This document shows positions 1-64,000 of a DNA stretch of 64,000 nt, piece after piece. The position numbers were made by a program, and so were the translations under genes. The notes below the pieces were generated by a model, which did not search any database, had not been told where the DNA came from, and saw only the letters and a list, made by a program, of their open reading frames with translations. The DNA is from Candidatus Parcubacteria bacterium. Lineage in GTDB: Bacteria > Patescibacteriota > Minisyncoccia > Sungbacterales > SURF-37. The stretch lies in assembly GCA_003599755.1 (NCBI GenBank), contig QZJO01000009.1, positions 22,140-86,139 of the forward strand. Direction: 5' to 3'. Numbering within the stretch: the stretch's first letter is position 1; every line of letters starts with the position of its first letter.

Positions 1-1253
<1,253 letters not shown>

Positions 1254-1265
1254 AATTTTCTGAAA

Positions 1266-1292
1266 TTAGCACTTGCGACCTTAGACTGCTAA
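1266..1292. promoter_or_regulatory. CIRCE-like inverted repeat (HrcA operator) upstream of groES
   Basis: TTAGCACTT-N9-GACTGCTAA matches the CIRCE consensus TTAGCACTC-N9-GAGTGCTAA with 2 mismatches. It lies 13 nt upstream of the groES start. Confidence 0.6.
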
Positions 1293-1402
1293 CACTAGAT
1301 GTACTTTCCCATAGCGCCCCATGTCAAGAGGAAACGGGAGGAAACTATACACAACGCTGCCTCGGGCCAAATCTGTATTCAGATCGGCGGGAATGCCCTA
1401 CC

Positions 1403-4252
<2,850 letters not shown>

Positions 4253-4800
4253 GGCATGGTAGTGTACTGCCAATCGGACGCGGGTTCAAGAGTGAACGGC
4301 ATCCGCCCTAGACGGATGCCGTTTCAGATGTCTGGAGCGCGCGACCGCATGGCCATCGCGCTATTCGTGGCGATTGAACGCCCGCGCCACCCGGGCAACC
4401 GGAACGCCATTGCGGCGCATCGCGACAAGCCGGCTATAACGATGCCGCAGCCGCGTCAGGTGCGACGCGCCTCCTCCGACGGCGAAGTCCTCCACGTCCC
4501 GGATCGCATCCGCAAGAAACGTACCATTCCTTCCCTCCCCGCACACGATCAGGGCGACCAGGATCTGCTGATCCAGCGGAATCGTTCGAAGCCGGAGCCC
4601 TGGTTCTTGATGGCCCTCCCGTGAACGCCGCGTTCGTTTCGGCATTGTCGCCTCCTCTCGGTTTACGATCTTATACGGGTATATCTGCCACACCGGATCC
4701 CAGCGCCGCACGGCTCAACCGCCGATGTATATGGGAACCTTCCGTTCCTTTGCAACGGTTATACTATACGCTAGACAATGGAAGCCGCACATTCAATTCT

Positions 4801-6123
4801 ATGGTCACCAAACCCACCGCCATCCCCGCATATCCCGGCGTTTATATCTTTCGCCGCGATGGAACGCCGATCTATGTCGGCAAAGCCGCGAACCTCAAAA
4901 CGCGGCTCGGTTCGTATTTCCAGAAACGGCCGAACCTCGGCACGAAAACCGAGCGGATGCTCGCCGAAGCCACAAGCGTGGATTTTGAAAGGGTCGTATC
5001 CGAGATCGATGCGCTGATCAAAGAAGCGGAGCTGATCAAAAAATTCCATCCCCGGTTCAACGTCATCATGCGCGATGACAAGAACTACTCGTTCGTCGGC
5101 ATTACCAAAGAGCCGTTTCCCCGCATCTTCGTCACGCATCAGCCGACCGACGCCGAGGCCAAGCGTCGCGCCGGCGCCAAAGGCGGCGCGAGTTACTACG
5201 GCCCGTTTACGAGCGCATCCGAACTCCACATGGCGCTCAAGCTTCTGCGCCGCGTATTCCCCTATTGCACCTGCAAACAGCCGCATAAACGTCCCTGCCT
5301 GAATAGCCAGATCGGCCGCTGTCCCGGCGTCTGCTGTATCACAGATCCGCGCGCCAGATTCAAGAAACTGGCGCACGCGCGGGCGCAGTACCGCCGCACG
5401 ATTCGGAAAATTATCGCCGTGCTCAAGGGTGATCGCCAGCGGCTGATGCAATCGCTCAAGCGCGAGATGGCACGCGCGGCCAGGACCGAACGCTATGAAG
5501 AGGCCGCGCGCCTGCGCGACGAGTTATCGGGACTCGAGAGCTTATTCGAGCATCGCACCGTGATCCGCCGACCGGACGCAGGCCCCCTATGGCAAGAGAC
5601 CGAAGCCCATTTGCGCGTAATGCTCGGCACGGACATGCCAATCAGCCGCATCGAGGGCTACGACATCTCCAATATCAGCGGTACCGAGGCGACCGGTTCC
5701 ATGGTGGTGTTCACCGATGGCCGACCGGACAAAAGCCAGTACCGAAAATTTCGCATCAAGACCGTGGTCGGCCCCAACGACGTCGCGTCGCACGGCGAGG
5801 TATTGCGCCGCCGCTTTACCCATCCCGAATGGCATTACCCCCAACTCGTCGTGATGGACGGCGGCAAGCCGCAGCTCAATGCCGCGCTCGCGGCCCTGAA
5901 GGATTCGGCCAAACGCGATAAAATTATCGGCCGCGTGATCGTCACCGCGCTTGCCAAGCGCGAGGAGATTCTCTTCACCGCCGACGGCCGATCCATCCGC
6001 CTCGCCAACGAGCACCCGGCGCTCTTCAATCTCTTTCGCTTCATCCGGAACGAATCCCACCGCTTCGCCCAGGCCTATCATCATAAACTCCGCCAAAAAT
6101 TCTATGCCGCGTCATCGCGATAA
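4801..6123 (+). CDS. uvrC: Excinuclease ABC subunit C, short form
   Basis: GIY-YIG motif at the N-terminus (PGVYIFRRDGTPIYVGKAANLKTRLGSYF) plus the UvrC endonuclease region. Start chosen at the Met directly preceding the GIY-YIG domain. Confidence 0.85.
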   Translation: MVTKPTAIPAYPGVYIFRRDGTPIYVGKAANLKTRLGSYFQKRPNLGTKTERMLAEATSVDFERVVSEIDALIKEAELIKKFHPRFNVIMRDDKNYSFVGITKEPFPRIFVTHQPTDAEAKRRAGAKGGASYYGPFTSASELHMALKLLRRVFPYCTCKQPHKRPCLNSQIGRCPGVCCITDPRARFKKLAHARAQYRRTIRKIIAVLKGDRQRLMQSLKREMARAARTERYEEAARLRDELSGLESLFEHRTVIRRPDAGPLWQETEAHLRVMLGTDMPISRIEGYDISNISGTEATGSMVVFTDGRPDKSQYRKFRIKTVVGPNDVASHGEVLRRRFTHPEWHYPQLVVMDGGKPQLNAALAALKDSAKRDKIIGRVIVTALAKREEILFTADGRSIRLANEHPALFNLFRFIRNESHRFAQAYHHKLRQKFYAASSR

Positions 6124-6281
6124 GAAAACAAAATCCGAACGCCGTGAGAAAACAAAGCGCCCGCGCATGCTGGTCTCGGGAAAGGGCGTCTTCTTACTGG
6201 CCGCAGTGCAGCGTAAACGCCGCAGTCGCTAAGGGACGCCGTGCTTTGACCCATGGCCGCCGGCTTGGTACCATAGAATTC

Positions 6282-6674
6282 GTGTTTTTCTTGAAATTCG
6301 GGATACGTATTACCGCCAATGCCGGGGCCTTGTGGGTCGCGGATCGCCTCTTTGCGGGTTTCAGCGTCATTCCCCATGTCTTGCCGAGCATGGCGGGCAT
6401 CGGCGTCGAATCTATGGCGCAGACGTTTCTGATCAGCGGCCTGATCTTGGCGATATTGTTTGCCTTTGTCCGGCCGATTCTGAAACTCCTGAGCTTCCCG
6501 CTCATTATCCTGACGTTCGGCATCTTCAACATCGTCATCAGCATCATCCTCATCGCCCTTGCCGATTGGATTGCCGGCGGCATCGAAGTAACCGGATTCA
6601 TTGCGTATGTCGGCGGCGCGCTCATCATCAGTGCTGCCAACGCTTTCATCGAACTCCTCTTCCGCACGTCATAA
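6282..6674 (+). CDS. Phage-holin-4_2 / DUF360 (YvlD-like) small membrane protein
   Basis: Four predicted TM segments. FVRPILKLLSFPLIILTFGIFNIVIS resembles the conserved core of YvlD-family proteins. The start (GTG or TTG) is uncertain. Confidence 0.55.
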   Translation: MFFLKFGIRITANAGALWVADRLFAGFSVIPHVLPSMAGIGVESMAQTFLISGLILAILFAFVRPILKLLSFPLIILTFGIFNIVISIILIALADWIAGGIEVTGFIAYVGGALIISAANAFIELLFRTS

Positions 6675-6676
6675 TT

Positions 6677-6898
6677 ATGGATACCATCCTGAACATTATC
6701 CTCGTCGTCACGGCGGTGTTGCTCATTGCCGCCATTCTTTTGCAGCAGCGCGGCACCGGCCTCTCGACCGCGTTCGGCGGCGACGGCACGGTCTATCGCA
6801 CCAAGCGCGGCCTCGAAAAAGGGATCTTCTTCGCGACGATCGTTCTGGCGATCCTGTTTTTCGGAACGGCGCTCGCGCGCATCGTCTTTCCGTCCTAA
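6677..6898 (+). CDS. secG: Preprotein translocase subunit SecG
   Basis: 73 aa with two TM helices flanking a Gly-rich loop (LLQQRGTGLSTAFGGDG), as in SecG. Confidence 0.8.
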   Translation: MDTILNIILVVTAVLLIAAILLQQRGTGLSTAFGGDGTVYRTKRGLEKGIFFATIVLAILFFGTALARIVFPS

Positions 6899-6916
6899 CG
6901 AATCCGATTTCTTCGC

Positions 6917-8704
6917 ATGACGCTCCTTGCATCGGGTGACCCCGATTCCTCAGGCGGCATACCGCAAAGCCGTCCGTCATCGCGCTGGCAGACGCTGCGG
7001 CGGCTTTCCCGCCGCCAGTGGCTCTATCTGCCGCGCCTGTTCCCGCGCCGGGAACGGATATTCATCGTCGTGCTTGTCCTGATCGCCATAAGCTCGGCAA
7101 GCGCGCTCTCGGCGCGTGTTGTCTGGCGCGTCACCGTGCCGCAGCCGGCGGTCGGAGGGACGCTGCGCGAAGGCGCCCTGCAGGAGCCGCGCTTCATTAA
7201 CCCGATCTACGCCTCCTCCGACACCGATCGGGCGCTCGCCGCACTCGTCTTTTCGCAGCTCGTCCGCTATAACCCCGCGGGCGAGATCGAAATGGATCTG
7301 GCCGAGGACGTAGTCGTCGCAAGCGACGGCAAGGCCTACACGGTCAATCTCCGCCGCGGCGTCCAATGGCATGACGGCGAGGACTTCACGGCTGATGACG
7401 TGCTCTACACCATCCGCACGATCCAAGACCCCGGCTACCAAAGCCCGTTGCGCGCCAATTGGCAGGGAGTCACGGCCGAGAAACTCAACGATTACACCGT
7501 CCGATTTTCGCTGCGCCAACCCTATGCGCCGTTTATGGAAAATCTCGCGGTCGGCATCGTGCCCGCGCACCTCTGGGAGCGCATTCCGCGCGACGGCGCG
7601 CCCCTGTCCGATCTCAACCTCAAACCCGTCGGTACGGGACCGTACCAATTCGATAAATTCACGCGGCGCGAAGACGGCGTCATCACGCTCGTCGCGCTCA
7701 AGCGCTACAAAAATCATCACCGCGGTTCGCCGTTCGTAAAAGAAATCCGCTTCTCGTTCTATCCGAGCGAGGAGCGCATGGTAGCGGCCTACCGCCGCGG
7801 CGAAATCGACGCGCTGCCGGTCGCCACGCCCGACGCGATCGCGGCGCTCGCGGAGCTGGATGCCGAAATCCATGAAATGAATATTCCGAAGGTTTTCGGC
7901 GTCTTCTTGAATGCGAGCACCCAGCCGATACTCGGCAAGCGAACGCTGCGCGAAGCCCTGTCGCACGCGATCGACCGCGAACGCATTATCCGCGAGACCA
8001 CGAACGGCGGCCAAGCCATCGGCTCAGCACTCCCGCCGGGCACCATCGGGTTTCGAGACGATCTCAAGCCCGCGGCATACGATCCGGATCTTGCCCGCGA
8101 ACTGATCGCCCAGGACGGCTGGAAGGATGCGGACGAGGACGGCGTGCTGGAACGTTCGGAAACCGATGCGAACCGCCGAAAAGTTACGCGCAAGTTGGAA
8201 GTCATCATTACGACCGCCGACACGCCGGAGCTTGCCGGCGCGGCGAACTTGATCGCCGAGATGTGGCGGGCGGTCGGCGTAAAAACCGAAGTGCGCGCGC
8301 TCGCGACCGCGAATCTCGAAGCTGATGTCATTCGTCCCCGCTCCTACGAAATTCTGATCTTCGGCGAGGCGTTCAGCCACGAACCCGATCCCTATGCATT
8401 CTGGCACACCTCGCAGCTCAAAGATCCCGGACTCAACATTGCGCTGTACTCGAATCCGACCGTGGATAATCTCCTCGCCGAGGCCCGCGGCCTGGCCGAC
8501 CGCGACGCGCGCGCGGAGCGGTACCGCCAATTCCAAAAAATCGTCTCGGACGAGATCGGCGCCATTTTCCTCTACAGCCCGCGCACCTATTATGCGATCC
8601 GCCAGAGCACCAACGGCGTCCAACTGACCGCCGTGGCCCTGCCCGAAGACCGCTTCGCGGATATCCACCGCTGGTACCAAGACACGCGAAGAGCGCTGAA
8701 GTAA
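6917..8704 (+). CDS. ABC transporter substrate-binding protein, family 5 (oligopeptide/nickel type)
   Basis: 595 aa with an N-terminal signal anchor and full-length resemblance to OppA/DppA-like solute-binding proteins. Confidence 0.7.
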   Translation: MTLLASGDPDSSGGIPQSRPSSRWQTLRRLSRRQWLYLPRLFPRRERIFIVVLVLIAISSASALSARVVWRVTVPQPAVGGTLREGALQEPRFINPIYASSDTDRALAALVFSQLVRYNPAGEIEMDLAEDVVVASDGKAYTVNLRRGVQWHDGEDFTADDVLYTIRTIQDPGYQSPLRANWQGVTAEKLNDYTVRFSLRQPYAPFMENLAVGIVPAHLWERIPRDGAPLSDLNLKPVGTGPYQFDKFTRREDGVITLVALKRYKNHHRGSPFVKEIRFSFYPSEERMVAAYRRGEIDALPVATPDAIAALAELDAEIHEMNIPKVFGVFLNASTQPILGKRTLREALSHAIDRERIIRETTNGGQAIGSALPPGTIGFRDDLKPAAYDPDLARELIAQDGWKDADEDGVLERSETDANRRKVTRKLEVIITTADTPELAGAANLIAEMWRAVGVKTEVRALATANLEADVIRPRSYEILIFGEAFSHEPDPYAFWHTSQLKDPGLNIALYSNPTVDNLLAEARGLADRDARAERYRQFQKIVSDEIGAIFLYSPRTYYAIRQSTNGVQLTAVALPEDRFADIHRWYQDTRRALK

Positions 8705-8760
8705 GATCGAATTAAGCGTCGCGGGTTTCATCGCCGCTAACGAGGATCGGTTGTTTACCT

Positions 8761-9603
8761 ATGCTGCAGTCGCTGGAAAAACAGGCTGGCCTTCCCCTTT
8801 CCCTGGATCCGGCAACCAACACGATCGCGTGGCCGGACGCTGTACGCGTGGAGAAAACCAGCGTCCGGTCGTTGGCCGAGATGCGGGCCTTTCTTTCAAA
8901 CTTTCGGACCAGCGCTCCGACCGACACGATCTACACCATGTACCGCAACGTCTGCCTGGCCGCGGACGAAGCGGCCATCCGCTCGCTCGACCTGCGGTAT
9001 GACATCACCGTCATTCCGCCCGGCGCGTTCGACGGCAAGCGGCGCCGGGAATTGTTCCGCACCGCGGGCCACTACCATCCGTTCAAGCCGGGCACGGGCG
9101 TGGCGTACCCCGAGATCTACGAAGTATTGAGCGGCCACGCGTATTGGCTCATTCAGCGGCCGAAAATAAGCGATCCGGCGATCGTGGAAGAGGTCTATCT
9201 TATTGAGGCCGGGCCGGGCGAAAAAGCGATTATGCTTCCCGGCTTCGGCCATGTGACGATCAATGCCTACCAGGAACCGCTCGTGCTTTCCGATTGGACC
9301 AGCACCGCGTTTACCAGCGATTACGAGCCGTATCGGCGCATGCACGGCGCGGCCTACTGGGCATTCGAAGGGCCGAATCCCGAGACCATCGTATTCGACG
9401 TCAACACCCATTACCGCAACGTGCCGGACCTGGCCAAGTACCGCCCGCGCGAAATTCCCGAATTCGGCCTGACATTCGATACGCCCGCCTATGAGCTGGT
9501 GCGCGATCTGGAAAAGCTGCGCTTCCTCAGCGATCCCGAAGATTTTACCGCACTGCTGACGCTTAATCGGTGCTACGAAAAAGTAGCGTCGGGCGGGGAT
9601 TGA
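8761..9603 (+). CDS. Cupin-type glucose-6-phosphate isomerase family protein
   Basis: GHYHP metal-binding motif and overall similarity to archaeal-type cupin PGI (PF06560-like). Confidence 0.5.
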   Translation: MLQSLEKQAGLPLSLDPATNTIAWPDAVRVEKTSVRSLAEMRAFLSNFRTSAPTDTIYTMYRNVCLAADEAAIRSLDLRYDITVIPPGAFDGKRRRELFRTAGHYHPFKPGTGVAYPEIYEVLSGHAYWLIQRPKISDPAIVEEVYLIEAGPGEKAIMLPGFGHVTINAYQEPLVLSDWTSTAFTSDYEPYRRMHGAAYWAFEGPNPETIVFDVNTHYRNVPDLAKYRPREIPEFGLTFDTPAYELVRDLEKLRFLSDPEDFTALLTLNRCYEKVASGGD

Positions 9604-9854
9604 CAGATCGGTTCGGGCGCGGTAGTATTGCACCATAACAATCTCCGCAATATCGCAATCGTTCACGGGTTTGCGTTCATAACCGCATCCCCGGAACATT
9701 CTTTTGCCGCGGTAGATGGAATGGCAGATTTACCCCGCCCAGATGATGGGCAGGTGGTGGAATCGGCAGACACGTACGGTTCCCCGCACCAGAGCAAAGC
9801 TCGGTGCGAGGTGGGCGCTGCCGTATGCCGCCCATCGAATTCCAAAATGCATAT

Positions 9855-9936
9855 GCCCTGGTGGCGGAACTGGCAGACGCGCACGGTTCAGAGCCGTGTG
9901 AGGCAACTCGTGGGAGTTCGACTCTCCCCCAGGGCA
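9855..9936 (+). tRNA. tRNA-Leu (anticodon CAG)
   Basis: Manual fold: acceptor GCCCTGG/CCAGGGC, D arm, anticodon loop TTCAGAG, long variable arm TGAGGCAACTCGT, T loop TTCGACT, discriminator A. No CCA is encoded. Confidence 0.8.
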
Positions 9937-10087
9937 CTGCACGGTCATATGACCAAGCATTCATTATTCGTCTAACGTAATTGGGTAATACGCAGACACT
10001 CCAAAGGCCGGTTTGCTATTTACCTCGACGCGCGTATTCTCCGATGCGCTCGTATCGCAGTAACACGACGACTATCTGCATAACCGC

Positions 10088-11833
10088 ATGATACGCACCA
10101 CGCAAAGCCGGCGCCGCGGCGAATCCTTGCCGCTGGTACTCCGGTCACTCAATCACGAAAATCGCCCCGCGCTCCGCATTATCCCGGTCGGGGGCGTCGA
10201 GGAAGTCGGTCGCAACATGACTATCCTCGAATACGGCAATGACATCATCGTCGTCGACATGGGCCTCCAATTTCCCGAGGAGGACATGCCGGGGATCGAC
10301 TACATCATTCCGAATATCGAATACCTCATCCCCAAGAAGAAAAACATCCGGGGCATCATCATCACGCACGCGCACTACGATCACATCGGCGCGATCCCCC
10401 ACCTCATGCCCATGCTGGGGGACTCGATTCCGATCTATGCCACCGACCTGGCCTGCGCGATCATCGCGCGCCGCCAGGAGGACTACAAGCACTACGGCTC
10501 GCGCCTGCAGCTCAACGAGATCAAAAACGACACCAAGCTTACGCTCGGCGCGTTCAAGATCGAATTCTTCGGCGTGTCGCACAACATCCCCGGTTCGGTC
10601 GGCGTGATCGCCGAGACGCCCGGGGGCATCGTGGTGCACACCGGCGACTTCAAGATCGATCTTAAATCCGATATCGCCGGCCGCACCGAAGTCGAGAAAA
10701 TAAAGGCGCTCGGCAAGCGAAACGTCCTTGCCCTGCTCTCGGACTCGACCAACGCCCGCGAGTCAGGCCACCAAAACTCCGAACACGAAATCAAACTGCA
10801 GCTCGAAGACATCATCCGCGATACCAAAGGCCGCCTCATCATCGGCACGTTCGCCTCGCTCTTGGGCCGCCTCAACCAGATCATCCAGCTGGCCGAGAAA
10901 TACAAGCGCAAAGTCGCCATCGACGGCCATTCGATGAAGCTCAACATTGAAATCGCCAAGAAGCTCGGCTACATGCAGTTCAACGAAAAGACGGTTATCC
11001 CGATCCAGGAGGTCGAGAACTACCGGCCCGAGCAAGTCATGATCCTTGCGACCGGCGCCCAGGGCGAAGAGCGCGCCTCGCTCATGCGCATGGCCAATCG
11101 CGAGCACCGGGTGCTCCGTATCCAGCCGGGCGACACGGTGGTCTTCTCCTCGTCGGTCATCCCGGGCAATGAGCGCACGGTCCAGCGCCTCACCGATAAG
11201 CTCTACCGCGAAGGAGCGGAAGTCATCAACAAATACATGCTCGACATCCACGCCGGCGGGCATGCCAAACGCGAGGACCTGAAGCAAATGGTGGAGTGGA
11301 TCCGGCCGAAATTTCTCGCGCCGATAGAAGGCAACCACTCGTTCTTGAAAATGCACGGCAAGGCCGCAATGGAAGCGGGCATGAAGCCCGAGCAGATCCT
11401 CATCGCCGACAATGGCCAGGTTATCTCCTGCCAGGGCAGCGTCTGCACGCTTACCGACGAACGCATCCCCTCGAGCTACGTCTTCGTCGACGGCCTCGGC
11501 GTCGGCGACATCGGCGAAGTGGTGCTGCGCGATCGCGAGGCGCTTGCCTCCGACGGCATGTTCGTCATCATCGCCGTCATCGACAGCCAGACCGGAAAAC
11601 TCCGGGGTTCGCCCGACATCATTTCGCGCGGCTTCGTGTATCTCCGGGAAAACCAGGAACTCCTGAAAGACGTGCGAAAGAAAATAAAAGACATCATCGA
11701 ATCGAGTACCACGCCAAATGAAACCTTGAACCCGCAGTACGTGCGCGACAATCTGCGCGACCGCGTGGGCCAATACCTCTTCACGAAAACCCAGCGCCGA
11801 CCCATGGTCCTGCCCGTCGTGGTCGAAGTCTAG
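10088..11833 (+). CDS. rnj: Ribonuclease J
   Basis: Metallo-beta-lactamase / beta-CASP motifs (HAHYDHIG) and full-length RNase J similarity. Confidence 0.85.
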   Translation: MIRTTQSRRRGESLPLVLRSLNHENRPALRIIPVGGVEEVGRNMTILEYGNDIIVVDMGLQFPEEDMPGIDYIIPNIEYLIPKKKNIRGIIITHAHYDHIGAIPHLMPMLGDSIPIYATDLACAIIARRQEDYKHYGSRLQLNEIKNDTKLTLGAFKIEFFGVSHNIPGSVGVIAETPGGIVVHTGDFKIDLKSDIAGRTEVEKIKALGKRNVLALLSDSTNARESGHQNSEHEIKLQLEDIIRDTKGRLIIGTFASLLGRLNQIIQLAEKYKRKVAIDGHSMKLNIEIAKKLGYMQFNEKTVIPIQEVENYRPEQVMILATGAQGEERASLMRMANREHRVLRIQPGDTVVFSSSVIPGNERTVQRLTDKLYREGAEVINKYMLDIHAGGHAKREDLKQMVEWIRPKFLAPIEGNHSFLKMHGKAAMEAGMKPEQILIADNGQVISCQGSVCTLTDERIPSSYVFVDGLGVGDIGEVVLRDREALASDGMFVIIAVIDSQTGKLRGSPDIISRGFVYLRENQELLKDVRKKIKDIIESSTTPNETLNPQYVRDNLRDRVGQYLFTKTQRRPMVLPVVVEV

Positions 11834-11845
11834 CAAAATGGGAAA

Positions 11846-11879
11846 ACCCGGCAGAGCGCTTCGCTCCGCCGGGTTTTTC
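11846..11879. terminator. Hairpin plus T-run after rnj, bidirectional
   Basis: CCCGGCAGAGCG...CGCTCCGCCGGG followed by TTTTTCG. Confidence 0.5.
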
Positions 11880-11885
11880 GTTGAC

Positions 11886-12194
11886 TCACTTCACCGAGGA
11901 GAGCCGCCCGAGATCGCGCACAAGACGAAACCCGCGGAACCCTGCCAGAGTTAGAGCAACGAACGCGTTGGCAAGATGCCGGGCATCGGTGCCCTGGCCG
12001 CGGAACAATCGCCGCGCCTCGGCCAGCGGCACGCGGTTCCGGGCTGCATACTCCGCGACGCCGCGGATCCATCCGCGGCGAGCTCGGCGCAGGAGCCGCT
12101 TGCGCACCCCGGTATTGGCGAGGCCAGAGATCGCCGCCCAGAGTCCCGGCAAGAACCACAGCGCGACCGCGATCGCGACCATGAGTTTTGTCAT
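11886..12194 (-). CDS. Small basic membrane protein, hypothetical
   Basis: GGAGG lies 8 nt upstream of ATG at 12194. The protein has an N-terminal TM helix followed by an Arg-rich tail. Confidence 0.4.
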   Translation of the reverse strand: MTKLMVAIAVALWFLPGLWAAISGLANTGVRKRLLRRARRGWIRGVAEYAARNRVPLAEARRLFRGQGTDARHLANAFVALTLAGFRGFRLVRDLGRLSSVK

Positions 12195-12247
12195 TGCAAC
12201 TGCCTCCGGCATTGGTTTTCAGCCCGTTTTACGATAGAATGCGGACG

Positions 12248-13246
12248 ATGAAGGGTCAATCACGCATATTCAGCGGCATCCGCCCCTCGGGCGATTTACA
12301 TATCGGCAACTATCTCGGCGCGATCAAGCAATGGATCAAACTGCAGGACTCGCATGAGATTATCGCCGGTATCGTGGATCTGCATGCCATCACCACGCCG
12401 CACGAGCCCGAAAAACTCCGCCGCGCCACGCTCGAGACCGCGATGGTCTATTTGGCCGCGGGTCTGGATCCGAACAAAGTGACGCTCATGGTGCAATCGC
12501 ACGTGCCCGCACACACCGAGCTTGCGTGGATTTTAGGCACCATGACGCCGCTGGGCGAGCTTGAGCGCATGACGCAATTTAAGGAGAAGGGACGCGAAGC
12601 GGCCGCGCGCCAAGGCATCATGGCCGGCCTCCTCAACTATCCGGTGCTTATGGCAGCCGATATTCTTCTGTATCAGACCGCGGTCGTGCCGGTCGGCGAG
12701 GACCAAGAACAGCACGTCGAACTCGCCCGCTCCATTGCCGAGCGCTTCAACAACAAATACGGTGAAACGTTTACGGTACCGGCCGTGCAACTGCAAAAAG
12801 AATCGGCGCGCATCATGTCGCTGACTGATCCGGAAAAGAAAATGTCCAAAAGCGACGAGTCGGCCAAAAGCGCCATCATGCTGGCTGATGAGCCCGGCGC
12901 GATCCGAGAAAAAATAAAATCCGCGGTCACGGATTCGGGCAAAGAAATCCGCTACGACCCGGACGCCAAGCCGGCGGTATCGAATCTCCTCGTTATCTTT
13001 TCCGAACTTTCCGGCCGGCCGATCAAGGAGCTCGAAGAATCCTATAACGGCAAAGCCTACGCTGAATTCAAATCAGACCTCGCCGAAGCGGTGATCGAAG
13101 GCCTCAAGCCGTTGCAGGCCAAGCTCACGGAACTCCGCGAGAACGAACAAGCGGTGCTGACGATTCTCCGCGACGGCAGCGAAAAGGCCGCCGCGATCGC
13201 GAACAAAACCTTGGCAAGCGTGCGCGAAAAAATCGGATTTCTCTAA
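12248..13246 (+). CDS. trpS: Tryptophan--tRNA ligase
   Basis: Class I HIGN (HIGNYLG) and KMSKS motifs with full-length TrpRS similarity. Confidence 0.9.
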   Translation: MKGQSRIFSGIRPSGDLHIGNYLGAIKQWIKLQDSHEIIAGIVDLHAITTPHEPEKLRRATLETAMVYLAAGLDPNKVTLMVQSHVPAHTELAWILGTMTPLGELERMTQFKEKGREAAARQGIMAGLLNYPVLMAADILLYQTAVVPVGEDQEQHVELARSIAERFNNKYGETFTVPAVQLQKESARIMSLTDPEKKMSKSDESAKSAIMLADEPGAIREKIKSAVTDSGKEIRYDPDAKPAVSNLLVIFSELSGRPIKELEESYNGKAYAEFKSDLAEAVIEGLKPLQAKLTELRENEQAVLTILRDGSEKAAAIANKTLASVREKIGFL

Positions 13247-13259
13247 GCGGTCTATAGGC

Positions 13260-13293
13260 AAAACTAGCCAAGACGATCGTCTTGGCTAGTTTT
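13260..13293. terminator. Perfect 34-nt palindromic hairpin, bidirectional terminator
   Basis: AAAACTAGCCAAGACG-ATCGTCTTGGCTAGTTTT sits between convergent trpS and the gene at 13318. Confidence 0.7.
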
Positions 13294-13317
13294 CGGTTCC
13301 GTATCTTTTCGCCGGCA

Positions 13318-13749
13318 CTACTTCTTTTCGTCCCGGTCCGCGAAGCCAAACCACCAGAGTATACTTCCGAAAAACGCGACCGCGATATCGCGGATAACGT
13401 CGCGCTGCCAAATTTCGGTCATGTGCAGCGCGTAATAACGGACGTCATCGTCGAAATAGTATTCATACACCTCCCAGGAGACCGTCACGGCAAGCGTCAC
13501 GATCATGAGGCGCCAGAGCCGCGGCTGAAGCGCGAACCACTCGTATGCGAGCGCGATCAGCACGCCGCCGAAAAAATGGGGAATTTTATCGATGTCATGG
13601 GCGCCGATGTAGCGCAATTGCTGGCGCGTGGCGAAAAAATCCACGAAAACCAAAAAGCCCGCGAGCCCGAGCCCGATGACCGAACCCAACGCCTGTTTCC
13701 ACGGCGCAAAACCGCGATTCCACCGCATGCGGATAGCCATCACCGCCAT
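13318..13749 (-). CDS. Hypothetical polytopic membrane protein
   Basis: ORF with several hydrophobic segments. The start is uncertain and the longest ORF reaches 13824. Confidence 0.45.
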   Translation of the reverse strand: MAVMAIRMRWNRGFAPWKQALGSVIGLGLAGFLVFVDFFATRQQLRYIGAHDIDKIPHFFGGVLIALAYEWFALQPRLWRLMIVTLAVTVSWEVYEYYFDDDVRYYALHMTEIWQRDVIRDIAVAFFGSILWWFGFADRDEKK

Positions 13750-13756
13750 AGCGTAC

Positions 13757-14281
13757 TTATTTTCCCAGAGAAATAGAGAATCGCCAAGGTTTCGCGCGCC
13801 ACGCGCCGGCATAATCCACGCCAATGCGCGGACTGCGCCTGATGGCGCGCGGCGGAATCTTTGCGCCCCGATCTTCGATCCAAAGCCCCGTTTTGTACAT
13901 TGCCGGCATGCGATTCAGGCGGCCGTCTATGCCCAACGCTTTCGTCACGCGCGCAGGACCGATGACGCCTTCAATGCCGCGCATCAAAATGGCAGCCGGG
14001 TACGCTTCGCGCTCGGTCACAACGTTGAGCATCCAATGCATGCCGTACGTGAAATACACATACCAGTAACCGGGCGGCCCGAACATGATGCTGTTGCGGA
14101 TAGTTTTGCCGCGACTGGCGTGCGATGCAAGATCATGCGGACCGACATAGGCCTCGACCTCGGTGATCATGGCTGCGATCTCGCGCCTGCCGCGTTTGCG
14201 CACCAAATATTTCCCAAGCAAATCTTTCGCCACGACGAGCGTCGGGCGATCGAAGAATTTCGGACCGAGGAGGCGCCTCAT
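13757..14281 (-). CDS. mpg: DNA-3-methyladenine (methylpurine) glycosylase, Mpg/AAG family
   Basis: EVEAYVGPHDLASHASRGKT...FGPPGYWYVYFTYGMHWMLNVV closely matches the MPG family. Confidence 0.8.
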   Translation of the reverse strand: MRRLLGPKFFDRPTLVVAKDLLGKYLVRKRGRREIAAMITEVEAYVGPHDLASHASRGKTIRNSIMFGPPGYWYVYFTYGMHWMLNVVTEREAYPAAILMRGIEGVIGPARVTKALGIDGRLNRMPAMYKTGLWIEDRGAKIPPRAIRRSPRIGVDYAGAWRAKPWRFSISLGK

Positions 14282-14847
14282 TGGCCGTTTTGCGCCAAAA
14301 GTTTTTCGATCACCGGTTCAACCTGCGCCTCGAGTTCAGCCACCGTGCCGTTGTTCTGAAATAGGTAGTCCGCCATCTTGATACAGGCGGCGATATTTTG
14401 CTGATATGGCTCGGGATTTTGCATTTCGCGCTCCTCGTCAGCCATAAATTTCTCGAACGATACGCGGTCGGTTTCGCTCTGGCGCGCCACGATGCGCTCG
14501 TAGCGGATCTTCGGATCGGCGTCCACGGCAAAAAGTATGAAATCTCCTTTGGCGCGCAGGGATTCCACTTCCGCGGTGGCGCGCAGGGATTCGATAATAG
14601 TATTCTTGCCGCTTGCTTTTGCCTGTTCGTAGAGCGCCTCGGCAATGTAGTTTGGCCCGTTTTTCATGCGCAGATCATTCGCCGTCGCGGTCATGATATC
14701 GCGATCCACATCCAACCCGCGGCGCTTGATCTCATCCACGATCAGATCGCGCGCGGAAAAATGCGCGAAGCCGTGCTCGCGGATAAGATAATCGACGATC
14801 GTTCCTTTTCCCGCGCCGAGCGTCCCGGTAATGCCGATGATACGCAT
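14278..14847 (-). CDS. P-loop nucleotide/nucleoside monophosphate kinase-like protein (AAA_18 or dephospho-CoA-kinase-like)
   Basis: N-terminal Walker A IGITGTLGAGKGT. Start placed at MRIIGITG. The substrate is unknown. Confidence 0.55.
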   Translation of the reverse strand: MRIIGITGTLGAGKGTIVDYLIREHGFAHFSARDLIVDEIKRRGLDVDRDIMTATANDLRMKNGPNYIAEALYEQAKASGKNTIIESLRATAEVESLRAKGDFILFAVDADPKIRYERIVARQSETDRVSFEKFMADEEREMQNPEPYQQNIAACIKMADYLFQNNGTVAELEAQVEPVIEKLLAQNGQ

Positions 14848-14976
14848 GCTCAAGATAGATAATTCAATCCGCATGCTAGCACGATTCGATCCCTTTGCCG
14901 ATACGCATACCGCTCGGGCATGCGCTGTGCAAAATCCGGGTGCCATTCCCCGAAACTCGCGTATACTGGGAAGGAC

Positions 14977-17061
14977 ATGCATACGCCCCCGGTATCCCGG
15001 CAGAGTACCGCAACGCTCGTGTGGTTGGGCATCGCGATCGTGCTATTTCTCGCTACCCCGCTCGCGGCAGCCGAAGCCCAAAACGGCACGATCGTGGGTA
15101 CGCTCGAGGAGCGGCTTCTTTCGTTAGCGTCGAGTTCCCGCCGGCACATTGACGCCCTTGCGGCGAACATTTCAACGAGTCTCAGCGGCATTCTCGGACA
15201 GCTTTCCGCCATCGCGCGCGACGGGAATCCTACGCAAATCACGGCGCTATCGAATGAGGTAAGCGCGCTCTACGCGCGCGCGTTCAGCGATGCGACTGCT
15301 ATTACAAAGGCGCAGCGGGAAATCGAACAAGCTGAATTGACGCGAAATCAAATCCAGGAACTCTCCGGCGCGAGCTTTGCGGTGATTCCCGCGGCCGAAC
15401 TCGACGCCATTGATACCGCGCTCGCGAAAGCGCGCACTGCATTCGACGCCACCAAATACAACGACGCGATCGATGCCGCCCAAAAGGCGCAGAAACTCGG
15501 CGATGCGCTGATTGCCGATTATTTCCCCGCCTCCGCCGGCGGCACGGGAACCGTGCTCATCAAGCGCGTCGGCGCCGATGACACGGTCAAGACCGCTCCG
15601 GCCGGCACCGCGGGCTGGATCGGTTCGCTCGCCGCAAATGCCGACAACTCTGCCAAATTGAAAGATACGGCAACGGGTGCGCACATCGCATTCGCAACCG
15701 ATGCCAAAGAGTACGTCGAGCGCGCCGGTATCTGCACGTTCCGTTCCAATTCCAAGGAATGCAGGATCTCGGTCTTTCCGATCACGCCAAGCTGCGACGG
15801 CGCCGCCTGCAGCGTTCCCATCCAAGTGAAAAAGGATGAAACCACCAAAGTAGTGTTCAAATATTTTGCCGCGAATAGTATCCCTCCGCCACCACCGCCT
15901 GCGCCGGCCCCGACACCAGCGCCTTTGCCGCCGCCACCCGCACCGGCGCCATCCCCTACGCCACCGCCTCCGCCATCGCCAACTCCCATTCCCGCGCCGC
16001 CGCCTCCGCCCCCTCCATCCGACGCATCGCTCGAGGGCTTCGGAGCAAAAACGCCGGGCGGATCGCTCGGTACCACAATCCGCGTCACGAATCTCAATGA
16101 CGCGGGCCCGGGCAGCTTGCGCCAGGCCCTTCTGCAAGGCAATCGCACGATCGTATTCGACGTCGGCGGCACCATAACGCTCCAGAGCGATATCGTGATC
16201 AAAGAGCCGTTTATGACCATCGACGGACGCAGCGCGCCGATGCCGGGCATCACGCTCAGCGGGGCCGGGCTCATCATCCATGGCACGCCGCGCTATTACG
16301 CCGGCTCCAACGCGCATGACGTCATCATCCGCAACATTCGCATCCGCGATGCGGTAGCTGACGGCATCCAGATCGCGTGGGGCGCGTATAACGTCGTGGT
16401 TGATCACGTATCGGTGAGCAATGCGGGCGACGGCGATATCGATATCACGCACGGCGCGCACGACGTTACGGTGCAGTGGAGCGTACTACGCGACACGTCG
16501 AAAATCATGCTCGTCAAAACACAGACGGCCGAAGCTCCGGGCGAGACAAGCCGCGTCACGCTCCATCACAATGCCTTTCTCACCAGCGAAGACCGCAATC
16601 CGCGGGTCAGCAATCTCGCAAACGGATCAACCAGAGCAGCGACCATCACGGCCGACGTGCGCAATAACCTCATCTGGCAATGGGGCGGCGGCCTGGGCAC
16701 GGACGTGGAATGCGGCGCCAAAGCGAATATCGTTAATAATTTTTACTCCTCGCCCTCCAGTTCGCTCGGCAATAAGCAGCAGGCGCTCGTCATCCGCGCG
16801 GACAGCGACCCGGTAACGCGATGCGCGTTCGGAGGGCCGTCGTACGTGAATGGGAACTTCAGCGGAGACAAGTTGAGTATTGATATCAACACCGGGCCCT
16901 GGGTATTGAACCGTGTTGCGACACCATACCCGGCAGACCCCGTCGCCACCACCGATGCCTGCACCGCCGCTCGCGCGATTGTAAACGCCGGGGGTGCGCA
17001 GCCACGGGATGCCGATGATCGAAGCCATTTCAATCAGATCTCGCTCGCGGCGTGCCCGTAA
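14977..17061 (+). CDS. Secreted pectate-lyase-like (PL1-type) right-handed beta-helix protein with a proline-rich linker
   Basis: N-terminal signal/TM, a ~60-aa poly-Pro/Ala/Thr linker, then PL1-like motifs (NVVVDHVSVSNAGDGDIDIT...VTLHHNAF...RNPRV). GGAAGGA RBS precedes ATG 14977. Confidence 0.7.
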   Translation: MHTPPVSRQSTATLVWLGIAIVLFLATPLAAAEAQNGTIVGTLEERLLSLASSSRRHIDALAANISTSLSGILGQLSAIARDGNPTQITALSNEVSALYARAFSDATAITKAQREIEQAELTRNQIQELSGASFAVIPAAELDAIDTALAKARTAFDATKYNDAIDAAQKAQKLGDALIADYFPASAGGTGTVLIKRVGADDTVKTAPAGTAGWIGSLAANADNSAKLKDTATGAHIAFATDAKEYVERAGICTFRSNSKECRISVFPITPSCDGAACSVPIQVKKDETTKVVFKYFAANSIPPPPPPAPAPTPAPLPPPPAPAPSPTPPPPPSPTPIPAPPPPPPPSDASLEGFGAKTPGGSLGTTIRVTNLNDAGPGSLRQALLQGNRTIVFDVGGTITLQSDIVIKEPFMTIDGRSAPMPGITLSGAGLIIHGTPRYYAGSNAHDVIIRNIRIRDAVADGIQIAWGAYNVVVDHVSVSNAGDGDIDITHGAHDVTVQWSVLRDTSKIMLVKTQTAEAPGETSRVTLHHNAFLTSEDRNPRVSNLANGSTRAATITADVRNNLIWQWGGGLGTDVECGAKANIVNNFYSSPSSSLGNKQQALVIRADSDPVTRCAFGGPSYVNGNFSGDKLSIDINTGPWVLNRVATPYPADPVATTDACTAARAIVNAGGAQPRDADDRSHFNQISLAACP

Positions 17062-17083
17062 ATAGCTTCTTGGATGAATAGAA

Positions 17084-17114
17084 CCCCGCCGGCTAAAAGG
17101 CCGGCGGGGTTGTT
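17084..17114 (+). terminator. Rho-independent terminator of the pectate-lyase-like gene
   Basis: CCCCGCCGGC-TAAAAG-GCCGGCGGGG followed by TTGTT. Confidence 0.6.
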
Positions 17115-17160
17115 ATATATGCAACACGTAAAAACTCGGAGCGTTTTTTTGAATTGAAGA

Positions 17161-17184
17161 CACCCGGCCGCTTAGCCGGGTGCC
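17161..17184 (-). terminator. Hairpin downstream of the minus-strand ORF 17203-17397
   Basis: CACCCGGC-CGCTTAGC-CGGGTG. Confidence 0.4.
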
Positions 17185-17202
17185 ATTACATCTTGCTCTT
17201 CC

Positions 17203-17397
17203 CTACTTGGGCAGCATCCCCTTCCATTGAAGGATGAGAGGGATGGCGAGGATGGAAATTGCGCCCAAGTAGGCAAGCGTACCTACAATCCGCTCAGGCC
17301 AGGTCGATGCCGGTATGGAGTCGTCCTGATCATCCATTACGCTTTCTCCCTTCATCCGCCGAACGGCGGCCAGTAGCGAACGCTCTGCCACGCCCAA
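17203..17397 (-). CDS. Small hypothetical membrane protein (64 aa)
   Basis: ORF with a C-terminal TM helix (IVGTLAYLGAISILAIPLIL) and a hairpin downstream. Weak call. Confidence 0.3.
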   Translation of the reverse strand: MGVAERSLLAAVRRMKGESVMDDQDDSIPASTWPERIVGTLAYLGAISILAIPLILQWKGMLPK

Positions 17398-17531
17398 AGA
17401 ACGGCAACGGTAATACCAAAGAGCTCAAATATACGACGGCTTGCGAATACTCCGCATATAGAAAAAAGGAAGGGTACCATGGATTTTGCCAGAATGCGCC
17501 GCCCACAAGGGGCGGCGCAAGTTCTATCATA

Positions 17532-17605
17532 CGCTCCCAAAGGGATTCGAACCCTTGATCTTCTGGCTGAGAACCAGATGTCCTAGGCCTCTAGACGATG
17601 GGAGC
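17532..17605 (-). tRNA. tRNA-Glu (anticodon CUC)
   Basis: Reverse complement GCTCCCATCGTCTAGAGGCCTAGGACATCTGGTTCTCAGCCAGAAGATCAAGGGTTCGAATCCCTTTGGGAGCG folds as a 74-nt cloverleaf with anticodon loop TTCTCAG. Confidence 0.85.
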
Positions 17606-17663
17606 ACACCCGCATTGATATACCACGCAATCGCCATCAAAGGTAGTGCCTGAGTCGCGGGAC

Positions 17664-17891
17664 TCAGGCACGGGACGCCACCTGGAGGGCTCGAGCCATG
17701 CGGCTCAGCGTCGGCGAATAATGCCCGCCGTTGGCATGGCACATCTCCGGCAACGGCTCCTGATGGATACGGAGGATCTTGGGCGCCCGGCAGAAACACC
17801 AGCCGGACTTGTCGGCGTTGTTCTTGCGGCACGTGCAGTGGCCAGCGTCACTCCAGTCGGTTTCGTGGCCGCATGCGACGCAAATGCCCAT
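17664..17891 (-). CDS. Small Cys-rich protein (75 aa), hypothetical, possibly zinc-binding
   Basis: Strong RBS (AAGGAGG plus 6 nt plus ATG). Sequence MGICVACGHETDWSDAGHCTCRKNNADKSGWCFC contains 9 Cys and 3 His. Confidence 0.5.
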   Translation of the reverse strand: MGICVACGHETDWSDAGHCTCRKNNADKSGWCFCRAPKILRIHQEPLPEMCHANGGHYSPTLSRMARALQVASRA

Positions 17892-17928
17892 CCAGCACCT
17901 CCTTGTGCTTCTGCCTAAAGCGTACTCC

Positions 17929-19236
17929 CTAGCGGCGTTTCTTCCAATCCCCATCCTGTCGCACCAGGAGCCGCCGCGCTTTTTCCGGCTCGGCCATCAC
18001 TTCCTCGGTCACCCGCTCCATGCGCATGCCCTGCGAGCCCTTTACAAGCACCGCGTCGCCGGGCCGCAGCACGCGCTCCAGTTCTTTGCCCGCGGACTGC
18101 GAATTCGAAAACCACTGCATTTGGGCGCGCACCATGCGCCGCCGATTCTCCGGCCCCGGCTGCATGGCCTCATCCATGGCGAACTTCATGCGCTCCCCTA
18201 CGGCAATGAAATAATCGCACACCTCGGCCACCTCTTCGCCGATGGTCCGATGCGCCATTTCCGTGAAGCGCCCAAGCTCCAACATGTCGCCGAGCACCGC
18301 AATGCGCCGCTTCGCGGGAAATTCCGCGAGCACGTCCAGCGCCGCCAGGGTCGAGATCGGCGAGGCGTTGTACGTGTCGTCCAAAATCCAGGCGCTGCGG
18401 TGCGCGGGAATAAGCTTGAGCCGGCCGGGCGGCGCCTCGTATGCCAAAAGGCCATCGGCAATTTCCTCGAATGAAAGATCGAGCGCGCGCCCCACGGCCG
18501 CGGCCGCCGCGGCCGCATAGGCCTGGTGCTTACCGAAGGTATTGGCAAGCCGTACGGCCACCGTGTCCGACCCCGCGCGGAGCTTGAACCATATGCCATC
18601 CAGCCGCATCGCCTCGCCCACGCCCGATGCGCGCAATTCGTAGTGCGTGATGCGGATATCCGCGCCGGGCGCGAAGCCGTAGGTCACTACTTCGGCATGC
18701 GTTTTATCCTCGCCGCTGGCGACCGTCTCGTCGTCGCGGTTCAGGATCGCCGTGCCGTTTTCAGGCAGAACTTGAATGAGTTTGAGTTTCTCGCGGCGGA
18801 GCTCCTCGGCATTGGCGAAATATTCCACATGCACGGGGATATCGCCGATCGTCGTGACAATGCCGATATTCGGACGCGCAAGGCCGATCAAAAAATCCAT
18901 GTCGCCCCGTTTCTGAATGCCGTATTCGAGCACCAAGACATCGGGATACTCCTTGGCGAACCAGAGGCGCCACGCCGCGCCCGCGATCGCGCCCGCCCAG
19001 GCAAACGCGTTTTTGCCCTGGTGCTGCATGCCAAGGATGGTCAGCGGCACGCCGATTTCGGTATTGAAACTTTTTTCGCTCTTGCGCACCCGAAAATGCG
19101 GCTTCAACACGGCCCAGATCGCTTCCTTCGTGGAAGTTTTGCCGGCCGAGCCGGTCACGGCAATGACATACGGCCGGCGGCGGCGGACCGTCGCGCGGGC
19201 TAATGATGCCAATATGAGTTCCAGCAAGCGGCGCAT
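17929..19236 (-). CDS. murF: UDP-N-acetylmuramoyl-tripeptide--D-alanyl-D-alanine ligase
   Basis: Mur ligase P-loop (VTGSAGKTSTKE) and full-length MurF-like organisation. Confidence 0.85.
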   Translation of the reverse strand: MRRLLELILASLARATVRRRRPYVIAVTGSAGKTSTKEAIWAVLKPHFRVRKSEKSFNTEIGVPLTILGMQHQGKNAFAWAGAIAGAAWRLWFAKEYPDVLVLEYGIQKRGDMDFLIGLARPNIGIVTTIGDIPVHVEYFANAEELRREKLKLIQVLPENGTAILNRDDETVASGEDKTHAEVVTYGFAPGADIRITHYELRASGVGEAMRLDGIWFKLRAGSDTVAVRLANTFGKHQAYAAAAAAAVGRALDLSFEEIADGLLAYEAPPGRLKLIPAHRSAWILDDTYNASPISTLAALDVLAEFPAKRRIAVLGDMLELGRFTEMAHRTIGEEVAEVCDYFIAVGERMKFAMDEAMQPGPENRRRMVRAQMQWFSNSQSAGKELERVLRPGDAVLVKGSQGMRMERVTEEVMAEPEKARRLLVRQDGDWKKRR

Positions 19237-19238
19237 GA

Positions 19239-20114
19239 TCAGTGCTTGAGCATCCGGTTGAGCGCCGTGCGCAGTTCCGGCCGCTTTTTGGCGAACGCGA
19301 TATTGGCCGCAAGATAGCCGATCTTGCTGCCGCAGTCATACCAGGCGCCCGCAAGCTCGACGCCGCAAACGGGCTGATCCCGAACGTACCGCGCGAGGCC
19401 ATCGGTGATGCCGAGCTCCCGGTCTTTCCCGAGCGTGCGCTCGGCCATATACAGCGCGACCAGCACGCCGGGCGTCAGCACGTAGCGGCCGACCACGGCC
19501 AACGGCTCGCGAATCGCGGCGGTATTCTTCGGCTTCTCGATAATCCGTTCTACGTTCCATGCCCTACCCTCCTTGCGCGAACCCGCGATCGTCCCATACC
19601 GCGATAAATCCGCCCGCGGCACGCGCGCGAGGGCCATGGTCGGCGCGCCGCGCTTTTGGAAGACCGCGATAACCTGGGCGAGCGCCGGCCGCGGCGCATC
19701 GATCAAATCGTCGCCGAACAACACGGCAAACGGCTCGTCCGGGCCGATCAGGTGCGCGGCGCGCAAGATCGCGTCGCCGTTGCCTCGCGGCATGGGTTGG
19801 CGCACATAGACGAACCGCGCAAGTTTCGGCAGGTGCTCGACCAGCTTCAACAGATCGCGTTTGTCGCGCTCGACCAGCGTCCGTTCCAATTCATACGACG
19901 CATCGAAATGATCTTCGATCGCCCGTTTCCCGCGCCCGGTCACAAAAATGATATCCGTGATGCCCGAGGCGACGGCCTCCTCAACCAAATATTGAATCAC
20001 CGGCTTGTCCACGACCGGCAGCATCTCCTTGGGCATGGCTTTGGTCACCGGTAAAAAACGGGTGCCATACCCGGCAACGGGAATAATCGCCTTGCGAACA
20101 GGTCTCATGGACAT
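19239..20114 (-). CDS. galU: UTP--glucose-1-phosphate uridylyltransferase
   Basis: N-terminal AIIPVAGYGTRFLPVTKAMPKEMLPVVDKP signature of GalU. Confidence 0.85.
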   Translation of the reverse strand: MSMRPVRKAIIPVAGYGTRFLPVTKAMPKEMLPVVDKPVIQYLVEEAVASGITDIIFVTGRGKRAIEDHFDASYELERTLVERDKRDLLKLVEHLPKLARFVYVRQPMPRGNGDAILRAAHLIGPDEPFAVLFGDDLIDAPRPALAQVIAVFQKRGAPTMALARVPRADLSRYGTIAGSRKEGRAWNVERIIEKPKNTAAIREPLAVVGRYVLTPGVLVALYMAERTLGKDRELGITDGLARYVRDQPVCGVELAGAWYDCGSKIGYLAANIAFAKKRPELRTALNRMLKH

Positions 20115-20132
20115 AGCGGCTCCCTGGGCCGA

Positions 20133-21866
20133 TCAGCGCGCGCCGGGCGCGTCCGGCGGCACGTCATAATACGCGAGGATGAATTCGGCCAAGTTATGGA
20201 ACGCGGGCGTCAGCGTGTTGGAGGCGAAGATATTGCCTTGGGGGCGCACGAGTTGGAAGAACGCCAAAAACCTCGGGTCGCTTGCCGGCGCGAAGCCGAC
20301 GAACGAATGGATATATTCCTCGGAATACCCGCGGCCCGAAGGCAGGGGGATCTGCGCCGTGCCGGTTTTGCCGGCCACGCGGTAGCCATCGACTTCGGCC
20401 TTGCTCTCGAAGCTATGTTCGACGGTCGCCACGAGGATATCGGTAATCGCATCGGCCGCCGTGGGCTCGATCGCCCGTCCCAGTGCTACGGGCTCGCGCA
20501 CCTCCTCGTTTCCGGCCGAATCAATGATGCGCTCCACGATATACGGCTTCATTCGTACCCCATCATTGGCGATGGCGCCAATCGCGGACGCGATCTGCAG
20601 CGGCGTGACCGCGATGCCTTGCCCGAATGCCGCGGTCGCGTAATCGATGTCCCGGCCCGCGTCGAGATTCGCGATATTGCCGGCGACCTCGTTCGGAAAA
20701 TCCACGCCGGTCGCGGTCCCGAAGCCGAAGCGCCGCAAATAATCCTTGAAGCGCTCTTGGCCGAGTTTCTGCTGGGCAAACACCGCGCCGACGTTCAACG
20801 ACTTCTCGATCACTTGGCTCATGGTCTGCACGCCGTAGGCCCGACCGTCGAAATTGCGGATCGTATGCGTGCCGAATTTTACCGCGCCGGTATCTTCATA
20901 GGTGGTCTTCGGCGTCACCGCGCCCGCGTCGAGTGCCGCGGCCATGGTAATCGGTTTCAATACCGAACCGAGCTCGTACTGCGCGTCCACGATCGGCAGG
21001 CGGAATCGCTGGTAATCGGTCACGCGCGAATATTCATTAGGATTGAACGAAGGCGCGGCTGCGGCGGCCAGGATCCGGCCGGTCTTGGGTTCGATCACCA
21101 GCGCCAGGCCCTGCTCGGCCTGCCATCGCTCCATGAGCGCGGCAAGTTCCGCCTCGGCCTTATACTGGATGTTTGAATCGATCGTGAGCACGAGCGAGTC
21201 GCCGTCTACCGGCGGATTCAGAATCCGCCGGCCAAGCGCGACCCAATACCCCTTCGCGTCTTTCTCGCCCTCGAATAATCCGCGCGCACCCTTGAGCACG
21301 CCGTCGTATTCGCGTTCCAGTCCGTATTCGCCCTGCTCCTCGTTTTCGCGGTAACTTATAAAGCCCAAGAGATTCGCCCCGAGCGCCTCTTGCGGATAGC
21401 TCCGCCGCGCCTCCTCCACGAGCGAGACGCCGGGCATCCCGAGCGCGCGAATGCGCTCGGCCGCGGCCTCATCAATGCGCCGCGCGATAATCTCATAGGG
21501 ATCGTCCTCCTTCGCGAGCTTGGCCGTAATTTCGGCCCGTTTGATGCCGAGAATTTCGGCCAGCTTCTCGCTTGCGTACGGTGCGTCCGCGATATTTTTG
21601 GGCACCGCAACCACGGTGTAGGCGCGCTGCTGAACCGCGAGCGGATGCTGCTGGCCGGACTTATCCTGGGCGTAAATCGCGCCGCGGCGCGACGGCAGGA
21701 TTTCGATCAGCTGGTGCTGCCGATCGGCGGCGAGCGCGAACTGGCGATGATCGATGATGGATAAGGAAAAAACCCGCGCCACGAGCGCGGCCAACAGCAC
21801 GAGAAAGAATACGGCTAGGATCGCCAGCCGCCAGTGGAATGTCTGATGGGATCGAAGGGCAGCCAC
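20133..21866 (-). CDS. ftsI: Peptidoglycan D,D-transpeptidase (PBP2/FtsI class)
   Basis: N-terminal TM anchor, a dimerisation domain and a transpeptidase domain (SxxK, SxN, KTG context) in the cell-wall cluster position. Confidence 0.85.
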   Translation of the reverse strand: MAALRSHQTFHWRLAILAVFFLVLLAALVARVFSLSIIDHRQFALAADRQHQLIEILPSRRGAIYAQDKSGQQHPLAVQQRAYTVVAVPKNIADAPYASEKLAEILGIKRAEITAKLAKEDDPYEIIARRIDEAAAERIRALGMPGVSLVEEARRSYPQEALGANLLGFISYRENEEQGEYGLEREYDGVLKGARGLFEGEKDAKGYWVALGRRILNPPVDGDSLVLTIDSNIQYKAEAELAALMERWQAEQGLALVIEPKTGRILAAAAAPSFNPNEYSRVTDYQRFRLPIVDAQYELGSVLKPITMAAALDAGAVTPKTTYEDTGAVKFGTHTIRNFDGRAYGVQTMSQVIEKSLNVGAVFAQQKLGQERFKDYLRRFGFGTATGVDFPNEVAGNIANLDAGRDIDYATAAFGQGIAVTPLQIASAIGAIANDGVRMKPYIVERIIDSAGNEEVREPVALGRAIEPTAADAITDILVATVEHSFESKAEVDGYRVAGKTGTAQIPLPSGRGYSEEYIHSFVGFAPASDPRFLAFFQLVRPQGNIFASNTLTPAFHNLAEFILAYYDVPPDAPGAR

Positions 21867-21891
21867 GCTCGGAACATTTCGGGAAAAATTA

Positions 21892-22281
21892 CTAGCGCGT
21901 CAGGGCGACGGAGTGCTCGCCGCTCAAATAGCGGATGTGATCCACGCCGACCATGCCGTGCGCGCGGGCGGCGGCCTCGAGCCGCGCGGGTGCGCGCTGG
22001 CGGGCGATCTCGGCCTCCAGCATGTCGCGGTCTTGCTCGAGCGCTTCGAGCGTTCGGCGCGCCTCCAATACCGCTTCGCCGGAAAACATCATTGCCTGGA
22101 CCACGGCTACATAGATTACCACGGACGCGGCGATAACCCCCAATGCGCCCGCGCTTGTCCAAAAACGCGCTTCGGGGCGGAACAAAAAGCGCGGCATCCC
22201 GAGCGCGGGCACGGTGAGTGCGCGCACGGCAGCCGGTGCGGCGGAACGGCGAAGGATATAGGTAGAAAAGAAATGGCTCAT
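21892..22281 (-). CDS. ftsL: Cell division protein FtsL-like
   Basis: Small bitopic protein with a TM helix and coiled coil, located between rsmH and ftsI. An alternative start lies at 22197. Confidence 0.55.
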   Translation of the reverse strand: MSHFFSTYILRRSAAPAAVRALTVPALGMPRFLFRPEARFWTSAGALGVIAASVVIYVAVVQAMMFSGEAVLEARRTLEALEQDRDMLEAEIARQRAPARLEAAARAHGMVGVDHIRYLSGEHSVALTR

Positions 22282-23258
22282 GAAATTTTTTCGATAGCGC
22301 GGAGCATTGCGGATCGGGCGCGCGGATTCGCTCGGACTTCATCCGCGCCCGGCCGGATGGGTTTTTTGGTGAGCAATCGGGCTTCGCCGCGCGCGGCCCA
22401 GTCGCGGAACCGCCGCTTCACGATGCCGTCCTCGCCCGAGTGGAAGGCGATCACGGCGATGCGGCCGCGCGGCGCGAGCGCCGCGAATGCGGCGGCCAGT
22501 CCTGCTTCGATATTCTCAAACTCCCGATTCACCGCGATCCGCAGCGCCTGGAATGCGCGCGTCGCCGGATGAATCTTCCCGCGGCGGAATCGAGCGGGTA
22601 TGCCCGCGGCGATCGCATCCAGAAAATCGCCTACCGTGCGAATCGGCCGCCGGCCCCGCGTTGCGACCACCGCGGCGGCGATGCGATCGGCGAACCGCTC
22701 TTGGCCGTAGTCGCGGAATATCGCCGCGAGCTCGTCGTGCGTCCGCGCGTTGAGTATGTCGGCGCCGGTTTCTCGGAGATCGCGGGAAAATCGCATGTCG
22801 AGTTCTTCAGCGTGATTTTGGAAACTGAATCCGCGCTTGGACCGCTCGAGGTGGAACGAACTCAGGCCGAGATCGAACAGGACTCCGTCCACCGGACCGA
22901 ACCCGAGCGATCGGACGAGGTTTTCGATCTGGACGTAGCTCGTCCGTTGCAAGACGCAAGCGTTGTTGCCGCGAGGCCATGTGCGCGCGATGCGTTCCTC
23001 GAGATTTGTGAAGAGCGTCTCGTCCCATTCGATTGCGAGCACCCGGCCGGTCGGACCGATGGCGTTCGCGATGTCGATCGTATGTCCGCCGCCGTCGGCC
23101 GTCGCATCGATGTAGCGGCCGCCGGGCCGGATTCCTAAATATTCGAGCGCTTCGTGGCGGAATACCGGCTCGTGCACTTGCCCTGAGCGGGGCGAAGGGC
23201 CGTGCGCGCCGTCCGAAGCGCTAGGCGCCGAGTTCTCCGAGGCGTTCGGCGATCTCAT
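22278..23258 (-). CDS. rsmH: 16S rRNA (cytosine1402-N4)-methyltransferase
   Basis: RsmH/MraW motifs (IDATADGGGHT, PVDGVLFDLGLSS). The start is either ATG 23258, overlapping mraZ by 38 nt, or GTG 23177. Confidence 0.8.
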   Translation of the reverse strand: MRSPNASENSAPSASDGAHGPSPRSGQVHEPVFRHEALEYLGIRPGGRYIDATADGGGHTIDIANAIGPTGRVLAIEWDETLFTNLEERIARTWPRGNNACVLQRTSYVQIENLVRSLGFGPVDGVLFDLGLSSFHLERSKRGFSFQNHAEELDMRFSRDLRETGADILNARTHDELAAIFRDYGQERFADRIAAAVVATRGRRPIRTVGDFLDAIAAGIPARFRRGKIHPATRAFQALRIAVNREFENIEAGLAAAFAALAPRGRIAVIAFHSGEDGIVKRRFRDWAARGEARLLTKKPIRPGADEVRANPRARSAMLRAIEKIS

Positions 23259-23652
23259 CGGTCTTTTGTTCGACGCGGCCTCGGTATTCGCGCCACTTGG
23301 CCTCGTCCCAGATCTCCGCGCGGCTATGGAGGCCGATAACGACCGCGCGATCGGTAATGCCGGCAAACGTCCGCAGGCCTTCGGGAATGAGGATCCGTCC
23401 CTGGCTGTCGATGTCGGCGTGCGATGCTCCCGAGAGTAACATTCGGGCGAATGCCCGCGAATCGGCCTGGTTCATGGGGAGGTGCGATAGCTTATCGGCG
23501 AGCTTCGCCCATTCGTCGAGGGGGTACATATATAAACACTGATCGAGCCCCCGCGTGACCACGACGCCGCCGGCAAGCGTCTTGCGGAATTTTGCCGGCA
23601 CCGCGAGCCGTCCCTTGTCGTCTATCGAATGTTCGTATTCGCCGAGCAGCAT
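23221..23652 (-). CDS. mraZ: Transcriptional regulator MraZ
   Basis: 143 aa with duplicated MraZ domains (DDKGRLAVPAKFR ... DSQGRILIPEGLR). Confidence 0.85.
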   Translation of the reverse strand: MLLGEYEHSIDDKGRLAVPAKFRKTLAGGVVVTRGLDQCLYMYPLDEWAKLADKLSHLPMNQADSRAFARMLLSGASHADIDSQGRILIPEGLRTFAGITDRAVVIGLHSRAEIWDEAKWREYRGRVEQKTDEIAERLGELGA

Positions 23653-23783
23653 GGTCGCCGCAATATCCGTTTAATCGAATGATTCGATACGACGCGCGAA
23701 CGACCGAGAATCCGGGAAAACCGCTCACCACGCCCTGCGCGATTGCAGGGCATGGCGACCAGTTATGCACATAAGGGGTTACT

Positions 23784-23812
23784 TATCCCCAAAGTTATCC
23801 ACAATTCCCCAC
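23784..23812 (-). promoter_or_regulatory. Putative MraZ operator: three direct repeats in the mraZ promoter region
   Basis: On the mraZ strand the region reads GTGGGGAAT TGTGGATAA CTTTGGGGATAA. These are three GTGGG-like boxes at ~10-bp spacing, the known MraZ-box architecture, inside an AT-rich intergenic region. Confidence 0.45.
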
Positions 23813-24030
23813 TACTGCTCCATTCTATACCACCGACGTTTCACCAATCAAATATTTACAGCAAATATGCGGCCAACTTCGATTGCCCGCTGTTTCTCTT
23901 GATTTTTTGCCGTTTTGATTTCCGGTATTCACACCTTATACACTGATATGCCATTTCACCGGGGAATCGCTGCGGCGGAAAAACGCAAAACAGCCCGCCG
24001 AAGGCGAGCTGCTTTGCGATGGTTGCGCGG

Positions 24031-24294
24031 CTATGCGGTCGGCTGCGGCCGCGGCTCTTCCCGACGATGTCCCGCTGGGCGGCGCGGAATAACGAGCACT
24101 GCTAGCAAATATGCCAGGATACCCGGGAAAAATCCGGTGAAAATAACGATCAGGAGCCAAACCAGGCGCAAGAGCGTAGGATCCACGTCGAAATATTCTC
24201 CGATGCCGCCGACCACGCCGGCAATAATTTGATTTTCCTCGCTGCGGTACAGACGCTTCATAGTTGTTATCGTTGCCATATAACGGTGACGCAT
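24031..24294 (-). CDS. PspC-domain membrane protein
   Basis: MKRLYRSEENQIIAGVVGGIGEYFDVDPTLLRLVWLLIVIF is a canonical PspC domain. GGGAGAG RBS lies 7 nt before ATG 24294. Confidence 0.65.
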   Translation of the reverse strand: MRHRYMATITTMKRLYRSEENQIIAGVVGGIGEYFDVDPTLLRLVWLLIVIFTGFFPGILAYLLAVLVIPRRPAGHRREEPRPQPTA

Positions 24295-24401
24295 ACTAAT
24301 ACTCTCCCTTTCTCGGCCGTTCCACAACGCTTCGCGATCTCCCGCTATACATAAAGTTAGGAGCGGTGCTCCTCTGCACCGCTCCCGGGCCCCGTCTCCT
24401 C

Positions 24402-25058
24402 CTATCGATTGAGGGCCTTCAAGGAATTCCGGACGCGCCGGACGATGCAGGCGGCTACGGCCGCGCCATGAACTTCCTCGTCCCCATTGGTGAAATACTC
24501 GTGGAAGCGAACTCCTCGTGCTTCCACATTCCAGCTTCGGCACGCCGTGAGCCGGCGTTCGATGTCCTCCGCGTTGTCTCCCCGTTCATGCATGCGCCGC
24601 CGGATGATCTCATCGGGTAGCGCAGCAAGGCCGATACTCAGCAGCGAATCCGCCATGCCGATGCCGGCAAGGTACTTCTGAAGATCTGCTGCGGCCGCGG
24701 GCGGGGCCTCCAAAATCCGCACGGCCCTGCCTTGGAAGCAGGCATGAACGTTCGCCTTGCGCCCGCCGTATCGGTGACCCTGCACGGGATTTATCCAGAC
24801 AAGCTCGCCGGCGTCCCGCAACCGATCGAAGGCCTTGTTCTGGATGTACTCGTACTGACCGGGAAGATCGGCCGGTTTGCGGTGCCGCGTCGTCGTAATC
24901 GGAAATGGCTTGAATTCCACCTCCTTGCTCGCGACGAGCTGTCGCAGAATCGCGCTCTTCCCCGCCCCGCTCGGTCCGCTGATCGTAAGGATGCGTGTAA
25001 CCACGAACTGCCTCCTCTCTTGCACGGTATGCTGCCTTGCCACCAGCAATGCATACAT
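24402..25058 (-). CDS. Guanylate kinase-like P-loop kinase, paralog A
   Basis: Walker A ISGPSGAGKS, a GMP-site-like TTTRHRKP...YEY motif and a Gmk-like C-terminus (IVNDD-like FTNGDEE). The start is uncertain. Confidence 0.6.
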   Translation of the reverse strand: MYALLVARQHTVQERRQFVVTRILTISGPSGAGKSAILRQLVASKEVEFKPFPITTTRHRKPADLPGQYEYIQNKAFDRLRDAGELVWINPVQGHRYGGRKANVHACFQGRAVRILEAPPAAAADLQKYLAGIGMADSLLSIGLAALPDEIIRRRMHERGDNAEDIERRLTACRSWNVEARGVRFHEYFTNGDEEVHGAAVAACIVRRVRNSLKALNR

Positions 25059-25141
25059 GATGCGGGAAAGCAATGCGTTCCGCTGCCGAAACGGCAGCAA
25101 AGAGTTCGGAGCGGCGCGCGCGGGCGCCGCTCCGATATCGT

Positions 25142-25753
25142 TTACGCTCGCACGCCCCACAGATACCGATAGGACTCGAGGACGCGCCGGATGATTGCGG
25201 CGCTTACCGCAGCGCCGGGAACTTCCTCATCATCGTTGACGAGGCATTCATCGAAGCATTCCAGGCGCCGGGCATCCGCATCCCAGGCGCGGCACGCGTC
25301 GAACCGATCCCGGATTTCCGCCGCGGAATCGCCGCGCTTCTCCATGCGCCGCAGCAGCACGTCGTCCGGCGCAGTCAGGTACACGCTCCAGACCGAATCA
25401 TGGATGCCGCTCTCACGCACGTACCCCTTCAGGCGCGGCACGATGTCCGGCGTGAGCGCCATAACGGATACCGCGCTTCCCCGAAGACAGGCGTTGATGT
25501 TTCGCCTGCGCCCGCCGTACCGATAGCCGCCGAACGACTTGACCCAGACGAATTCGCCCTGCTCATCGAACTCATCGAACGCCGGATTGGTGCAGTACTC
25601 GTAGTCGTCCCCTGCATCGGTCGGCCTCTGCAGCCGAGTGGTCGTGCTGAGAAACGGCCGGAACTTCGGTTCCGGATGCTCGAGCAGCCGCCGCATGATC
25701 GTGGTTTTACCCACGCCGCTTCGACCGCTCAGTACAACGATCCGTATGACCAT
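25142..25753 (-). CDS. Guanylate kinase-like P-loop kinase, paralog B
   Basis: Walker A LSGRSGVGKT and STTTRLQRP...YEY. GAGGAGGGGG RBS precedes ATG 25753. Collinear with paralog A. Confidence 0.6.
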   Translation of the reverse strand: MVIRIVVLSGRSGVGKTTIMRRLLEHPEPKFRPFLSTTTRLQRPTDAGDDYEYCTNPAFDEFDEQGEFVWVKSFGGYRYGGRRRNINACLRGSAVSVMALTPDIVPRLKGYVRESGIHDSVWSVYLTAPDDVLLRRMEKRGDSAAEIRDRFDACRAWDADARRLECFDECLVNDDEEVPGAAVSAAIIRRVLESYRYLWGVRA

Positions 25754-25953
25754 CGCCCCCTCCTCGCGAATGAGTGAACTGCCCATGCCTGGCACCAGGC
25801 ATACCCGAAACGAACGACTCCGTCAACCCATGGCGTTCCCGCGCGAAAACATGCCGACATCCCGTTTCGGAATGCCGGCATGCGCTCTACTTCGACATAT
25901 AAAAATGACGTTGCCGCTGCTTCCGTCTTTCCGGGCCAACGTCAACCGCGCGA

Positions 25954-26364
25954 TCAAATGCAAAGATCCACGGAGAAATCCTGGTGGCCGCGGCCGGGCC
26001 AGCATTTCTGCATCTCCTCGATGTCGCCGACGCGCCAGGCGCCGTTTTCATACGTTACTTGGGCGCGCATGCGCGAGGCCTGGACTGAATCATCAAAAAA
26101 TCCATCATAGACGACCGTAACTATCCAGCGGCCGTTTTCTTTTTCAACATCCAGCGTGCACGAGCGGTAGCTTTCCGCGATGCCTTCCGGACGGCAGTCC
26201 GCGAACAGATATCCTTCCAAAAGCACTGCCGCCGTCTCTTCGGTCAGCTCCGGCGCGGTGCCGGCCGCGTCGCCCGTGTATGCCGGACCTTCGGAGCGCA
26301 AATACAGCCACGCGCCGCCGACAACAACGATAAGAATTGCAATCGCGATGATGACCGTCTTCAT
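25954..26364 (-). CDS. Hypothetical N-terminally anchored protein
   Basis: MKTVIIAIAILIVVVGG TM anchor followed by a soluble ~110-aa domain. Confidence 0.45.
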   Translation of the reverse strand: MKTVIIAIAILIVVVGGAWLYLRSEGPAYTGDAAGTAPELTEETAAVLLEGYLFADCRPEGIAESYRSCTLDVEKENGRWIVTVVYDGFFDDSVQASRMRAQVTYENGAWRVGDIEEMQKCWPGRGHQDFSVDLCI

Positions 26365-26496
26365 GCCAGGCATTATTGCAAATACACCGACCGTCCGCAA
26401 TACGGATGCTCTTCCTCAATCACTGAATTAAAAGTGTAGAGCGGCGCCCGCAGGCGCCGCTTTGCGATACTTGCTGCACGCGCGACTACGCTCCGG

Positions 26497-26949
26497 TCAG
26501 ACGCCCCAGGGTCGGACGAGGATGAGCCGGGGCTCGCCGTCGCCGAAGTAGTTGTCCTGCCACGACTCGACGACGAACCCGAAGTTGAGGGCGAGCCGGA
26601 GCGAGCGCCGGTTGTGCGGGTGAACCGCCATGTCGATGCGCTCGACGCTCTTGAGCTCCTTGAGCACGAAGTGCAGCGCCACGTGGCCGACGCCCCGTTC
26701 CTGGAACTCCGGCCGCACCACGATGCCGCTGATGTGCGCGTGCTTCGGGCTCTTGATCTCGTACTGGATCGTACCGGCGATCTTGCCGTCCACCGTGATG
26801 AAGTACACGATGCTCGCCGCGAGCTCCTGCCGTGCTTCATCCTGGTCAGTGATGCCCGAGTAGGTCGGGGGGCCCATGACGGAGCGCTCAACGGCCAGGT
26901 AATCGGCGAAGTCGGCGACCCGAGCCCGATAGAACTGGATGTCGCTCAC
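26497..26949 (-). CDS. GNAT family N-acetyltransferase
   Basis: Acetyl-CoA-binding motif VVRPEFQERGVG. AGGAGG lies 8 nt upstream of GTG 26949. Confidence 0.75.
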   Translation of the reverse strand: MSDIQFYRARVADFADYLAVERSVMGPPTYSGITDQDEARQELAASIVYFITVDGKIAGTIQYEIKSPKHAHISGIVVRPEFQERGVGHVALHFVLKELKSVERIDMAVHPHNRRSLRLALNFGFVVESWQDNYFGDGEPRLILVRPWGV

Positions 26950-27077
26950 CGGTCGTTCCTCCTTTCGGTAGATGAACGTCAGCGGATGAACTTCCTGCCT
27001 GCAGCAGTACCGCAAACGGACCGAAAACGCAATCGAACAGGGGCTGCGGCGTTCTCTATGTTAACCATCGATCCGGC

Positions 27078-27160
27078 TTATTCTGGCGTTCTTAAGAATT
27101 TGAGAATGAATTGCCGTGTGCGGGAGGGCGCTATTTCCGCTGTCCCCTCTGTTGGTTTTC
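27078..27160. repeat. Island repeat R1, carrying a 28-bp palindrome around TTCTTAAGAA
   Basis: ATTCT-GGCG-TTCTTAAGAA-TTTG-AGAAT, followed by a CTGTCCCCT block. It is related to R2-R5. Confidence 0.6.
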
Positions 27161-27499
27161 CTTAAGACGGGCGCGGATGATCTTTTTGATGAGTGCGGTG
27201 GGAACCTTCGCGCCGCGGGGAATCTGCAGCGTGCTCGCGACCACCTTTTGCGCGGCGAGCTCTTTTTTGAATGTCTTTTTGTCTTTGGCGCTAATCCAGA
27301 AAAAACTGCAGTGATTTTTGAATGCGGCAAAATACGCCAGCCGGCCGTTCTGGCTGTAGTACGGCATATGGTAGCTGATCGACTCTTTGGCTTTGGGCGC
27401 GGCGGCCCTGATCGTCCGGCGCAATTCCCGCAACGTGCCGCGGGCCCACGGCGGGGCTGAAGTAATGTAGGCGGTTACGGTTTTGGGGTTGGGGTTCAT
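27131..27499 (-). CDS. DUF1801-domain protein
   Basis: 122 aa matching the YdhG/DUF1801 fold family. Lower GC than the flanking core. Confidence 0.55.
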   Translation of the reverse strand: MNPNPKTVTAYITSAPPWARGTLRELRRTIRAAAPKAKESISYHMPYYSQNGRLAYFAAFKNHCSFFWISAKDKKTFKKELAAQKVVASTLQIPRGAKVPTALIKKIIRARLKENQQRGQRK

Positions 27500-27528
27500 G
27501 GCGTTCGGCTCATTGTCATGTACCGTTT

Positions 27529-27912
27529 TTACGTTTTGCGTGAGTGCCGCTTAAGCCAGGCAGCGATGTCCGCTATGGATTCCTTCTTCATAGCTACCCG
27601 AACCATGAAGCGCACGATTTCGTTGTTCGGCGCGCTGAATTCGTAACGATTCAAGAATAAAAAGCGCGCCGCCGCTGCAATCGCCGTGCGCTTATTGCCA
27701 TCCACGAAGACGTGGTAATTCGCAATCGCTTCAAGGTAGACGGCGGCTCTGGCGAATATATCGCGATATAACTTCTTGCCGCCGAATGCCGCCTTGGGCT
27801 TATCGGCTAGAGCGGCGAACAGTCCAACGTCGCGCACGCCATGCAAGCCGCCGGTCTCGTCGATGATTTCCGAGTGAATGATGAGGATATCCTCGGCGCT
27901 TAGGTGGCGCAT
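27529..27912 (-). CDS. doc: Doc (death-on-curing, Fic-fold) toxin
   Basis: Fic/Doc core around HVFVDGNKRTAIAAAARFL, immediately downstream of the antitoxin. Confidence 0.8.
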   Translation of the reverse strand: MRHLSAEDILIIHSEIIDETGGLHGVRDVGLFAALADKPKAAFGGKKLYRDIFARAAVYLEAIANYHVFVDGNKRTAIAAAARFLFLNRYEFSAPNNEIVRFMVRVAMKKESIADIAAWLKRHSRKT

Positions 27913-27916
27913 AGGA

Positions 27917-28147
27917 TCAGCGCTTCGCGAGCGCTTCGAGCGCCGGGCGATAGCGCTCGATAAACTTGCGGGTCCAGTCGAGCGTTTCGCGATCCACGGT
28001 TTTGTGCGGCTTGATCACCACCGACGCCTGTTTTTTGTTTATCTCAACGGAAACCCGATCCCCCACTTTGAGCCCGAGTTCTTCGAGCGTGCGTTTCGGG
28101 ATGGTCACGGCGGCCGAGCTGCCGACTTTGAGCACTTTTTGGGTCAT
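27917..28147 (-). CDS. AbrB/MazE/SpoVT-fold antitoxin (Phd-like partner of Doc)
   Basis: 76 aa with a swapped-hairpin beta-barrel signature (KVGSSAAVTIPKRTLEELGLKVGDRVSV). It lies 5 nt upstream of doc. Confidence 0.75.
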   Translation of the reverse strand: MTQKVLKVGSSAAVTIPKRTLEELGLKVGDRVSVEINKKQASVVIKPHKTVDRETLDWTRKFIERYRPALEALAKR

Positions 28148-28267
28148 ATCATGAATTATAACAATATTATAATATCGTATTCAACATAGCGCCCATCAAG
28201 TGATGACGTCAAATAGCGATATTCCATTTCTCCTGTCTTTGTAAGAAGTTCGTAAAAAGCTATCCAA

Positions 28268-28320
28268 GCTTATTCTCAAGTTCTTAAGAACATGAGAAGA
28301 AGAGTGTTGCGGGAGCTACA
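28268..28320. repeat. Island repeat R2, with a perfect 12-bp palindrome GTTCTTAAGAAC
   Basis: TTATTCTCAAGTTCTTAAGAACATGAGAAGAAG forms a 26-bp near-palindrome centred on TTAA, in the Phd/Doc upstream region. Confidence 0.6.
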
Positions 28321-28636
28321 CGCGGATTTCGAGGGAGAATGGAATCGTCTGGCCGGCTACGATCCCCTCTCTTTTGCGCATTTCGGCCTTGAGCGGCAGA
28401 AGGTAAGCGCCGGCTTTGGTATCGGGAAAGATTGAAGTCCGCCATTTGCTTTTGCCGATTGTGACGTTGACCGGCAGCGAGCCCCACCCTCGCTTTATCA
28501 CGCCGAACACTTTCTTGATCTCATCGGATTGCTTTTTCGGCAAGGTCACGAAATGCCACCCCGCCATGCCGGGATAAAGCCATACTTTCGCCCGCATCTC
28601 GTAGCGGGTTTTCGGTGTGCGTTTGGAGGACTGCAT
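28316..28636 (-). CDS. DUF1905-domain protein
   Basis: 106 aa matching DUF1905 small proteins. Confidence 0.55.
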   Translation of the reverse strand: MQSSKRTPKTRYEMRAKVWLYPGMAGWHFVTLPKKQSDEIKKVFGVIKRGWGSLPVNVTIGKSKWRTSIFPDTKAGAYLLPLKAEMRKREGIVAGQTIPFSLEIRV

Positions 28637-28685
28637 CCGCAGTTTGCTGTTCTACTTTTTGTTTACGGTGCTATCGTCCGCGCAC

Positions 28686-28712
28686 CATTCCATCATTCGC
28701 GCGAATTAGAAA
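28686..28712. promoter_or_regulatory. Palindromic element ATTCCATCATTCGCGCGAATTAGA, copy 1
   Basis: Perfect 12-bp palindrome ATTCGCGCGAAT about 50 nt upstream of the DUF1905 gene start. A near-identical copy sits at 29418-29444. Confidence 0.5.
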
Positions 28713-29332
28713 TACCAAGGAAGAGGAGCAATCCCGAGCAATAGTATGGCGCATCGTATCATAACGCCTTTTTTTATTGCTTCGATATACTTGGGGTGAT
28801 CAATTTTATGCGGCGCATCTTCTACGATAATGAGCTTGGCTCGTTTCGCCAGCGCAGCAGTTTCTTCGCATCTTATTTTCAATTGCGGAAATCTGCGTCC
28901 CTCGACCGCCCCATAAAATATCGTCGTCGGCATCGTGAGGGTTTGGGCGATGGTTCGAGCGCTTCGAGTCCGAGTATCTTCGAATCTCCGCTTACCGATC
29001 AGTTTTCTAACCCAGGATTTCATAGCGGTTCGATCTTCGCGGAAATCTGGACTCAACGAGCACAAGTAGAGTTGTTTGGGCTTAAATTCGCCTGCGGTCA
29101 TAAAGGCGATAACCGCCCCATAAGAGAATCCGAGAAAATAGTCATTGCCAGTTCGATGTTCTCGGTAAAACTTTTTAAAATCAATGACATAGTCCGACAC
29201 CACGCGGTACTTCCATTTGATCGGGACCCCGAAGACTCGAAAACCTTTGTGTTTTAAGAATTTAATTAACCAACCATAATTCCGGCTCGATGTTTTTTCT
29301 TGCCAACCAGGAATGACAAAAATTGTTTTCAT
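28706..29332 (-). CDS. Alpha/beta hydrolase-fold protein
   Basis: 208 aa with GFSYG nucleophile-elbow motif. AT-rich. Confidence 0.6.
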   Translation of the reverse strand: MKTIFVIPGWQEKTSSRNYGWLIKFLKHKGFRVFGVPIKWKYRVVSDYVIDFKKFYREHRTGNDYFLGFSYGAVIAFMTAGEFKPKQLYLCSLSPDFREDRTAMKSWVRKLIGKRRFEDTRTRSARTIAQTLTMPTTIFYGAVEGRRFPQLKIRCEETAALAKRAKLIIVEDAPHKIDHPKYIEAIKKGVMIRCAILLLGIAPLPWYF

Positions 29333-29417
29333 TGTTACCCGCTATTTCTTATAAATCCGAGATAAAACTGCTATGGAATTATTGTGGGTCGTGGATTGTG
29401 TTAATTTCTATTTCTAC

Positions 29418-29444
29418 TATTCCATTATTCGCGCGAATTAGACA
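29418..29444. promoter_or_regulatory. Palindromic element ATTCCATTATTCGCGCGAATTAGA, copy 2
   Basis: Same 12-bp palindrome about 95 nt upstream of the hydrolase gene start. Confidence 0.5.
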
Positions 29445-29523
29445 AGGAGACGAGAGACGAGGAGGGAGAGAAAAATGGATGGAAGAAGATTCGAGGCGGC
29501 GCCAGCAGCGCCGCCTCCTCGGT

Positions 29524-30132
29524 TTACTGTTGCTCCTGTCGCTCGTGGATACCGTAGCGCCGGAGAAGATGCTCGCGTACCTTCCCGCCCTGTTCGTACG
29601 GCACAATGACCGCCGTGATTGGGATGCCGTAGAACTGGTTCAGGAATGTGAAGACGTCGTCCATCTGCTCCTTCCCGACCTTACCGGATCCGCTGCAGTC
29701 GGTGCAACCGGCCGCGATGAGGACCTTGTGCGGCGTCCCCACCTCGTAGACCACGTCGTGACGGCTGCGATCGGGTTCCCAGCATTCCGCATGAATGACG
29801 CGAAGATACCATCCGCGCAGGAAGCCCGGGAACGCCTTGCCGAGCTCACTGACCGTATGAGCGATGAGTGGATCCTGATAGGGCGACCCGGGATACCCGA
29901 CGAGCGCGATGCGGCGAGGCCGACCGTTCTCCTGGCTCGGAACCGAAAGACCGTACGGATGCTCGTCCAGATCGCAGATCTGCTCATGCGGCTTCGCGTC
30001 ATCATATACGATGCGCTGCGCCGACCGTTGCGCGACTTGAAGCAGGTACGACAGGCCAGCCATGGCTGGAGGTAGCGAGTCGCCATTGTGCACGGCGATC
30101 CGCTGGGAGGAGTTGGGCTTAGCGTGTCTCAT
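29524..30132 (-). CDS. Hypothetical protein, high-GC insert within the island
   Basis: GGAGG plus 4 nt plus ATG. Contains W/Y/H/C-rich segments (CTDCSGSGKVGKE) and no recognisable family. A 200-aa antisense ORF with its own RBS exists at 29479-30075, so the strand is not certain. Confidence 0.4.
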   Translation of the reverse strand: MRHAKPNSSQRIAVHNGDSLPPAMAGLSYLLQVAQRSAQRIVYDDAKPHEQICDLDEHPYGLSVPSQENGRPRRIALVGYPGSPYQDPLIAHTVSELGKAFPGFLRGWYLRVIHAECWEPDRSRHDVVYEVGTPHKVLIAAGCTDCSGSGKVGKEQMDDVFTFLNQFYGIPITAVIVPYEQGGKVREHLLRRYGIHERQEQQ

Positions 30133-30214
30133 ACGCCTCCTTGAAAGAGCATTTTTTTGTCTCGAGAGCTATTTTCTATTATATTATATTTATATAAATA
30201 GTCAAGTCTATCCT

Positions 30215-30310
30215 CGCATTCTCAAGAATGTTGGAATGTTCCTGTCCCCTGCTTCGGATCTGTGGATTCTCGGGGCGGCGGCGATGGAGGCGTCGAGGTT
30301 TTTGATGGTG
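30215..30310. repeat. Island repeat R3
   Basis: CATTCTCAAGAATGTTGGAATG ... CTGTCCCCTG ... GGGGCGGCGGCGATGGAGGCGTCGAGG is about 85 % identical to R5. Confidence 0.6.
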
Positions 30311-30446
30311 GATTTCTATGAATTGGTCGAGCCTGCGTTATTGCCTAGGACTAGGAATGTGCAGAAAATACTGTGTTTCAGAGCTTGGGTTGAAAATAAC
30401 CATAAATCCTAGTACCATTGAAACAGAAGAGTCGTTATGCCGTCAG

Positions 30447-30677
30447 ATGTATAGTGGCATGAAATTTGAGTTTACGCAGCATGCCCGGCAGCGCTGTAAG
30501 GAACGACGCATTAGATTTCAAGACGTCAAAGCGGTTGTCTCGAATCCCTCTACGACAAAGATAACTGCAGCCGGAACTATTGAAGCCCGGGGTAGAATTC
30601 GCAGCAAGACACTGGTAGTAATTTTCGCGGTGAAGCGAGATCTGCGTATAATAATTACGGCATATTATGAAGTTTAG
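30447..30677 (+). CDS. DUF4258-domain protein, toxin-like
   Basis: MKFEFTQHARQRCKERRI matches DUF4258. Its stop overlaps the start of the next gene. Confidence 0.6.
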   Translation: MYSGMKFEFTQHARQRCKERRIRFQDVKAVVSNPSTTKITAAGTIEARGRIRSKTLVVIFAVKRDLRIIITAYYEV

Positions 30678-30885
30678 CTACGACAAATACGCTGACGCAG
30701 TGTATATACGAGCGAAGTCGGCAAAGATTAAAAGAACTGAAAAATTTCAGGACGATATTCTTATTGACTTTGATGCGGAAAACAAAGTCCGTGGTATAGA
30801 GATATTGAATGTATCCGAATGGCTATCTAAAGATAAAACTCCAAGCGTGGAAATCGGAAACCGCAAAATACCCATTCCGGCGTAG
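30667..30885 (+). CDS. DUF2283-domain protein, antitoxin-like partner of DUF4258
   Basis: 72 aa with YDKYADAVYIR...DFDAENKVRGIEI (DUF2283), overlapping the upstream gene by 11 nt. Confidence 0.6.
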   Translation: MKFSYDKYADAVYIRAKSAKIKRTEKFQDDILIDFDAENKVRGIEILNVSEWLSKDKTPSVEIGNRKIPIPA

Positions 30886-30897
30886 TGAACGAGTCAA

Positions 30898-30925
30898 AGG
30901 CCGCTCCTTTAGAGAGCGGCCTTTG
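30898..30925 (+). terminator. Hairpin terminator after the DUF2283 gene
   Basis: AAAGGCCGCTC-CTTTAGAG-AGCGGCCTTT. Confidence 0.55.
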
Positions 30926-30940
30926 TATTTCAATCGTCAA

Positions 30941-31055
30941 TCCGGTTTATTCTGATGTTCCTAAGAAGATCGGAATAAATGGAGATGGGCGGAAGATGGA
31001 TGATCGGATCTTTTGTGGGTTTGCGGGGCGGCGGCGATGGAGTTTATGCTGCTTC
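30941..31055. repeat. Island repeat R4
   Basis: TCCGGTTTATTCTGATGTTCCTAAGAAGATCGGAATAAATGGAG...GGGGCGGCGGCGATGGAG combines the R1-type 5' part with the R3/R5-type 3' part. Confidence 0.6.
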
Positions 31056-31066
31056 AGCTATGACGG

Positions 31067-31462
31067 TTAGCTTTGGAACTCCGGCTTCGAAAGATATTCC
31101 TCGGGAATGATTTTCGCTTTGATGGTCTTTGCTCCCTGGAGATAGGCCTTTGCTAACCGATGCACGCCGTCGATGACAACAAGTCGACCGTTGAATCGCC
31201 GAAGGAGGATCGGATATTGCAAGTCGGTGTCATCGACGCGTTTTTGATGCGCTGATGTCCCCGCCTCTCCGCGGATGACTTGCCATGGCGTGAGATTCCA
31301 ATCATCGGTGCCGTCCTGTTCCCAGACCGGCATATCGAAATGCCATACAAGTTCGTCGATCGCCACATCGATAATCGGCAGCGGCAACTCGCGGAGTTTT
31401 ACGGTGTCTACAAATAAATTGAGGCCGGCATCGGTCAGTATTTTGGGCGGTGTTTGTTCCAT
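31067..31462 (-). CDS. ParB/sulfiredoxin-fold nuclease-domain protein
   Basis: VVIDGVHRLAKAY carries a DGxHR motif typical of ParB N-terminal (ParBc) nuclease domains. Confidence 0.5.
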   Translation of the reverse strand: MEQTPPKILTDAGLNLFVDTVKLRELPLPIIDVAIDELVWHFDMPVWEQDGTDDWNLTPWQVIRGEAGTSAHQKRVDDTDLQYPILLRRFNGRLVVIDGVHRLAKAYLQGAKTIKAKIIPEEYLSKPEFQS

Positions 31463-31506
31463 AAAAACATGAGAAGCTGCGGGGCTGATTGAAAGCGAGG
31501 AAATGT

Positions 31507-31625
31507 GACATTCTCACATTCTCAAGAATGTTGGAATGTACTCGTTTCCTGTGGCCTGTCCCCTGTTCTGGGCTGGTGGGTTTGCGGGGCGGCGGCGATG
31601 GAGGCGTCGAGGGGTTTAAGGGGCG
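31507..31625. repeat. Island repeat R5
   Basis: CACATTCTCAAGAATGTTGGAATG...CTGTCCCCTGTTCTGG...GGGGCGGCGGCGATGGAGGCGTCGAGGGG. Confidence 0.6.
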
Positions 31626-32018
31626 GATTTTATGGTTGCTGCCAAAGTGGGACGAGTTCCGAACGATAAAGTGGGATGAAATGTTCGAATTTCCTAGCGT
31701 TTCTCTCGACCAGATGCAGAAATTGCTTGCGCTCCAGTGATGCCGGATCAACATTCGAACCGGCTATTAGTTGAAACTGGCAGAGCAACGCTGCTGGTAT
31801 TTTGTAGTAATGAATGATAATGCCAGCGTGTTAGTATTTGCATTCACAATCTTCGCCATTATAGTCACTCTGTTTTTGCTGCCATCGGTTTTTGGACTCT
31901 ACGCTACGCGCCAACCGTGGCGATTTGAAGAATGGTGCCTCGGCGTTTACGGTAAAGAACGATGTGAACGAGAGCGCCATCTTCTCCGGTGGGAGTTTTC
32001 TGAATTTCAGTAAAAGAT

Positions 32019-32798
32019 TCACTTTCGAGTTCTTAAGTCTTTCAAAAACTTCGAAAATGTCTTCTGTAAATTCGGAAGGCCGCTTAGTGAATCGTTCCCA
32101 AATTTTATCAGTAGAATCGCTCCGGGGACTGCGAAGACAATATACGACAAGAAGTAGAATAGCCACCAGCTTTTATCTGTATACTTTGGAATTACAACTA
32201 AACTACCGCCGAGTCGCACAGCGGCAATTTCCGGTGAATCAATAACTTGCCCGACATTAGAAATCGCACAGAATATTTCCTGCCATCTTTGCGAAACTTC
32301 CGTGATACGAATAGAGGACAAAACTTGTCTGCGCTGCCCGGGATCGATTTCAACTGGCTCACCATTGCCCGGAGGGGTACATTTCAGTGTAAATGCTGTC
32401 GATGTAGCAAAAATTGGCTCGTCTTGTGTTCCCGAAAATTGATCTAGCGCGAGATGATTTTCAATTTCGATGTTGTATTCAATTCTCGGAGATGACCTTA
32501 ACCATCCGATGAATTCGTTTATTTCTTTTTGTTCAACCGCTTCTCGGACCGCTTGAGCAATTTGATCATCAGCTGGATAGAGGATCTCATTCCCCTCTCG
32601 AGCAATTGAGGCTTCGAAACCATATGATGATTCGTTGAATGAGAAGCTAATACCCTTGACGGACGGCGAAATGAAAAAATAACCAACCTCCAAGAGCAAC
32701 GCGACCAGAAGAACACCGAAAATCGGCCAAAAATGCCTAAAGAAAATTTTCAAAAATCTGAAAACTTTCTGGCTAGCCTCGCCAAATTTTGAAAGCAT
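32019..32798 (-). CDS. Hypothetical membrane protein, AT-rich
   Basis: 259 aa with two N-terminal TM helices. No recognisable domain. Confidence 0.45.
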   Translation of the reverse strand: MLSKFGEASQKVFRFLKIFFRHFWPIFGVLLVALLLEVGYFFISPSVKGISFSFNESSYGFEASIAREGNEILYPADDQIAQAVREAVEQKEINEFIGWLRSSPRIEYNIEIENHLALDQFSGTQDEPIFATSTAFTLKCTPPGNGEPVEIDPGQRRQVLSSIRITEVSQRWQEIFCAISNVGQVIDSPEIAAVRLGGSLVVIPKYTDKSWWLFYFLSYIVFAVPGAILLIKFGNDSLSGLPNLQKTFSKFLKDLRTRK

Positions 32799-32911
32799 AG
32801 CGGTTAATCACTTCGGTCTTGTCGTTTCAAATGGGAAAATTTTGTAATATCGCGCAATTTCTTTCTCCCGCGAAGGACTAAAGGACTTGCGGGCGAGGCT
32901 CTCTAGAAGTC

Positions 32912-33763
32912 CTATCTGGCAGCAATAGTGCGAGGCACATTTAAACCAGAACTGAAAAAGAGGATCTCTTTGCCCACTCGTGGTCCGCGCGCAGTATGCA
33001 AAAGATGGTGACGCTTTGATCTAAGACCGGCATAAATCTTTCGAATCTCGGCATGATCATCGTAGGAAACAATCCACCTCACCCCTTTGATGCTTCTTAC
33101 TACTTTACCGACGGCTACATGGTCATCCTTGTCGTAATGGTTCATGTATAAAGACTCGCCTTTTAGATAGTACGGAGGGTCAAGGTAGAATATTGTTTTT
33201 TTGTTCTCTAACCTCCTCGCAATTTTCCGAACTAAATCCATTGCGTCCATATGTTTGACATGGATTTTGCTTTTATGCTTGGCAATTTTCTTTATGCGCT
33301 TTATCAGCTCCTTTTTGTTGAAGCGACAATTCAGCTTGTACTCGCCCGTCTGATGAATATTCCCGATAGGGCCTCCGTTGAGAATCCCCGAGACATTTGT
33401 TCTATTCAGGAAGAAAGTAGCAAAGCCGAGCTTAAGCAAAGGTTCGTTCTCTTTATTTTGAAGAATCGCGCGCTGCCTCTTCCATGTTGTAATATTTACC
33501 CGTGTCGCGCGGATGAGTTTTATCAACTCTTCCGAGCGGTGAACTGCGGAGTACCAAAAAGCATAAATAGCCCTATCCTTATCGTTTATTGTTATCTCTG
33601 AAACGTACCCCTCAAACAAAAGGTGGAGAGCCACAGATGCACCTCCGGCATACGGCTCTACATAATGTCCGTTGATATCGTTGCGCTCACAGATTTTTGC
33701 AATAAACTTTGCGAGCTCATTTTTTCCTCCCGGATATCGAAGCGGTGAATAAAATTTTTTCAT
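32912..33763 (-). CDS. dam: DNA adenine methyltransferase (Dam/D12 class, N6-adenine)
   Basis: N-terminal LRYPGGK (motif I/FxGxG region) and DPPY catalytic motif. Confidence 0.85.
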   Translation of the reverse strand: MKKFYSPLRYPGGKNELAKFIAKICERNDINGHYVEPYAGGASVALHLLFEGYVSEITINDKDRAIYAFWYSAVHRSEELIKLIRATRVNITTWKRQRAILQNKENEPLLKLGFATFFLNRTNVSGILNGGPIGNIHQTGEYKLNCRFNKKELIKRIKKIAKHKSKIHVKHMDAMDLVRKIARRLENKKTIFYLDPPYYLKGESLYMNHYDKDDHVAVGKVVRSIKGVRWIVSYDDHAEIRKIYAGLRSKRHHLLHTARGPRVGKEILFFSSGLNVPRTIAAR

Positions 33764-35136
33764 GACAACTTGTTTGTGTCTAAGCTGCTCAGGAGATCGT
33801 TCGGCTCTTGCAGCATAAACTCGATCAAGGGTATCAGATTCTCGCCTTGTGTTCTCGCATCACTCGCGGACGCGCCTACCTTATAATTATGCACTACTTG
33901 ATGTAGCTTTTCGAGGTCGAATCCACGGAAAGCGTTTTTTGTACCAGTGTCGGTGATCAGCTCGGTAAATTTTTCTTTTAACACGGCAAAGTTGGTGTAA
34001 GTGTTTCTCCTACCATGCCTGTCGTAGAAGGCGGAATGAAAATTGTTGTACGATGCAAGCTCCTTATTTTTGTATTTCGTCTCCGCAACAACATATTTCA
34101 GCACGGCCTCAAATGTAACACGAACAAGAGCAACCTTCGCGTTCGCAAACTGCGAGTTGTCGAGGTTATAACATTCGTTAACGAGGCGCTTTAATTTCGG
34201 TGCAACTTGTTTCCGCTCATACGCCGGTCGTGTCTTTACGGATCCTCTTTTACCCGGAGTGATTGGCGTAGTTGTTGGGAGAGATGTGGGCGTTGTACCT
34301 TGCTCGACCTCTGCTTTCGGCAGTTCTTTTGGCGTAAAGCCATGGGTAGACAACCTCTTGAGAAAATCCCCGTGTTCGTGATCCACATCACCATGTGAGG
34401 TTTTAGGCTTAGCGTTAAGATATGCAACGAGGGCGCTGATATACGAAGTAAACTGCGCTTGATCTAGTATCTCGATAACGTATGCAGGCTTGCCCTTGAA
34501 CTGATAGCCGCACTGCTTACTGTACGCAAACAGACGTTCAAAAATAATGGTTTTGCCACCGGCGTTCCCTTTTCCACGACGCAACAATTTCTTTAGGTCT
34601 TCTTCTCCAATCTTTACAGCCTCGTAGTAGAAGCTAGCGAGCTTAATGAGCCGCGATGGGTTTGAGTCGATCTCGCGTATTACTTCTTCTGAGGAACCGG
34701 ATTGGTGCATTTCGTACGCTTTGAGGGCTTTTGCAATCGGATCCCATTCCCTAAAGAGGCTATGCATGTGCTGTTCTTGGATGCGTCGATCAAGCTCTTT
34801 CTCGTCGCGGTACACCAGCACAGGTAGCTGTTTTATATCTACCTTTGCGAGCTCAAGCCCGTACTTCCTTTGGTTACGTAGGGCTTTGACGGCCGCACAT
34901 CTGCGATTACCATCGCGCACAAGAAAATTCTTGCCTTTTGGCACAACCCACAAAGCTTGATCTGGGTAGAAATAACCACGATCAGAGATATTCTTTGCCA
35001 CTTCTTCAGCCGCCTCTGTATAAAGTAGGTATTCAACAAGATCTTCCTCTCTTCCGCTGCCACTATAAAGCTCTGCGAACCTATGATTATTAGGATCGAG
35101 TATGAGCTGAGTTATATTCTTATATTCGATTTTCAT
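33760..35136 (-). CDS. ParB N-terminal-domain protein (458 aa), translationally coupled to dam
   Basis: ILDPNNHRF ... LVRDGNRRCAAVKAL resembles the ParB NPxQPR and GERRxRA boxes. It overlaps the dam start by 4 nt. Confidence 0.55.
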   Translation of the reverse strand: MKIEYKNITQLILDPNNHRFAELYSGSGREEDLVEYLLYTEAAEEVAKNISDRGYFYPDQALWVVPKGKNFLVRDGNRRCAAVKALRNQRKYGLELAKVDIKQLPVLVYRDEKELDRRIQEQHMHSLFREWDPIAKALKAYEMHQSGSSEEVIREIDSNPSRLIKLASFYYEAVKIGEEDLKKLLRRGKGNAGGKTIIFERLFAYSKQCGYQFKGKPAYVIEILDQAQFTSYISALVAYLNAKPKTSHGDVDHEHGDFLKRLSTHGFTPKELPKAEVEQGTTPTSLPTTTPITPGKRGSVKTRPAYERKQVAPKLKRLVNECYNLDNSQFANAKVALVRVTFEAVLKYVVAETKYKNKELASYNNFHSAFYDRHGRRNTYTNFAVLKEKFTELITDTGTKNAFRGFDLEKLHQVVHNYKVGASASDARTQGENLIPLIEFMLQEPNDLLSSLDTNKLS

Positions 35137-35186
35137 GCTTCGTTCTAGATTTGCTATTCCGATTTTGAAAGGCTAGTACTAAAAGG

Positions 35187-38027
35187 TTATGCGCTACTGG
35201 AAGCCGTCGTACGCTTGTAAGCGCTATGTGCTCGCACAGATTTTGTTTTTACCGCTTCACGACCCACATAAACCCCGTATAGCCCAAAAAGAAATTCGAG
35301 ACGTTCCGCTTCCGTTTTGAATGAACGCTTGCCGTAGCAGGCATCAACTGCACGATCGAGCGCGCGATGTGCTTCGAGAAGTTTCAGCGGCATGGTTTCG
35401 GGATTGTAGAGATCAGCGAGCGTGGCGTTCGGGAATTGTTTTCTAGCATCAAGCACGGACTGCGCCGCTTGCTCTACTTTTTCTTTTTGCTCTTTCGTAG
35501 GATTTTCCGGCCATGGAAAGTTGTTATATACGATATCTTTTGAATAACGGTAGTCGGACTTGAGACGGCCGGCTACGGCTCGGACCCATGTCATATGCAT
35601 TTCGCTTTGAAGAACGCCGAAGTGATAGAGAGAGGCGTTAGGAACGATCTTCAAAAGATTGCTGGCAAGCGTATCCGGTTCGATAAAGCCAATTGGAATA
35701 TAATGCCGCCGCTCAGATGAAACTTCTGGTATGACTAAATATGTATCCTTCGGCATATTCTCCACATGGAATCGCGTCGGCGTTTCCGCTAATTTTCGTG
35801 TCGGAGCGCTTTTGCTCAAGCGACGGAATTCAGCTACCGCCTGAATGCGTCGAAGTACTTCAGGCATGGCCGCAATTTCTTCGGGCGCGGCGTCGCCGAG
35901 CCAGAGACACCAGCGTTCATATCCGTTCAGAAATTCATCAGCGCCGATCCAGCGCTTAAAGAATTTTTCTGCCTTCGGTTCTTTTTCAAGAAATGCTTCT
36001 TTTTCTTCTGGTGTGAAAAGATAGAGTCCCCCATCGATCGGTTTATTGCCAATTCCGATTTCCGGAACGTCCGCAATCGGCTTGCCTCGACTTTCAACCA
36101 GTACATTTGGTGCATCCACGAGATATGCATTAATCTGCTGCGCCAGAATCTCGTGCGGTTCACTGCGGATATCCGCATATTCATAAATACGGGGGCGTGG
36201 GTGCGGGGACGTGCCAAACCCGATAATGACGCAGTAGACCGCAGCTTTGCCCGGCGCTTCATTGCTCCATTTGAACGTCCGATGGGCAAAATGAATCTTG
36301 ATTCCCCGTTGATTGAGGAGCCGCCACAGCACAGCGACCTGTTCGCCCTGGGTAATCGAGTTTGTTGAGACAAAGGCACAGGCGATAGCCGTTCCTTGAA
36401 TGTATGCTGATGCCTTGGCGTACCAGCCACAGACGAAATCGAGCGTCCCGGATCCTGGCGCATTTTGAAAAAGATCCGTGATTTCCTTCCGCTGCGTATC
36501 GGACATAAGCTTCGAGCCGACGAAGGGCGGATTGCCGAGGACGTAGGTCAATTGTGATTTCGGTACGGCACTTTCCCAGTCGAGTGTGAGTGCATTATCT
36601 TCAACGATGTGCGGCTGTTCTGTGAGTGGGAGTTTGGCAAACGGCCTTCCGAAGTGGTCGCCAAGCTCGGTATTCGCAATGTGATCAGCGAGCCAAAGCG
36701 AGAGCCGGGCAATGGCCGCTGGAAATGATTCTATCTCAATGCCGAACATGCGTTCGATGGAAAGCTTCGAAATTTTCGTAATATCAAATGTTCCGGGCGC
36801 TTCACTTCCCCTGCGGATATCTTCTACTTTTTCCGCGTAGAACCGTTTGATGATCTCGAGTTCAATCCGGCGGAGTTCGCGATACGCTACCACAAGGAAA
36901 TTCCCGCAGCCGCAAGCCGGGTCAAGAAGCGCTATTGCCGCAATTTTGTTCCATAGGCGATCGAGTTTTGCATGGCTCGTACCGGCATCAGCGAGTTCTT
37001 TATGGAGATCATCGAGAAAAAGCCCGCTGATGACTTTTAGAATATTCTTTTCGGACGTATAGTGCGCTCCCAGATCATGGCGCGCTTTTTCATCCATCAC
37101 TGATTGGAACATGGATCCGAAGATGGCCGGCGATATTCCGGACCAGTCGAAGGACATACAACTCAAAATATTCTCGCGGATACTGACGGTGCCGAATACG
37201 GAAGATAGATGCTCAGCGAACAGGCCACCATTCACGTATGGCAAAGCGGCTAAATCTTCATCGAGCGTCGTCTGACGCTTTTCGATGGGCGTATTGAGAA
37301 CCTCGAATATCGCTCCGAGATGATAGCCGATATCCGAACCATCAATCTCGGTTCTATCCTCCAAGTACATTTTGAACGAGTCGCGATTGAAAATTCCGGT
37401 ATCATCAGCAAAAAAGCAGAATACCAGACGGGTGAGGAGTGTGCTTATTTCATTGGGTGGATAGTTTGATGCGCGGAGCGCGTCATAGAGCTTCCCGATC
37501 GCGCTTACCGCTTTGATCGTAATCGGGCTTTCTTCTTTGTAGGTTCTCGTCTGGAATCCGAGGATAAACGCAAAGCGACGGACGTGCTTGGGAAAATCCG
37601 AAAGCAGGCACTGGAATTGCTCGATTCCGTTTTCACCCTCTAGATCATAGAGACGGATAAGGATGAAGTTTGAAACAATGATGTAGCGCGGTTTTTCTTC
37701 TTCGGGAAGCGCATCAAAGTACGACCCCGCTTGGTCATAGGCACTGTCAAGATTTTCGCCGACCGATTTATGCTCGACAATGAGGACTCCAGGCCAAAAG
37801 AGATCAATAAAACCAGTATTTCCCTTCAGCCGTTTTACGTGCTGTTGATAGCGCGCAACGGTTCTTCGGCGGATACCAAATACCTCGAAAAATTCATTCC
37901 AAAAAGAAGCGTACTCCGCTTCTCGCTCTTCATTTTCCCATTCACGGGCGAATTGCACCGCGCGGTTCCGAATTTCGTTCCAGTTCAGCATGCACGTTTC
38001 TAATGCAGTTTCTGCCGATAAAATCAC
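35187..38027 (-). CDS. Type IIL restriction-modification enzyme, MmeI family (single-chain nuclease, methyltransferase and target-recognition)
   Basis: N-terminal PD-ExK region with FWNEFFEVFGI...GFIDLFWPGVLIVEHKS matches the MmeI-family signature. The central gamma-class N6-adenine MTase motifs are NPPF (LGNPPFVGSK) plus a SAM-binding segment. 946 aa, ~48 % GC. Confidence 0.8.
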   Translation of the reverse strand: MILSAETALETCMLNWNEIRNRAVQFAREWENEEREAEYASFWNEFFEVFGIRRRTVARYQQHVKRLKGNTGFIDLFWPGVLIVEHKSVGENLDSAYDQAGSYFDALPEEEKPRYIIVSNFILIRLYDLEGENGIEQFQCLLSDFPKHVRRFAFILGFQTRTYKEESPITIKAVSAIGKLYDALRASNYPPNEISTLLTRLVFCFFADDTGIFNRDSFKMYLEDRTEIDGSDIGYHLGAIFEVLNTPIEKRQTTLDEDLAALPYVNGGLFAEHLSSVFGTVSIRENILSCMSFDWSGISPAIFGSMFQSVMDEKARHDLGAHYTSEKNILKVISGLFLDDLHKELADAGTSHAKLDRLWNKIAAIALLDPACGCGNFLVVAYRELRRIELEIIKRFYAEKVEDIRRGSEAPGTFDITKISKLSIERMFGIEIESFPAAIARLSLWLADHIANTELGDHFGRPFAKLPLTEQPHIVEDNALTLDWESAVPKSQLTYVLGNPPFVGSKLMSDTQRKEITDLFQNAPGSGTLDFVCGWYAKASAYIQGTAIACAFVSTNSITQGEQVAVLWRLLNQRGIKIHFAHRTFKWSNEAPGKAAVYCVIIGFGTSPHPRPRIYEYADIRSEPHEILAQQINAYLVDAPNVLVESRGKPIADVPEIGIGNKPIDGGLYLFTPEEKEAFLEKEPKAEKFFKRWIGADEFLNGYERWCLWLGDAAPEEIAAMPEVLRRIQAVAEFRRLSKSAPTRKLAETPTRFHVENMPKDTYLVIPEVSSERRHYIPIGFIEPDTLASNLLKIVPNASLYHFGVLQSEMHMTWVRAVAGRLKSDYRYSKDIVYNNFPWPENPTKEQKEKVEQAAQSVLDARKQFPNATLADLYNPETMPLKLLEAHRALDRAVDACYGKRSFKTEAERLEFLFGLYGVYVGREAVKTKSVRAHSAYKRTTASSSA

Positions 38028-38334
38028 ATATTTGCTGTATTAAATCAAGAGCTCCCGCAAACCAATATGCAGTTGCATGAATTTGGCGGTTTACTTAAAA
38101 ATCTTGGAATATTTAAACCAACGAGGACTACCGCAGCTTACGGTAGTCCTCGAAGCCTCAAAAATTATTTTTTTCTCGAGGGTTTTGTATCGCCGTGTCC
38201 CGGTTTCGGAACTCTCTCTACGACATGCGTGTCGGGATAGCGACGCGCTTTCTTCACGGTCGTAAATTCGCCGTTGCGAGCATCCCGGCCACGAAGAGTA
38301 GTTTTTGAGTCCTTACTCATTACGGTTATGGACG

Positions 38335-38607
38335 CTAGAACGTCCTGCCGCGAAGCCAGGTCAATCCCTCCTGGTCATCTATTCGTCCCCACCACTCTCT
38401 CGTCAAGCCAAAAACGATGAGTTCGTCATTGCGATCGAGATGAGGGGCGAGGCGATCATAGATCTGCTGTGCGCTCAGTGAGGTATCAACGAGCCATACG
38501 GACGTGGTGTGATGCCACCACGATCCAGAAAGGCTTCGAATCGCTTCGTGAAGAGAGCTGTAATCGCGTCCCGGTGAGTGAAGAGTATAGGAGATGATGT
38601 GAATCAC
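38335..38607 (-). CDS. Hypothetical 90-aa protein
   Basis: ORF only. A 51-aa basic ORF follows at 38166-38320. Confidence 0.35.
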   Translation of the reverse strand: MIHIISYTLHSPGRDYSSLHEAIRSLSGSWWHHTTSVWLVDTSLSAQQIYDRLAPHLDRNDELIVFGLTREWWGRIDDQEGLTWLRGRTF

Positions 38608-38830
38608 CTGTTCTCAGATACTGTTGATAGCTGGAAACTGCCGCTGATATGATGGATGCACAGTAAGCGCGCCAATCGACCGGGAGTCAAACTGAAGGCC
38701 ATCATACCATTTCGTTTGATTCCGCTTGGTTGCCTGCGGTACTCAGCTTCAGTGCCCACAAAAACCGCCGCATGGCGGTTTTTGTCGATTCTAAAGAAAT
38801 ATATTTATGCGTACGTCAGGGAGGGGCATA

Positions 38831-39211
38831 TTAATTTAAATCTTTCAGGGAAATACTTTTGACCACGCTACCGTGATAAACTTTTCTCCTGTAATACAAG
38901 GCTAATCCGAGGAATAGGACGGTCAGCGTCGTAAAAACGCAGGCGCTCCACCAAAGAGCGAGCGGCTGGGAGGGCTCAATGGCGTAAGCAGTCCAGAAAC
39001 CGACTGCAATAGGTGCAATAAGCGCTACGAGCCATTGGAACAACTCGTAATGTCTAAGTTCATTCGCTTGCACAAGTTCCATGCCGATTTCATCGGGGAA
39101 TCGGACGGTTACTCTTGTTTGCCGCCCTATATGGGGAGCTGATTTATTATCAGAAGATTCTTCTTTTATGCGCCCGTTCTTCATCTTCGATCGGGATAAT
39201 TTGGTAATCAT
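38831..39211 (-). CDS. Small membrane protein downstream of lexA, candidate SOS-induced toxin
   Basis: Basic N-terminus followed by two TM helices (FQWLVALIAPIAVGFW ... CVFTTLTVLFLGLALYY). It either overlaps the lexA 3' end by 62 nt or starts at ATG 39082. Confidence 0.4.
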   Translation of the reverse strand: MITKLSRSKMKNGRIKEESSDNKSAPHIGRQTRVTVRFPDEIGMELVQANELRHYELFQWLVALIAPIAVGFWTAYAIEPSQPLALWWSACVFTTLTVLFLGLALYYRRKVYHGSVVKSISLKDLN

Positions 39212-39839
39212 CCATCCGTTCGACCTGAATCACCTGAATAACCTTTCCGAATATTTGGAAGTCCCGCCGTAGAATTATGGCTTTATGCTCGGAGTCCGAG
39301 GTAACTGGGGTGAGTACGATGGCATTATTGCCGAATGCGATTTTCTTAATCACGGCATTGTCGTCGATAATGGCAACGACGATATCTCCGGTTTGAACAT
39401 TCTGCGTCATTTCGGTAAGAACGAAATCGCCGTCGTGGATTCCGGCATCTTCCATCGACGAACCGACCGCTCGGATAACATAAACATTTTCACGGCCGGA
39501 GATCAGGCTCGCGGCCACGGGGATATATTCGTCGAACTGCCGGTCGGCAATCACGCTCGGACTGCCACACCCTGCGGAGGCGAATACTGGCACCTGCAAG
39601 ATTTCCTCGCGAGCTGGATCATCTTCGACAATTTGTATACCGCGGCGGGAAAACCGACCTCGTCGAATTAGCCCTTTACTTTCGAGTGCTTTCAAGTACT
39701 GGGTCACTGACCGAATGCTTTTGGCGCCGACTGCCTTTCCGATTTCAGCCAAAGTAGGTGCTTCTCCCCTCTGGGCAAGACATGCCTTAATAAAATCGTA
39801 AACGCATCGCTGATTTGCCGTGAGCAGAGCCGGTTTCAT
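39150..39839 (-). CDS. lexA: LexA-family repressor (S24 peptidase) with an extended C-terminal tail
   Basis: wHTH N-terminus, an Ala-Gly cleavage-site region (ASAGCG), Ser (GSSM) and Lys (IKKI) catalytic dyad context, and a ~40-aa extra C-terminal extension. Confidence 0.8.
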   Translation of the reverse strand: MKPALLTANQRCVYDFIKACLAQRGEAPTLAEIGKAVGAKSIRSVTQYLKALESKGLIRRGRFSRRGIQIVEDDPAREEILQVPVFASAGCGSPSVIADRQFDEYIPVAASLISGRENVYVIRAVGSSMEDAGIHDGDFVLTEMTQNVQTGDIVVAIIDDNAVIKKIAFGNNAIVLTPVTSDSEHKAIILRRDFQIFGKVIQVIQVERMDDYQIIPIEDEERAHKRRIF

Positions 39840-39847
39840 CGGGAGTA

Positions 39848-39884
39848 ATTATAGCATCCACCTTTTCGCATTGCAAGATCCACC
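39848..39884 (-). promoter_or_regulatory. Predicted sigma70-type promoter of lexA
   Basis: On the lexA strand: -35 TTGCAA, 17-nt spacer, -10 TATAAT ending 9 nt before the ATG, so the transcript is probably leaderless. GGTGGAT direct repeats flank the -35 box. Confidence 0.45.
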
Positions 39885-39911
39885 ATATCCTACCCAGCCG
39901 CCCAAGGCTAC

Positions 39912-40361
39912 TTACCTCCTCCGCTCCTCCCACTCCGGCACGTCTTCGCCAACAATATAGAAAAAATGGAATGCGCCGGTGGGGCCGATCCAGCGAAAGG
40001 TTTTGACCAGGATCGCGCGGCGCTTGGCGTAGGGCAGCTTCCTGATGGAACGGATGAAAGCGGCAAAGGAGCCGTGCTCTTTTTGCAGGCCCTGGATGAT
40101 GCGCGCGTTTTCTATTGTGCCGCGGATCTTCGCGCCGTTCCTAATAATGCCCGGATCGGCGAGCAAGCGCAGAACGTCACGCGCGCCCATCTTCGCCACT
40201 TTCTGAACATTGAAATTATGGAATGCCTTTCGGAAATGCGGCCACTTGTTGCGCACGACTTCCCAGGAAAACCCCGCCTGGAATACGGATTGCGCCAGCG
40301 CTTCAAGATAGCCGTTGTCGTCCTTCGGGCGCTTGGGCGTGGGAATGTAGTAGTCGTACAT
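39912..40361 (-). CDS. tag: DNA-3-methyladenine glycosylase I
   Basis: Full-length similarity to Tag, including a conserved aromatic/Glu core (FHFFYIVGED...). Confidence 0.75.
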   Translation of the reverse strand: MYDYYIPTPKRPKDDNGYLEALAQSVFQAGFSWEVVRNKWPHFRKAFHNFNVQKVAKMGARDVLRLLADPGIIRNGAKIRGTIENARIIQGLQKEHGSFAAFIRSIRKLPYAKRRAILVKTFRWIGPTGAFHFFYIVGEDVPEWEERRR

Positions 40362-40404
40362 AGCCGTATTGTTCGCCGTTTGAACTCCCTATTCGCAGCA
40401 TCAT

Positions 40405-40426
40405 CCAAACCAAAACCGCCCGCAAG
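40405..40426. repeat. 22-nt exact repeat CCAAACCAAAACCGCCCGCAAG, copy 1
   Basis: An identical 22-mer is found at 41233-41254. Both lie upstream of minus-strand transcription units. Confidence 0.6.
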
Positions 40427-40430
40427 CTCT

Positions 40431-40472
40431 AAAAAAACAACCCGCCCCGGCGCATGCGAGCGCGCGGGGCGG
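40431..40472 (-). terminator. Rho-independent terminator on the minus strand
   Basis: On the minus strand the hairpin CCGCCCCGCGCGCTCGCATGCGCCGGGGCGG is followed by TTGTTTTTTT. It lies downstream of the small membrane gene 40540-40677. Confidence 0.6.
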
Positions 40473-40539
40473 TGGCTTTTCGTCCACGAAGGTACTGCTC
40501 TGACTGGTGCAGAACCAGCGCGTGGCTAGGCTGCCGGCA

Positions 40540-40677
40540 TCACGGCGTTTTACCGGTGAGTGTACCGACGATGAGGGCGGTGACGAGAAGCAGGGTGGCG
40601 ACGATCGCGCCCCAGGAGGTGATCTGAACGAACCATCCCTCTCTTGCTCGCTCTCTCTTGAGGATATCCCTATTCAT
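40540..40677 (-). CDS. Small hydrophobic protein (45 aa)
   Basis: GAGGAGA RBS lies 6 nt before ATG 40677. The protein MNRDILKRERAREGWFVQITSWGAIVATLLLVTALIVGTLTGKTP has one TM helix. Confidence 0.45.
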   Translation of the reverse strand: MNRDILKRERAREGWFVQITSWGAIVATLLLVTALIVGTLTGKTP

Positions 40678-40693
40678 GTATTGTCTCCTCTTC

Positions 40694-41047
40694 TCAGCGA
40701 AAGAGAACTGGTGCGTGATAGATCGCCCGAACCAACCAAACAAGAGCGACGAAAATACCGATGCCCGAGAACAACCTTCGGCTGGCGAGCGCGCGAGAGC
40801 GTCTTTCTTCGAACTCCGGATCACTGAAGATCTTGACCCTCGCACTGTCGGAGCCGTCCTGGTCGATCTCTTCCAGAGCCGCAAGTCTGGCGTCGAAGAA
40901 GGCGATCCAGTTATTAGCGCGGCCCGTCGCGCTCAGGATGAGCAGGTGCACAAATAGTCCGACCAGACTGATGACGAACTTCACCCACTCCGGTTGTCCT
41001 GTACCGAATACGATGGGCAATGCCACGGTGTTAAAGACCAGGAACAT
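40694..41047 (-). CDS. Hypothetical membrane protein (117 aa)
   Basis: Three hydrophobic helices. Located immediately upstream of the 45-aa gene, probably forming an operon with it. Confidence 0.5.
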   Translation of the reverse strand: MFLVFNTVALPIVFGTGQPEWVKFVISLVGLFVHLLILSATGRANNWIAFFDARLAALEEIDQDGSDSARVKIFSDPEFEERRSRALASRRLFSGIGIFVALVWLVRAIYHAPVLFR

Positions 41048-41232
41048 CTGAACCCGGCCTCACTGCTGTTGCATGTAGCTGCTGCGGACATTGCAGAGGC
41101 CCGTGTATATGTTAGGTTCGCCGTTTTGCACGGTTGTTCCCCTTTCTCCGCTGGCGTCGCTTTATTTCCTTTACCATGTTTGAACTTAAAAATCAAGAAG
41201 ATATTTCTCGAATTGCAGGATAATTTTTAGTC

Positions 41233-41254
41233 CCAAACCAAAACCGCCCGCAAG
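41233..41254. repeat. 22-nt exact repeat CCAAACCAAAACCGCCCGCAAG, copy 2
   Basis: Second copy, about 190 nt upstream of the operon at 40540-41047. Confidence 0.6.
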
Positions 41255-41570
41255 GGGTCGCCCCCTCACCTCCTCCGGTCCTCCCATTCAAATGAGCCGT
41301 GCTCCTTTGAAGCCTCGAAACTCCTCTGCCCCTGGCCGTGTCCTATCAAATAACACGCCGGATCACGAACGGTTCGGCTGATGGGGCGCCCAAGGCCCCC
41401 GACAATGTCCGCCAGGCGGACGCCAGCGGTCGCTGGTACCCTCAAGGGGTCAGGCGGCTTTTTTTATTGCGCGAGGCGGTTGCCATTTCTCCAAAATAGT
41501 GGTTTATTTTCCATAGTCCCGCTCTTCTCAGAACCGTGCGCGGCAGTCCCACCCCCACAAGGAGGAACGC

Positions 41571-42419
41571 GTGAACACGCTGCTCTTCGCCGACGCCCAG
41601 GTGTTTTCCGACCTCGCCCCGGAGCGCGACGACGCGCCGCTCCACTACGAGCAGGACCTCGCCTACGACACGGGCTTCTACCAGATCCGCAAGGCCATCG
41701 ACTGCGGCCTCTGGGGATCCGCGGAGCTGGACCTCAACCAGATGATCACCGCGGTGAACCAGCACGAGACTCCGGCCAGCCGCTTCGCGAAGCTCGAGTG
41801 GACCCCCGCGGTGCGCGGCGCCAAGACCGCCCTGCTCGCCGAGCGCGGCGTCCGGCCGATCCACATCGAGGAGTATGAGACGTGGTGCGCATGGCTCCCG
41901 CGCGCGAGCCGGTTCCCCGACGACGGGACGCGCGCGTGGACCTACCGCTTCGACTCCGTCCCCTTCTCGGTGCGCGAGGTGATCGCCGCGGCCATGCGGG
42001 CCGAGGCCTTCGAGTCGTTCGAGATCCGGTTCCCGGCCGAGCCCAAGGCGGTGGATCCGGTCCTGTTCGGGAAGATCGGACGCGTCGCCTACCTCATCGC
42101 GCGCTGGGGCGCGGAGCAGTTCCTCACGCTCGATCAGGTCCGGATGGGACTCGAAGCGCGGCAGCGGCATGACCGCCTGGACCAGTGGTGCAACCGCACC
42201 GTGAACAACGGGTCTGTCTTCCTCGGCGGCACCGTGGGCTCGGGCCTCGCGAGCGCGTTCATCAGCTTCGGTTTCCTCGGAGACCACCCGCTCCTGCTCC
42301 CCCTCGGCGTCCTCAGCGGCGTCGCCGCCGCGGCGGTCATGCTCAGCGTCGAGAAGCTCTTCTTCCGGAAGAAGATGGCAGCGATTCGCGCGGAATGCCC
42401 CTACGCGTTCGCGTCGTGA
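41571..42419 (+). CDS. Hypothetical protein with a C-terminal double TM anchor
   Basis: AAGGAGGAACGC-GTG start. 282 aa with a soluble N-domain and a C-terminal hydrophobic pair. The long antisense ORF 41442-42593 is judged spurious. Confidence 0.5.
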   Translation: MNTLLFADAQVFSDLAPERDDAPLHYEQDLAYDTGFYQIRKAIDCGLWGSAELDLNQMITAVNQHETPASRFAKLEWTPAVRGAKTALLAERGVRPIHIEEYETWCAWLPRASRFPDDGTRAWTYRFDSVPFSVREVIAAAMRAEAFESFEIRFPAEPKAVDPVLFGKIGRVAYLIARWGAEQFLTLDQVRMGLEARQRHDRLDQWCNRTVNNGSVFLGGTVGSGLASAFISFGFLGDHPLLLPLGVLSGVAAAAVMLSVEKLFFRKKMAAIRAECPYAFAS

Positions 42420-42446
42420 AGCAGTAAGCGGCAAACGCCGCACCCG

Positions 42447-42473
42447 CCGGCTCGGGAACGTTCCCGAGCCGGC
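42447..42473 (+). terminator. Perfect palindromic hairpin terminator
   Basis: GCCGGCTCGGGAACGTTCCCGAGCCGGC followed by GAAATATTTT. Confidence 0.55.
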
Positions 42474-42561
42474 GAAATATTTTAAATAAAGGCCTGGCTT
42501 TGCTTGAACGCCGAATCGCGCAATAATGCGCAAAGAACCAGCCCTTACCAAGGAGGCCGCT

Positions 42562-42972
42562 ATGGCGTGGCACCACGTGCGCACCGCGGGCATCGCGCTC
42601 CTCGCCGTGCTTCTCTGGACGCATGCCAGCTGCTACTTCGCAGAGTTCCTGCATCTCGGCGTCATGGCAACGCTCGTCCCGGCGCTGTGGATCTGCATCC
42701 TGATCGCGGATCATCTTTGCTTCTATCGGAAGATCGCTGCGTCGCCACTCTCGGCTGCCCACCAGGATACCTATATGCGCGCGCCGACCATCATGATCGG
42801 AGCCATGATCGCGACCCTGGGCCTGTATCGCGTCGGTCTTTTCACGTATGCGGATATGGCGCGCACCGTGATCGCGGGCACGATCGTCATCGCGGCCATA
42901 CGCATCGGGTTCATCATCCACATGCGACGCGCAAAGCGGGATGCGTCCGCCGCGCTGCGACGGGTACGCTAA
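42562..42972 (+). CDS. Hypothetical membrane protein (136 aa)
   Basis: AAGGAGG RBS. Four predicted TM helices. Confidence 0.5.
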   Translation: MAWHHVRTAGIALLAVLLWTHASCYFAEFLHLGVMATLVPALWICILIADHLCFYRKIAASPLSAAHQDTYMRAPTIMIGAMIATLGLYRVGLFTYADMARTVIAGTIVIAAIRIGFIIHMRRAKRDASAALRRVR

Positions 42973-43000
42973 CCGGAACATCCGGAACGGAGGGGAACCC

Positions 43001-43294
43001 ATGACCGAACAGGAGATCACGTTCTTCACGATCGGGCTTGTCGCGTTGGCCGGCGGACTCCTCATGACGCCGATCTTCATGGGCTTCGCGGTCGCTCGCC
43101 CGCTCCTGCTCGTCGCCGCGGGCTTCTGGGCCACCGTATTCGCGGTGTCCGCCGTGAGCGCCGCGATCCACTGGGACGGCCTGCAGCCCAAGGACATGCC
43201 CGGAATAATGGGAGGCCTCATTCCGTTTTCCGCCATATGCCTCGGCATCACCGGCTACAAGGCGTTTCGCGCGCGGAACAGAGAACTGGCGTAA
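43001..43294 (+). CDS. Hypothetical membrane protein (97 aa)
   Basis: GGAGGGGAA RBS. Three TM helices. Followed by a hairpin plus CTTCTTCTTTT tail. Confidence 0.5.
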   Translation: MTEQEITFFTIGLVALAGGLLMTPIFMGFAVARPLLLVAAGFWATVFAVSAVSAAIHWDGLQPKDMPGIMGGLIPFSAICLGITGYKAFRARNRELA

Positions 43295-43302
43295 ACCACA
43301 CA

Positions 43303-43354
43303 CTCGCGCAAGCCGCCCTGCGGCGGGAAGAATCCGCCACCGCAGTCGGCGGCT
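43303..43354 (+). terminator. Tandem hairpins plus GGCTTCTTCTTTT tail
   Basis: CCGCC-CTGC-GGCGG and CCGCCACCGCAGTCGGCGG followed by CTTCTTCTTTTG. This is the conserved terminator-tail type of this block. Confidence 0.5.
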
Positions 43355-43433
43355 TCTTCTTTTGACTCAAATAAAAACCGGCCCGCCGAGTGCGATACTT
43401 TGCACCCAACGGGCCGTAGCTATATATCTCCTT

Positions 43434-44024
43434 TCATCGGCTATGCCGGGTGTGGAAGAACCGTTTCGTTTCGACGATGATCTGACGGCCGAGATCGGTC
43501 ACGCCGGCGGCGTTCTCATCCAGGTTCAGCGACAGCGCGCCTCCCTTGCCGGAATCGCTTTGCACCATGCCTTGCCCCGTGAGGAATCCGAGCGTCTCGC
43601 GCAGCGCCGTGCGGTTGATGGAAGGGAGCTTCAGCTGGCCGAGCTTCCGCTCGACGTTCTGCAGCACCGAGTCCTCTTTCAAGGCATGTCCGCCGGCGAA
43701 GATTCGCCGACTCCCCGGCCTGGCAAAGCCGTAGACCAGCACGAGCTGCACATGGATGTGCGGCACGGGCAAGGACGCGTCGAGCCGCAGCGCGCGGTGC
43801 GGCTCGAGCCGCTGAAACTGCTTCATCGCGGCCGCAGTCCGACGCGCTTCCTTCTTTTGCTGCCGCGCCACCCAGCGCAGGGTCTGGCGCTCGGCCTCGG
43901 CCAGTTCCGCCCGGAGCCGGTCGGAGTTCTCGAGGCCCACGCGGCGGACGATCTGCGCGAACCAGCCCATCTGGATCGAAGGATACAGCTCTCGCAGCTG
44001 CCGAAACTCGCGTTCGATGTCCAC
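43434..44024 (-). CDS. Hypothetical protein (196 aa)
   Basis: AAGGAG lies 7 nt upstream of GTG 44024. The protein is more protein-like than the antisense plus-strand ORF 43362-44087. Confidence 0.4.
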   Translation of the reverse strand: MDIEREFRQLRELYPSIQMGWFAQIVRRVGLENSDRLRAELAEAERQTLRWVARQQKKEARRTAAAMKQFQRLEPHRALRLDASLPVPHIHVQLVLVYGFARPGSRRIFAGGHALKEDSVLQNVERKLGQLKLPSINRTALRETLGFLTGQGMVQSDSGKGGALSLNLDENAAGVTDLGRQIIVETKRFFHTRHSR

Positions 44025-44108
44025 CGATGGTCTCCTTGTCGGGGTTTCGAAGATCTGAATCGCGCGGTAATTAGTATACTAAAATAGTTGATTTGTCAAT
44101 CTATGCCG

Positions 44109-44139
44109 TTGATAGCTGCTCTAGAAAATGCTTAGCTGA
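44109..44139 (+). promoter_or_regulatory. Conserved promoter module P1 (TTGATA-N17-TGCTTAGCTGA)
   Basis: -35-like hexamer, 17-nt spacer and an extended -10-like TGCTTAGCT. Near-identical modules occur at 45802, 46304 and 48521. Confidence 0.5.
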
Positions 44140-44222
44140 GCACAGTTCCCCGCTCCTTTCCATTCCTCCTTCCCAGCCGGAAGTGCTGCCCGAACAACAC
44201 TTCCGCACTGGGAGGGAAACCT

Positions 44223-44681
44223 ATGCAAGAGGATCGATCGCTGCAACGAATCTCGCGCCGCGAAGCCCTAAAGTCAGCGCTGATCCAGCCAGGTATCGCG
44301 GCATTCGGCCTGGGCGTCGTCGCCGCCGTAATGGTTCTACTCGTGACCTCGCAGCCACTGGTGGCGAAGGTGCCGACGAGCTTCCTCGGCTATCCAGTGA
44401 CTATGCAGGACCTCGGTCGACTATGCGCCGTCGCGTTCTTCGTCCTGTCGCCACTGATGTTCATTCCATTCAGCTATCGCGACCTTCGGAAGAACTTCGT
44501 CCGGTGTCTGGAATGCGGCAAGCAACGATCACTTCATGCGATCGAACATCTCCGCGCCATGCGTCGGTGCGGGACCTGCCACCACGAGCTCCCGCCCCAG
44601 CTTCGATCGCAACCGCGAACCGGAGAAAAGCTATCGACCAACCAACTCATACTTCGGTACTTGCGAGCGCTCAATCGCTAG
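44223..44681 (+). CDS. Membrane protein with a C-terminal zinc-ribbon
   Basis: GGGAGGGAAAC RBS. Two TM helices, then CLECGK...CGTCHH (a CxxC-N17-CxxC motif). Confidence 0.55.
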   Translation: MQEDRSLQRISRREALKSALIQPGIAAFGLGVVAAVMVLLVTSQPLVAKVPTSFLGYPVTMQDLGRLCAVAFFVLSPLMFIPFSYRDLRKNFVRCLECGKQRSLHAIEHLRAMRRCGTCHHELPPQLRSQPRTGEKLSTNQLILRYLRALNR

Positions 44682-44701
44682 AACCTCGATAAGGAGGGGT
44701 C

Positions 44702-45070
44702 ATGGAAAAACTGATCGCCGCGATCTGGGGATTCACCCCTGACTGGTGGAGCTACGGCGACCCCACGGTGCGTACCATGGTGCTCGGCGTCGTGACGCTC
44801 ACGATCCTGATGGCCAGTGCCATGATCGGCATGGCCGTACTCGGACTCATCGCATATCTCCGGCGGCAACCGACCAGCTCTCGCCTAGTGAGACTCGAAC
44901 TCGCAATCTCTCTCGGGATGGTCGCGGGAGCCGCCATCATCCAGGTGCTTCCGCTTCATCTCGGTCCGCGCCTAGCCCTCACCATCGCGCTTCTCGCGCT
45001 CTGCCTCACCGCCACTGCGATCTATATTGCGGATGGGACCTCCAAGAGGAGGATATCCCATGAGCGCTGA
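44702..45070 (+). CDS. Hypothetical membrane protein (122 aa)
   Basis: AAGGAGGGG RBS. Four TM helices. Confidence 0.5.
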   Translation: MEKLIAAIWGFTPDWWSYGDPTVRTMVLGVVTLTILMASAMIGMAVLGLIAYLRRQPTSSRLVRLELAISLGMVAGAAIIQVLPLHLGPRLALTIALLALCLTATAIYIADGTSKRRISHER

Positions 45071-45227
45071 GACGCGCGAAGTCCTCTGCCTGATCTTCAT
45101 CCCGACTGCCAGCTTCGCGGCACTCTGGCTCGGGGTCGGCGCGCTCCTGTGGTTCAAGCCACACCTCTGGGACATCGCCGGCGATGCGGCAAAGTCCCCG
45201 CCGCTCGTCGAAGAGGAGATGCAATGA
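45060..45227 (+). CDS. Small membrane protein (55 aa)
   Basis: GAGGAGGA RBS. The start overlaps the upstream stop by 11 nt. One TM helix. Confidence 0.4.
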   Translation: MSAETREVLCLIFIPTASFAALWLGVGALLWFKPHLWDIAGDAAKSPPLVEEEMQ

Positions 45228-45739
45228 TGACCGACAAGCTCGTCGCGCTTCAGTTCAAAGATGAGCAGGGATTCGCGCGCGGCCTTGAAGCACTCGAAGC
45301 GCGAAGCGAGATTCCGTACTCGCTTCCCGGCAATCGAAACATCGCGCTGCCGACATCGGCACTGGGCTGGTTCGTGGCCGAGCTCCGACGTCTTTCCGTC
45401 AAATTCGAGGAGATTCCGGTGGTCGATGCCAGCGATCTTCCCGAAGGCAAGGCCGACCGGATCCGTCGGTCGGCGCGCGCATCCTCACCGCGCATGTTGA
45501 TTCGGGTTCGGAACGCAGAACGCCTGGCGCAGTTACTCCAGCTTCTCATTCGAACGGACTGTCCGTTCGTCTATCTCGGATCGGAGGAAGGCATCGTCGT
45601 CCGCTACGAGGACTGGACGCGATTCGTGCCCGATCAGTCCATGTTCGAGGGTTTCGAACATCGGGCCGTGTCCCAGATAACCCTCGACCTGCTCGCGATT
45701 CGAGGTAAGCCGCACCTCGCCGAGTTCCTCGGCATGTAA
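45224..45739 (+). CDS. Hypothetical soluble protein (171 aa), last gene of a translationally coupled 4-gene operon
   Basis: GAGGAG RBS, with ATGA start/stop overlap to the upstream gene. No recognisable domain. Confidence 0.5.
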   Translation: MMTDKLVALQFKDEQGFARGLEALEARSEIPYSLPGNRNIALPTSALGWFVAELRRLSVKFEEIPVVDASDLPEGKADRIRRSARASSPRMLIRVRNAERLAQLLQLLIRTDCPFVYLGSEEGIVVRYEDWTRFVPDQSMFEGFEHRAVSQITLDLLAIRGKPHLAEFLGM

Positions 45740-45760
45740 TCGCCCACCGCCCGCACGGAA

Positions 45761-45795
45761 GCCCGCCGTGCATCGCGGCGGGCTTCTTCTTTTTC
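45761..45795 (+). terminator. Hairpin plus GGCTTCTTCTTTTT terminator
   Basis: GCCCGCCG-TGCATCG-CGGCGGGC followed by TTCTTCTTTTTC. Confidence 0.55.
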
Positions 45796-45801
45796 GCCTT
45801 C

Positions 45802-45831
45802 TTGACGTCCCTGGCCGGCATGCTTAGCTGG
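45802..45831 (+). promoter_or_regulatory. Conserved promoter module P2 (TTGACG-N16-TGCTTAGCTG)
   Basis: Same architecture as P1, P3 and P4. It is followed by ~430 nt with no convincing ORF, then a conserved terminator. Confidence 0.5.
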
Positions 45832-46267
45832 AGTCAGCGATTCCCCTTAAACAAAATCGTGCGTCAGCGACAATCCGTGGGACGGGTCGTGCCTGGAAGT
45901 ACACGCGTAACGACACAGCGCTATACTGCGCTGGGACCCGAGTAATCACTCGGCGAACACCCACCGCCGTGACGGGGCTCATCCTGGGAATCGCCCCAGA
46001 CGCAACGCAGCATGTAAATCGCGGCAGGCATGTGACGGTAGAGAGGGTGACCTATCGCCGTACTCGGAGAATCCTCACGGAGGCACGGGCTGATGCTCGT
46101 CGCTGCTGACGCACGAGGTCAATTGCGAGCTAACCGGCTCGCATCGCTGTGGCGCAGGCGTCGGAAATTACGCTGGCCTGATAGTATAGTGAGGGGCTCA
46201 TCCACCCTCTCCCTTCCTGGTCAGGTCCGCGGACTTGCCGCCGGCGCTTGCGCCACACTCGATCACC

Positions 46268-46296
46268 GCCACCTAGCAGAGGTGGCGGCTTCTTTT
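46268..46296 (+). terminator. Hairpin plus GGCTTCTTTTG terminator
   Basis: GCCACCT-AGCAG-AGGTGGC followed by GGCTTCTTTTG. Confidence 0.5.
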
Positions 46297-46303
46297 GCTC
46301 TTC

Positions 46304-46333
46304 TTGACGTTCCTGGCCAATGTGCTTAGCTGA
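46304..46333 (+). promoter_or_regulatory. Conserved promoter module P3 (TTGACG-N16-TGCTTAGCTGA)
   Basis: Identical core to P2. Lies upstream of gtrA. Confidence 0.5.
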
Positions 46334-46403
46334 GCGCAGTTCTCCTTCCTCCCAGCCGAAAACGCCTCTCGCTCCGAGAGACCTTTCCGCCCTGGGAGGA
46401 AAA

Positions 46404-46802
46404 ATGCTCAGCCCTTCACAACTCTCTCAGATGCTTCGGTTTTCGACAGCCGGAGCCGCGACCGTTTCTCTGTACTACCTCCTGCTGGCTTTCCTGACGG
46501 AGGTGCTAGGGTTCTGGTACCTCACCTCATCCATCGCGGCGTTCCTGATTGGCTACGCAACGAACTTCACGCTCCAGAAACTCTGGACGTTCAAGGAACG
46601 CAGCACGCACGCGCTATCTCGCCAAGTCACTCTTCATCTCGCTCTTCAGTTCGGGAACCTCGTGCTCAACACGACCCTTCTGTATCTCCTCGTGGAATAC
46701 GGACAACTCTGGTACATCACCGCACAGCTCATCCTGACCGTTGCGCTATCCATCGAGAGCTACTTCGTTTCGCGATGGATCTTCGCTTCCGTTAGCCGGT
46801 GA
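46404..46802 (+). CDS. GtrA-family membrane protein (polysaccharide/lipid-linked sugar translocation component)
   Basis: 132 aa with four TM helices and the GtrA-like pattern F..VG......Y.....L......Y..A...A......NF.L.K.WTF. Confidence 0.65.
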   Translation: MLSPSQLSQMLRFSTAGAATVSLYYLLLAFLTEVLGFWYLTSSIAAFLIGYATNFTLQKLWTFKERSTHALSRQVTLHLALQFGNLVLNTTLLYLLVEYGQLWYITAQLILTVALSIESYFVSRWIFASVSR

Positions 46803-46850
46803 CCCTGTTCGTGTCGTCCCAAAACAACGCTTCCGCACTGGGAGGGAAAC

Positions 46851-47363
46851 ATGACGTATGATCCGTCGCTGCAGCCCATATCCCCCGATACAATGGCGAA
46901 CCTCAAGATGGTCAAGGGCGCCGTTCTCGACCTGGGGCGTATCCATCTTGTCGAGCTCACTCGCGTGGTCGAGAGTAAAGAGATAGTTACCGACTACAAA
47001 ACGAAAAACCGAGTCCTTGGAACGATTCGAGAATCGGTCGAGCAGATCGATGCAATGCTTGCCGCCATCGTCCGAGAGCTCGAAGCTGCGGGCAAACTCG
47101 CTGGAGCTGTCCGGCAAACGCTGGGAGTAATCGACGGGGTGCATGCGGTCTTCTTCGAAAGGGAAGGGCGCGTCACGCACATCTGGACGGTTCTCTCCGC
47201 CGATGATCGAAGTGTCGAGGAGGCGGTCTACGCAGGCGAGAGAAAGATTATCGACAAGCTCGGTAGCACGCCTCTCGACTTCCACCTCGTCGTCCGCGAC
47301 GGCCGGCCGCTCGACGAGCGCTTCCCCCGCGCAACGTGTCTCTATAAGCGAACACTCAGGTAA
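46851..47363 (+). CDS. Hypothetical protein (170 aa)
   Basis: GGGAGGGAAAC RBS. Its 5'UTR and first residues (M..DPSLQPIS) are duplicated from the gene at 44223. Confidence 0.45.
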   Translation: MTYDPSLQPISPDTMANLKMVKGAVLDLGRIHLVELTRVVESKEIVTDYKTKNRVLGTIRESVEQIDAMLAAIVRELEAAGKLAGAVRQTLGVIDGVHAVFFEREGRVTHIWTVLSADDRSVEEAVYAGERKIIDKLGSTPLDFHLVVRDGRPLDERFPRATCLYKRTLR

Positions 47364-47429
47364 CCGGTCATCGCTAGAGAAGAGTTCCCTAACTATACAG
47401 AGGGTGCTTCTCACCCTGAGGAGGAAGAT

Positions 47430-47837
47430 ATGACCATGGTTCAGCCCGTCCTGCAAGACGATCCGTTCGCAGCGCCTGCCTGGAACGCGAGCGGCGCAAT
47501 CCTCGCACTCGAGAAGTTGCGCAGCGGCGAGCAGTTGGACAACAACGACCGTCGAGCGATCACGAAGACCGAGGAGTTCCTCCGCTCGCTGCAATGGGGA
47601 GATGCTCAAGAAGACGACCTTTCAGACGAAGCCCGGCGCAACCAGGAGTTCTTGCTGAGAGCGAACCGCTTCCGACCTACACTGGATATCGTCAATCTCC
47701 ACCTTCAATTCGAGGCGCTGATCAGCCAGCTCGAGGCGTCCGCAGGTCTGAACGAGGAAGTTCTCGGCTTCGTCCCGCAGATGCAGGACACGCTTCTCGA
47801 CGTTCTCCATGTGCTCAACATCTGCCGGCAGCGCTGA
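47430..47837 (+). CDS. Hypothetical protein (135 aa)
   Basis: GAGGAGGAAGAT RBS. Acidic, predicted helical. Confidence 0.45.
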   Translation: MTMVQPVLQDDPFAAPAWNASGAILALEKLRSGEQLDNNDRRAITKTEEFLRSLQWGDAQEDDLSDEARRNQEFLLRANRFRPTLDIVNLHLQFEALISQLEASAGLNEEVLGFVPQMQDTLLDVLHVLNICRQR

Positions 47838-47933
47838 AAAACCGAACGCCGTCGCCCGCGACGAGAAAGAAGCTCGTCACCCCGGGTGGCGGCTTCTTCT
47901 TTTTCGACGACGATCATAACGACTAGAAAAGAT

Positions 47934-48206
47934 TCAACCGACGACCGAAGTAGATACACCAGCCGAGGCCAGCGAAAAATAGAGTGCGTCGGCCACAGGG
48001 ATCACGCCGATCCGTCCAAGCATTATATTGCGCTCGTGATAAATCCACCAGCCGTCTGCTACTGCAACCTGCCCCCACACGCCCCACCACATCACCGCGA
48101 GAACCGCAAAGCCCAACAGCATGAAACGCTCAAAGGGCCGGACGCCTGATCGCCACCACATCAACAGCCCGATCAGTAGAAGGATGCCGTACGCGGCCAG
48201 ATTCAT
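47934..48206 (-). CDS. Lycopene-cyclase-domain (CrtYd-like) small membrane protein
   Basis: 90 aa with 3 TM helices. ATGA overlap with the upstream partner. Carries a degenerate IPVAD.LYF motif. Confidence 0.45.
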   Translation of the reverse strand: MNLAAYGILLLIGLLMWWRSGVRPFERFMLLGFAVLAVMWWGVWGQVAVADGWWIYHERNIMLGRIGVIPVADALYFSLASAGVSTSVVG

Positions 48207-48469
48207 AACGTATTGCGCTTAGCCCAGATCAGGATCGCGGCGACATTGTAGAAGGCAAGGACGAACAACAGCATCTCTTCGATCGGAACCCCGGCGACTG
48301 TCGCGATAATCCGGTTGTTGGGGAAATTGCCGAGATAGCGAATCCAAAACGCATCGAAGATTGACCAGTAGAGAATAGTAACCGCGAGCACAGCCGCGCC
48401 CCGCCAAGTTAGGAGACGACGGCCGACCCGGAAATCGCCCGCCGCATCAAAGGCGATACTGATCGGCAA
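48203..48469 (-). CDS. Lycopene-cyclase-domain (CrtYc-like) small membrane protein
   Basis: 88 aa with 3 TM helices. GVPIEEMLLFVL matches the PxEE(x)LFF motif of the heterodimeric lycopene cyclase domain. Confidence 0.55.
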   Translation of the reverse strand: MPISIAFDAAGDFRVGRRLLTWRGAAVLAVTILYWSIFDAFWIRYLGNFPNNRIIATVAGVPIEEMLLFVLAFYNVAAILIWAKRNTL

Positions 48470-48520
48470 TACAAAGCTGAAGCGGTCAACGCGCTGACCT
48501 ACCGTTCACACTGGTCGCCC

Positions 48521-48550
48521 TTGACCTCCCCCGCCAGCGTGCTTAGCTGA
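48521..48550 (+). promoter_or_regulatory. Conserved promoter module P4 (TTGACC-N16-TGCTTAGCTGA)
   Basis: Same architecture as P1-P3. Upstream of the Ham1 gene. Confidence 0.5.
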
Positions 48551-48601
48551 TTTCAGATTCCTCCCCCAGGCGCTTCACTGCTTCAGCCCTTAAGGAGCAC
48601 C

Positions 48602-49204
48602 ATGATGAAAATCACAGTAGGTTCGACCAATCCCGCGAAGATCGCCCAGATACGGGACGCCTTGGCGCCGGCAGGAATCGATGTCCGGGGCATAACAGAC
48701 AAACGACTCCTTCCAGAAGTAATCGAAGACCAGCGAAGCGTGCAAGAAAACGCGAGAAAGAAAGCTCTTGCTTACGCCAAGGCGCTCGGAGAATTGGTGC
48801 TCTCAGTGGACAATGCACTATTTCTCGACGGTCTGCCTCCCGAGCAACAGCCGGGCATGTACGTGCGACGCATCGGCGGCCGAGAAGCCGCGACTGATAC
48901 CGATCTTCTTCGTCATGGCTCGGAGCTCGTGCAATCTCTCGGCGGTCGGACTACCGGCTACTGGGAATATGGGATCTGCGTCGCCAGCCCGGAGGGCAAG
49001 ACGTGGGAAACCACTATTCGAACTCCGCGAGTGTTCACGAGCGAGGCAAGTTCCGCGATCGTGCCCGGCTATCCGCTCGAGTCGATCCAAATCGATCCGG
49101 AAACTGGAAAGTACATCGCGGAGATGACCGCAGCGGAACAAGCTGCGTTCTGGCAGAGAACGCTCGGCGAGCCCCTCCGGAAGTTTTTCGAAGGCATCAG
49201 ATGA
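48602..49204 (+). CDS. Non-canonical purine NTP pyrophosphatase (Ham1/RdgB/ITPase family)
   Basis: VGSTNPAKIAQI N-terminal motif and overall Ham1-fold pattern. AAGGAG RBS. Confidence 0.75.
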   Translation: MMKITVGSTNPAKIAQIRDALAPAGIDVRGITDKRLLPEVIEDQRSVQENARKKALAYAKALGELVLSVDNALFLDGLPPEQQPGMYVRRIGGREAATDTDLLRHGSELVQSLGGRTTGYWEYGICVASPEGKTWETTIRTPRVFTSEASSAIVPGYPLESIQIDPETGKYIAEMTAAEQAAFWQRTLGEPLRKFFEGIR

Positions 49205-49245
49205 AGCGACCCGCAGGCGCGCCAAACACGCCCATCGTTCGCACG

Positions 49246-49285
49246 GAAGCCCGCCGTCGCGTCAACGGTGGGCTTCTTCTTTTCG
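49246..49285 (+). terminator. Hairpin plus GGGCTTCTTCTTTTC terminator
   Basis: GCCCGCCGT-CGCGTCA-ACGGTGGGC followed by TTCTTCTTTTC. Confidence 0.5.
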
Positions 49286-49299
49286 CTCAATCACTGATG

Positions 49300-49316
49300 T
49301 GCGCAGGGCAGGATTC
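49300..49316 (-). repeat. 17-nt direct repeat of the tRNA-Tyr 3' end (att-core-like scar)
   Basis: TGCGCAGGGCAGGATTC is identical to 49506-49522, which is the discriminator plus acceptor 3' strand plus T-arm 3' half of tRNA-Tyr. Confidence 0.6.
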
Positions 49317-49505
49317 CGGCGTTACGCGCCTAGAACCGTCGCGGCACGCGCACTCTGTGCGCTAACACCGCCTTTGAAACCTTGCGGTTTCAATACTTCC
49401 GCCATGGGGAAACTTCCGTTTCCCCCACCCCCCTTCCCGAGGTTCGAATCTTGCCCGTTCATCAAAGTAGACAGAACCCGCGAGGGGTCCAGTATACTTC
49501 GTTAA

Positions 49506-49588
49506 TGCGCAGGGCAGGATTCGAACCTGCGTAGCCGTAAGGCGCCAGATTTACAGTCTGGTGTAATTGACCGCTCTACCACCTGCGC
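49506..49588 (-). tRNA. tRNA-Tyr (anticodon GUA), class II with long variable arm
   Basis: The reverse complement folds as acceptor GCGCAGG/CCTGCGC, anticodon stem-loop CCAGA-CTGTAAA-TCTGG, a 14-nt variable arm, and T arm GCAGG-TTCGAAT-CCTGC. Confidence 0.85.
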
Positions 49589-49741
49589 AAATTACTTCGT
49601 AATTTCGGCATGCTGCCGAGTCAATTACACCATGCCTTCGGCATATGTAATTGTTCCCAGGCATCCTACTGCGTCTGCCCTGTGCTGTAGCTTCGAGCGT
49701 ACTCGTAATGCCCGTTCAAAGCAAAGCCCTTTGCTTTGAAC

Positions 49742-49760
49742 CCGCTCTACCACCTGCGCG
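49742..49760 (-). repeat. Duplicated 5' fragment (19 nt) of tRNA-Tyr
   Basis: CCGCTCTACCACCTGCGC[G] repeats the acceptor 5' strand and D-arm start of tRNA-Tyr. It lies about 150 nt upstream of the intact gene. Confidence 0.6.
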
Positions 49761-49803
49761 AATAACTCCGTAATTACCGTACCTGATTTTCCCGCGCTTT
49801 CGA

Positions 49804-49875
49804 AGCCACCTCTCGGATTTGAACCGAGGACCTACTGTTTACAAAACAGTTGCTCTGCCGCTGAGCTAAGGTGGC
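49804..49875 (-). tRNA. tRNA-Thr (anticodon UGU)
   Basis: Reverse complement GCCACCTTAGCTCAGCGGCAGAGCAACTGTTTTGTAAACAGTAGGTCCTCGGTTCAAATCCGAGAGGTGGCT folds as a 72-nt cloverleaf. Confidence 0.85.
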
Positions 49876-49922
49876 AACGAAAGGGCGGGACTGCTCTGCC
49901 GGCAGAAGAGTCTGCCGCGTTG

Positions 49923-50573
49923 CTACGCGATCGATATATCGCTCTCGCTGACGGCCGCTGTTTTTTTCTTCGACATGCGGCGGGGCTTCGGATTCGCTGC
50001 ATCAGCGTCCCCCATTCCGGACGCCGAGCGAACGCGCAATCGTTTCGGGCGCGCGATCACGGTTGATTGCAATGTTCTCTCGATACGACTCGGGACGAGT
50101 ACGGATACGGCTTCGGCAGCGGCGGCTTCAACCGGCGGCGCGATCGGCGAAATCGCGACTTCGGCCCGCGCCGATTTCGGCTCGGCCGGCGCATCGGATA
50201 CGAGCCGCGTATCGGTTTTGAACCCTTTCAGATTCTCCCAGTAACGCTGCCGCTCTTCCGCAAAGTCGCGGCTTTTGGCTTCCAAGATCGACGCAAGATG
50301 ATATACGGAGCGCTCCATGCGGAGTAGGCGCACGCGGATCAAATTGAGCGCCCAGAGTGCCGTCGTATACCAAAGATCATAGTAGCGCTGCTCGCGGAAG
50401 AACCGCGCGACCGCTTCCACGAGGCGCTTGAGGCGGCTCGGGCGCGTGACGAAACTTTCCTCAATCAATTGCTGCGGCACCTGCAAGAGCAGCGGGATCT
50501 TGCGCCACACGAGGACGCCCGCACCGCCGAAGCTCGCCAGGAATACCGCGAGCAGAGTCAGATCGAGAGCCAT
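49923..50573 (-). CDS. Hypothetical N-terminally anchored protein (216 aa)
   Basis: N-terminal TM helix, a basic/helical middle and a Pro/Ala-rich C-terminus. Confidence 0.45.
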   Translation of the reverse strand: MALDLTLLAVFLASFGGAGVLVWRKIPLLLQVPQQLIEESFVTRPSRLKRLVEAVARFFREQRYYDLWYTTALWALNLIRVRLLRMERSVYHLASILEAKSRDFAEERQRYWENLKGFKTDTRLVSDAPAEPKSARAEVAISPIAPPVEAAAAEAVSVLVPSRIERTLQSTVIARPKRLRVRSASGMGDADAANPKPRRMSKKKTAAVSESDISIA

Positions 50574-50585
50574 AAAAGCGTTGGG

Positions 50586-51029
50586 TTAGAGTTCGAACCG
50601 GGTGAAATTCCCGATCTGGATATTCTCGCCGAACGTGCCGATCGCCTCCTTTACCAATTCACCGATGCGGCGGGACGGATTGCGCACGAATTCTTGTTCT
50701 TCAAGCTCTGCCCGGTCCTGCGGCGCCATGGCCGCGATATGAAGCGCTAGGTCATGGGCGAGTTCCTTGAATTTGGGATTGCGCGCCACGAAGTCGGTTT
50801 CGCACTGGAGCTCGATCATCGCGCCGATCCTCCCGTTTTGGTGGATATAGGCGTCCACGAGGCCGGCTTTGACTTCTCGGGCGGCCTTCTTCTCGGCGAT
50901 CGCGCCGAGCTTGGTTTTAAGGATATCACGGGCGCGCTCGAGGTTATCCCCGCTCTCGGCCAGGGCCGCGCGGATCTCACCGATAGAGGCACCCGTCTCC
51001 TCCCGGAGCTGCTTCAACGCTTCAATCAT
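50586..51029 (-). CDS. tsf: Elongation factor Ts, short form
   Basis: N-terminal UBA-like (IGEIRAALAESGDNLERARDIL) and EF-Ts core. 147 aa. Overlaps the rpsB stop. Confidence 0.85.
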   Translation of the reverse strand: MIEALKQLREETGASIGEIRAALAESGDNLERARDILKTKLGAIAEKKAAREVKAGLVDAYIHQNGRIGAMIELQCETDFVARNPKFKELAHDLALHIAAMAPQDRAELEEQEFVRNPSRRIGELVKEAIGTFGENIQIGNFTRFEL

Positions 51030-51862
51030 ACACGCGGTTTACCCTGAGCGGCGTCGAGGGATGCCGTGCCATTGGCCGCTGCGCCGGCCCCGAGCGGCGT
51101 CGAGGGGGTCGGGGCTGTTTCTTGGTTGCGAGCCGCCTCGGCGCCTTCGGCAAAGGCGCCGCGCATGCGGCCGAGCAGATACTGGAGCGATGGCCGGGCG
51201 TCGTCATTGGCCGGGATGGGATAGGTCACCATGCGCGGATCGGTGTTCGTGTCAGTGAGCGCCACGACCGGGATCTTCATGCGGCGCGCCTCGCGCAGCG
51301 CCGATGCATCATGGGCGATGTCGATGATCACCATGAGGTCGGGCATCTTCGTCAAACGGCGAAGGCCGTTGAAGTTCTGGTTCAGGCGGGCGATTTCTTT
51401 TTCTTTTTCCAGCTGCTCTTTCTTGGTGTATTTTTCGAAGCCGCCGGTCGCGCGCTCTTGCTCGAGTCCCTCCATGGTCTCCACGCGCTTGCGGACCACC
51501 TTGAAATTTGTCAGCGTGCCGCCGATCCAACGCTCGGTCACCGCGGGGTAGCCAAGCTGGATAGCCATGTCGCTGACCAGCGCGCGCGACGAAGGCCGCG
51601 TGCCCACGAGGAGCACGAGCTTCTTGGCCGCGGCCGCTTGCTTGAGCACGGCCAGGGCATGGTCCAGAAGTTCCTTAGTTTTAGTCAGGTCAATGATCTC
51701 GACGTTATTCCGGACACCCCAAAGATACGGCATCATGCCGGGATTGCGCCGGGACCGGCTGTGGCCCAGGTGCACCCCTGCGGCCATCATGTCTTCAATC
51801 TCAGGATCCACCGGGGTGTTGATCTCGGCGGGATTCAGCTTTTCCGATTGGGCGGTCGTCAT
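51026..51862 (-). CDS. rpsB: 30S ribosomal protein S2
   Basis: MMAAGVHLGHSRSRRNPGMMPY...IIDLTKT matches the S2 N-terminus, with a C-terminal low-complexity extension. The start is Met17 of the long ORF. Confidence 0.85.
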   Translation of the reverse strand: MTTAQSEKLNPAEINTPVDPEIEDMMAAGVHLGHSRSRRNPGMMPYLWGVRNNVEIIDLTKTKELLDHALAVLKQAAAAKKLVLLVGTRPSSRALVSDMAIQLGYPAVTERWIGGTLTNFKVVRKRVETMEGLEQERATGGFEKYTKKEQLEKEKEIARLNQNFNGLRRLTKMPDLMVIIDIAHDASALREARRMKIPVVALTDTNTDPRMVTYPIPANDDARPSLQYLLGRMRGAFAEGAEAARNQETAPTPSTPLGAGAAANGTASLDAAQGKPRV

Positions 51863-52025
51863 ACTGAACGAGCATAGCACCTTGCGGCCCGGGAGGCAAT
51901 ATGCTAGCATTCATCCCGTTACAGCCGCTTCGGCCGGTTTGAGCCGGCACGGCGCGCGTAAAGATGCCTGATCCCGGCTTCCTGAAATTTACATCGTGTT
52001 TTGCGGCGGTAACGGGATTCATATA

Positions 52026-52235
52026 ATGAAGACCGACATTCACCCGACATATCATCCCCAGGCCAAGGTTTCCTGCGCCTGCGGCAACACCTTTACCGTG
52101 GGCTCCGCCAAGGAGCGCCTGGAAGTTGAAATTTGTTCGAAATGCCACCCGTTCTACACGGGGGGCTCCAAAATCGTGGATACCGCGGGACGCGTGGAGA
52201 AGTTCCGCCAGCGCCTCGCCAAAAAGAAGAAATAA
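52026..52235 (+). CDS. rpmE: 50S ribosomal protein L31
   Basis: [10 protein letters not shown]...CACGNTF...[10 protein letters not shown] is the L31 zinc-ribbon. Confidence 0.85.
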
Positions 52236-52286
52236 GGAACGACGAAATCCCGCCAGGGCGGATCTGGGCGGGATTTTGCTACTTTC

Positions 52287-53183
52287 ATGGCCAGTCGCGA
52301 CGAATTACTCGAACGCAAAGCCGAACTCGAACGCCAGCTTTCCGATCCGGCGGTGCTTTCCGATCCCGCAAAAATCAAAGCGGCAAGCATCGAATACGGC
52401 CGCGTCGAACACGAACTCCAGGCGCTCGAGCGCGGCGGCGGGACCGAAGGCCTCGGCGCCCGGCAGTTGATTCTCGAAATCCGCGCGGGCACGGGCGGCG
52501 ATGAAGCGGCCCTCTTTGCCGGCGAGCTTATGGGCATGTACGAGGCCTACGCCCGAAAGCGCGGCTGGGCCGTTACAACGGTGGATTCAAACCCGACGAC
52601 GCTCGGCGGCATCAAGGACGCAACGCTTGAGATCACCGGCAAAGACGCGTTCGACGTGTTCCAGCACGAAGCGGGCGTGCACCGGGTGCAGCGCATTCCG
52701 GCTACGGAAAAAACCGGGCGTATCCACACCTCGACCGCATCGGTCGCCGTACTGCCGATTGCCCAGGAATCGGACATCGAAATCAAGCCGCAGGATATCG
52801 AACTGGAATTTTCCCGCTCCGGCGGCGCGGGCGGCCAGAACGTGAACAAAGTGGAGACCGCGGTGCGCATCATCCACAAACCCACCGGCATTGCCGTGCG
52901 CTCGCAGGATTCGCGCTCCCAACAGAAGAACCGCGAAACAGCGATGATGATCCTCCGCTCGAAACTGCTCGAGATCCAAAAGAGTACTGCGGCGACTCAA
53001 ACCGCTGAAGCGCGGCGCGAACAGATCGGCAGTGCGGAGCGGTCGGAAAAAATCCGAACCTATAATTTCCCCCAAGACCGTATTACTGACCATCGCATCA
53101 AGAAAAGTTTCCACAATATCCCCGAGATCCTCGCCGGAAAGCTGGATCCGATCGTTGAAGCATTCCAAACGGCGGCACCCTAA
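52287..53183 (+). CDS. prfA: Peptide chain release factor 1, short form
   Basis: GGQ motif ([17 protein letters not shown]) and PAT tripeptide anticodon ([10 protein letters not shown]). Only 298 aa, with a reduced N-terminal domain. Confidence 0.8.
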
Positions 53184-53335
53184 ACCGCGCCTGACATAGT
53201 CAGGCGCGGTCGGGCGATCCGTCGGAGCGGGTTTAGCATAGCGAAGCGATCCTTGCCGGGAACATGGATCCGGTCGCCGAAAGCTTCTCGGAATCGGGAA
53301 ACGAACCCGCCGCGGCGGGTTTTGCATAGCCGGGA

Positions 53336-54784
53336 TTACGGATTGATTGCCCGCTCGATGTCCGCAGCCAAGGTCTGGATACGATTGGCGTATGCGATAC
53401 AGGCGCTCCGCGCCGCGCCGCTTGCGGGACAATTCGGCCGGCCGCTGATATAGGTGCGCGCCGCACGAATTTCGCCATCGCGCGTTTTCGAAGCCGCGCC
53501 GGATTCGGACAGAAACACGGCCGACGCGGTAAAGGCGTCCTCGATATTCCAAGGATTCGGCGGTTTATGGCCGGTAATAGTGCCGACTTTATCCGAGAAC
53601 AAAAGCCAGGTGGATGCGATGAACTGCGCCGGACCCATGGCGCCGCCGCAACCGTAGGACGGCCGCCGCGATACCGGCATTTGCGTGTCGGGATCAAGGC
53701 CGAGCCCTTCGGCGATTTTGAAAAACGCGCGCTTCTCCGCCTCAGCCACGGACGTGCGGCCGAAGCTGACGTAGCAGTCGTACATGTCGGTTTTCCAGTG
53801 GCCGGTGCCGAGATTCGTGCCCACGGTAATCACCCCGTTTTGGAATTGGCGACCGGTCTCGACTTCCAGAAGCGCCAAAAGAAACGCCGTACGGATGCCG
53901 GTGCGATTCGCGGCAAGCTGGGCATACTGCAGCGCTTCGGCCGCGCTGACGCCGGTGCGCTCCAAATAGTACAGCTGCTGCCGCAAGGCCTGAAGATCTT
54001 GTTTGCGCTGGGCAAGCAGCGTCTGGTACGCCGCTTCGCGGCCTTTGGTAATTTTGAGCAGTTGATCTTTCTCGGTGCGCTTGGCCTGAACCCCGCGCCG
54101 CTCCTGCTCGGAGATGGCTTTCAATTGCTGCTGTTCGGCGCGATAGTCCTCGAGCTCTACCTTTTGGAGCGCCAGCAATTCGCGGTTCTCGCGCAGACCC
54201 GAGACCAATTGGACGATTTGTCCTTGAAGATCACGCATGTTATCAAGCGCGATCAAAAAATCGGAGAGCGAATCGTTTTTCGCGAACGAAACGATCAAGC
54301 TCTCGCGCTCATAGGCATCGAGTGTTTGCAAATGCCGGCCCAAAAGATCGCGATTGGTATCGATGCGGCCGGTCAGATCGTCGATGCCCGCGATTTTGAC
54401 CTGGATATCGAGTTCCGCCTCGCGGATCTCGAGCGCCAAGCGCTGGATCTCGATCTCCCGGCGGCGGATCTCGGCGTCGAACGTGCGGATTTGCGACTGG
54501 AGCGTTCGCGCTTCGCCCTGCGCCTGGTCGATTTGCACGTCCAATACGGCCGCTTCTCGTTCGAGCGCTTCGATCTGCTGGCGGAGTGAATCGCGTTGGC
54601 CTTGACTGGGCGCATCCTGCGCACGCAACGGCACGGCAAACAAGAACGTCGCGCCGACGGCTGCGGCAAGCGCTCCGATGATGATCGCTTTTGTTGCGGC
54701 GCGGCCCGCCTGCCCTCCTCCGGCGGATGAACCGGCGGGTAGGCGGATGTCCGCTCGCCGTTGCATTCCCGACTGCATCGGCAT
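53336..54784 (-). CDS. Coiled-coil protein with a C-terminal MltB-type (SLT_2) lytic transglycosylase domain
   Basis: N-terminal anchor, ~280 aa of heptad-repeat coiled coil, then GCGGAMGPAQFIASTW (the MltB/SLT_2 signature). Confidence 0.7.
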   Translation of the reverse strand: MPMQSGMQRRADIRLPAGSSAGGGQAGRAATKAIIIGALAAAVGATFLFAVPLRAQDAPSQGQRDSLRQQIEALEREAAVLDVQIDQAQGEARTLQSQIRTFDAEIRRREIEIQRLALEIREAELDIQVKIAGIDDLTGRIDTNRDLLGRHLQTLDAYERESLIVSFAKNDSLSDFLIALDNMRDLQGQIVQLVSGLRENRELLALQKVELEDYRAEQQQLKAISEQERRGVQAKRTEKDQLLKITKGREAAYQTLLAQRKQDLQALRQQLYYLERTGVSAAEALQYAQLAANRTGIRTAFLLALLEVETGRQFQNGVITVGTNLGTGHWKTDMYDCYVSFGRTSVAEAEKRAFFKIAEGLGLDPDTQMPVSRRPSYGCGGAMGPAQFIASTWLLFSDKVGTITGHKPPNPWNIEDAFTASAVFLSESGAASKTRDGEIRAARTYISGRPNCPASGAARSACIAYANRIQTLAADIERAINP

Positions 54785-54799
54785 GGTATGCGGTTAGCG

Positions 54800-55480
54800 T
54801 TACGACCCTGCTTCTTCGGTAGCGGCCTCTTCGGCAGCTTTGGCCTCGGCTTTGATTTCTCGTTCGGTTTTGACTTCTTCCACGCCTTCGGCCGCTTCCG
54901 GCTTTGCCAGCTCTTCCAGTTCCGCTTCCGAGCGCGGCGCCTCGATCAGCGCGACCACTTCATCGGCATCGGCTTCGATCGTGACGCCCTGGGGCGCGGC
55001 AATATCGCGAACATGGATTTTCGCGCCGATAGCATTCAGCGCTTCGATGGAAATTTCGATCTCGTGCGGCAAGTCCTTGGGCAGCGCCGAGACCGGCAAT
55101 TCATGGATAACTTTGACCAAAATACCGCCTTCATTTTTCACCGCAGCCGACTCGCCCGTAAAGGCGAGCGGAATCTTGGCCTCGATGGGCTTGTCCATGC
55201 GCACGGCATAGAAATCAGCATGGATGGGCTTGAGCGTCAGCGGGTCCTTAGCGACGTCATGGATCAGCACGTTGAAGGTCTTGCCGCCTTCCACGGCAAT
55301 GCTGACCAAGCTCGTCTCCCCCGCCTCTTTGAGGGTCTTGCGGAATTCATCGAGGGAAACGGCAAGCGACATGGCCGGTACGTTCTCGCCATAGAGCACA
55401 ACCGGCAAAAACCCCTCACGGCGGAGGGATTGCACCTTTTTTCCCGTTATTTCGCGCGGTTTTGCTGCCAAAGTCGGCAT
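54800..55480 (-). CDS. rplY: 50S ribosomal protein L25 / general stress protein Ctc
   Basis: L25 beta-barrel N-domain plus Ctc-type C-domain and an acidic tail. The start is Met77 of the long ORF. Confidence 0.8.
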   Translation of the reverse strand: MPTLAAKPREITGKKVQSLRREGFLPVVLYGENVPAMSLAVSLDEFRKTLKEAGETSLVSIAVEGGKTFNVLIHDVAKDPLTLKPIHADFYAVRMDKPIEAKIPLAFTGESAAVKNEGGILVKVIHELPVSALPKDLPHEIEISIEALNAIGAKIHVRDIAAPQGVTIEADADEVVALIEAPRSEAELEELAKPEAAEGVEEVKTEREIKAEAKAAEEAATEEAGS

Positions 55481-55533
55481 AAAAAGCAATGTAGCATACA
55501 GAACCGGACTCGGCCAGAGCCCCGGGGATATCT

Positions 55534-56502
55534 CTAGCCCTTGACGATGTTGGGGGGCGTCTTGCCTTCTAGGGCGGCGATAATGTTCTCGGCCGCAATG
55601 CGGCTCATCTCCTGCCGGGCTTGATCCGTGGCCGAAGCGATATGCGGAGTCAGGATAACGGTATCCAGTTCCGTAAGGCCCGGCGTCAGTTTGGGCTCGA
55701 ACTCCCATACATCGAGCGCCGCGCCGCGGATGCGCTTAGCCCTCAGCGCGTCCAGGAGTGCGGCCTCATCCACCACTGGACCGCGCGACGTATTTACCAG
55801 ATACGCCGTCGGCTTCATGAGGGCGAGCCGCTCGGCGTTGATCAAATGCTTGGTCGTCGGCAAAAGCGGCACGTGAATGGATACGATATCCGCTTCGCGG
55901 AGCACGTCGTCCACGTTTGCCGAGAATACCGCGCCCGATTCTTTCTCGAATGCTTCGTTGCGGACGACATCGTAGTACAGGGTCGGCATCTCGAACCCGC
56001 GCGCATGAAACGCAACGCGCGATCCGATGCGGCCGAGGCCCACGATGCCCAGGGTCTTTCCCGAAATTTCCTGCCCGAGCAGCAGTTCCGGCTCCCAGCC
56101 CTGGTATTTGCCGGCGCGCGAAAAGCGGTCGGCTTCGGGGATGCGGTGCGCAATGGCCAGGATGAGCGCGAAAGCAAACTCGGCGACGGAATTGGTCAGC
56201 ACGCCCGGCGTATTGGTCACGAATATCGCGCGCTCGGCCGCGGCTTTGATGTCCACGTTATCGAAGCCGACCGCGTAGTTGGCGAAGATTTTGACTTGCT
56301 TGCCCGCCGCATCCATGACGTCGGCATCGATCTTGTCAGTCAGCAAGCACAGCACCGCATCGTAGCCGCCGGCTTTGAGTTTGGCGATAAGCTCCTCCTT
56401 GGTCAGAACTCGATCCTCGGAGCTGACCGTGACCTCGTGCCCCCTTTCTTGGAGCAGCTTGATGCCGCGATCCGGGATATTGCGCGTGATGAAAATTTTC
56501 AT
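55534..56502 (-). CDS. D-isomer-specific 2-hydroxyacid dehydrogenase (glyoxylate/hydroxypyruvate reductase-like)
   Basis: NAD-binding GxGxxG (GIVGLGRIG) and a catalytic Arg-Glu-His context. Confidence 0.8.
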   Translation of the reverse strand: MKIFITRNIPDRGIKLLQERGHEVTVSSEDRVLTKEELIAKLKAGGYDAVLCLLTDKIDADVMDAAGKQVKIFANYAVGFDNVDIKAAAERAIFVTNTPGVLTNSVAEFAFALILAIAHRIPEADRFSRAGKYQGWEPELLLGQEISGKTLGIVGLGRIGSRVAFHARGFEMPTLYYDVVRNEAFEKESGAVFSANVDDVLREADIVSIHVPLLPTTKHLINAERLALMKPTAYLVNTSRGPVVDEAALLDALRAKRIRGAALDVWEFEPKLTPGLTELDTVILTPHIASATDQARQEMSRIAAENIIAALEGKTPPNIVKG

Positions 56503-56514
56503 GGCATTTTATGA

Positions 56515-56901
56515 TTAGCGGCCGGAGCGACGCATGACCGCGCGGCCGATGTTTGTTATGGCATACAATGTCAGCGCCCATCCGACGAACAGGGCGGTGA
56601 GCTGAAATACGGAATTACTCGTCGCGAAGTTGGAAACGAGCGACCAATAGCGGATTCCGATCGCGCCGCCATAAATCGCGGCAGCCGCGAGGATAAGCCA
56701 AAACGCATGATACCACGCTAAACCCAAAAGCCCGATCGCGAAGCCCAAAAGCGCTCCGGCAGCCAAAAACCCATAGACGAACGCCGAGGCCCATCCCGCG
56801 CTTTCCAGGGGGATCAGCGCAAGCACCGCCAGTGCCGCGCCGGCCAAGATTACGGCCGTGCCGAGCGCAATGGTGATTGCGCGCTTCGATGAGTTAGTCA
56901 T
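56515..56901 (-). CDS. Hypothetical polytopic membrane protein (128 aa)
   Basis: Four TM helices. Overlaps the fba stop by 4 nt. Confidence 0.45.
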   Translation of the reverse strand: MTNSSKRAITIALGTAVILAGAALAVLALIPLESAGWASAFVYGFLAAGALLGFAIGLLGLAWYHAFWLILAAAAIYGGAIGIRYWSLVSNFATSNSVFQLTALFVGWALTLYAITNIGRAVMRRSGR

Positions 56902-57764
56902 ATGCGATCCATTGCTCCGAATAATTTCAGCTTTTCTTCGATCACTTTAGCCATAGTTTGCTCCGCTTCGCGATAAAGCTTGTACGGCGTCGTCTCGTCC
57001 GGATGCTCGGATAAATCCTGGCGCAGGCCCCGCACAAACGCCACTCGGAGTTCCGTATTGACGTGGATATTCGCGATGCCCGCCGCGATCGCCGCTTTGA
57101 TTTGATCCTCGGGAATGCCCGATCCGCCATGCAGCACGAGCGCCACCGATTCGGGCACGCGCGCGCGTACGGCGCGGATGCGCTCGATATCGAGCGCGGG
57201 CTCGTCCAGGGCGATGCCGTGCGAGTTGCCGACCGCCGGCGCAAGACGATCCACGCCCGTCTCGGCGACGAAATGCTCGGCCTGATCCGGGTCGGTCAGA
57301 TCTTCGGGTTTGATCTCGATTTTTTCCTTTTGCAATTTCGACTCGCCGCGTAAATACCCCAGCTCTCCTTCCACGACCACGCCGGCGTTTTTTGCGCGCG
57401 CGTAGATCACGACCTCTTTCGTACCGGCCAGATTCTCCGCGAACGGCTTTGCAGACAGATCGATGTGCACCGAATCGTACCCCGCGTCTACCGCCGCTTT
57501 GGCCGTCTCGACGGATTTGGAATGATCAGCATTGAGAAACACCGGAATGCCAAACTCATGGCGGAGTGCCGAACGCAGCGCCACGGCTTCGGCAAGTCCC
57601 ATGTGGTCGCGCTCGCCTTCGGAAGTGCCGATCATGGCCGGACTTTTGAGATCCCGGCATACGCGGCAAATCACCCGCATCTGCTCAAGATTCGACGCGT
57701 TGAAATGGCCGACGGCCCAGCCCTCGGTCCTCGCGCGCTTCAAAATATCGGATAGCGATTCCAT
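56898..57764 (-). CDS. fba: Class II fructose/tagatose-bisphosphate aldolase
   Basis: Metal-binding His motifs (LHGGSGIP, HVNTE) of class II aldolases. Confidence 0.8.
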   Translation of the reverse strand: MESLSDILKRARTEGWAVGHFNASNLEQMRVICRVCRDLKSPAMIGTSEGERDHMGLAEAVALRSALRHEFGIPVFLNADHSKSVETAKAAVDAGYDSVHIDLSAKPFAENLAGTKEVVIYARAKNAGVVVEGELGYLRGESKLQKEKIEIKPEDLTDPDQAEHFVAETGVDRLAPAVGNSHGIALDEPALDIERIRAVRARVPESVALVLHGGSGIPEDQIKAAIAAGIANIHVNTELRVAFVRGLRQDLSEHPDETTPYKLYREAEQTMAKVIEEKLKLFGAMDRI

Positions 57765-57780
57765 GCCGTAATTATAAAGC

Positions 57781-57805
57781 GCCCTCGCCGGAAGGGCGAG
57801 GGCGT
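57781..57805 (-). terminator. Hairpin downstream of the S8 peptidase gene
   Basis: CGCCCTCGCC-GGAA-GGGCGAGGGCG, followed by a T/A-rich stretch on the minus strand. Confidence 0.45.
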
Positions 57806-57812
57806 TTCGGGG

Positions 57813-60800
57813 CTATGGCCCCGCTTCTTCGGGAACGAGGTCGAAGGCGGGATCGCGGGTCCCCGCAACGCCGCTTTCCCAGATGGCAGTATTATTATCT
57901 TCGTTCTGTTCAGCAACTTTATTATCCGGATCTATGCGCACCGTGAGCGGCAACTGGCGGACTTTGCCCGTGAGGCGCTTCATCTGGCCCGGCTCCAATT
58001 TCGACAAATTCACCCGCTTCGGGGAGAGCGAACCTTCGCGGATCTCGATGACTGTTGACGGCGATGCAACCGATCCGCGATTTGCAACCCACACTTCGTA
58101 GAAGAAGTCGCCTTTTTTCGAAAATACTTGCAAGCTTTCTATCGCCAGATCGGGGCCCTCCACGCTGGCTACGTACGCGAAGTCCTCGCCAATCGTGCCG
58201 GCGGCGCTCTGTACTTCCAAACGAAGGATGTATGGCCGGGTATCGGGGAACAGCTTGGGTTCGAGCTTCAAGAATACGCCGTCGGCGGGAAGCGCGGTTC
58301 CTTGCGCCAGCTGCTTCCATGTCCGCGATCCGGTGAAACCGCTCGCCGGCGTCGAAGATACGCGCCACTCAACAAGTCCCTCGACGTCGAAATCCGCGCG
58401 CAGCGAAGCGGTCCGCGTGTTCTCGAGAGGTTGAATCTCTACGGCCGGCCAGACCGCTCCTCCGAGCACGGCAAGGATATCCAAGAATCCGGAGCCTTGG
58501 GAAATCTCGTTTTGCGCAAGCACCGATGCAGAGCCCCTCAGCGCCGCCTTCACCTGGGCAGGCGACCAATCGGGATGCGCGCCGATGAGTAATGCCGCCG
58601 CACCCGCAACGTGCGGCGTAGCCATGGATGTCCCGGAAAGCGCGACATGCTGCGGCCCGCAGTTTGGAGCGTACCCAGCGGTTGCGGCCGCGCAGATGGC
58701 GACGCCCGGGGCGGCGATGTCCGGCTTCATTAGGGAAAGGTTGTTCCAAAGCACGGGGCCGCGAGAGCTGAAGAGCGCAATGAGCTTGTCCTTGCCCGTA
58801 GCCGCGACCGTAATGGCATCCTTCGCCGATCCCGGCGTGCCGATGGACGAGGTCGCGGGTCCGTTATTGCCGGCGGCAACAACCACTACCGACCCCGCCG
58901 CAACAGCGGCATCCACGGCTTGGGCCATAGGATCCGACGGATTGCCGGAACCGCCCAAACTCAAGTTGATGACGTCGGCCGCATCCGAAAGGTCGCCGTC
59001 CTGGTTTGGATCCAGCGCCCGATTGATGCCGGCGATGACATCCGACCAGAATCCGGAGCCCGAATCATCGAGCACGCGGTACGCGAGAATCTTCGCGTCT
59101 GGGGCAACACCTTTCAGTGCGCCGTTGCCGGCGGCCGTTGCCGCAACGTGCGTGCCATGGCCGTTTCCGTCCATCGGGTCGCCGTCATTAGAAACGAAAT
59201 CATACCCGCCGATAACTTTCGTATTGAATTCGGGAGCTGAGATGATATAGGGATCAGACGGATTATAGGTATGACAGTAAATATCCGCCCCCATCGAAAG
59301 CATACACATTCGGTCTCCTTCGGCCTCGAAGTCGTAAGCCACTTTCGTGGTGTTCAGCAAGGCATACCGATCAAGGACTCGATCATACGCCACGATTGAC
59401 GTTATTTCATTAATATTTTTCGTGAAGTACACAAGATTTCCTTCCAGCTCCGCCCGGCTAATCCATTCGTAGAAGGAAAATCCGCTTGCGCCGAGCGTCG
59501 CACCCTCTGCGGCGCTCGAAAACTTCATCTCTTCGTGCACACCCGTGGTGACATTGTAACGATAATACGTATCCCATCGTTCCGTCGCCGGATCGCAAGC
59601 AACATAGAGAATCTCCTCGCCTACAGCGTCGAGCACGGGGCCTGCTTTCGGCGGATTGACCGTGCGCGTCTCGCCCGTCGCGAAATCGAATACAGATATA
59701 CCTGCAAAGCACAACGATGCGGGATTCGGCCAATACGCTTTATCGTTTGCGACCACGGGAGAAATGATATAGCCCCCGGTTTCGGCAACAATGGTTTCCT
59801 GATCCGCATCGATGTCGTAGGCGTATATCTTCAGGGAGCTGGTCGTGTCCTTCATCCGGCTATAGACAATGCGCCCATCATTAATGTCGATCGTGCTCAA
59901 TGCCGTCGCGGCTCCGATTTTTTTATGCGTTTGGGTGCCGCGGTTATACGCATATAGCGCCCCGTTCTGGAAGAACTGATCGGTCGCGAAATACGCGATA
60001 CTATCGCCCCGCATCACGACACGGTGCACTTTGTGACCCGCCTGCACCGGCGGGATGACTTCGGTCGCCCCCGTGGAAAACGAATACAGGTTCAAGCCGC
60101 CCGAGGAAAGATAAACGACCGCATCGCCATCCATATCAAATTGCTGGTCAACCCGGTATGACAGCGGAAATGCGGTCGCGATGGGCTCGGTCGTGATCTT
60201 CGTAAACGGACGATCCGATGAGGGCGACGCGCCAAGATCCGGATGCGTGTAATCTACGCCCGTATCCACGACCGCGATCGTCGTGCCCGCGCCGGTGTAC
60301 CCGGCAGACCAGGCCGCCGCAGCGCCAACCAGCGGCACCGAATCGCTCAACGCAGCTTTCACGATTCCGTTCGGCCATACCGTGAAGCCGGCATTTTGAA
60401 TGGCCGCTGCTTCCTCGGGCGTCGCTTCTATTGCAAACCCGTTAAATGCCGTCTCGAACGTCTGCTTGATCTTGGCTTTGGGCGCGCGAGCCTGGATGGC
60501 GCGCTCGCCCGCGAGACGATCCGCCGCGAGCGTAGCGCGATGCGCCGCCACGACGCTCTTCTTCAACGCCGTGAGCTCTTCGATACGGGCCCGCAACGAC
60601 TCTTTGGCGGCATCGTCCTCTGCTTTGGCCAATTCTTTTTTGAGATCTTTGATCTGGCGCTCGACTTCTCCCTGCTTCTCCGCAAGCGACGGACTCGCCA
60701 GCTTGACGATGTAGCGGGGGGATCCGGGCTCTGCGCTGCCGGCCGGCGCAAGCGGCATATCTTTAAATTTGGAAAGGTCGCGAATGCCGAGCAGTCCTTT

Positions 60801-60953
60801 GTCGCGAATACTTGCAGTCAGGCGAACATCGCCTTCGGATGTTCCGGCAAATGACGTCACAATCGCCAAAAGAACCACCAACAACACCAGCCCCCACGTC
60901 TTCTTCGACTGCAGCCCCCGGTCAATCGCGTCTTGCATGCTCGTCATAGGCAT
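57813..60953 (-). CDS. Membrane-anchored S8 family serine peptidase (subtilase), 1046 aa
   Basis: N-terminal TM anchor and coiled coil. Catalytic triad motifs VAVVDTGVDYTHPDL (Asp), HGTHVAATAAGNG (His), GTSMATPHVAGAAALL (Ser). A ~350-aa insert lies between the Asp and His motifs. Confidence 0.8.
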   Translation of the reverse strand: MPMTSMQDAIDRGLQSKKTWGLVLLVVLLAIVTSFAGTSEGDVRLTASIRDKGLLGIRDLSKFKDMPLAPAGSAEPGSPRYIVKLASPSLAEKQGEVERQIKDLKKELAKAEDDAAKESLRARIEELTALKKSVVAAHRATLAADRLAGERAIQARAPKAKIKQTFETAFNGFAIEATPEEAAAIQNAGFTVWPNGIVKAALSDSVPLVGAAAAWSAGYTGAGTTIAVVDTGVDYTHPDLGASPSSDRPFTKITTEPIATAFPLSYRVDQQFDMDGDAVVYLSSGGLNLYSFSTGATEVIPPVQAGHKVHRVVMRGDSIAYFATDQFFQNGALYAYNRGTQTHKKIGAATALSTIDINDGRIVYSRMKDTTSSLKIYAYDIDADQETIVAETGGYIISPVVANDKAYWPNPASLCFAGISVFDFATGETRTVNPPKAGPVLDAVGEEILYVACDPATERWDTYYRYNVTTGVHEEMKFSSAAEGATLGASGFSFYEWISRAELEGNLVYFTKNINEITSIVAYDRVLDRYALLNTTKVAYDFEAEGDRMCMLSMGADIYCHTYNPSDPYIISAPEFNTKVIGGYDFVSNDGDPMDGNGHGTHVAATAAGNGALKGVAPDAKILAYRVLDDSGSGFWSDVIAGINRALDPNQDGDLSDAADVINLSLGGSGNPSDPMAQAVDAAVAAGSVVVVAAGNNGPATSSIGTPGSAKDAITVAATGKDKLIALFSSRGPVLWNNLSLMKPDIAAPGVAICAAATAGYAPNCGPQHVALSGTSMATPHVAGAAALLIGAHPDWSPAQVKAALRGSASVLAQNEISQGSGFLDILAVLGGAVWPAVEIQPLENTRTASLRADFDVEGLVEWRVSSTPASGFTGSRTWKQLAQGTALPADGVFLKLEPKLFPDTRPYILRLEVQSAAGTIGEDFAYVASVEGPDLAIESLQVFSKKGDFFYEVWVANRGSVASPSTVIEIREGSLSPKRVNLSKLEPGQMKRLTGKVRQLPLTVRIDPDNKVAEQNEDNNTAIWESGVAGTRDPAFDLVPEEAGP

Positions 60954-61037
60954 ACGTTATTCGCGCATCGTGCGGAAAATGGGTGATATCTTATCATGTA
61001 CCGATACATGGTTATAGTCAATGAATGCGTTAACCGC

Positions 61038-62030
61038 TCATAACGGTTGCGGGGCATAGCCGTCCGGAGCATGAAGAAGATACTGCTCAAGCGCTTCGCG
61101 TTTCAAGAGGCCCGCGCGGGCGCCGATACCCTGCACCACGGACATGGAATTGACCGGTCCCCAGCGCAGCGCCTCCGTAAACGGCTTGCCGAGCGCAAGC
61201 GCGGCAACGATAGTTGAAGAAAACGCGTCCCCCGCGCCCGTTCGCGATACCGGCGGCTTAGGATCGGGGTAGACCGGCATGGACCAATATTTGTCTTCGA
61301 AGTCGCGGGCATACGCGCCGTCCGGGCCATCGGTAATGCACACGGCTTTCGGACCGAGCGCATGAATGCCGTCGAGTAATTTTTTGATATCCGATTCCTC
61401 GGTGCCGAGAATCCGCTGCGACTCCTCTTTATTGCAAAAGAATATCTCGGTCCTCCGATAGATACGGGAAAGCGCGTCGATGCCCATTTTCATTTGAAAC
61501 GTGCCGGGCTGGAATGCGAACTTGACGTCCGGATGCGACTCGAAATAATCCGCGAGCGCATCGTGGAATTTCGCGGCATGCTCGCCGAGCGATGACAAAT
61601 ACACCCAATGCGGCGAACCGATATCCGGCAGGCGGTAATCGAATTCCTCGTGCTTGATGAGGATCGTACGGTCGTCCTTATACCAGAGCACGTAATGGTA
61701 GTTGGTTTTCTTTCCCGCGTGCACGGCGATGAATTCGGTGCTCATGCCCTCGCCGGCAAGCGATTCGATAATTTCTTTGCCATGCGCATCATCGCCCACG
61801 TTCGATACGAACGCCGTCTTGAGACCAAGGCGCGCCGCGGTTGTGGCGGCATTCGCGCTGTTGCCTACCCCGGGAACCACATAGACGTTCTCATAGGGAA
61901 TTTTATCGCCGAAGCGCATGCATAATTCGCGCCGCTCCTGGCTAATGGTTACTCGGGCCGAGTCCAGCTTGAGCCGAATAAACGCGTCCGTGACCGTATC
62001 GCCGATACTGACAAAATCGTATTCGGTCAT
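61038..62030 (-). CDS. PfkB-family carbohydrate kinase
   Basis: Ribokinase-fold signature DTTGAGDAFSSTIVAALALG near the C-terminus. Confidence 0.75.
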   Translation of the reverse strand: MTEYDFVSIGDTVTDAFIRLKLDSARVTISQERRELCMRFGDKIPYENVYVVPGVGNSANAATTAARLGLKTAFVSNVGDDAHGKEIIESLAGEGMSTEFIAVHAGKKTNYHYVLWYKDDRTILIKHEEFDYRLPDIGSPHWVYLSSLGEHAAKFHDALADYFESHPDVKFAFQPGTFQMKMGIDALSRIYRRTEIFFCNKEESQRILGTEESDIKKLLDGIHALGPKAVCITDGPDGAYARDFEDKYWSMPVYPDPKPPVSRTGAGDAFSSTIVAALALGKPFTEALRWGPVNSMSVVQGIGARAGLLKREALEQYLLHAPDGYAPQPL

Positions 62031-62038
62031 GGCGGTAA

Positions 62039-62671
62039 TTATAATTCGCTGCTAATCGTAAATGCCTTACGGTCCACGGCAAAAGGTATGCCGTCTTGGC
62101 TGACAAGCATCAGTTCCAAAACATATGCGCCTTCAGCCAGCGGCGCGCCGTCCCATTCTGCGGGCACCGTCCATGCAAACTGACCGGCTGAGGCCTGCAC
62201 GTATCCATCGTCGAGCAGCGCTTGGCGATGCAGTGGATCACAGCGGAATCCGCCGGTGCCGCGCGGCGCGCACGCGGAGGCCGGATATGCCGCGATACGG
62301 ACGCGATACAACACGCGCGGCACTGCCACGGCCGCGGCATCGTTGGGCGGCCGGAAATCCCATGCGATGATCCGTTCCTCGCCCGGCCGCCACACCGCCG
62401 TGCTTGCCGGCTCCACAATACGAACCGGGCGCGCAAGCGGGGCCCCGTCCTCGGCCGGAGCTATCGGGTTGCGATTCGCGGCACCGGTAATGGCAACCGC
62501 GACCAATACCGCCCCGAGGATGCTTGCCCAAGCGAGCCCATTGCTGACGCGCACGGACGGCGCGAACAAATGAAATTCGCGATGCAGCTGCGATGCGGAT
62601 GAAGTGATCGTCCGCATCGAAGGAGGCGGCGGGGCCTTGGGCGGAGGTGGCGGGATTGCGGGCTTATTCAT
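62039..62671 (-). CDS. Hypothetical Pro-rich N-terminally anchored protein
   Basis: Poly-Pro N-terminus, one TM helix and a ~150-aa extracytoplasmic domain. Confidence 0.45.
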   Translation of the reverse strand: MNKPAIPPPPPKAPPPPSMRTITSSASQLHREFHLFAPSVRVSNGLAWASILGAVLVAVAITGAANRNPIAPAEDGAPLARPVRIVEPASTAVWRPGEERIIAWDFRPPNDAAAVAVPRVLYRVRIAAYPASACAPRGTGGFRCDPLHRQALLDDGYVQASAGQFAWTVPAEWDGAPLAEGAYVLELMLVSQDGIPFAVDRKAFTISSEL

Positions 62672-62678
62672 AAAGACA

Positions 62679-63683
62679 TCATTTTCGCTTGATCGCGCGT
62701 TCTGCCGCCTGTCGGATGTGATTGACGCCCATGCCGAAATGCTCGATCAGTTCGGAAGGTGAACCCGATTCGCCGAAGCGGTTTTGCACGCCGATAAACT
62801 CCATCGGCACCGGATGCCGCTGTGCCAATAGCTCGGCCACGGCGGAGCCCATGCCGCCGGTTATCTGATGCTCTTCGACGGTGACGATCGCACCCGCGTC
62901 GCGGGCTGCGGCGACGACTGCCTGCTCGTCCATCGGTTTGATCGAGACCGCATTGAGTACGCGGACTTTGATGCCCGCGTGCTCCAGCTCGGCGGCGGCG
63001 AGCACGGCGTTATGCACGAGCGGGCCGCAGGCGACGATTGCAACATCCGGCTTCGTGTTCGGCGGCTCCACCCAAAATACTTGAGCCTTGCCGATGGCAA
63101 ATGGTGTGCCCGCGGTCGTAAACACCGGCGTCTTTTCCCGCGCGAATCGAACGTAGCAGGGATTCTTCGCGTTCGCGACGGCGATCGTCACCTTCTCCCC
63201 TTCTCCCATGTCGCAGGGCGCAAACACGAACATGTTCGGAATCGGCCGCATGATGGCGATGTCTTCAATAGCCTGATGCGTCGCGCCGTCCGGGCCCACC
63301 GATACGCCCGCATGCGAACCGATAACTTTCACGTTCTGTTCGTTGTAGCAAATGGTCGTGCGGATCTGCTCCCAATTCCGGCCGGGTGAGAACATCGCGT
63401 ACGAAGTAATGAACGGGATTTTGCCCATCGCCGCCATACCCGATGCGACAGCCGCGAGATTCTGCTCCGCAACGCCCATTTCCACGAACCGGTCTGGATA
63501 TTTTCTCGCGAACGGCTCCATGCGGGTGGATTCGGTCAGATCCGCACACAACCCAACTATTTCTGGAGAATCATCCGCCGCTTTAACCAGGCCCGCACCA
63601 AAACCCTCGCGCGTGGGCTTTTGCTCAAGCGCCTTCAAATCCAGCACATTTTCGACTAGCCGGGCCGACGGATTCGCGGGCAT
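62679..63683 (-). CDS. Transketolase family protein, C-terminal subunit of split transketolase
   Basis: Transketolase pyrimidine-binding and C-terminal domains across the full length. The start is Met21 of the long ORF. Confidence 0.8.
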   Translation of the reverse strand: MPANPSARLVENVLDLKALEQKPTREGFGAGLVKAADDSPEIVGLCADLTESTRMEPFARKYPDRFVEMGVAEQNLAAVASGMAAMGKIPFITSYAMFSPGRNWEQIRTTICYNEQNVKVIGSHAGVSVGPDGATHQAIEDIAIMRPIPNMFVFAPCDMGEGEKVTIAVANAKNPCYVRFAREKTPVFTTAGTPFAIGKAQVFWVEPPNTKPDVAIVACGPLVHNAVLAAAELEHAGIKVRVLNAVSIKPMDEQAVVAAARDAGAIVTVEEHQITGGMGSAVAELLAQRHPVPMEFIGVQNRFGESGSPSELIEHFGMGVNHIRQAAERAIKRK

Positions 63684-63685
63684 GG

Positions 63686-64000
63686 TCAGTAAAAACGAAG
63701 TGTCGTAAGTACAGTATCGAACAACTCTAAGCACCCTGGGCACTTTCGCGTGTCAGTAATTCTCATGCCGACATAAACAGCAAAGTCTCTATCCTTAGAC
63801 GCTACTAAGAACTCTTCAACGTCTTGGAAATTGCACGGATTATCCCACTCTGCTGGGGTCGGACACCCCCTTATATACCATCGCAAAGCCTCGTGCCCCG
63901 CAAATTGTGTCATAGCATGTGGCCGCTCATCTATCCAAGCTTGAAACGAGCCACCATCTTGAAAGTCAAGTATACCAAACGAAAGATGGTTCCCTGAATT
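63686..64000 (-). CDS. Hypothetical protein, 5'-partial. The ORF continues beyond the window end.
   Basis: An open frame with no stop runs from 64000 down to 63686. Moderately AT-rich. No recognisable domain. Confidence 0.35.
   Translation of the reverse strand, partial: NSGNHLSFGILDFQDGGSFQAWIDERPHAMTQFAGHEALRWYIRGCPTPAEWDNPCNFQDVEEFLVASKDRDFAVYVGMRITDTRKCPGCLELFDTVLTTLRFY

What the first reader, a model, noticed from the sequence alone, without database searches (positions are those of the whole stretch)
45838..46268. Orphan promoter-terminator unit of about 430 nt without a convincing ORF, a candidate structured ncRNA
Conserved promoter P2 and a conserved terminator bracket 430 nt in which the only ORF (46093-46329) is Arg/Leu-rich and runs through the terminator and the next promoter.

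The interval contains many stable local hairpins (for example GCGAGC-TAACCG-GCTCGC) and a long-range AGAGGGTG/CACCCTCT pairing.

One internal segment (GGGGCTCATCCTGGGAATCGCCCC) loosely resembles the tmRNA 5' acceptor region, but no T-arm or tag frame is evident, so that identification is not supported.
Basis: inference. Interest (0 to 1): 0.6.

Follow-up and report, generated by a model that had tools for sequence, protein, structure and literature searches.

The report
Orphan structured noncoding RNA gene
A bacterium of the Parcubacteria group (candidate phyla radiation) carries a stand-alone promoter-to-terminator unit that most likely makes a tightly folded RNA of about 460 bases with no protein-coding signal and no match to any known RNA family; no relatives were found, so its function is unknown.

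Summary
Window 45836-46296 (+) lies between a promoter-like module (TTGACG-N13-TGCTTAGCTG-N4-CAG) and a GC-rich hairpin with a U-run. The same promoter module heads three neighbouring operons and occurs nowhere else in the 64 kb. All four units end in terminators with a shared tail.

The interval has no coding signature. Codon periodicity collapses, all six frames contain stops, and the 78-aa ORF has no real homologues and would run through the terminator.

The plus strand folds far better than shuffles (z -6.1 to -6.9). Among 136 windows of 471 nt, only the window holding two tRNAs is more extreme.

Rfam gave nothing relevant even at E<=10, and ARAGORN at default settings found no tmRNA. RNase P and SRP RNA are not supported either.

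The host is an NCBI "Candidatus Parcubacteria bacterium" genome assembled from a metagenome, and nothing appears to be annotated at this position. All three flanking proteins tested have no homologues other than themselves. Synteny with the nearest genomes (RpsB 65% identical) stops at tRNA-Tyr, about 3.2 kb from the RNA. Every homologue hunt failed, so covariation could not be tested.

Verdict: a credible, lineage-specific, structured noncoding RNA gene of unknown class. A trans-acting regulatory or protein-binding role is inferred only. Interest is moderate.

The parts
45757..45797 (+). Intrinsic terminator of the upstream 171-aa gene. It separates that operon from the RNA unit.
   Evidence: 14-pair stem with 10 GC pairs, followed by TCTTTTTCGC.
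45802..45837 (+). Promoter P2. It reads -35 TTGACG (45802-07), extended -10 TGC-TTAGCT inside the invariant block TGCTTAGCTG (45821-30), then a conserved CAG (45835-37). The start site is inferred at A45836.
   Evidence: Four copies in the window, all on the + strand, each following a terminator or preceding a leader. The start site is an inference, not a measurement.
45836..46296 (+). Predicted primary transcript of about 460 nt, non-coding and highly structured.
   Evidence: for the fold; for the lack of coding signal; for no Rfam family.
45842..45856 (+). Predicted single-stranded 5' segment UCCCCUUAAACAAAA (C/U- then A-rich). Alternatively, 45837-45845 (GCGAUUCCC) can pair perfectly with 45986-45994 (GGGAAUCGC).
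   Evidence: unpaired probability above 0.8. The 9-bp alternative is read directly from the sequence.
45857..46116 (+). Domain 1, a multibranched fold closed by a perfect 12-bp helix (45857-68 with 46105-16). It contains an 8-bp helix (45874-81 with 46074-81) and the hairpins 45916-45933 and 46085-46100. It also has a long arm at 45938-46067, built from helices of 7, 6, 5 and 5 bp with pair probability of at least 0.96.
   Evidence: repeat I2; pair probabilities; z = -3.35.
45974..45984 (+). First copy of the internal repeat GGGGCUCAUCC, preceded by GUGAC. It lies near the tip of the long arm and is the start of the tmRNA-like segment 45974-45997.
   Evidence: (repeat D6), 32 and 72: an exact internal repeat of at least 11 nt occurs in 3% of shuffles of the RNA.
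46125..46142 (+). Hairpin GCGAGCU-AACC-GGCUCGC between the two domains.
   Evidence: 7 bp, pair probability 0.98.
46149..46256 (+). Domain 3, a long hairpin. It has a 16-bp GC-rich basal helix (46149-64 with 46241-56), then 3-bp and 8-bp helices (46175-82 with 46220-27). Its tip is C/U-rich: CUCAUCCACCCUCUCCCUUCC.
   Evidence: (repeat I1), (z = -6.0 for 46125-46260).
46193..46203 (+). Second copy of GGGGCUCAUCC, preceded by GUGA, at the tip of domain 3.
46266..46297 (+). Intrinsic terminator of the RNA unit: CCGCCACCU-AGCAG-AGGUGGCGG followed by CUUCUUUUG.
   Evidence: pair probability 0.99; tail shared with the other three units.
46093..46329 (+). The 78-aa ORF (GGAGG-N9-ATG). I reject it as a gene.
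   Evidence: It runs through the terminator and the P3 promoter. Its codon-position GC is 0.72/0.58/0.52, against about 0.64/0.42/0.72 in real genes. Its only hits are repeat artefacts.
46304..46339 (+). Promoter P3 of the GtrA operon, which marks the downstream boundary of the unit.

Best explanation
Window 45836-46296 (+) is a stand-alone gene for a non-coding, highly structured RNA of about 460 nt. It belongs to a lineage-specific class that is so far an orphan.

How it is made. It is transcribed from a cluster-specific promoter (TTGACG-N13-TGCTTAGCTG-N4-CAG) that it shares with three neighbouring operons. One starts with a zinc-ribbon protein, one with a GtrA-like membrane protein, and one encodes a Ham1-family NTP pyrophosphatase. 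The RNA is therefore probably co-regulated with them. Transcription stops at its own intrinsic terminator.

What the product looks like. The product works as folded RNA. It has a 260-nt multibranched domain closed by a 12-bp helix, a small hairpin, and a 108-nt long-hairpin domain with a 16-bp base.

Inferred mechanism (low confidence, about 0.2). It may act in trans as a riboregulator or protein-binding RNA. It exposes C/U-rich segments: the 5' UCCCCUU, and the apical CUCAUCC motif present twice followed by CCCUCUCCCUUCC. These resemble the anti-Shine-Dalgarno strands in the leaders of the neighbouring mRNAs.

Shown versus inferred. Shown: the promoter and terminator modules, the lack of coding signal, and the exceptional predicted fold on one strand. 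Inferred: that it is transcribed, its exact ends, and its function.
For: - The promoter module occurs four times within 4.4 kb, only on the + strand. Each copy sits after a terminator or before a leader and start codon, and there are none elsewhere in 64 kb.
- Terminators flank the unit, and the terminator tail is conserved among the four units.
- Codon-position GC periodicity falls to a range of 0.12 or less across 45800-46190, against 0.2-0.4 in the flanking genes. Stops occur in all six frames.
- The 78-aa ORF has no real homologue.
- The locus tags of the two flanking genes recovered (C4552_02350 and _02360) leave room for one gene between them, presumably GtrA. That suggests NCBI annotated nothing at the RNA.
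- MFE z = -6.1 on the + strand against -3.15 on the - strand. It ranks second of 136 windows, behind only the window with two tRNAs.
- Both domains are individually significant. Most major helices have pair probability of at least 0.96.
- The internal repeat of at least 11 nt has P = 0.03.
Against: - There is no expression data.
- No homologue was found in 80 loci from related candidate-phyla-radiation (CPR) genomes, one metagenome scan, two viral scans, or the phage and plasmid collections. The structure therefore rests on thermodynamics alone, with no covariation.
- The -10 element is non-canonical, and the generic scan calls no promoter.
- The RNA has no complementarity to the neighbouring leaders above background: -23 to -27.5 kcal/mol, against a background of -26.4 +/- 4.1. 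The trans-regulator mechanism therefore has no direct support.
Confidence: 0.6

Rival explanations
1. It is an evolutionary leftover. A duplicated promoter/terminator cassette would now enclose decayed or junk sequence. Any transcript would have no function, and the predicted structure would be incidental.
For: The cluster is built from reused modules: four promoters, four terminators and three copies of a ribosome-binding-site module. A 40-nt direct repeat, 80% identical, sits 502 nt apart (repeat D1). No homologue exists anywhere I searched.
Against: The fold z-score of -6 to -7 is an outlier against 135 other windows and is strand-specific. The sequence shows no DNA or translated similarity to neighbouring genes above shuffled controls. 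No trace of codon periodicity remains. Genomes of this bacterial group are small (PMC4508563, abstract seen), so unused sequence is less expected here; that last step is my inference.
Confidence: 0.15
2. It is a long cis-acting leader or attenuator. Transcripts from P2 would either stop at 46266-46297 or read through into the GtrA operon, depending on a signal sensed by the folded leader.
For: It lies directly upstream of the GtrA operon and in the same orientation. It ends in an intrinsic terminator, as attenuators do. The neighbouring leaders are themselves structured and sequester their ribosome-binding sites.
Against: A complete copy of the promoter (P3) and a full leader lie between the terminator and GtrA, so the operon does not need read-through. 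About 430 nt is far longer than known leaders, by general knowledge. I found no obvious antiterminator alternative to the terminator stem, whose pair probability is 0.99. No riboswitch or T-box hit was found.
Confidence: 0.08
3. It is an mRNA for a small protein, either the 78-aa ORF at 46093-46329 or the 46-aa ORF at 45969-46109.
For: GGAGG lies 9 nt upstream of ATG46093.
Against: The 78-aa ORF runs through the terminator and the next promoter. Codon-position GC is flat or inverted. No periodicity is present. An exhaustive phmmer search found only tandem-repeat artefacts, and no gene caller in the library predicted it. It has no Pfam hit. The 46-aa ORF has no Shine-Dalgarno sequence.
Confidence: 0.05
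4. It is a highly diverged housekeeping RNA that escapes current models: a tmRNA (possibly permuted), an RNase P RNA or an SRP RNA. Such divergence has been reported for RNase P RNA in CPR bacteria.
For: From my memory of the E. coli tmRNA, 45974-45997 resembles its 5' end at about 18 of 22 positions. ARAGORN at an 80% threshold proposes a tag-like frame at 46160-46192 (VGNYAGLIV followed by two stops, containing N-Y-A). From memory, GGUCAGGUCCG (46220-30) is identical to part of SRP RNA domain IV. Lui et al. 2021 (PMC8172020) found that 10 of 35 circularised CPR genomes had RNase P RNAs detectable only below Rfam's noise cut-offs.
Against: No tmRNA, RNase P or SRP model scores even at E<=10 on the RNA alone. 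ARAGORN at default settings finds nothing, and its low-threshold call uses the upstream gene's terminator as the T-arm. By inspection there is no strand complementary to GGGGCUC, no T-loop and no 3' CCA context. By inspection there is also no GAGGAAAGUCC or ACAGAA..GGCUUA signature of the RNase P P4 helix, and no GNRA/AGCA partner for the SRP-like 11-mer.
Confidence: 0.04
5. It is a DNA-level repeat element, such as a miniature inverted-repeat transposable element (MITE) or a palindromic element, whose inverted repeats merely mimic RNA structure.
For: Two long inverted repeats are present: 12 bp perfect and 17 bp at 88%.
Against: No second copy exists in the 64 kb, even with 7-nt seeds. None was found in 80 related loci. 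The fold is clearly better on the + strand than on the - strand, whereas a DNA palindrome would be symmetric.
Confidence: 0.03

Closest known systems
Independently transcribed bacterial sRNAs with intrinsic terminators and exposed C/U-rich regions that pair with ribosome-binding sites (for example RsaE and RNAIII of Staphylococcus, cited from general knowledge)
   Same: It has its own promoter, its own intrinsic terminator and no ORF. It has predicted unpaired C/U-rich stretches (UCCCCUU; CUCAUCCACCCUCUCCCUUCC). It sits among mRNAs with strong GGGAGG Shine-Dalgarno sequences.
   Different: At about 460 nt it is several times longer than typical sRNAs of this kind. No target complementarity above background was found. 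No homologues were found.
Large ornate bacterial ncRNAs (OLE, GOLLD, ROOL, raiA motif, HEARO/omega RNA)
   Same: It is over 400 nt, multi-domain, has an exceptionally stable predicted fold and is of unknown biochemical function.
   Different: It matches none of their Rfam models. Those classes are defined by covariation across many genomes, whereas this is a single sequence. It has no associated IscB, TnpB or OapA-type gene.
tmRNA (SsrA)
   Same: It has a 5'-acceptor/D-loop-like string, GGGGCUCAUCCUGGGAAUCG. It has a short frame containing N-Y-A that ends in two stop codons. Its size is about right.
   Different: It has no acceptor 3' strand, no T-arm and no CCA. No covariance-model or default ARAGORN hit was found. 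The GGGG lies 138 nt inside the transcript.
Diverged RNase P RNAs of CPR bacteria (Lui et al. 2021, PMC8172020)
   Same: It comes from the same bacterial group, has the same size range, and is missed at Rfam's standard thresholds.
   Different: Those RNAs were recovered by lowering the cmsearch thresholds and keep many conserved RNase P features. Here nothing appears at E<=10, and the signature sequences of the P4 helix are absent by inspection.

Membership tests
tmRNA | A tRNA-like domain: the 5' GGGG strand paired to a 3' strand with G3:U70, followed by NCCA | tested here: not met
   By inspection, no strand complementary to GGGGCUC lies next to a CCA. ARAGORN at default settings is negative.
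tmRNA | A T-arm with a T-loop (GUUCRANYC type) | tested here: not met
   None is found by inspection. The only T-arm in ARAGORN's 80%-threshold call is the upstream gene's terminator.
tmRNA | A tag reading frame with a resume codon | tested here: inconclusive
   ARAGORN at the 80% threshold proposes VGNYAGLIV followed by two stops at 46160-46192 and reports 'Tag not identified'. This could be chance.
tmRNA | A match to the Rfam tmRNA covariance models (standard, alpha, beta, cyano) | tested here: not met
   No hit at the gathering threshold or at E<=10.
Bacterial RNase P RNA | The P4 helix with conserved regions CR-I (GAGGAAAGUCC) and CR-V (ACAGAA..GGCUUA), and a covariance-model match | tested here: not met
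   No RNase P model scores at E<=10. The signature strings are absent on inspection; the signatures themselves are recalled from general knowledge.
SRP RNA | The domain IV (helix 8) motif with a GNRA tetraloop and conserved internal loops, and a covariance-model match | tested here: not met
   Only an 11-nt identity (GGUCAGGUCCG, recalled from memory) is present. In the predicted fold it is the 3' strand of a helix. No SRP model hit was found.
Any Rfam 15 family (including OLE, GOLLD, ROOL, raiA, HEARO, 6S, riboswitches) | A covariance-model score at or near the family's threshold | tested here: not met
   Within the RNA the only hits at E<=10 are two matches to 22- to 35-position viral models, at 12.8 and 16.5 bits.
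Stand-alone bacterial ncRNA gene (a general kind, not a family) | Its own promoter | tested here: met
   The module is conserved four times in the cluster and positioned as a promoter in the other three units. Its function as a promoter is inferred, not measured.
Stand-alone bacterial ncRNA gene (a general kind, not a family) | Its own intrinsic terminator | tested here: met
Stand-alone bacterial ncRNA gene (a general kind, not a family) | Absence of coding potential | tested here: met
Stand-alone bacterial ncRNA gene (a general kind, not a family) | A conserved structure supported by covariation | tested here: inconclusive
   No homologue was obtainable. Only thermodynamic support exists.
Stand-alone bacterial ncRNA gene (a general kind, not a family) | A detected transcript | not testable with these tools
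   No expression data are available here.
Riboswitch or attenuator leader | A terminator acting directly on the downstream ORF with no intervening promoter | tested here: not met
   A full P3 promoter and leader lie between the terminator and GtrA.

The most novel reading that the evidence does not exclude
This is the first seen member of a new class of large (about 460 nt), multi-domain structured ncRNA from a deep-branching Parcubacteria lineage. It belongs to a small local regulon defined by an unusual promoter (extended -10 TGC-TTAGCT), reused terminators, and leaders that lock their own Shine-Dalgarno sequences. The RNA would be the trans-acting or protein-binding component of that regulon.
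Probability: 0.3. Interest if true: 0.65.

Novelty: new member of a known kind. Interest (0 to 1): 0.45.

Why it matters
Bacteria of the candidate phyla radiation have small genomes, so a dedicated promoter-to-terminator unit spending about 460 nt on a highly folded non-coding RNA suggests a real function. Structured bacterial RNAs above 400 nt are rare. Several of them (OLE, GOLLD, ROOL, HEARO) later turned out to have unexpected biochemistry.

The locus also gives a compact experimental handle. It holds four units with the same unusual promoter, matched terminators and leaders that sequester their ribosome-binding sites. These could reveal how transcription and translation signals work in a group with almost no experimental genetics.

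The value is limited for now, because this is a single sequence with neither covariation nor expression evidence.

Tried and rejected
1. Known RNA families. I ran Rfam at the gathering threshold on the whole window, and at E<=10 on 45600-46500 and on the RNA alone. Within the RNA nothing but two weak matches to short viral motifs appeared.

2. tmRNA. ARAGORN at default settings found none. At lowered thresholds it gives mutually overlapping, contradictory calls that reuse terminators as T-arms, so I rejected them.

3. Homologues by synteny.
- The upstream 171-aa protein found nothing in genome contigs.
- The protein searches for the 171-aa, GtrA and 170-aa proteins returned only the query's own protein.
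- None of those proteins is on record in the contig look-up.
- RpsB fetched 80 loci from related genomes, the best 65% identical.
- Synteny (prfB-rpsB-tsf-X-tRNA-Thr-tRNA-Tyr) ends at tRNA-Tyr.
- nhmmer and blastn with the RNA and a single-sequence covariance model of domain 3 found nothing in those loci.

4. Homologues by DNA pattern.
- The single metagenome scan used GGGGCTCATCC-N193-223-GGGGCTCATCC and returned 49 unrelated loci, such as Clp N-domain repeats, membrane proteins and CRISPR repeats. It did not find the source contig.
- Two viral scans gave chance hits in GC-rich coding sequence.
- blastn against the phage and plasmid collections found nothing.

5. Decayed duplicate of a neighbouring gene. 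blastn, tblastx and Smith-Waterman alignment against shuffled controls showed nothing above chance.

6. Trans-pairing with neighbouring leaders and ribosome-binding sites. Windowed duplex energies were no better than for random segments.

7. GGAUGAG as a target motif at start codons. I found no association.

8. Genomic island with an attachment-site repeat of the tRNA-Tyr 3' end. None was found. Only a copy of the tRNA's 5' part is present.

9. Defence-system or phage context. PADLOC and PHROGs gave nothing, and NCBIfam matched only Ham1.

10. Partner-protein clue. The single-sequence AlphaFold2 models of the 171-aa and 170-aa neighbours were poor (pLDDT 55-57). Foldseek on the 171-aa model gave only generic ferredoxin-like matches. 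PDB sequence searches gave nothing.

11. Literature. I found no described ncRNA of this kind in Parcubacteria.

Full report
**Observation**

The interval is a discrete unit between expression signals.
- The upstream gene (171 aa, 45224-45739) ends with its own strong terminator at 45757-45787 plus a T-run.
- A promoter-like module follows at once: TTGACG (45802-07), then 13 nt, then TGCTTAGCTG (45821-30), then 4 nt, then CAG (45835-37).
- The same module occurs at 44111, 46304 and 48521. All copies are on the + strand, with a 10-nt invariant block and the invariant CAG.
- A relaxed search finds no further copy in the 64 kb.
- In the other three cases the module precedes a leader and a start codon, for the 152-aa zinc-ribbon protein, GtrA and Ham1. 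That is the basis for calling it a promoter.
- The generic sigma-70 scan misses it because the -10 reads TTAGCT.
- The unit ends in a 9-bp GC-rich hairpin at 46266-46288 followed by CUUCUUUUG.
- The terminators of all four units share the tail GGCTTCTT(CTT)TT.
I place the transcript at about 45836-46296.

**Not coding**

- All six frames contain stops.
- GC by codon phase, which separates by 0.2-0.4 in the flanking genes, collapses to 0.12 or less between 45800 and 46190.
- Real genes here have GC1/GC2/GC3 of about 0.64/0.42/0.72. The candidate ORFs have GC2 of 0.54-0.60 and no GC3 excess.
- The 78-aa ORF has a GGAGG 9 nt upstream, but it crosses the terminator and the P3 promoter.
- That ORF has no Pfam hit.
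- An exhaustive phmmer search of 1.84 billion representatives gave it only four hits. The two I inspected are translated tandem repeats. No entry corresponds to the ORF itself.
- The locus tags recovered are C4552_02350 (171 aa) and C4552_02360 (170 aa). They leave room for one gene between them, presumably GtrA, which suggests NCBI annotated nothing at the RNA.

**Structured, and on the + strand**

- The 471-nt stretch folds at -219 kcal/mol with z = -6.1. The reverse complement reaches only z = -3.15.
- Against 135 non-overlapping 471-nt windows of the same sequence (mean z -0.49, sd 1.5), it scores -6.9. Only the window holding tRNA-Thr and tRNA-Tyr is more extreme.
- The partition function gives well-defined helices:
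  - a 12-bp closing helix, 45857-68 with 46105-16 (P 0.99);
  - an 8-bp helix, 45874-81 with 46074-81;
  - a long arm at 45938-46067, made of 7-, 6-, 5- and 5-bp helices (P at least 0.96);
  - hairpins at 45916-33, 46085-100 and 46125-42;
  - a 108-nt hairpin domain with a 16-bp base, 46149-64 with 46241-56 (P 1.00).
- Domain 1 alone has z = -3.35, and domain 3 with the small hairpin has z = -6.0.
- An 11-nt motif, GGGGCUCAUCC, preceded by GUGA, occurs twice near the tips of the two large arms. An exact internal repeat of at least 11 nt appears in 3% of shuffles.

**Not a known RNA**

- Rfam 15 gives nothing relevant at the gathering threshold or at E<=10.
- ARAGORN at default settings finds no tmRNA. 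At lowered thresholds it produces contradictory calls that borrow terminators as T-arms.
- Three tmRNA-like resemblances occur in the right order: the 5' string at 45974-97, a frame at 46160-92 containing N-Y-A with a double stop, and a C/U-rich stretch after it.
- The defining tRNA-like domain is nonetheless absent: there is no acceptor 3' strand, no T-loop and no CCA.
- CPR bacteria are known to hide diverged RNase P RNAs below Rfam's cut-offs (PMC8172020). Here no RNase P model scores at all, and the P4 signature strings are missing.
- An 11-nt identity to SRP RNA domain IV has no supporting motif around it.

**Organism and comparative evidence**

- The flanking proteins identify the source as an NCBI "Candidatus Parcubacteria bacterium" genome assembled from a metagenome, on a contig of 263,839 bp.
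- The 171-aa, GtrA and 170-aa proteins have no relatives other than themselves in the 5.8-billion-protein index.
- The closest RpsB among 185,579 species representatives is 65% identical.
- In those genomes the block prfB-rpsB-tsf-X-tRNA-Thr-tRNA-Tyr is conserved, but similarity ends at tRNA-Tyr.
- The region of about 41-49.5 kb that holds the RNA is therefore lineage-specific.
- No search with the RNA found a relative. I tried nhmmer, blastn, a single-sequence covariance model, one metagenome pattern scan, two viral scans, and the phage and plasmid collections.
- Covariation, the standard proof of a functional structure, could not be tested.

**Function**

- The shared promoter argues for co-regulation with the three neighbouring operons.
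- The P1 and P3 leaders each form a 10-bp helix between an upstream C/U-rich strand and the Shine-Dalgarno region, with an inner hairpin (z -4.2 and -2.8).
- A ribosome-binding-site module, TTCCGCNCTGGGAGGRAA, occurs three times.
- The RNA exposes similar C/U-rich strings at its 5' end and at the tip of domain 3. That makes a trans-acting role at ribosome-binding sites, or a protein-binding role, the most natural guess.
- Complementarity to the neighbouring leaders is no better than to random segments.
- The neighbouring proteins give no clue.
- I rate "a real structured ncRNA gene" at about 0.6 and the specific mechanism at about 0.2.

**Verdict**

It is a new member of the general kind "stand-alone bacterial ncRNA gene", with no known family. 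Interest is moderate (0.45). The size, the fold strength and the CPR host are attractive, but it is a single sequence with no expression or covariation support.

Noticed in passing
window 44111-44138, 45802-45837, 46304-46339, 48521-48556 (+): A cluster-specific promoter module, TTGAC-N14-TGCTTAGCTG-N4-CAG, occurs four times within 4.4 kb and nowhere else in the 64 kb. Its -10 (TTAGCT after TGC) is non-canonical, which suggests a dedicated sigma factor or regulator, or promoter rules specific to this bacterial group.
   Followed up: partly
window 44138-44235 and 46332-46416 (+); ribosome-binding-site module at 44201, 46385, 46831: The leaders of the P1 and P3 operons share one architecture: a 10-bp helix between an upstream C/U-rich strand and the Shine-Dalgarno region, enclosing an inner hairpin (z -4.2 and -2.8). 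The module TTCCGCNCTGGGAGGRAA recurs three times. This may be a cis-regulatory element that locks translation.
   Followed up: partly
window 45757-45797, 46266-46297, 47867-47905, 49245-49285 (+): The four units end in terminators with the common tail GGCTTCTT(CTT)TT. The terminators after the 171-aa gene and after Ham1 are also alike upstream of the stem (CGCACGGAAGCCCGCCGT).
   Followed up: partly
window 49590-49803 (- strand), copy at 49742-49759: An 18-nt exact copy of the 5' part of tRNA-Tyr (acceptor and D arm) lies in the 214-nt spacer between tRNA-Thr and the complete tRNA-Tyr. The 471-nt window 49456-49926, which includes this spacer and both tRNAs, has the strongest fold z-score in the sequence (-8.5). 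It may be a remnant of a rearrangement or insertion in the tRNA gene.
   Followed up: partly
window about 41000-49500: Synteny with the nearest genomes (prfB-rpsB-tsf-X-tRNA-Thr-tRNA-Tyr) stops at the 3' end of tRNA-Tyr. Most proteins tested beyond it have no family match, and the three searched for homologues returned only themselves. It looks like a lineage-specific block next to a tRNA gene, but no integrase or attachment-site repeat was found.
   Followed up: partly
window 30160-31050: A low-GC insert carries a DUF4258/DUF2283 gene pair (30318-30677 and 30667-30885), which I take to be toxin-antitoxin-like from general knowledge. It is flanked by the direct repeat GGGGCGGCGGCGATGGAG near 30273 and 31027. 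The 471-nt window 30616-31086 has fold z = -5.9.
   Followed up: partly
window 35187-38027 (-) and 39150-39839 (-): An MmeI-type restriction-modification enzyme with all five MmeI domains, and a LexA-like repressor (S24 peptidase plus LexA DNA-binding domain), lie upstream of the block of genes without family matches.
   Followed up: no

What the first reader, a model, noticed from the sequence alone, without database searches (positions are those of the whole stretch)
49300..49875. tRNA-Tyr locus with att-like scars: 17-bp direct repeat of the tRNA 3' end, a duplicated 5' fragment and an intervening structured segment
The 3'-terminal 17 nt of tRNA-Tyr (TGCGCAGGGCAGGATTC on the plus strand) recur exactly 206 bp away. 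This is the hallmark of an integrase attL/attR core, yet the two copies enclose only about 190 nt of hairpin-rich sequence.

The first 19 nt of the tRNA are duplicated 150 nt upstream of it. The intervening 150 nt carries several UUCG/TTCG-loop hairpins (AATTAC-TTCG-GTAATT, ATGCC-TTC-GGCAT) and an inverted copy of the D-loop segment GTCAATTACAC.

The region looks like the footprint of repeated integration and excision at this tRNA, or a small non-autonomous element. It adjoins the 8-kb cassette block.
Basis: seen in the sequence. Interest (0 to 1): 0.6.

Follow-up and report, generated by a model that had tools for sequence, protein, structure and literature searches.

The report
tRNA-Tyr locus with RtT-like RNA
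The repeated tRNA-Tyr pieces are real; the downstream one ends a conserved folded element built like E. coli RtT RNA, and the upstream one matches sites where related groundwater bacteria carry a small nuclease gene, so tRNA genes here look like repeated insertion targets.

Summary
The window is from a Parcubacteria (CPR) genome.

Downstream repeat: the 17-mer at 49300-49316 is the 3' end of a ~157-nt element (49300-49456, minus strand).
- Its 5' end is an inverted copy of the tRNA-Tyr T-arm and pairs with the 3' copy.
- This closing helix encloses two hairpins, both GNRA-capped in the window.
- Six other CPR loci carry the same element. Five sit just after tRNA-Tyr, and in the cleanest ones the element ends in a copy of the local tRNA-Tyr 3' end.
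- The structure shows covariation.
- The architecture matches E. coli RtT RNA in the tyrT operon, but the Rfam RtT model gives no match.

Upstream repeat: it is 34 nt (leader plus tRNA positions 1-18), probably part of a decayed tRNA-Tyr copy. In relatives, a GIY-YIG nuclease gene lies between such a fragment and the intact tRNA. The window has no such gene.

tRNA-Thr has a 13-bp leader/trailer helix like the cassettes nested inside older tRNA-Thr genes in relatives.

No integrase is nearby. The attL/attR reading is only partly supported. Function and mechanism remain inferred.

The parts
49300..49456 (-). Element B: RtT-like structured element downstream of tRNA-Tyr (closing helix P0, hairpins P1 and P2, variable 3' hairpins, single-stranded tail UGCGCA)
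   Evidence: Family of 7 distinct members by nhmmer and covariance model. RNAalifold structure. 91% of cells paired against at most 63% when partners are slid; 8 pairs changed on both sides. Fold z-score -3.8.
49300..49316 (-). Direct copy of the last 17 nt of tRNA-Tyr (GAATCCTGCCCTGCGCA). 3' strand of P0 plus the tail. With GTTC at 49333-49336 it makes a 21-nt copy.
   Evidence: (D3).
49317..49332 (-). 16-nt hairpin insert (TAGGCGCGTAACGCCG) that splits the T-loop-derived GTTC|GAATCC of the 3' copy
   Evidence: Read. L028 has the uninterrupted 21-nt copy.
49442..49456 (-). 5' strand of P0: inverted copy of the tRNA-Tyr T-loop/T-stem (GGGCAAGATTCGAAC)
   Evidence: I3: 17 nt, 94% complementary to 49512-49528.
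49406..49425 (-). P1 hairpin GGGGAAAC-GGAA-GTTTCCCC (GNRA loop)
   Evidence: 4 pairs changed on both sides.
49374..49393 (-). P2 hairpin TTGAAACC-GCAA-GGTTTCAA (GNRA loop)
   Evidence: 2 pairs changed on both sides.
49457..49505 (-). tRNA-Tyr trailer/spacer with a weak terminator-like hairpin (49474-49490)
   Evidence: Relatives have clear terminator hairpins at this position.
49506..49588 (-). Intact tRNA-Tyr(GUA), long variable arm, no encoded CCA
49589..49675 (-). 87-nt spacer of hairpins built partly from direct and inverted copies of tRNA-Tyr D-loop sequence (long hairpin at about 49620-49653; leader hairpin 49590-49604)
   Evidence: I5, I14; z -4.75. No similarity to other loci apart from tRNA pieces.
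49676..49759 (-). Decayed tRNA-Tyr copy. Positions 1-18 are identical (49742-49759). Positions 19-45 are replaced by a perfect 13-bp hairpin (49714-49741). Variable-arm and T-loop remnants follow.
   Evidence: (D2, I2). The extension beyond 18 nt is only marginal (108 of 2000 shuffles). Not called a tRNA.
49760..49775 (-). Duplicated 16-nt leader of the decayed copy (AATTACGGAGTTATTC against AATTACGAAGTAATTT)
   Evidence: D2.
49777..49789 (-). Possible remnant of the 3' side of an older, invaded tRNA-Thr (AAATCAGGTACGG; compare L152 TAAACCGTAGGT)
   Evidence: Side-by-side reading. Weak.
49790..49803 (-). Trailer arm of the tRNA-Thr cassette (TCGAAAGCGCGGGA)
   Evidence: I1; 11 of 12 paired.
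49804..49875 (-). Intact tRNA-Thr(UGU)
49876..49890 (-). Leader arm of the tRNA-Thr cassette (TCCCGCCCTTTCGTT), complementary to the trailer arm. Similar to the arms TCCCGCTCTTTCCTC/ATGAAAGGGCGGGA in L152.
   Evidence: (I1).
49892..49901 (-). CGGCAGAGCA: possible D-arm remnant of the invaded outer tRNA-Thr (L152 has AACGGCAGAG directly 5' of the arm). It also forms part of a palindrome after the upstream ORF.
   Evidence: (D10, I8). Not significant on its own (56 of 500 shuffles).

Best explanation
The region is the tRNA-Thr(UGU)-tRNA-Tyr(GUA) operon of a Parcubacteria (CPR) genome. It carries the products of three separate tRNA-targeted duplication or insertion events. Each type recurs in other CPR genomes.

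(1) Downstream of tRNA-Tyr lies a ~157-nt structured element (49300-49456, minus strand).
- Its 5' end is an inverted copy of the tRNA T-loop/T-stem.
- Its 3' end is a direct copy of the last 17-21 nt of tRNA-Tyr.
- The two ends pair into a 15-bp closing helix around two GNRA-capped hairpins, leaving UGCGCA single-stranded.
- This is the design of E. coli RtT RNA, the tyrT-operon repeat that ends in the last 19 nt of tRNA-Tyr.
- Inferred: it is transcribed with or next to tRNA-Tyr. Its tRNA-like 3' end is matured by the tRNA 3'-processing machinery. The closing helix keeps the redundant 3' fragment from mispairing with the functional tRNA.

(2) Upstream lies a decayed tRNA-Tyr copy with its leader. 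In relatives, this position holds a small GIY-YIG nuclease gene between a 5' tRNA-Tyr fragment and the intact gene.
- Inferred: an endonuclease-type element inserted into tRNA-Tyr, brought a replacement 5' part of the gene, and has since lost its ORF here.

(3) tRNA-Thr sits between complementary 13-bp leader and trailer arms. It is the same kind of tRNA cassette that lies nested inside older tRNA-Thr genes in relatives.

Shown: the anatomy, the recurrence, the covariation and the architectural match to RtT. Inferred: transcription, processing, the sequestering role and the insertion mechanism.
For: Family of the downstream element:
- Window, L125, L113 (=L145), L092, L088, L028 and L098 (nhmmer; covariance model).
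- Five of the six others lie 17-130 nt after tRNA-Tyr.
- The 3' copy follows the local tRNA. L028 has 21/21 identity with a different acceptor, CCTGCCCA.
- P0, P1 and P2 are predicted by RNAalifold. They are 91% paired against at most 63% when partners are slid, with 8 pairs changed on both sides.
- GNRA loops lie on the tRNA strand.

E. coli comparison:
- rttR ends exactly at the CCA of a 19-nt tRNA-Tyr 3' copy.
- The Rfam RtT consensus closes with GGGGAAGGAU x AUCCUUCCCC, an inverted copy paired with the tRNA-end copy, and leaves a free 3' tail.

Upstream part:
- A 5' fragment followed by a PF01541 GIY-YIG ORF and then the intact tRNA-Tyr occurs in L090, L100, L106, L122, L132 and L137 (L133 truncated), and in L147 and L149.
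- Four of five looked-up homologues lie next to a tRNA.

tRNA-Thr:
- The arms of the window and L152 are alike.
- The tRNA-Thr that is intact in L001/L143 is interrupted in L152 by such a cassette.
- Orphan tRNA-Thr pieces flank about a third of 44 tRNA-Thr(UGU) loci.
Against: - There are no expression data, so an RNA role for the downstream element is inferred.
- Terminator-like hairpins lie between tRNA-Tyr and the element in L092, L028, L098, L113 and L088. No promoter-like site was found in the window. Co-transcription is therefore uncertain.
- The Rfam RtT model does not match the element in the window or the three relatives tested, even at E<=10. The resemblance to RtT may be convergent.
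- The element was found in only 7 of about 68 tRNA-Tyr loci.
- L088's copy is not next to a tRNA in the 166 nt available upstream, and it has a different tail.
- L098 and L125 carry extra 3' fragments or a 43-nt duplication, which look like DNA-level insertion events.
- The window has no GIY-YIG gene or detectable remnant.
- The decayed-copy alignment beyond 18 nt is marginal.
- The GIY-YIG ORFs are 80-90 aa catalytic domains with no DNA-binding domain, unlike proven homing endonucleases.
Confidence: 0.55

Rival explanations
1. The two 17-mers are the attL/attR cores of a tyrosine-integrase element that integrated at the 3' end of tRNA-Tyr. The 190 nt between them is what remains after most of the island was deleted, or it is an integrase-less satellite.
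For: - A direct repeat of a tRNA 3' end is the classic integrase signature.
- L098 has two successive displaced 3' ends.
- L125 duplicates 43 nt that include the trailer.
- DNA beyond tRNA-Tyr is strain-variable in L152/L153, and L152 has a recombinase there.
- Contigs of L001 and L002 end just after tRNA-Tyr.
Against: - No integrase lies in or near the interval.
- The recombinase in L152 is a serine recombinase, which does not make 17-21-nt repeats.
- The interval is the same conserved, covarying structure in 7 loci rather than variable cargo.
- The 3' copy is part of that structure.
- The element's motifs gave no hits in viral contigs.
- E. coli has the same layout with no integrase.
Confidence: 0.12
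2. The downstream element is a non-autonomous mobile DNA element. It is MITE-like, with 15-bp terminal inverted repeats derived from the T-loop palindrome, or it is a mini-circle recombining at the T-loop. A nuclease or recombinase encoded elsewhere moves it. Its hairpins are then single-stranded-DNA or protein-binding structures, not a functional RNA.
For: - It has terminal inverted repeats (I3).
- Its distribution among tRNA-Tyr loci is patchy.
- In L098 both arms carry the TTCGATT variant although the local tRNA has TTCGAAT.
- Solo 5' arms without the body occur in L082 and L125.
- The duplicated trailer/terminator after the element in L028 and L092 fits insertion of a unit that begins in the T-loop.
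Against: - The window holds only one copy in 64 kb, and no locus holds more than one.
- There is no target-site duplication of fixed length.
- GNRA tetraloops on the tRNA strand and conserved purine-rich joining regions suggest RNA.
- No partner enzyme co-occurs. Loci with the GIY-YIG gene lack the element.
Confidence: 0.18
3. This is plain local tandem duplication (unequal crossing-over or replication slippage) of tRNA-Tyr and its flanks, followed by neutral decay. No mobile element and no function are involved.
For: - The 34-nt repeat includes the leader, and the upstream copy aligns colinearly with the whole tRNA.
- The E. coli tyrT repeats have long been viewed as products of unequal recombination (own knowledge).
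Against: - Neutral decay does not explain a core of the downstream element conserved with compensatory changes across lineages whose tRNA-Tyr acceptor stems differ.
- It does not explain the inverted tRNA pieces.
- It does not explain the regular replacement of tRNA arms by perfect hairpins.
- It does not explain foreign inner tRNAs with different acceptor stems inside resident ones.
Confidence: 0.1

Closest known systems
E. coli RtT RNA (rttR; Rfam RF00391), the 178-bp repeats of the tyrT-tyrV operon
   Same: - It lies directly downstream of tRNA-Tyr on the same strand.
- Unit lengths are similar: 178 nt in E. coli, 206 nt here.
- It ends in a direct copy of the tRNA-Tyr 3' end, 19 nt in E. 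coli and 17-21 nt here.
- An internal inverted copy of the T-stem/acceptor region pairs with that copy to close a multi-helix structure, leaving a free 3' tail.
   Different: - There is no detectable sequence or covariance-model similarity.
- It is a single copy rather than four.
- No CCA is encoded.
- The internal helices differ (two GNRA hairpins here).
- There is no tpr-like small ORF.
- The phylum is different (CPR, not Enterobacteria).
- Terminator-like hairpins often separate it from the tRNA.
tRNA 3'-end att sites of tyrosine-integrase islands and prophages
   Same: A direct repeat of the tRNA 3' end flanks non-tRNA DNA, and the tRNA gene stays intact.
   Different: - There is no integrase.
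- The interval is only 189 nt.
- The interval is a conserved structured element rather than cargo.
- An additional 5'-end duplication exists that integrases do not produce.
Free-standing GIY-YIG homing endonucleases in tRNA gene clusters (phage T4 SegB; PMC2330249), and GIY-YIG-encoding non-intron insertions in CPR rRNA genes (PMC11270868)
   Same: In relatives, a GIY-YIG gene sits beside or inside a stable-RNA gene without an intron, with patchy distribution.
   Different: - The CPR ORFs are 80-90 aa catalytic domains only.
- They are flanked by a partial copy of the tRNA, so the gene stays whole.
- The window itself has lost, or never had, the ORF.
Archaeal disrupted tRNA genes (split, multi-intron and permuted tRNAs with complementary leader helices; PMC4390854, PMC4033280)
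   Same: tRNA halves are separated by inserted sequence bounded by complementary arms. Insertions occur in the D, anticodon and T loops.
   Different: - These are Bacteria.
- The insert carries a complete tRNA of the same identity.
- Outer halves are mostly decayed.
- No bulge-helix-bulge motif is evident at the junctions by eye.

Membership tests
RtT RNA (RF00391) | Lies directly downstream of a tRNA gene, on the same strand, in the tRNA operon | tested here: met
   The element starts 49 nt after tRNA-Tyr on the minus strand. Five of six other members are also just after tRNA-Tyr.
RtT RNA (RF00391) | The 3' end is a copy of the 3'-terminal ~19 nt of the upstream tRNA | tested here: met
   17 exact nt, or 21 nt when the hairpin insert is allowed for. 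E. coli reference checked.
RtT RNA (RF00391) | Closing helix between an internal inverted copy and the tRNA-end copy, with a free 3' tail | tested here: met
   Rfam consensus structure compared with P0 of the element.
RtT RNA (RF00391) | Scores at or above the gathering threshold (45 bits) with the family covariance model | tested here: not met
   No RtT match at E<=10 in the window region or in L125, L098 and L113. E. coli copies score 133-137 bits.
RtT RNA (RF00391) | Released as a discrete stable RNA by processing of the tRNA transcript | not testable with these tools
   Needs RNA-seq, Northern blot or RACE.
Integrase attL/attR at a tRNA gene | Direct repeat of the tRNA 3' end bounding the element | tested here: met
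Integrase attL/attR at a tRNA gene | Integrase gene inside the bounded interval or adjacent to it | tested here: not met
   The interval is 189 nt. Flanking ORFs are Ham1-like, GtrA-like and several without any Pfam match, and none is a recombinase.
Integrase attL/attR at a tRNA gene | Variable cargo between the repeats in related genomes | tested here: not met
   The same conserved structured element lies between the repeats in 7 loci.
GIY-YIG homing-endonuclease element | GIY-YIG ORF present | tested here: not met
   tblastn with 7 relatives' ORFs gives nothing significant anywhere in the window. The ORF is present in relatives.
GIY-YIG homing-endonuclease element | Sequence-specific DNA-binding domain fused to the nuclease domain | tested here: not met
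   Relatives' ORFs are 79-90 aa and match only PF01541, with weak overlapping PF10544 and PF13455 matches.
GIY-YIG homing-endonuclease element | Cleaves the empty target (the tRNA-Tyr gene) and is copied into it | not testable with these tools
   Needs biochemistry or population data.
MITE-like non-autonomous transposon | Terminal inverted repeats | tested here: met
   15-17-nt arms, 94% complementary (I3).
MITE-like non-autonomous transposon | Many dispersed copies with a fixed target-site duplication | tested here: not met
   One copy in 64 kb, and never more than one per locus in 713 kb searched. No fixed-length target-site duplication.

The most novel reading that the evidence does not exclude
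CPR bacteria have an undescribed way of turning over tRNA genes.
- Cassettes made of a complete tRNA bounded by complementary arms, and small GIY-YIG nuclease genes carrying a partial tRNA copy, insert into the D, anticodon, variable or T loops of resident tRNA genes of the same identity.
- This replaces the function of the resident gene and leaves nested shells, up to four tRNA-Thr layers in L002.
- The leftover fragments are locked into inert hairpins.
- The RtT-like element after tRNA-Tyr is a conserved RNA born from such a 3'-end duplication.
- On this reading, E. coli RtT is a second, independent example of the same principle.
Probability: 0.35. Interest if true: 0.85.

Novelty: new variant of a known kind. 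Interest (0 to 1): 0.62.

Why it matters
RtT RNA has been known in E. coli since 1991, and its origin and role remain unclear (own knowledge; secondary account in PMC4986893). Rfam matched RtT only in the E. coli locus I used as reference. An element with the same design but unrelated sequence, at the same tRNA in a very distant and tiny-genome lineage, carries two implications:
- The design (a tRNA 3'-end copy paired to its own inverted copy) is either functional or an unavoidable by-product of duplicating tRNA ends.
- There is now a comparative set to test which of the two holds.

The relatives also show complete tRNA genes nested inside broken tRNA genes, and GIY-YIG genes embedded in partly duplicated tRNA genes. 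I found no description of either in Bacteria. The one CPR study I checked describes rRNA-gene insertions and never mentions tRNA (PMC11270868).

If these are active elements, they bear on three things:
- tRNA annotation in CPR genomes.
- Why metagenomic assemblies break at tRNA loci.
- How essential single-copy RNA genes survive invasion.

Tried and rejected
- Exact look-ups of both flanking proteins found nothing. The source was identified later through a homology search: NCBI 'Candidatus Parcubacteria bacterium', locus tag C4552_02395. No close relative exists in the databases; the next best matches are 76% (partial) and 59%. A presence/absence test in sister strains was therefore impossible.
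- Two viral-contig scans with motifs of the downstream element gave 0 hits.
- Rfam at E<=10 shows only noise apart from the tRNAs. YrlA (18.8 bits) and sX4 (16.7-25.3 bits) merely overlap the tRNA itself.
- A tmRNA-like reading, prompted by GGAUUCGAAC-GGG, was rejected. ARAGORN finds no tmRNA, and there is no acceptor 5' strand.
- An omega-RNA or guide-RNA reading of the 3' copy was rejected because no TnpB-like ORF is adjacent.
- An integron attC reading was rejected. There are no GTTRRRY ends, and the covariance model finds no other copy in the neighbouring gene block.
- tblastn for GIY-YIG remnants in the 150-nt spacer found nothing.
- blastn of the spacer against all loci found only the tRNA piece.
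- The CCCGC..GCGGG hairpins that replace tRNA arms in relatives are generic hairpins of these genomes. They are not a dedicated element.
- The idea that the outer tRNA halves are spliced into working tRNAs remains open. Only L002's outermost pair rejoins into a valid tRNA-Thr; the other joined pairs do not.
Full report
**Observation.** ARAGORN and Rfam agree on tRNA-Tyr(GUA) at 49506-49588 and tRNA-Thr(UGU) at 49804-49875, both on the minus strand and both without encoded CCA.
- The 17-mer TGCGCAGGGCAGGATTC occurs only at 49300-16 and 49506-22, even at up to 3 mismatches.
- The 5' repeat is 18 exact nt. It is part of a 34-nt, 91% repeat that includes 16 nt of leader (D2).
- The inverted D-loop piece is real (I5).
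- tRNA-Thr has a 22-nt leader/trailer inverted repeat (I1).
- No second tRNA-Tyr, and no tRNA-like hit on the fragments, appears at E<=10.
- Both flanks fold far better than shuffles.

**Organism and context.** The neighbours are a 147-aa EF-Ts and ribosomal protein S2. The upstream 216-aa ORF is 100% identical to a 'Candidatus Parcubacteria bacterium' protein on a 264-kb contig.
- The nearest genomes share the order EF-Ts, membrane ORF, tRNA-Thr, tRNA-Tyr.
- No recombinase lies near the locus. The flanking ORFs are Ham1-like, GtrA-like and several without any Pfam match.
- A low-GC island at 27.5-40.5 kb, whose annotated genes (about 33-40 kb) encode an MmeI-type restriction-modification enzyme, a DNA methyltransferase and a LexA-like protein.
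- The '8-kb cassette block' is a run of genes sharing promoter-like and terminator modules.

**Downstream repeat.** A metagenome scan with the tRNA-Tyr 5' pattern gave 65 loci. nhmmer and a covariance model then found the 49300-49456 segment in six other distinct loci: L125, L113 (=L145), L092, L088, L028 and L098. Five of them lie 17-130 nt after tRNA-Tyr. All seven share one plan:
- a 5' arm that is the reverse complement of the T-loop/T-stem (GGAGGATTCGAAC);
- a purine-rich joiner (GGGAAAGGGGUC);
- hairpin P1 (GNRA loops in 5 of 7 members);
- the joiner GGUGGAAGU;
- hairpin P2 (GCAA loops in 4 of 7 members);
- a variable hairpin region;
- a copy of the tRNA-Tyr 3' end from the T-loop onward.

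The 5' arm pairs with the 3' copy. RNAalifold predicts P0, P1 and P2. On the model-based alignment, 91% of cells pair against at most 63% for slid partners, and 8 pairs change on both sides.

The 3' copy follows the local tRNA. In L028, whose tRNA-Tyr has a different acceptor stem, the copy is 21/21 identical. In the window, the 21-nt copy is split by a 16-nt hairpin insert, which is why only 17 nt are contiguous. Older copies have diverged (L092, L113). L098 carries a further displaced 3' fragment.

**Closest known thing.** The E. coli K-12 annotation shows tyrT, tyrV and then rttR, a 171-nt small RNA.
- The sequence shows 178-nt units, each ending in AATCCTTCCCCCACCACCA, the last 19 nt of tRNA-Tyr. 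rttR ends exactly at that CCA.
- Rfam's RtT consensus closes with GGGGAAGGAU paired to AUCCUUCCCC, an inverted copy paired with the tRNA-end copy, and leaves a free tail.
- That is the design of the CPR element.
- RtT was described as an RNA released from the tyrT transcript during tRNA processing (Bösl and Kersten 1991, cited in PMC4986893). I could not read the original paper.
- The RtT model does not match the CPR element. It works like RtT but is not a member of RF00391.

**Upstream repeat.** In L090, L100, L106, L122, L132, L133 and L137, a 5' fragment of tRNA-Tyr lies about 300 nt upstream of the intact gene.
- The fragment covers positions 1-14 up to about 1-50. It often has a GC hairpin inserted in the D-loop, and its anticodon arm is replaced by a hairpin.
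- Between the fragment and the intact gene is an 80-90-aa ORF that matches PF01541 GIY-YIG at E 1e-12 to 1e-19.
- Homologues found in the large protein database lie next to a tRNA in 4 of 5 cases looked up: tRNA-Tyr twice, tRNA-Pro once and tRNA-Ser once.
- In L148, a full tRNA-Pro copy follows the ORF with its D- and T-arms replaced by hairpins.
- In three loci the ORF has no stop codon of its own. It reads into tRNA-Tyr and stops at the TAA formed by the anticodon and position 37. The ORF plus the 5' part of the tRNA therefore behaves as one unit.

The window has the fragment, the leader and a perfect 13-bp hairpin in place of positions 19-45, followed by weak colinear remnants of the variable arm and T-loop. 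It has no GIY-YIG gene or remnant. I read this as an ORF-less relic of such an element, or as a plain decayed tandem copy. The data do not separate the two.

**tRNA-Thr.** In L001/L143, L002/L087, L082, L113, L152-155 and L156, an intact tRNA-Thr(UGU) sits between complementary arms inside the halves of another tRNA-Thr, up to three shells deep.
- The tRNA-Thr that is intact in L001 is interrupted in L152 by a further cassette. That cassette's arms, TCCCGCTCTTTCCTC/ATGAAAGGGCGGGA, resemble the window's TCCCGCCCTTTCGTT/TCGAAAGCGCGGGA.
- Both loci have GGCAGAG just 5' of the arm.
- Leader/trailer helices of at least 10 of 12 bp occur at 6 of 37 tRNA-Thr(UGU) loci. They occur at none of 56 tRNA-Tyr or 21 tRNA-Thr(GGU) loci.
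- Orphan T-loops and D-arms flank about a third of tRNA-Thr(UGU) loci.
- Inner and outer tRNAs have different acceptor stems, so the inner ones are foreign.
- Only L002's outermost pair rejoins into a valid tRNA.

**Mechanism (inferred).** tRNA genes in this clade are repeatedly hit by insertions that bring a replacement for what they break: the whole tRNA for the cassettes, the 5' part for the GIY-YIG units, and the 3' end for the downstream element. The leftover fragments are near-identical to parts of the working tRNA and could mispair with it. The recurring perfect hairpins, the complementary arms and the closing helix would each lock such fragments away. The conserved, GNRA-capped core of the downstream element suggests it has additionally become, or always was, a functional RNA, matured at its tRNA-like 3' end as RtT is.

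**Weak points.**
- There are no expression data.
- Terminator-like hairpins lie between tRNA-Tyr and the downstream element in several loci, and no promoter was found.
- Distribution is patchy.
- L088's copy has a different tail and no adjacent tRNA in the sequence available.

**Literature.** Full-text searches found nothing on GIY-YIG genes within bacterial tRNA genes, nested bacterial tRNA genes, or tRNA introns in Patescibacteria. CPR rRNA genes are known to carry non-intron insertions encoding GIY-YIG proteins, but that paper does not mention tRNA (PMC11270868). T4 SegB is a free-standing GIY-YIG homing endonuclease in a tRNA cluster (PMC2330249).

**Verdict.**
- The integrase-scar reading is partly right in spirit (insertion footprints and a small non-autonomous element) but wrong in detail.
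- The window's copy is a degenerate example.
- The comparative picture it opens is unusual: an RtT-like element in CPR, GIY-YIG-linked tRNA duplications and nested tRNA genes.

Noticed in passing
window 27500-40500: A low-GC island (0.43-0.52 against about 0.60) carries an MmeI-type restriction-modification enzyme (35187-38027, minus), a D12 adenine methyltransferase (32912-33763, minus) and a weak DndB-like ORF. A LexA-like repressor (39150-39839, minus) lies at its edge. It is probably a horizontally acquired defence island.
   Followed up: partly
Most ORFs have no Pfam match. The last terminator ends 16 nt from the RtT-like element.
   Followed up: partly
L002 6920-7440; L152 3700-4060; L001 6900-7160; L082, L113, L156: Complete tRNA-Thr(UGU) genes, bounded by 10-22-bp complementary arms, sit nested inside halves of other tRNA-Thr genes, up to three shells deep. 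The acceptor stem differs in each layer. L152 shows one more layer than L001 at the same site. L002's outermost halves rejoin into a perfect tRNA-Thr.
   Followed up: partly
L122, L090, L132 (oriented tRNA-Tyr neighbourhoods): The GIY-YIG ORFs have no stop codon of their own. They read 14 codons into tRNA-Tyr, all in the same frame, and end at the TAA formed by anticodon GUA plus A37.
   Followed up: no
L148 1740-1830: After a GIY-YIG ORF next to tRNA-Pro(GGG) lies a full-length tRNA-Pro copy. Its D-arm and T-arm are each replaced by a CCCGCC...GGCGGG hairpin, while the acceptor and anticodon arms are kept. This is a patterned substitution, not random decay.
   Followed up: no
L152 4560-5348 against L153 4600-5215: Two samples with identical upstream genes diverge about 130 nt after tRNA-Tyr. 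L152 has a serine recombinase gene there. A 26-nt 5' fragment of a different tRNA-Tyr type (intact in L156) lies upstream of the tRNA-Tyr in L152. Contigs L001, L002 and L152-L155 all end shortly after the tRNA-Thr/tRNA-Tyr locus (L155 before tRNA-Tyr).
   Followed up: partly
L100 (oriented 45-700): Two exact tandem 328-nt copies of [tRNA-Tyr 5' fragment with D-loop hairpin + GIY-YIG ORF] precede the intact tRNA-Tyr. This may be a real amplification or an assembly artefact.
   Followed up: no
L088 167-291: A member of the RtT-like family ends in ...CCTCCCGCTTCCGCCA, a different acceptor-like tail with encoded CCA. It has no tRNA in the 166 nt available upstream. It may belong to another tRNA or be an orphan.
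   Followed up: no
L082, L104, L119 (about 40 nt after tRNA-Tyr); L125 oriented 933-944: Solo inverted copies of the T-arm (15-bp perfect in L082) follow tRNA-Tyr without the body of the RtT-like element. They form a long hairpin with the tRNA's own T-arm region.
   Followed up: no
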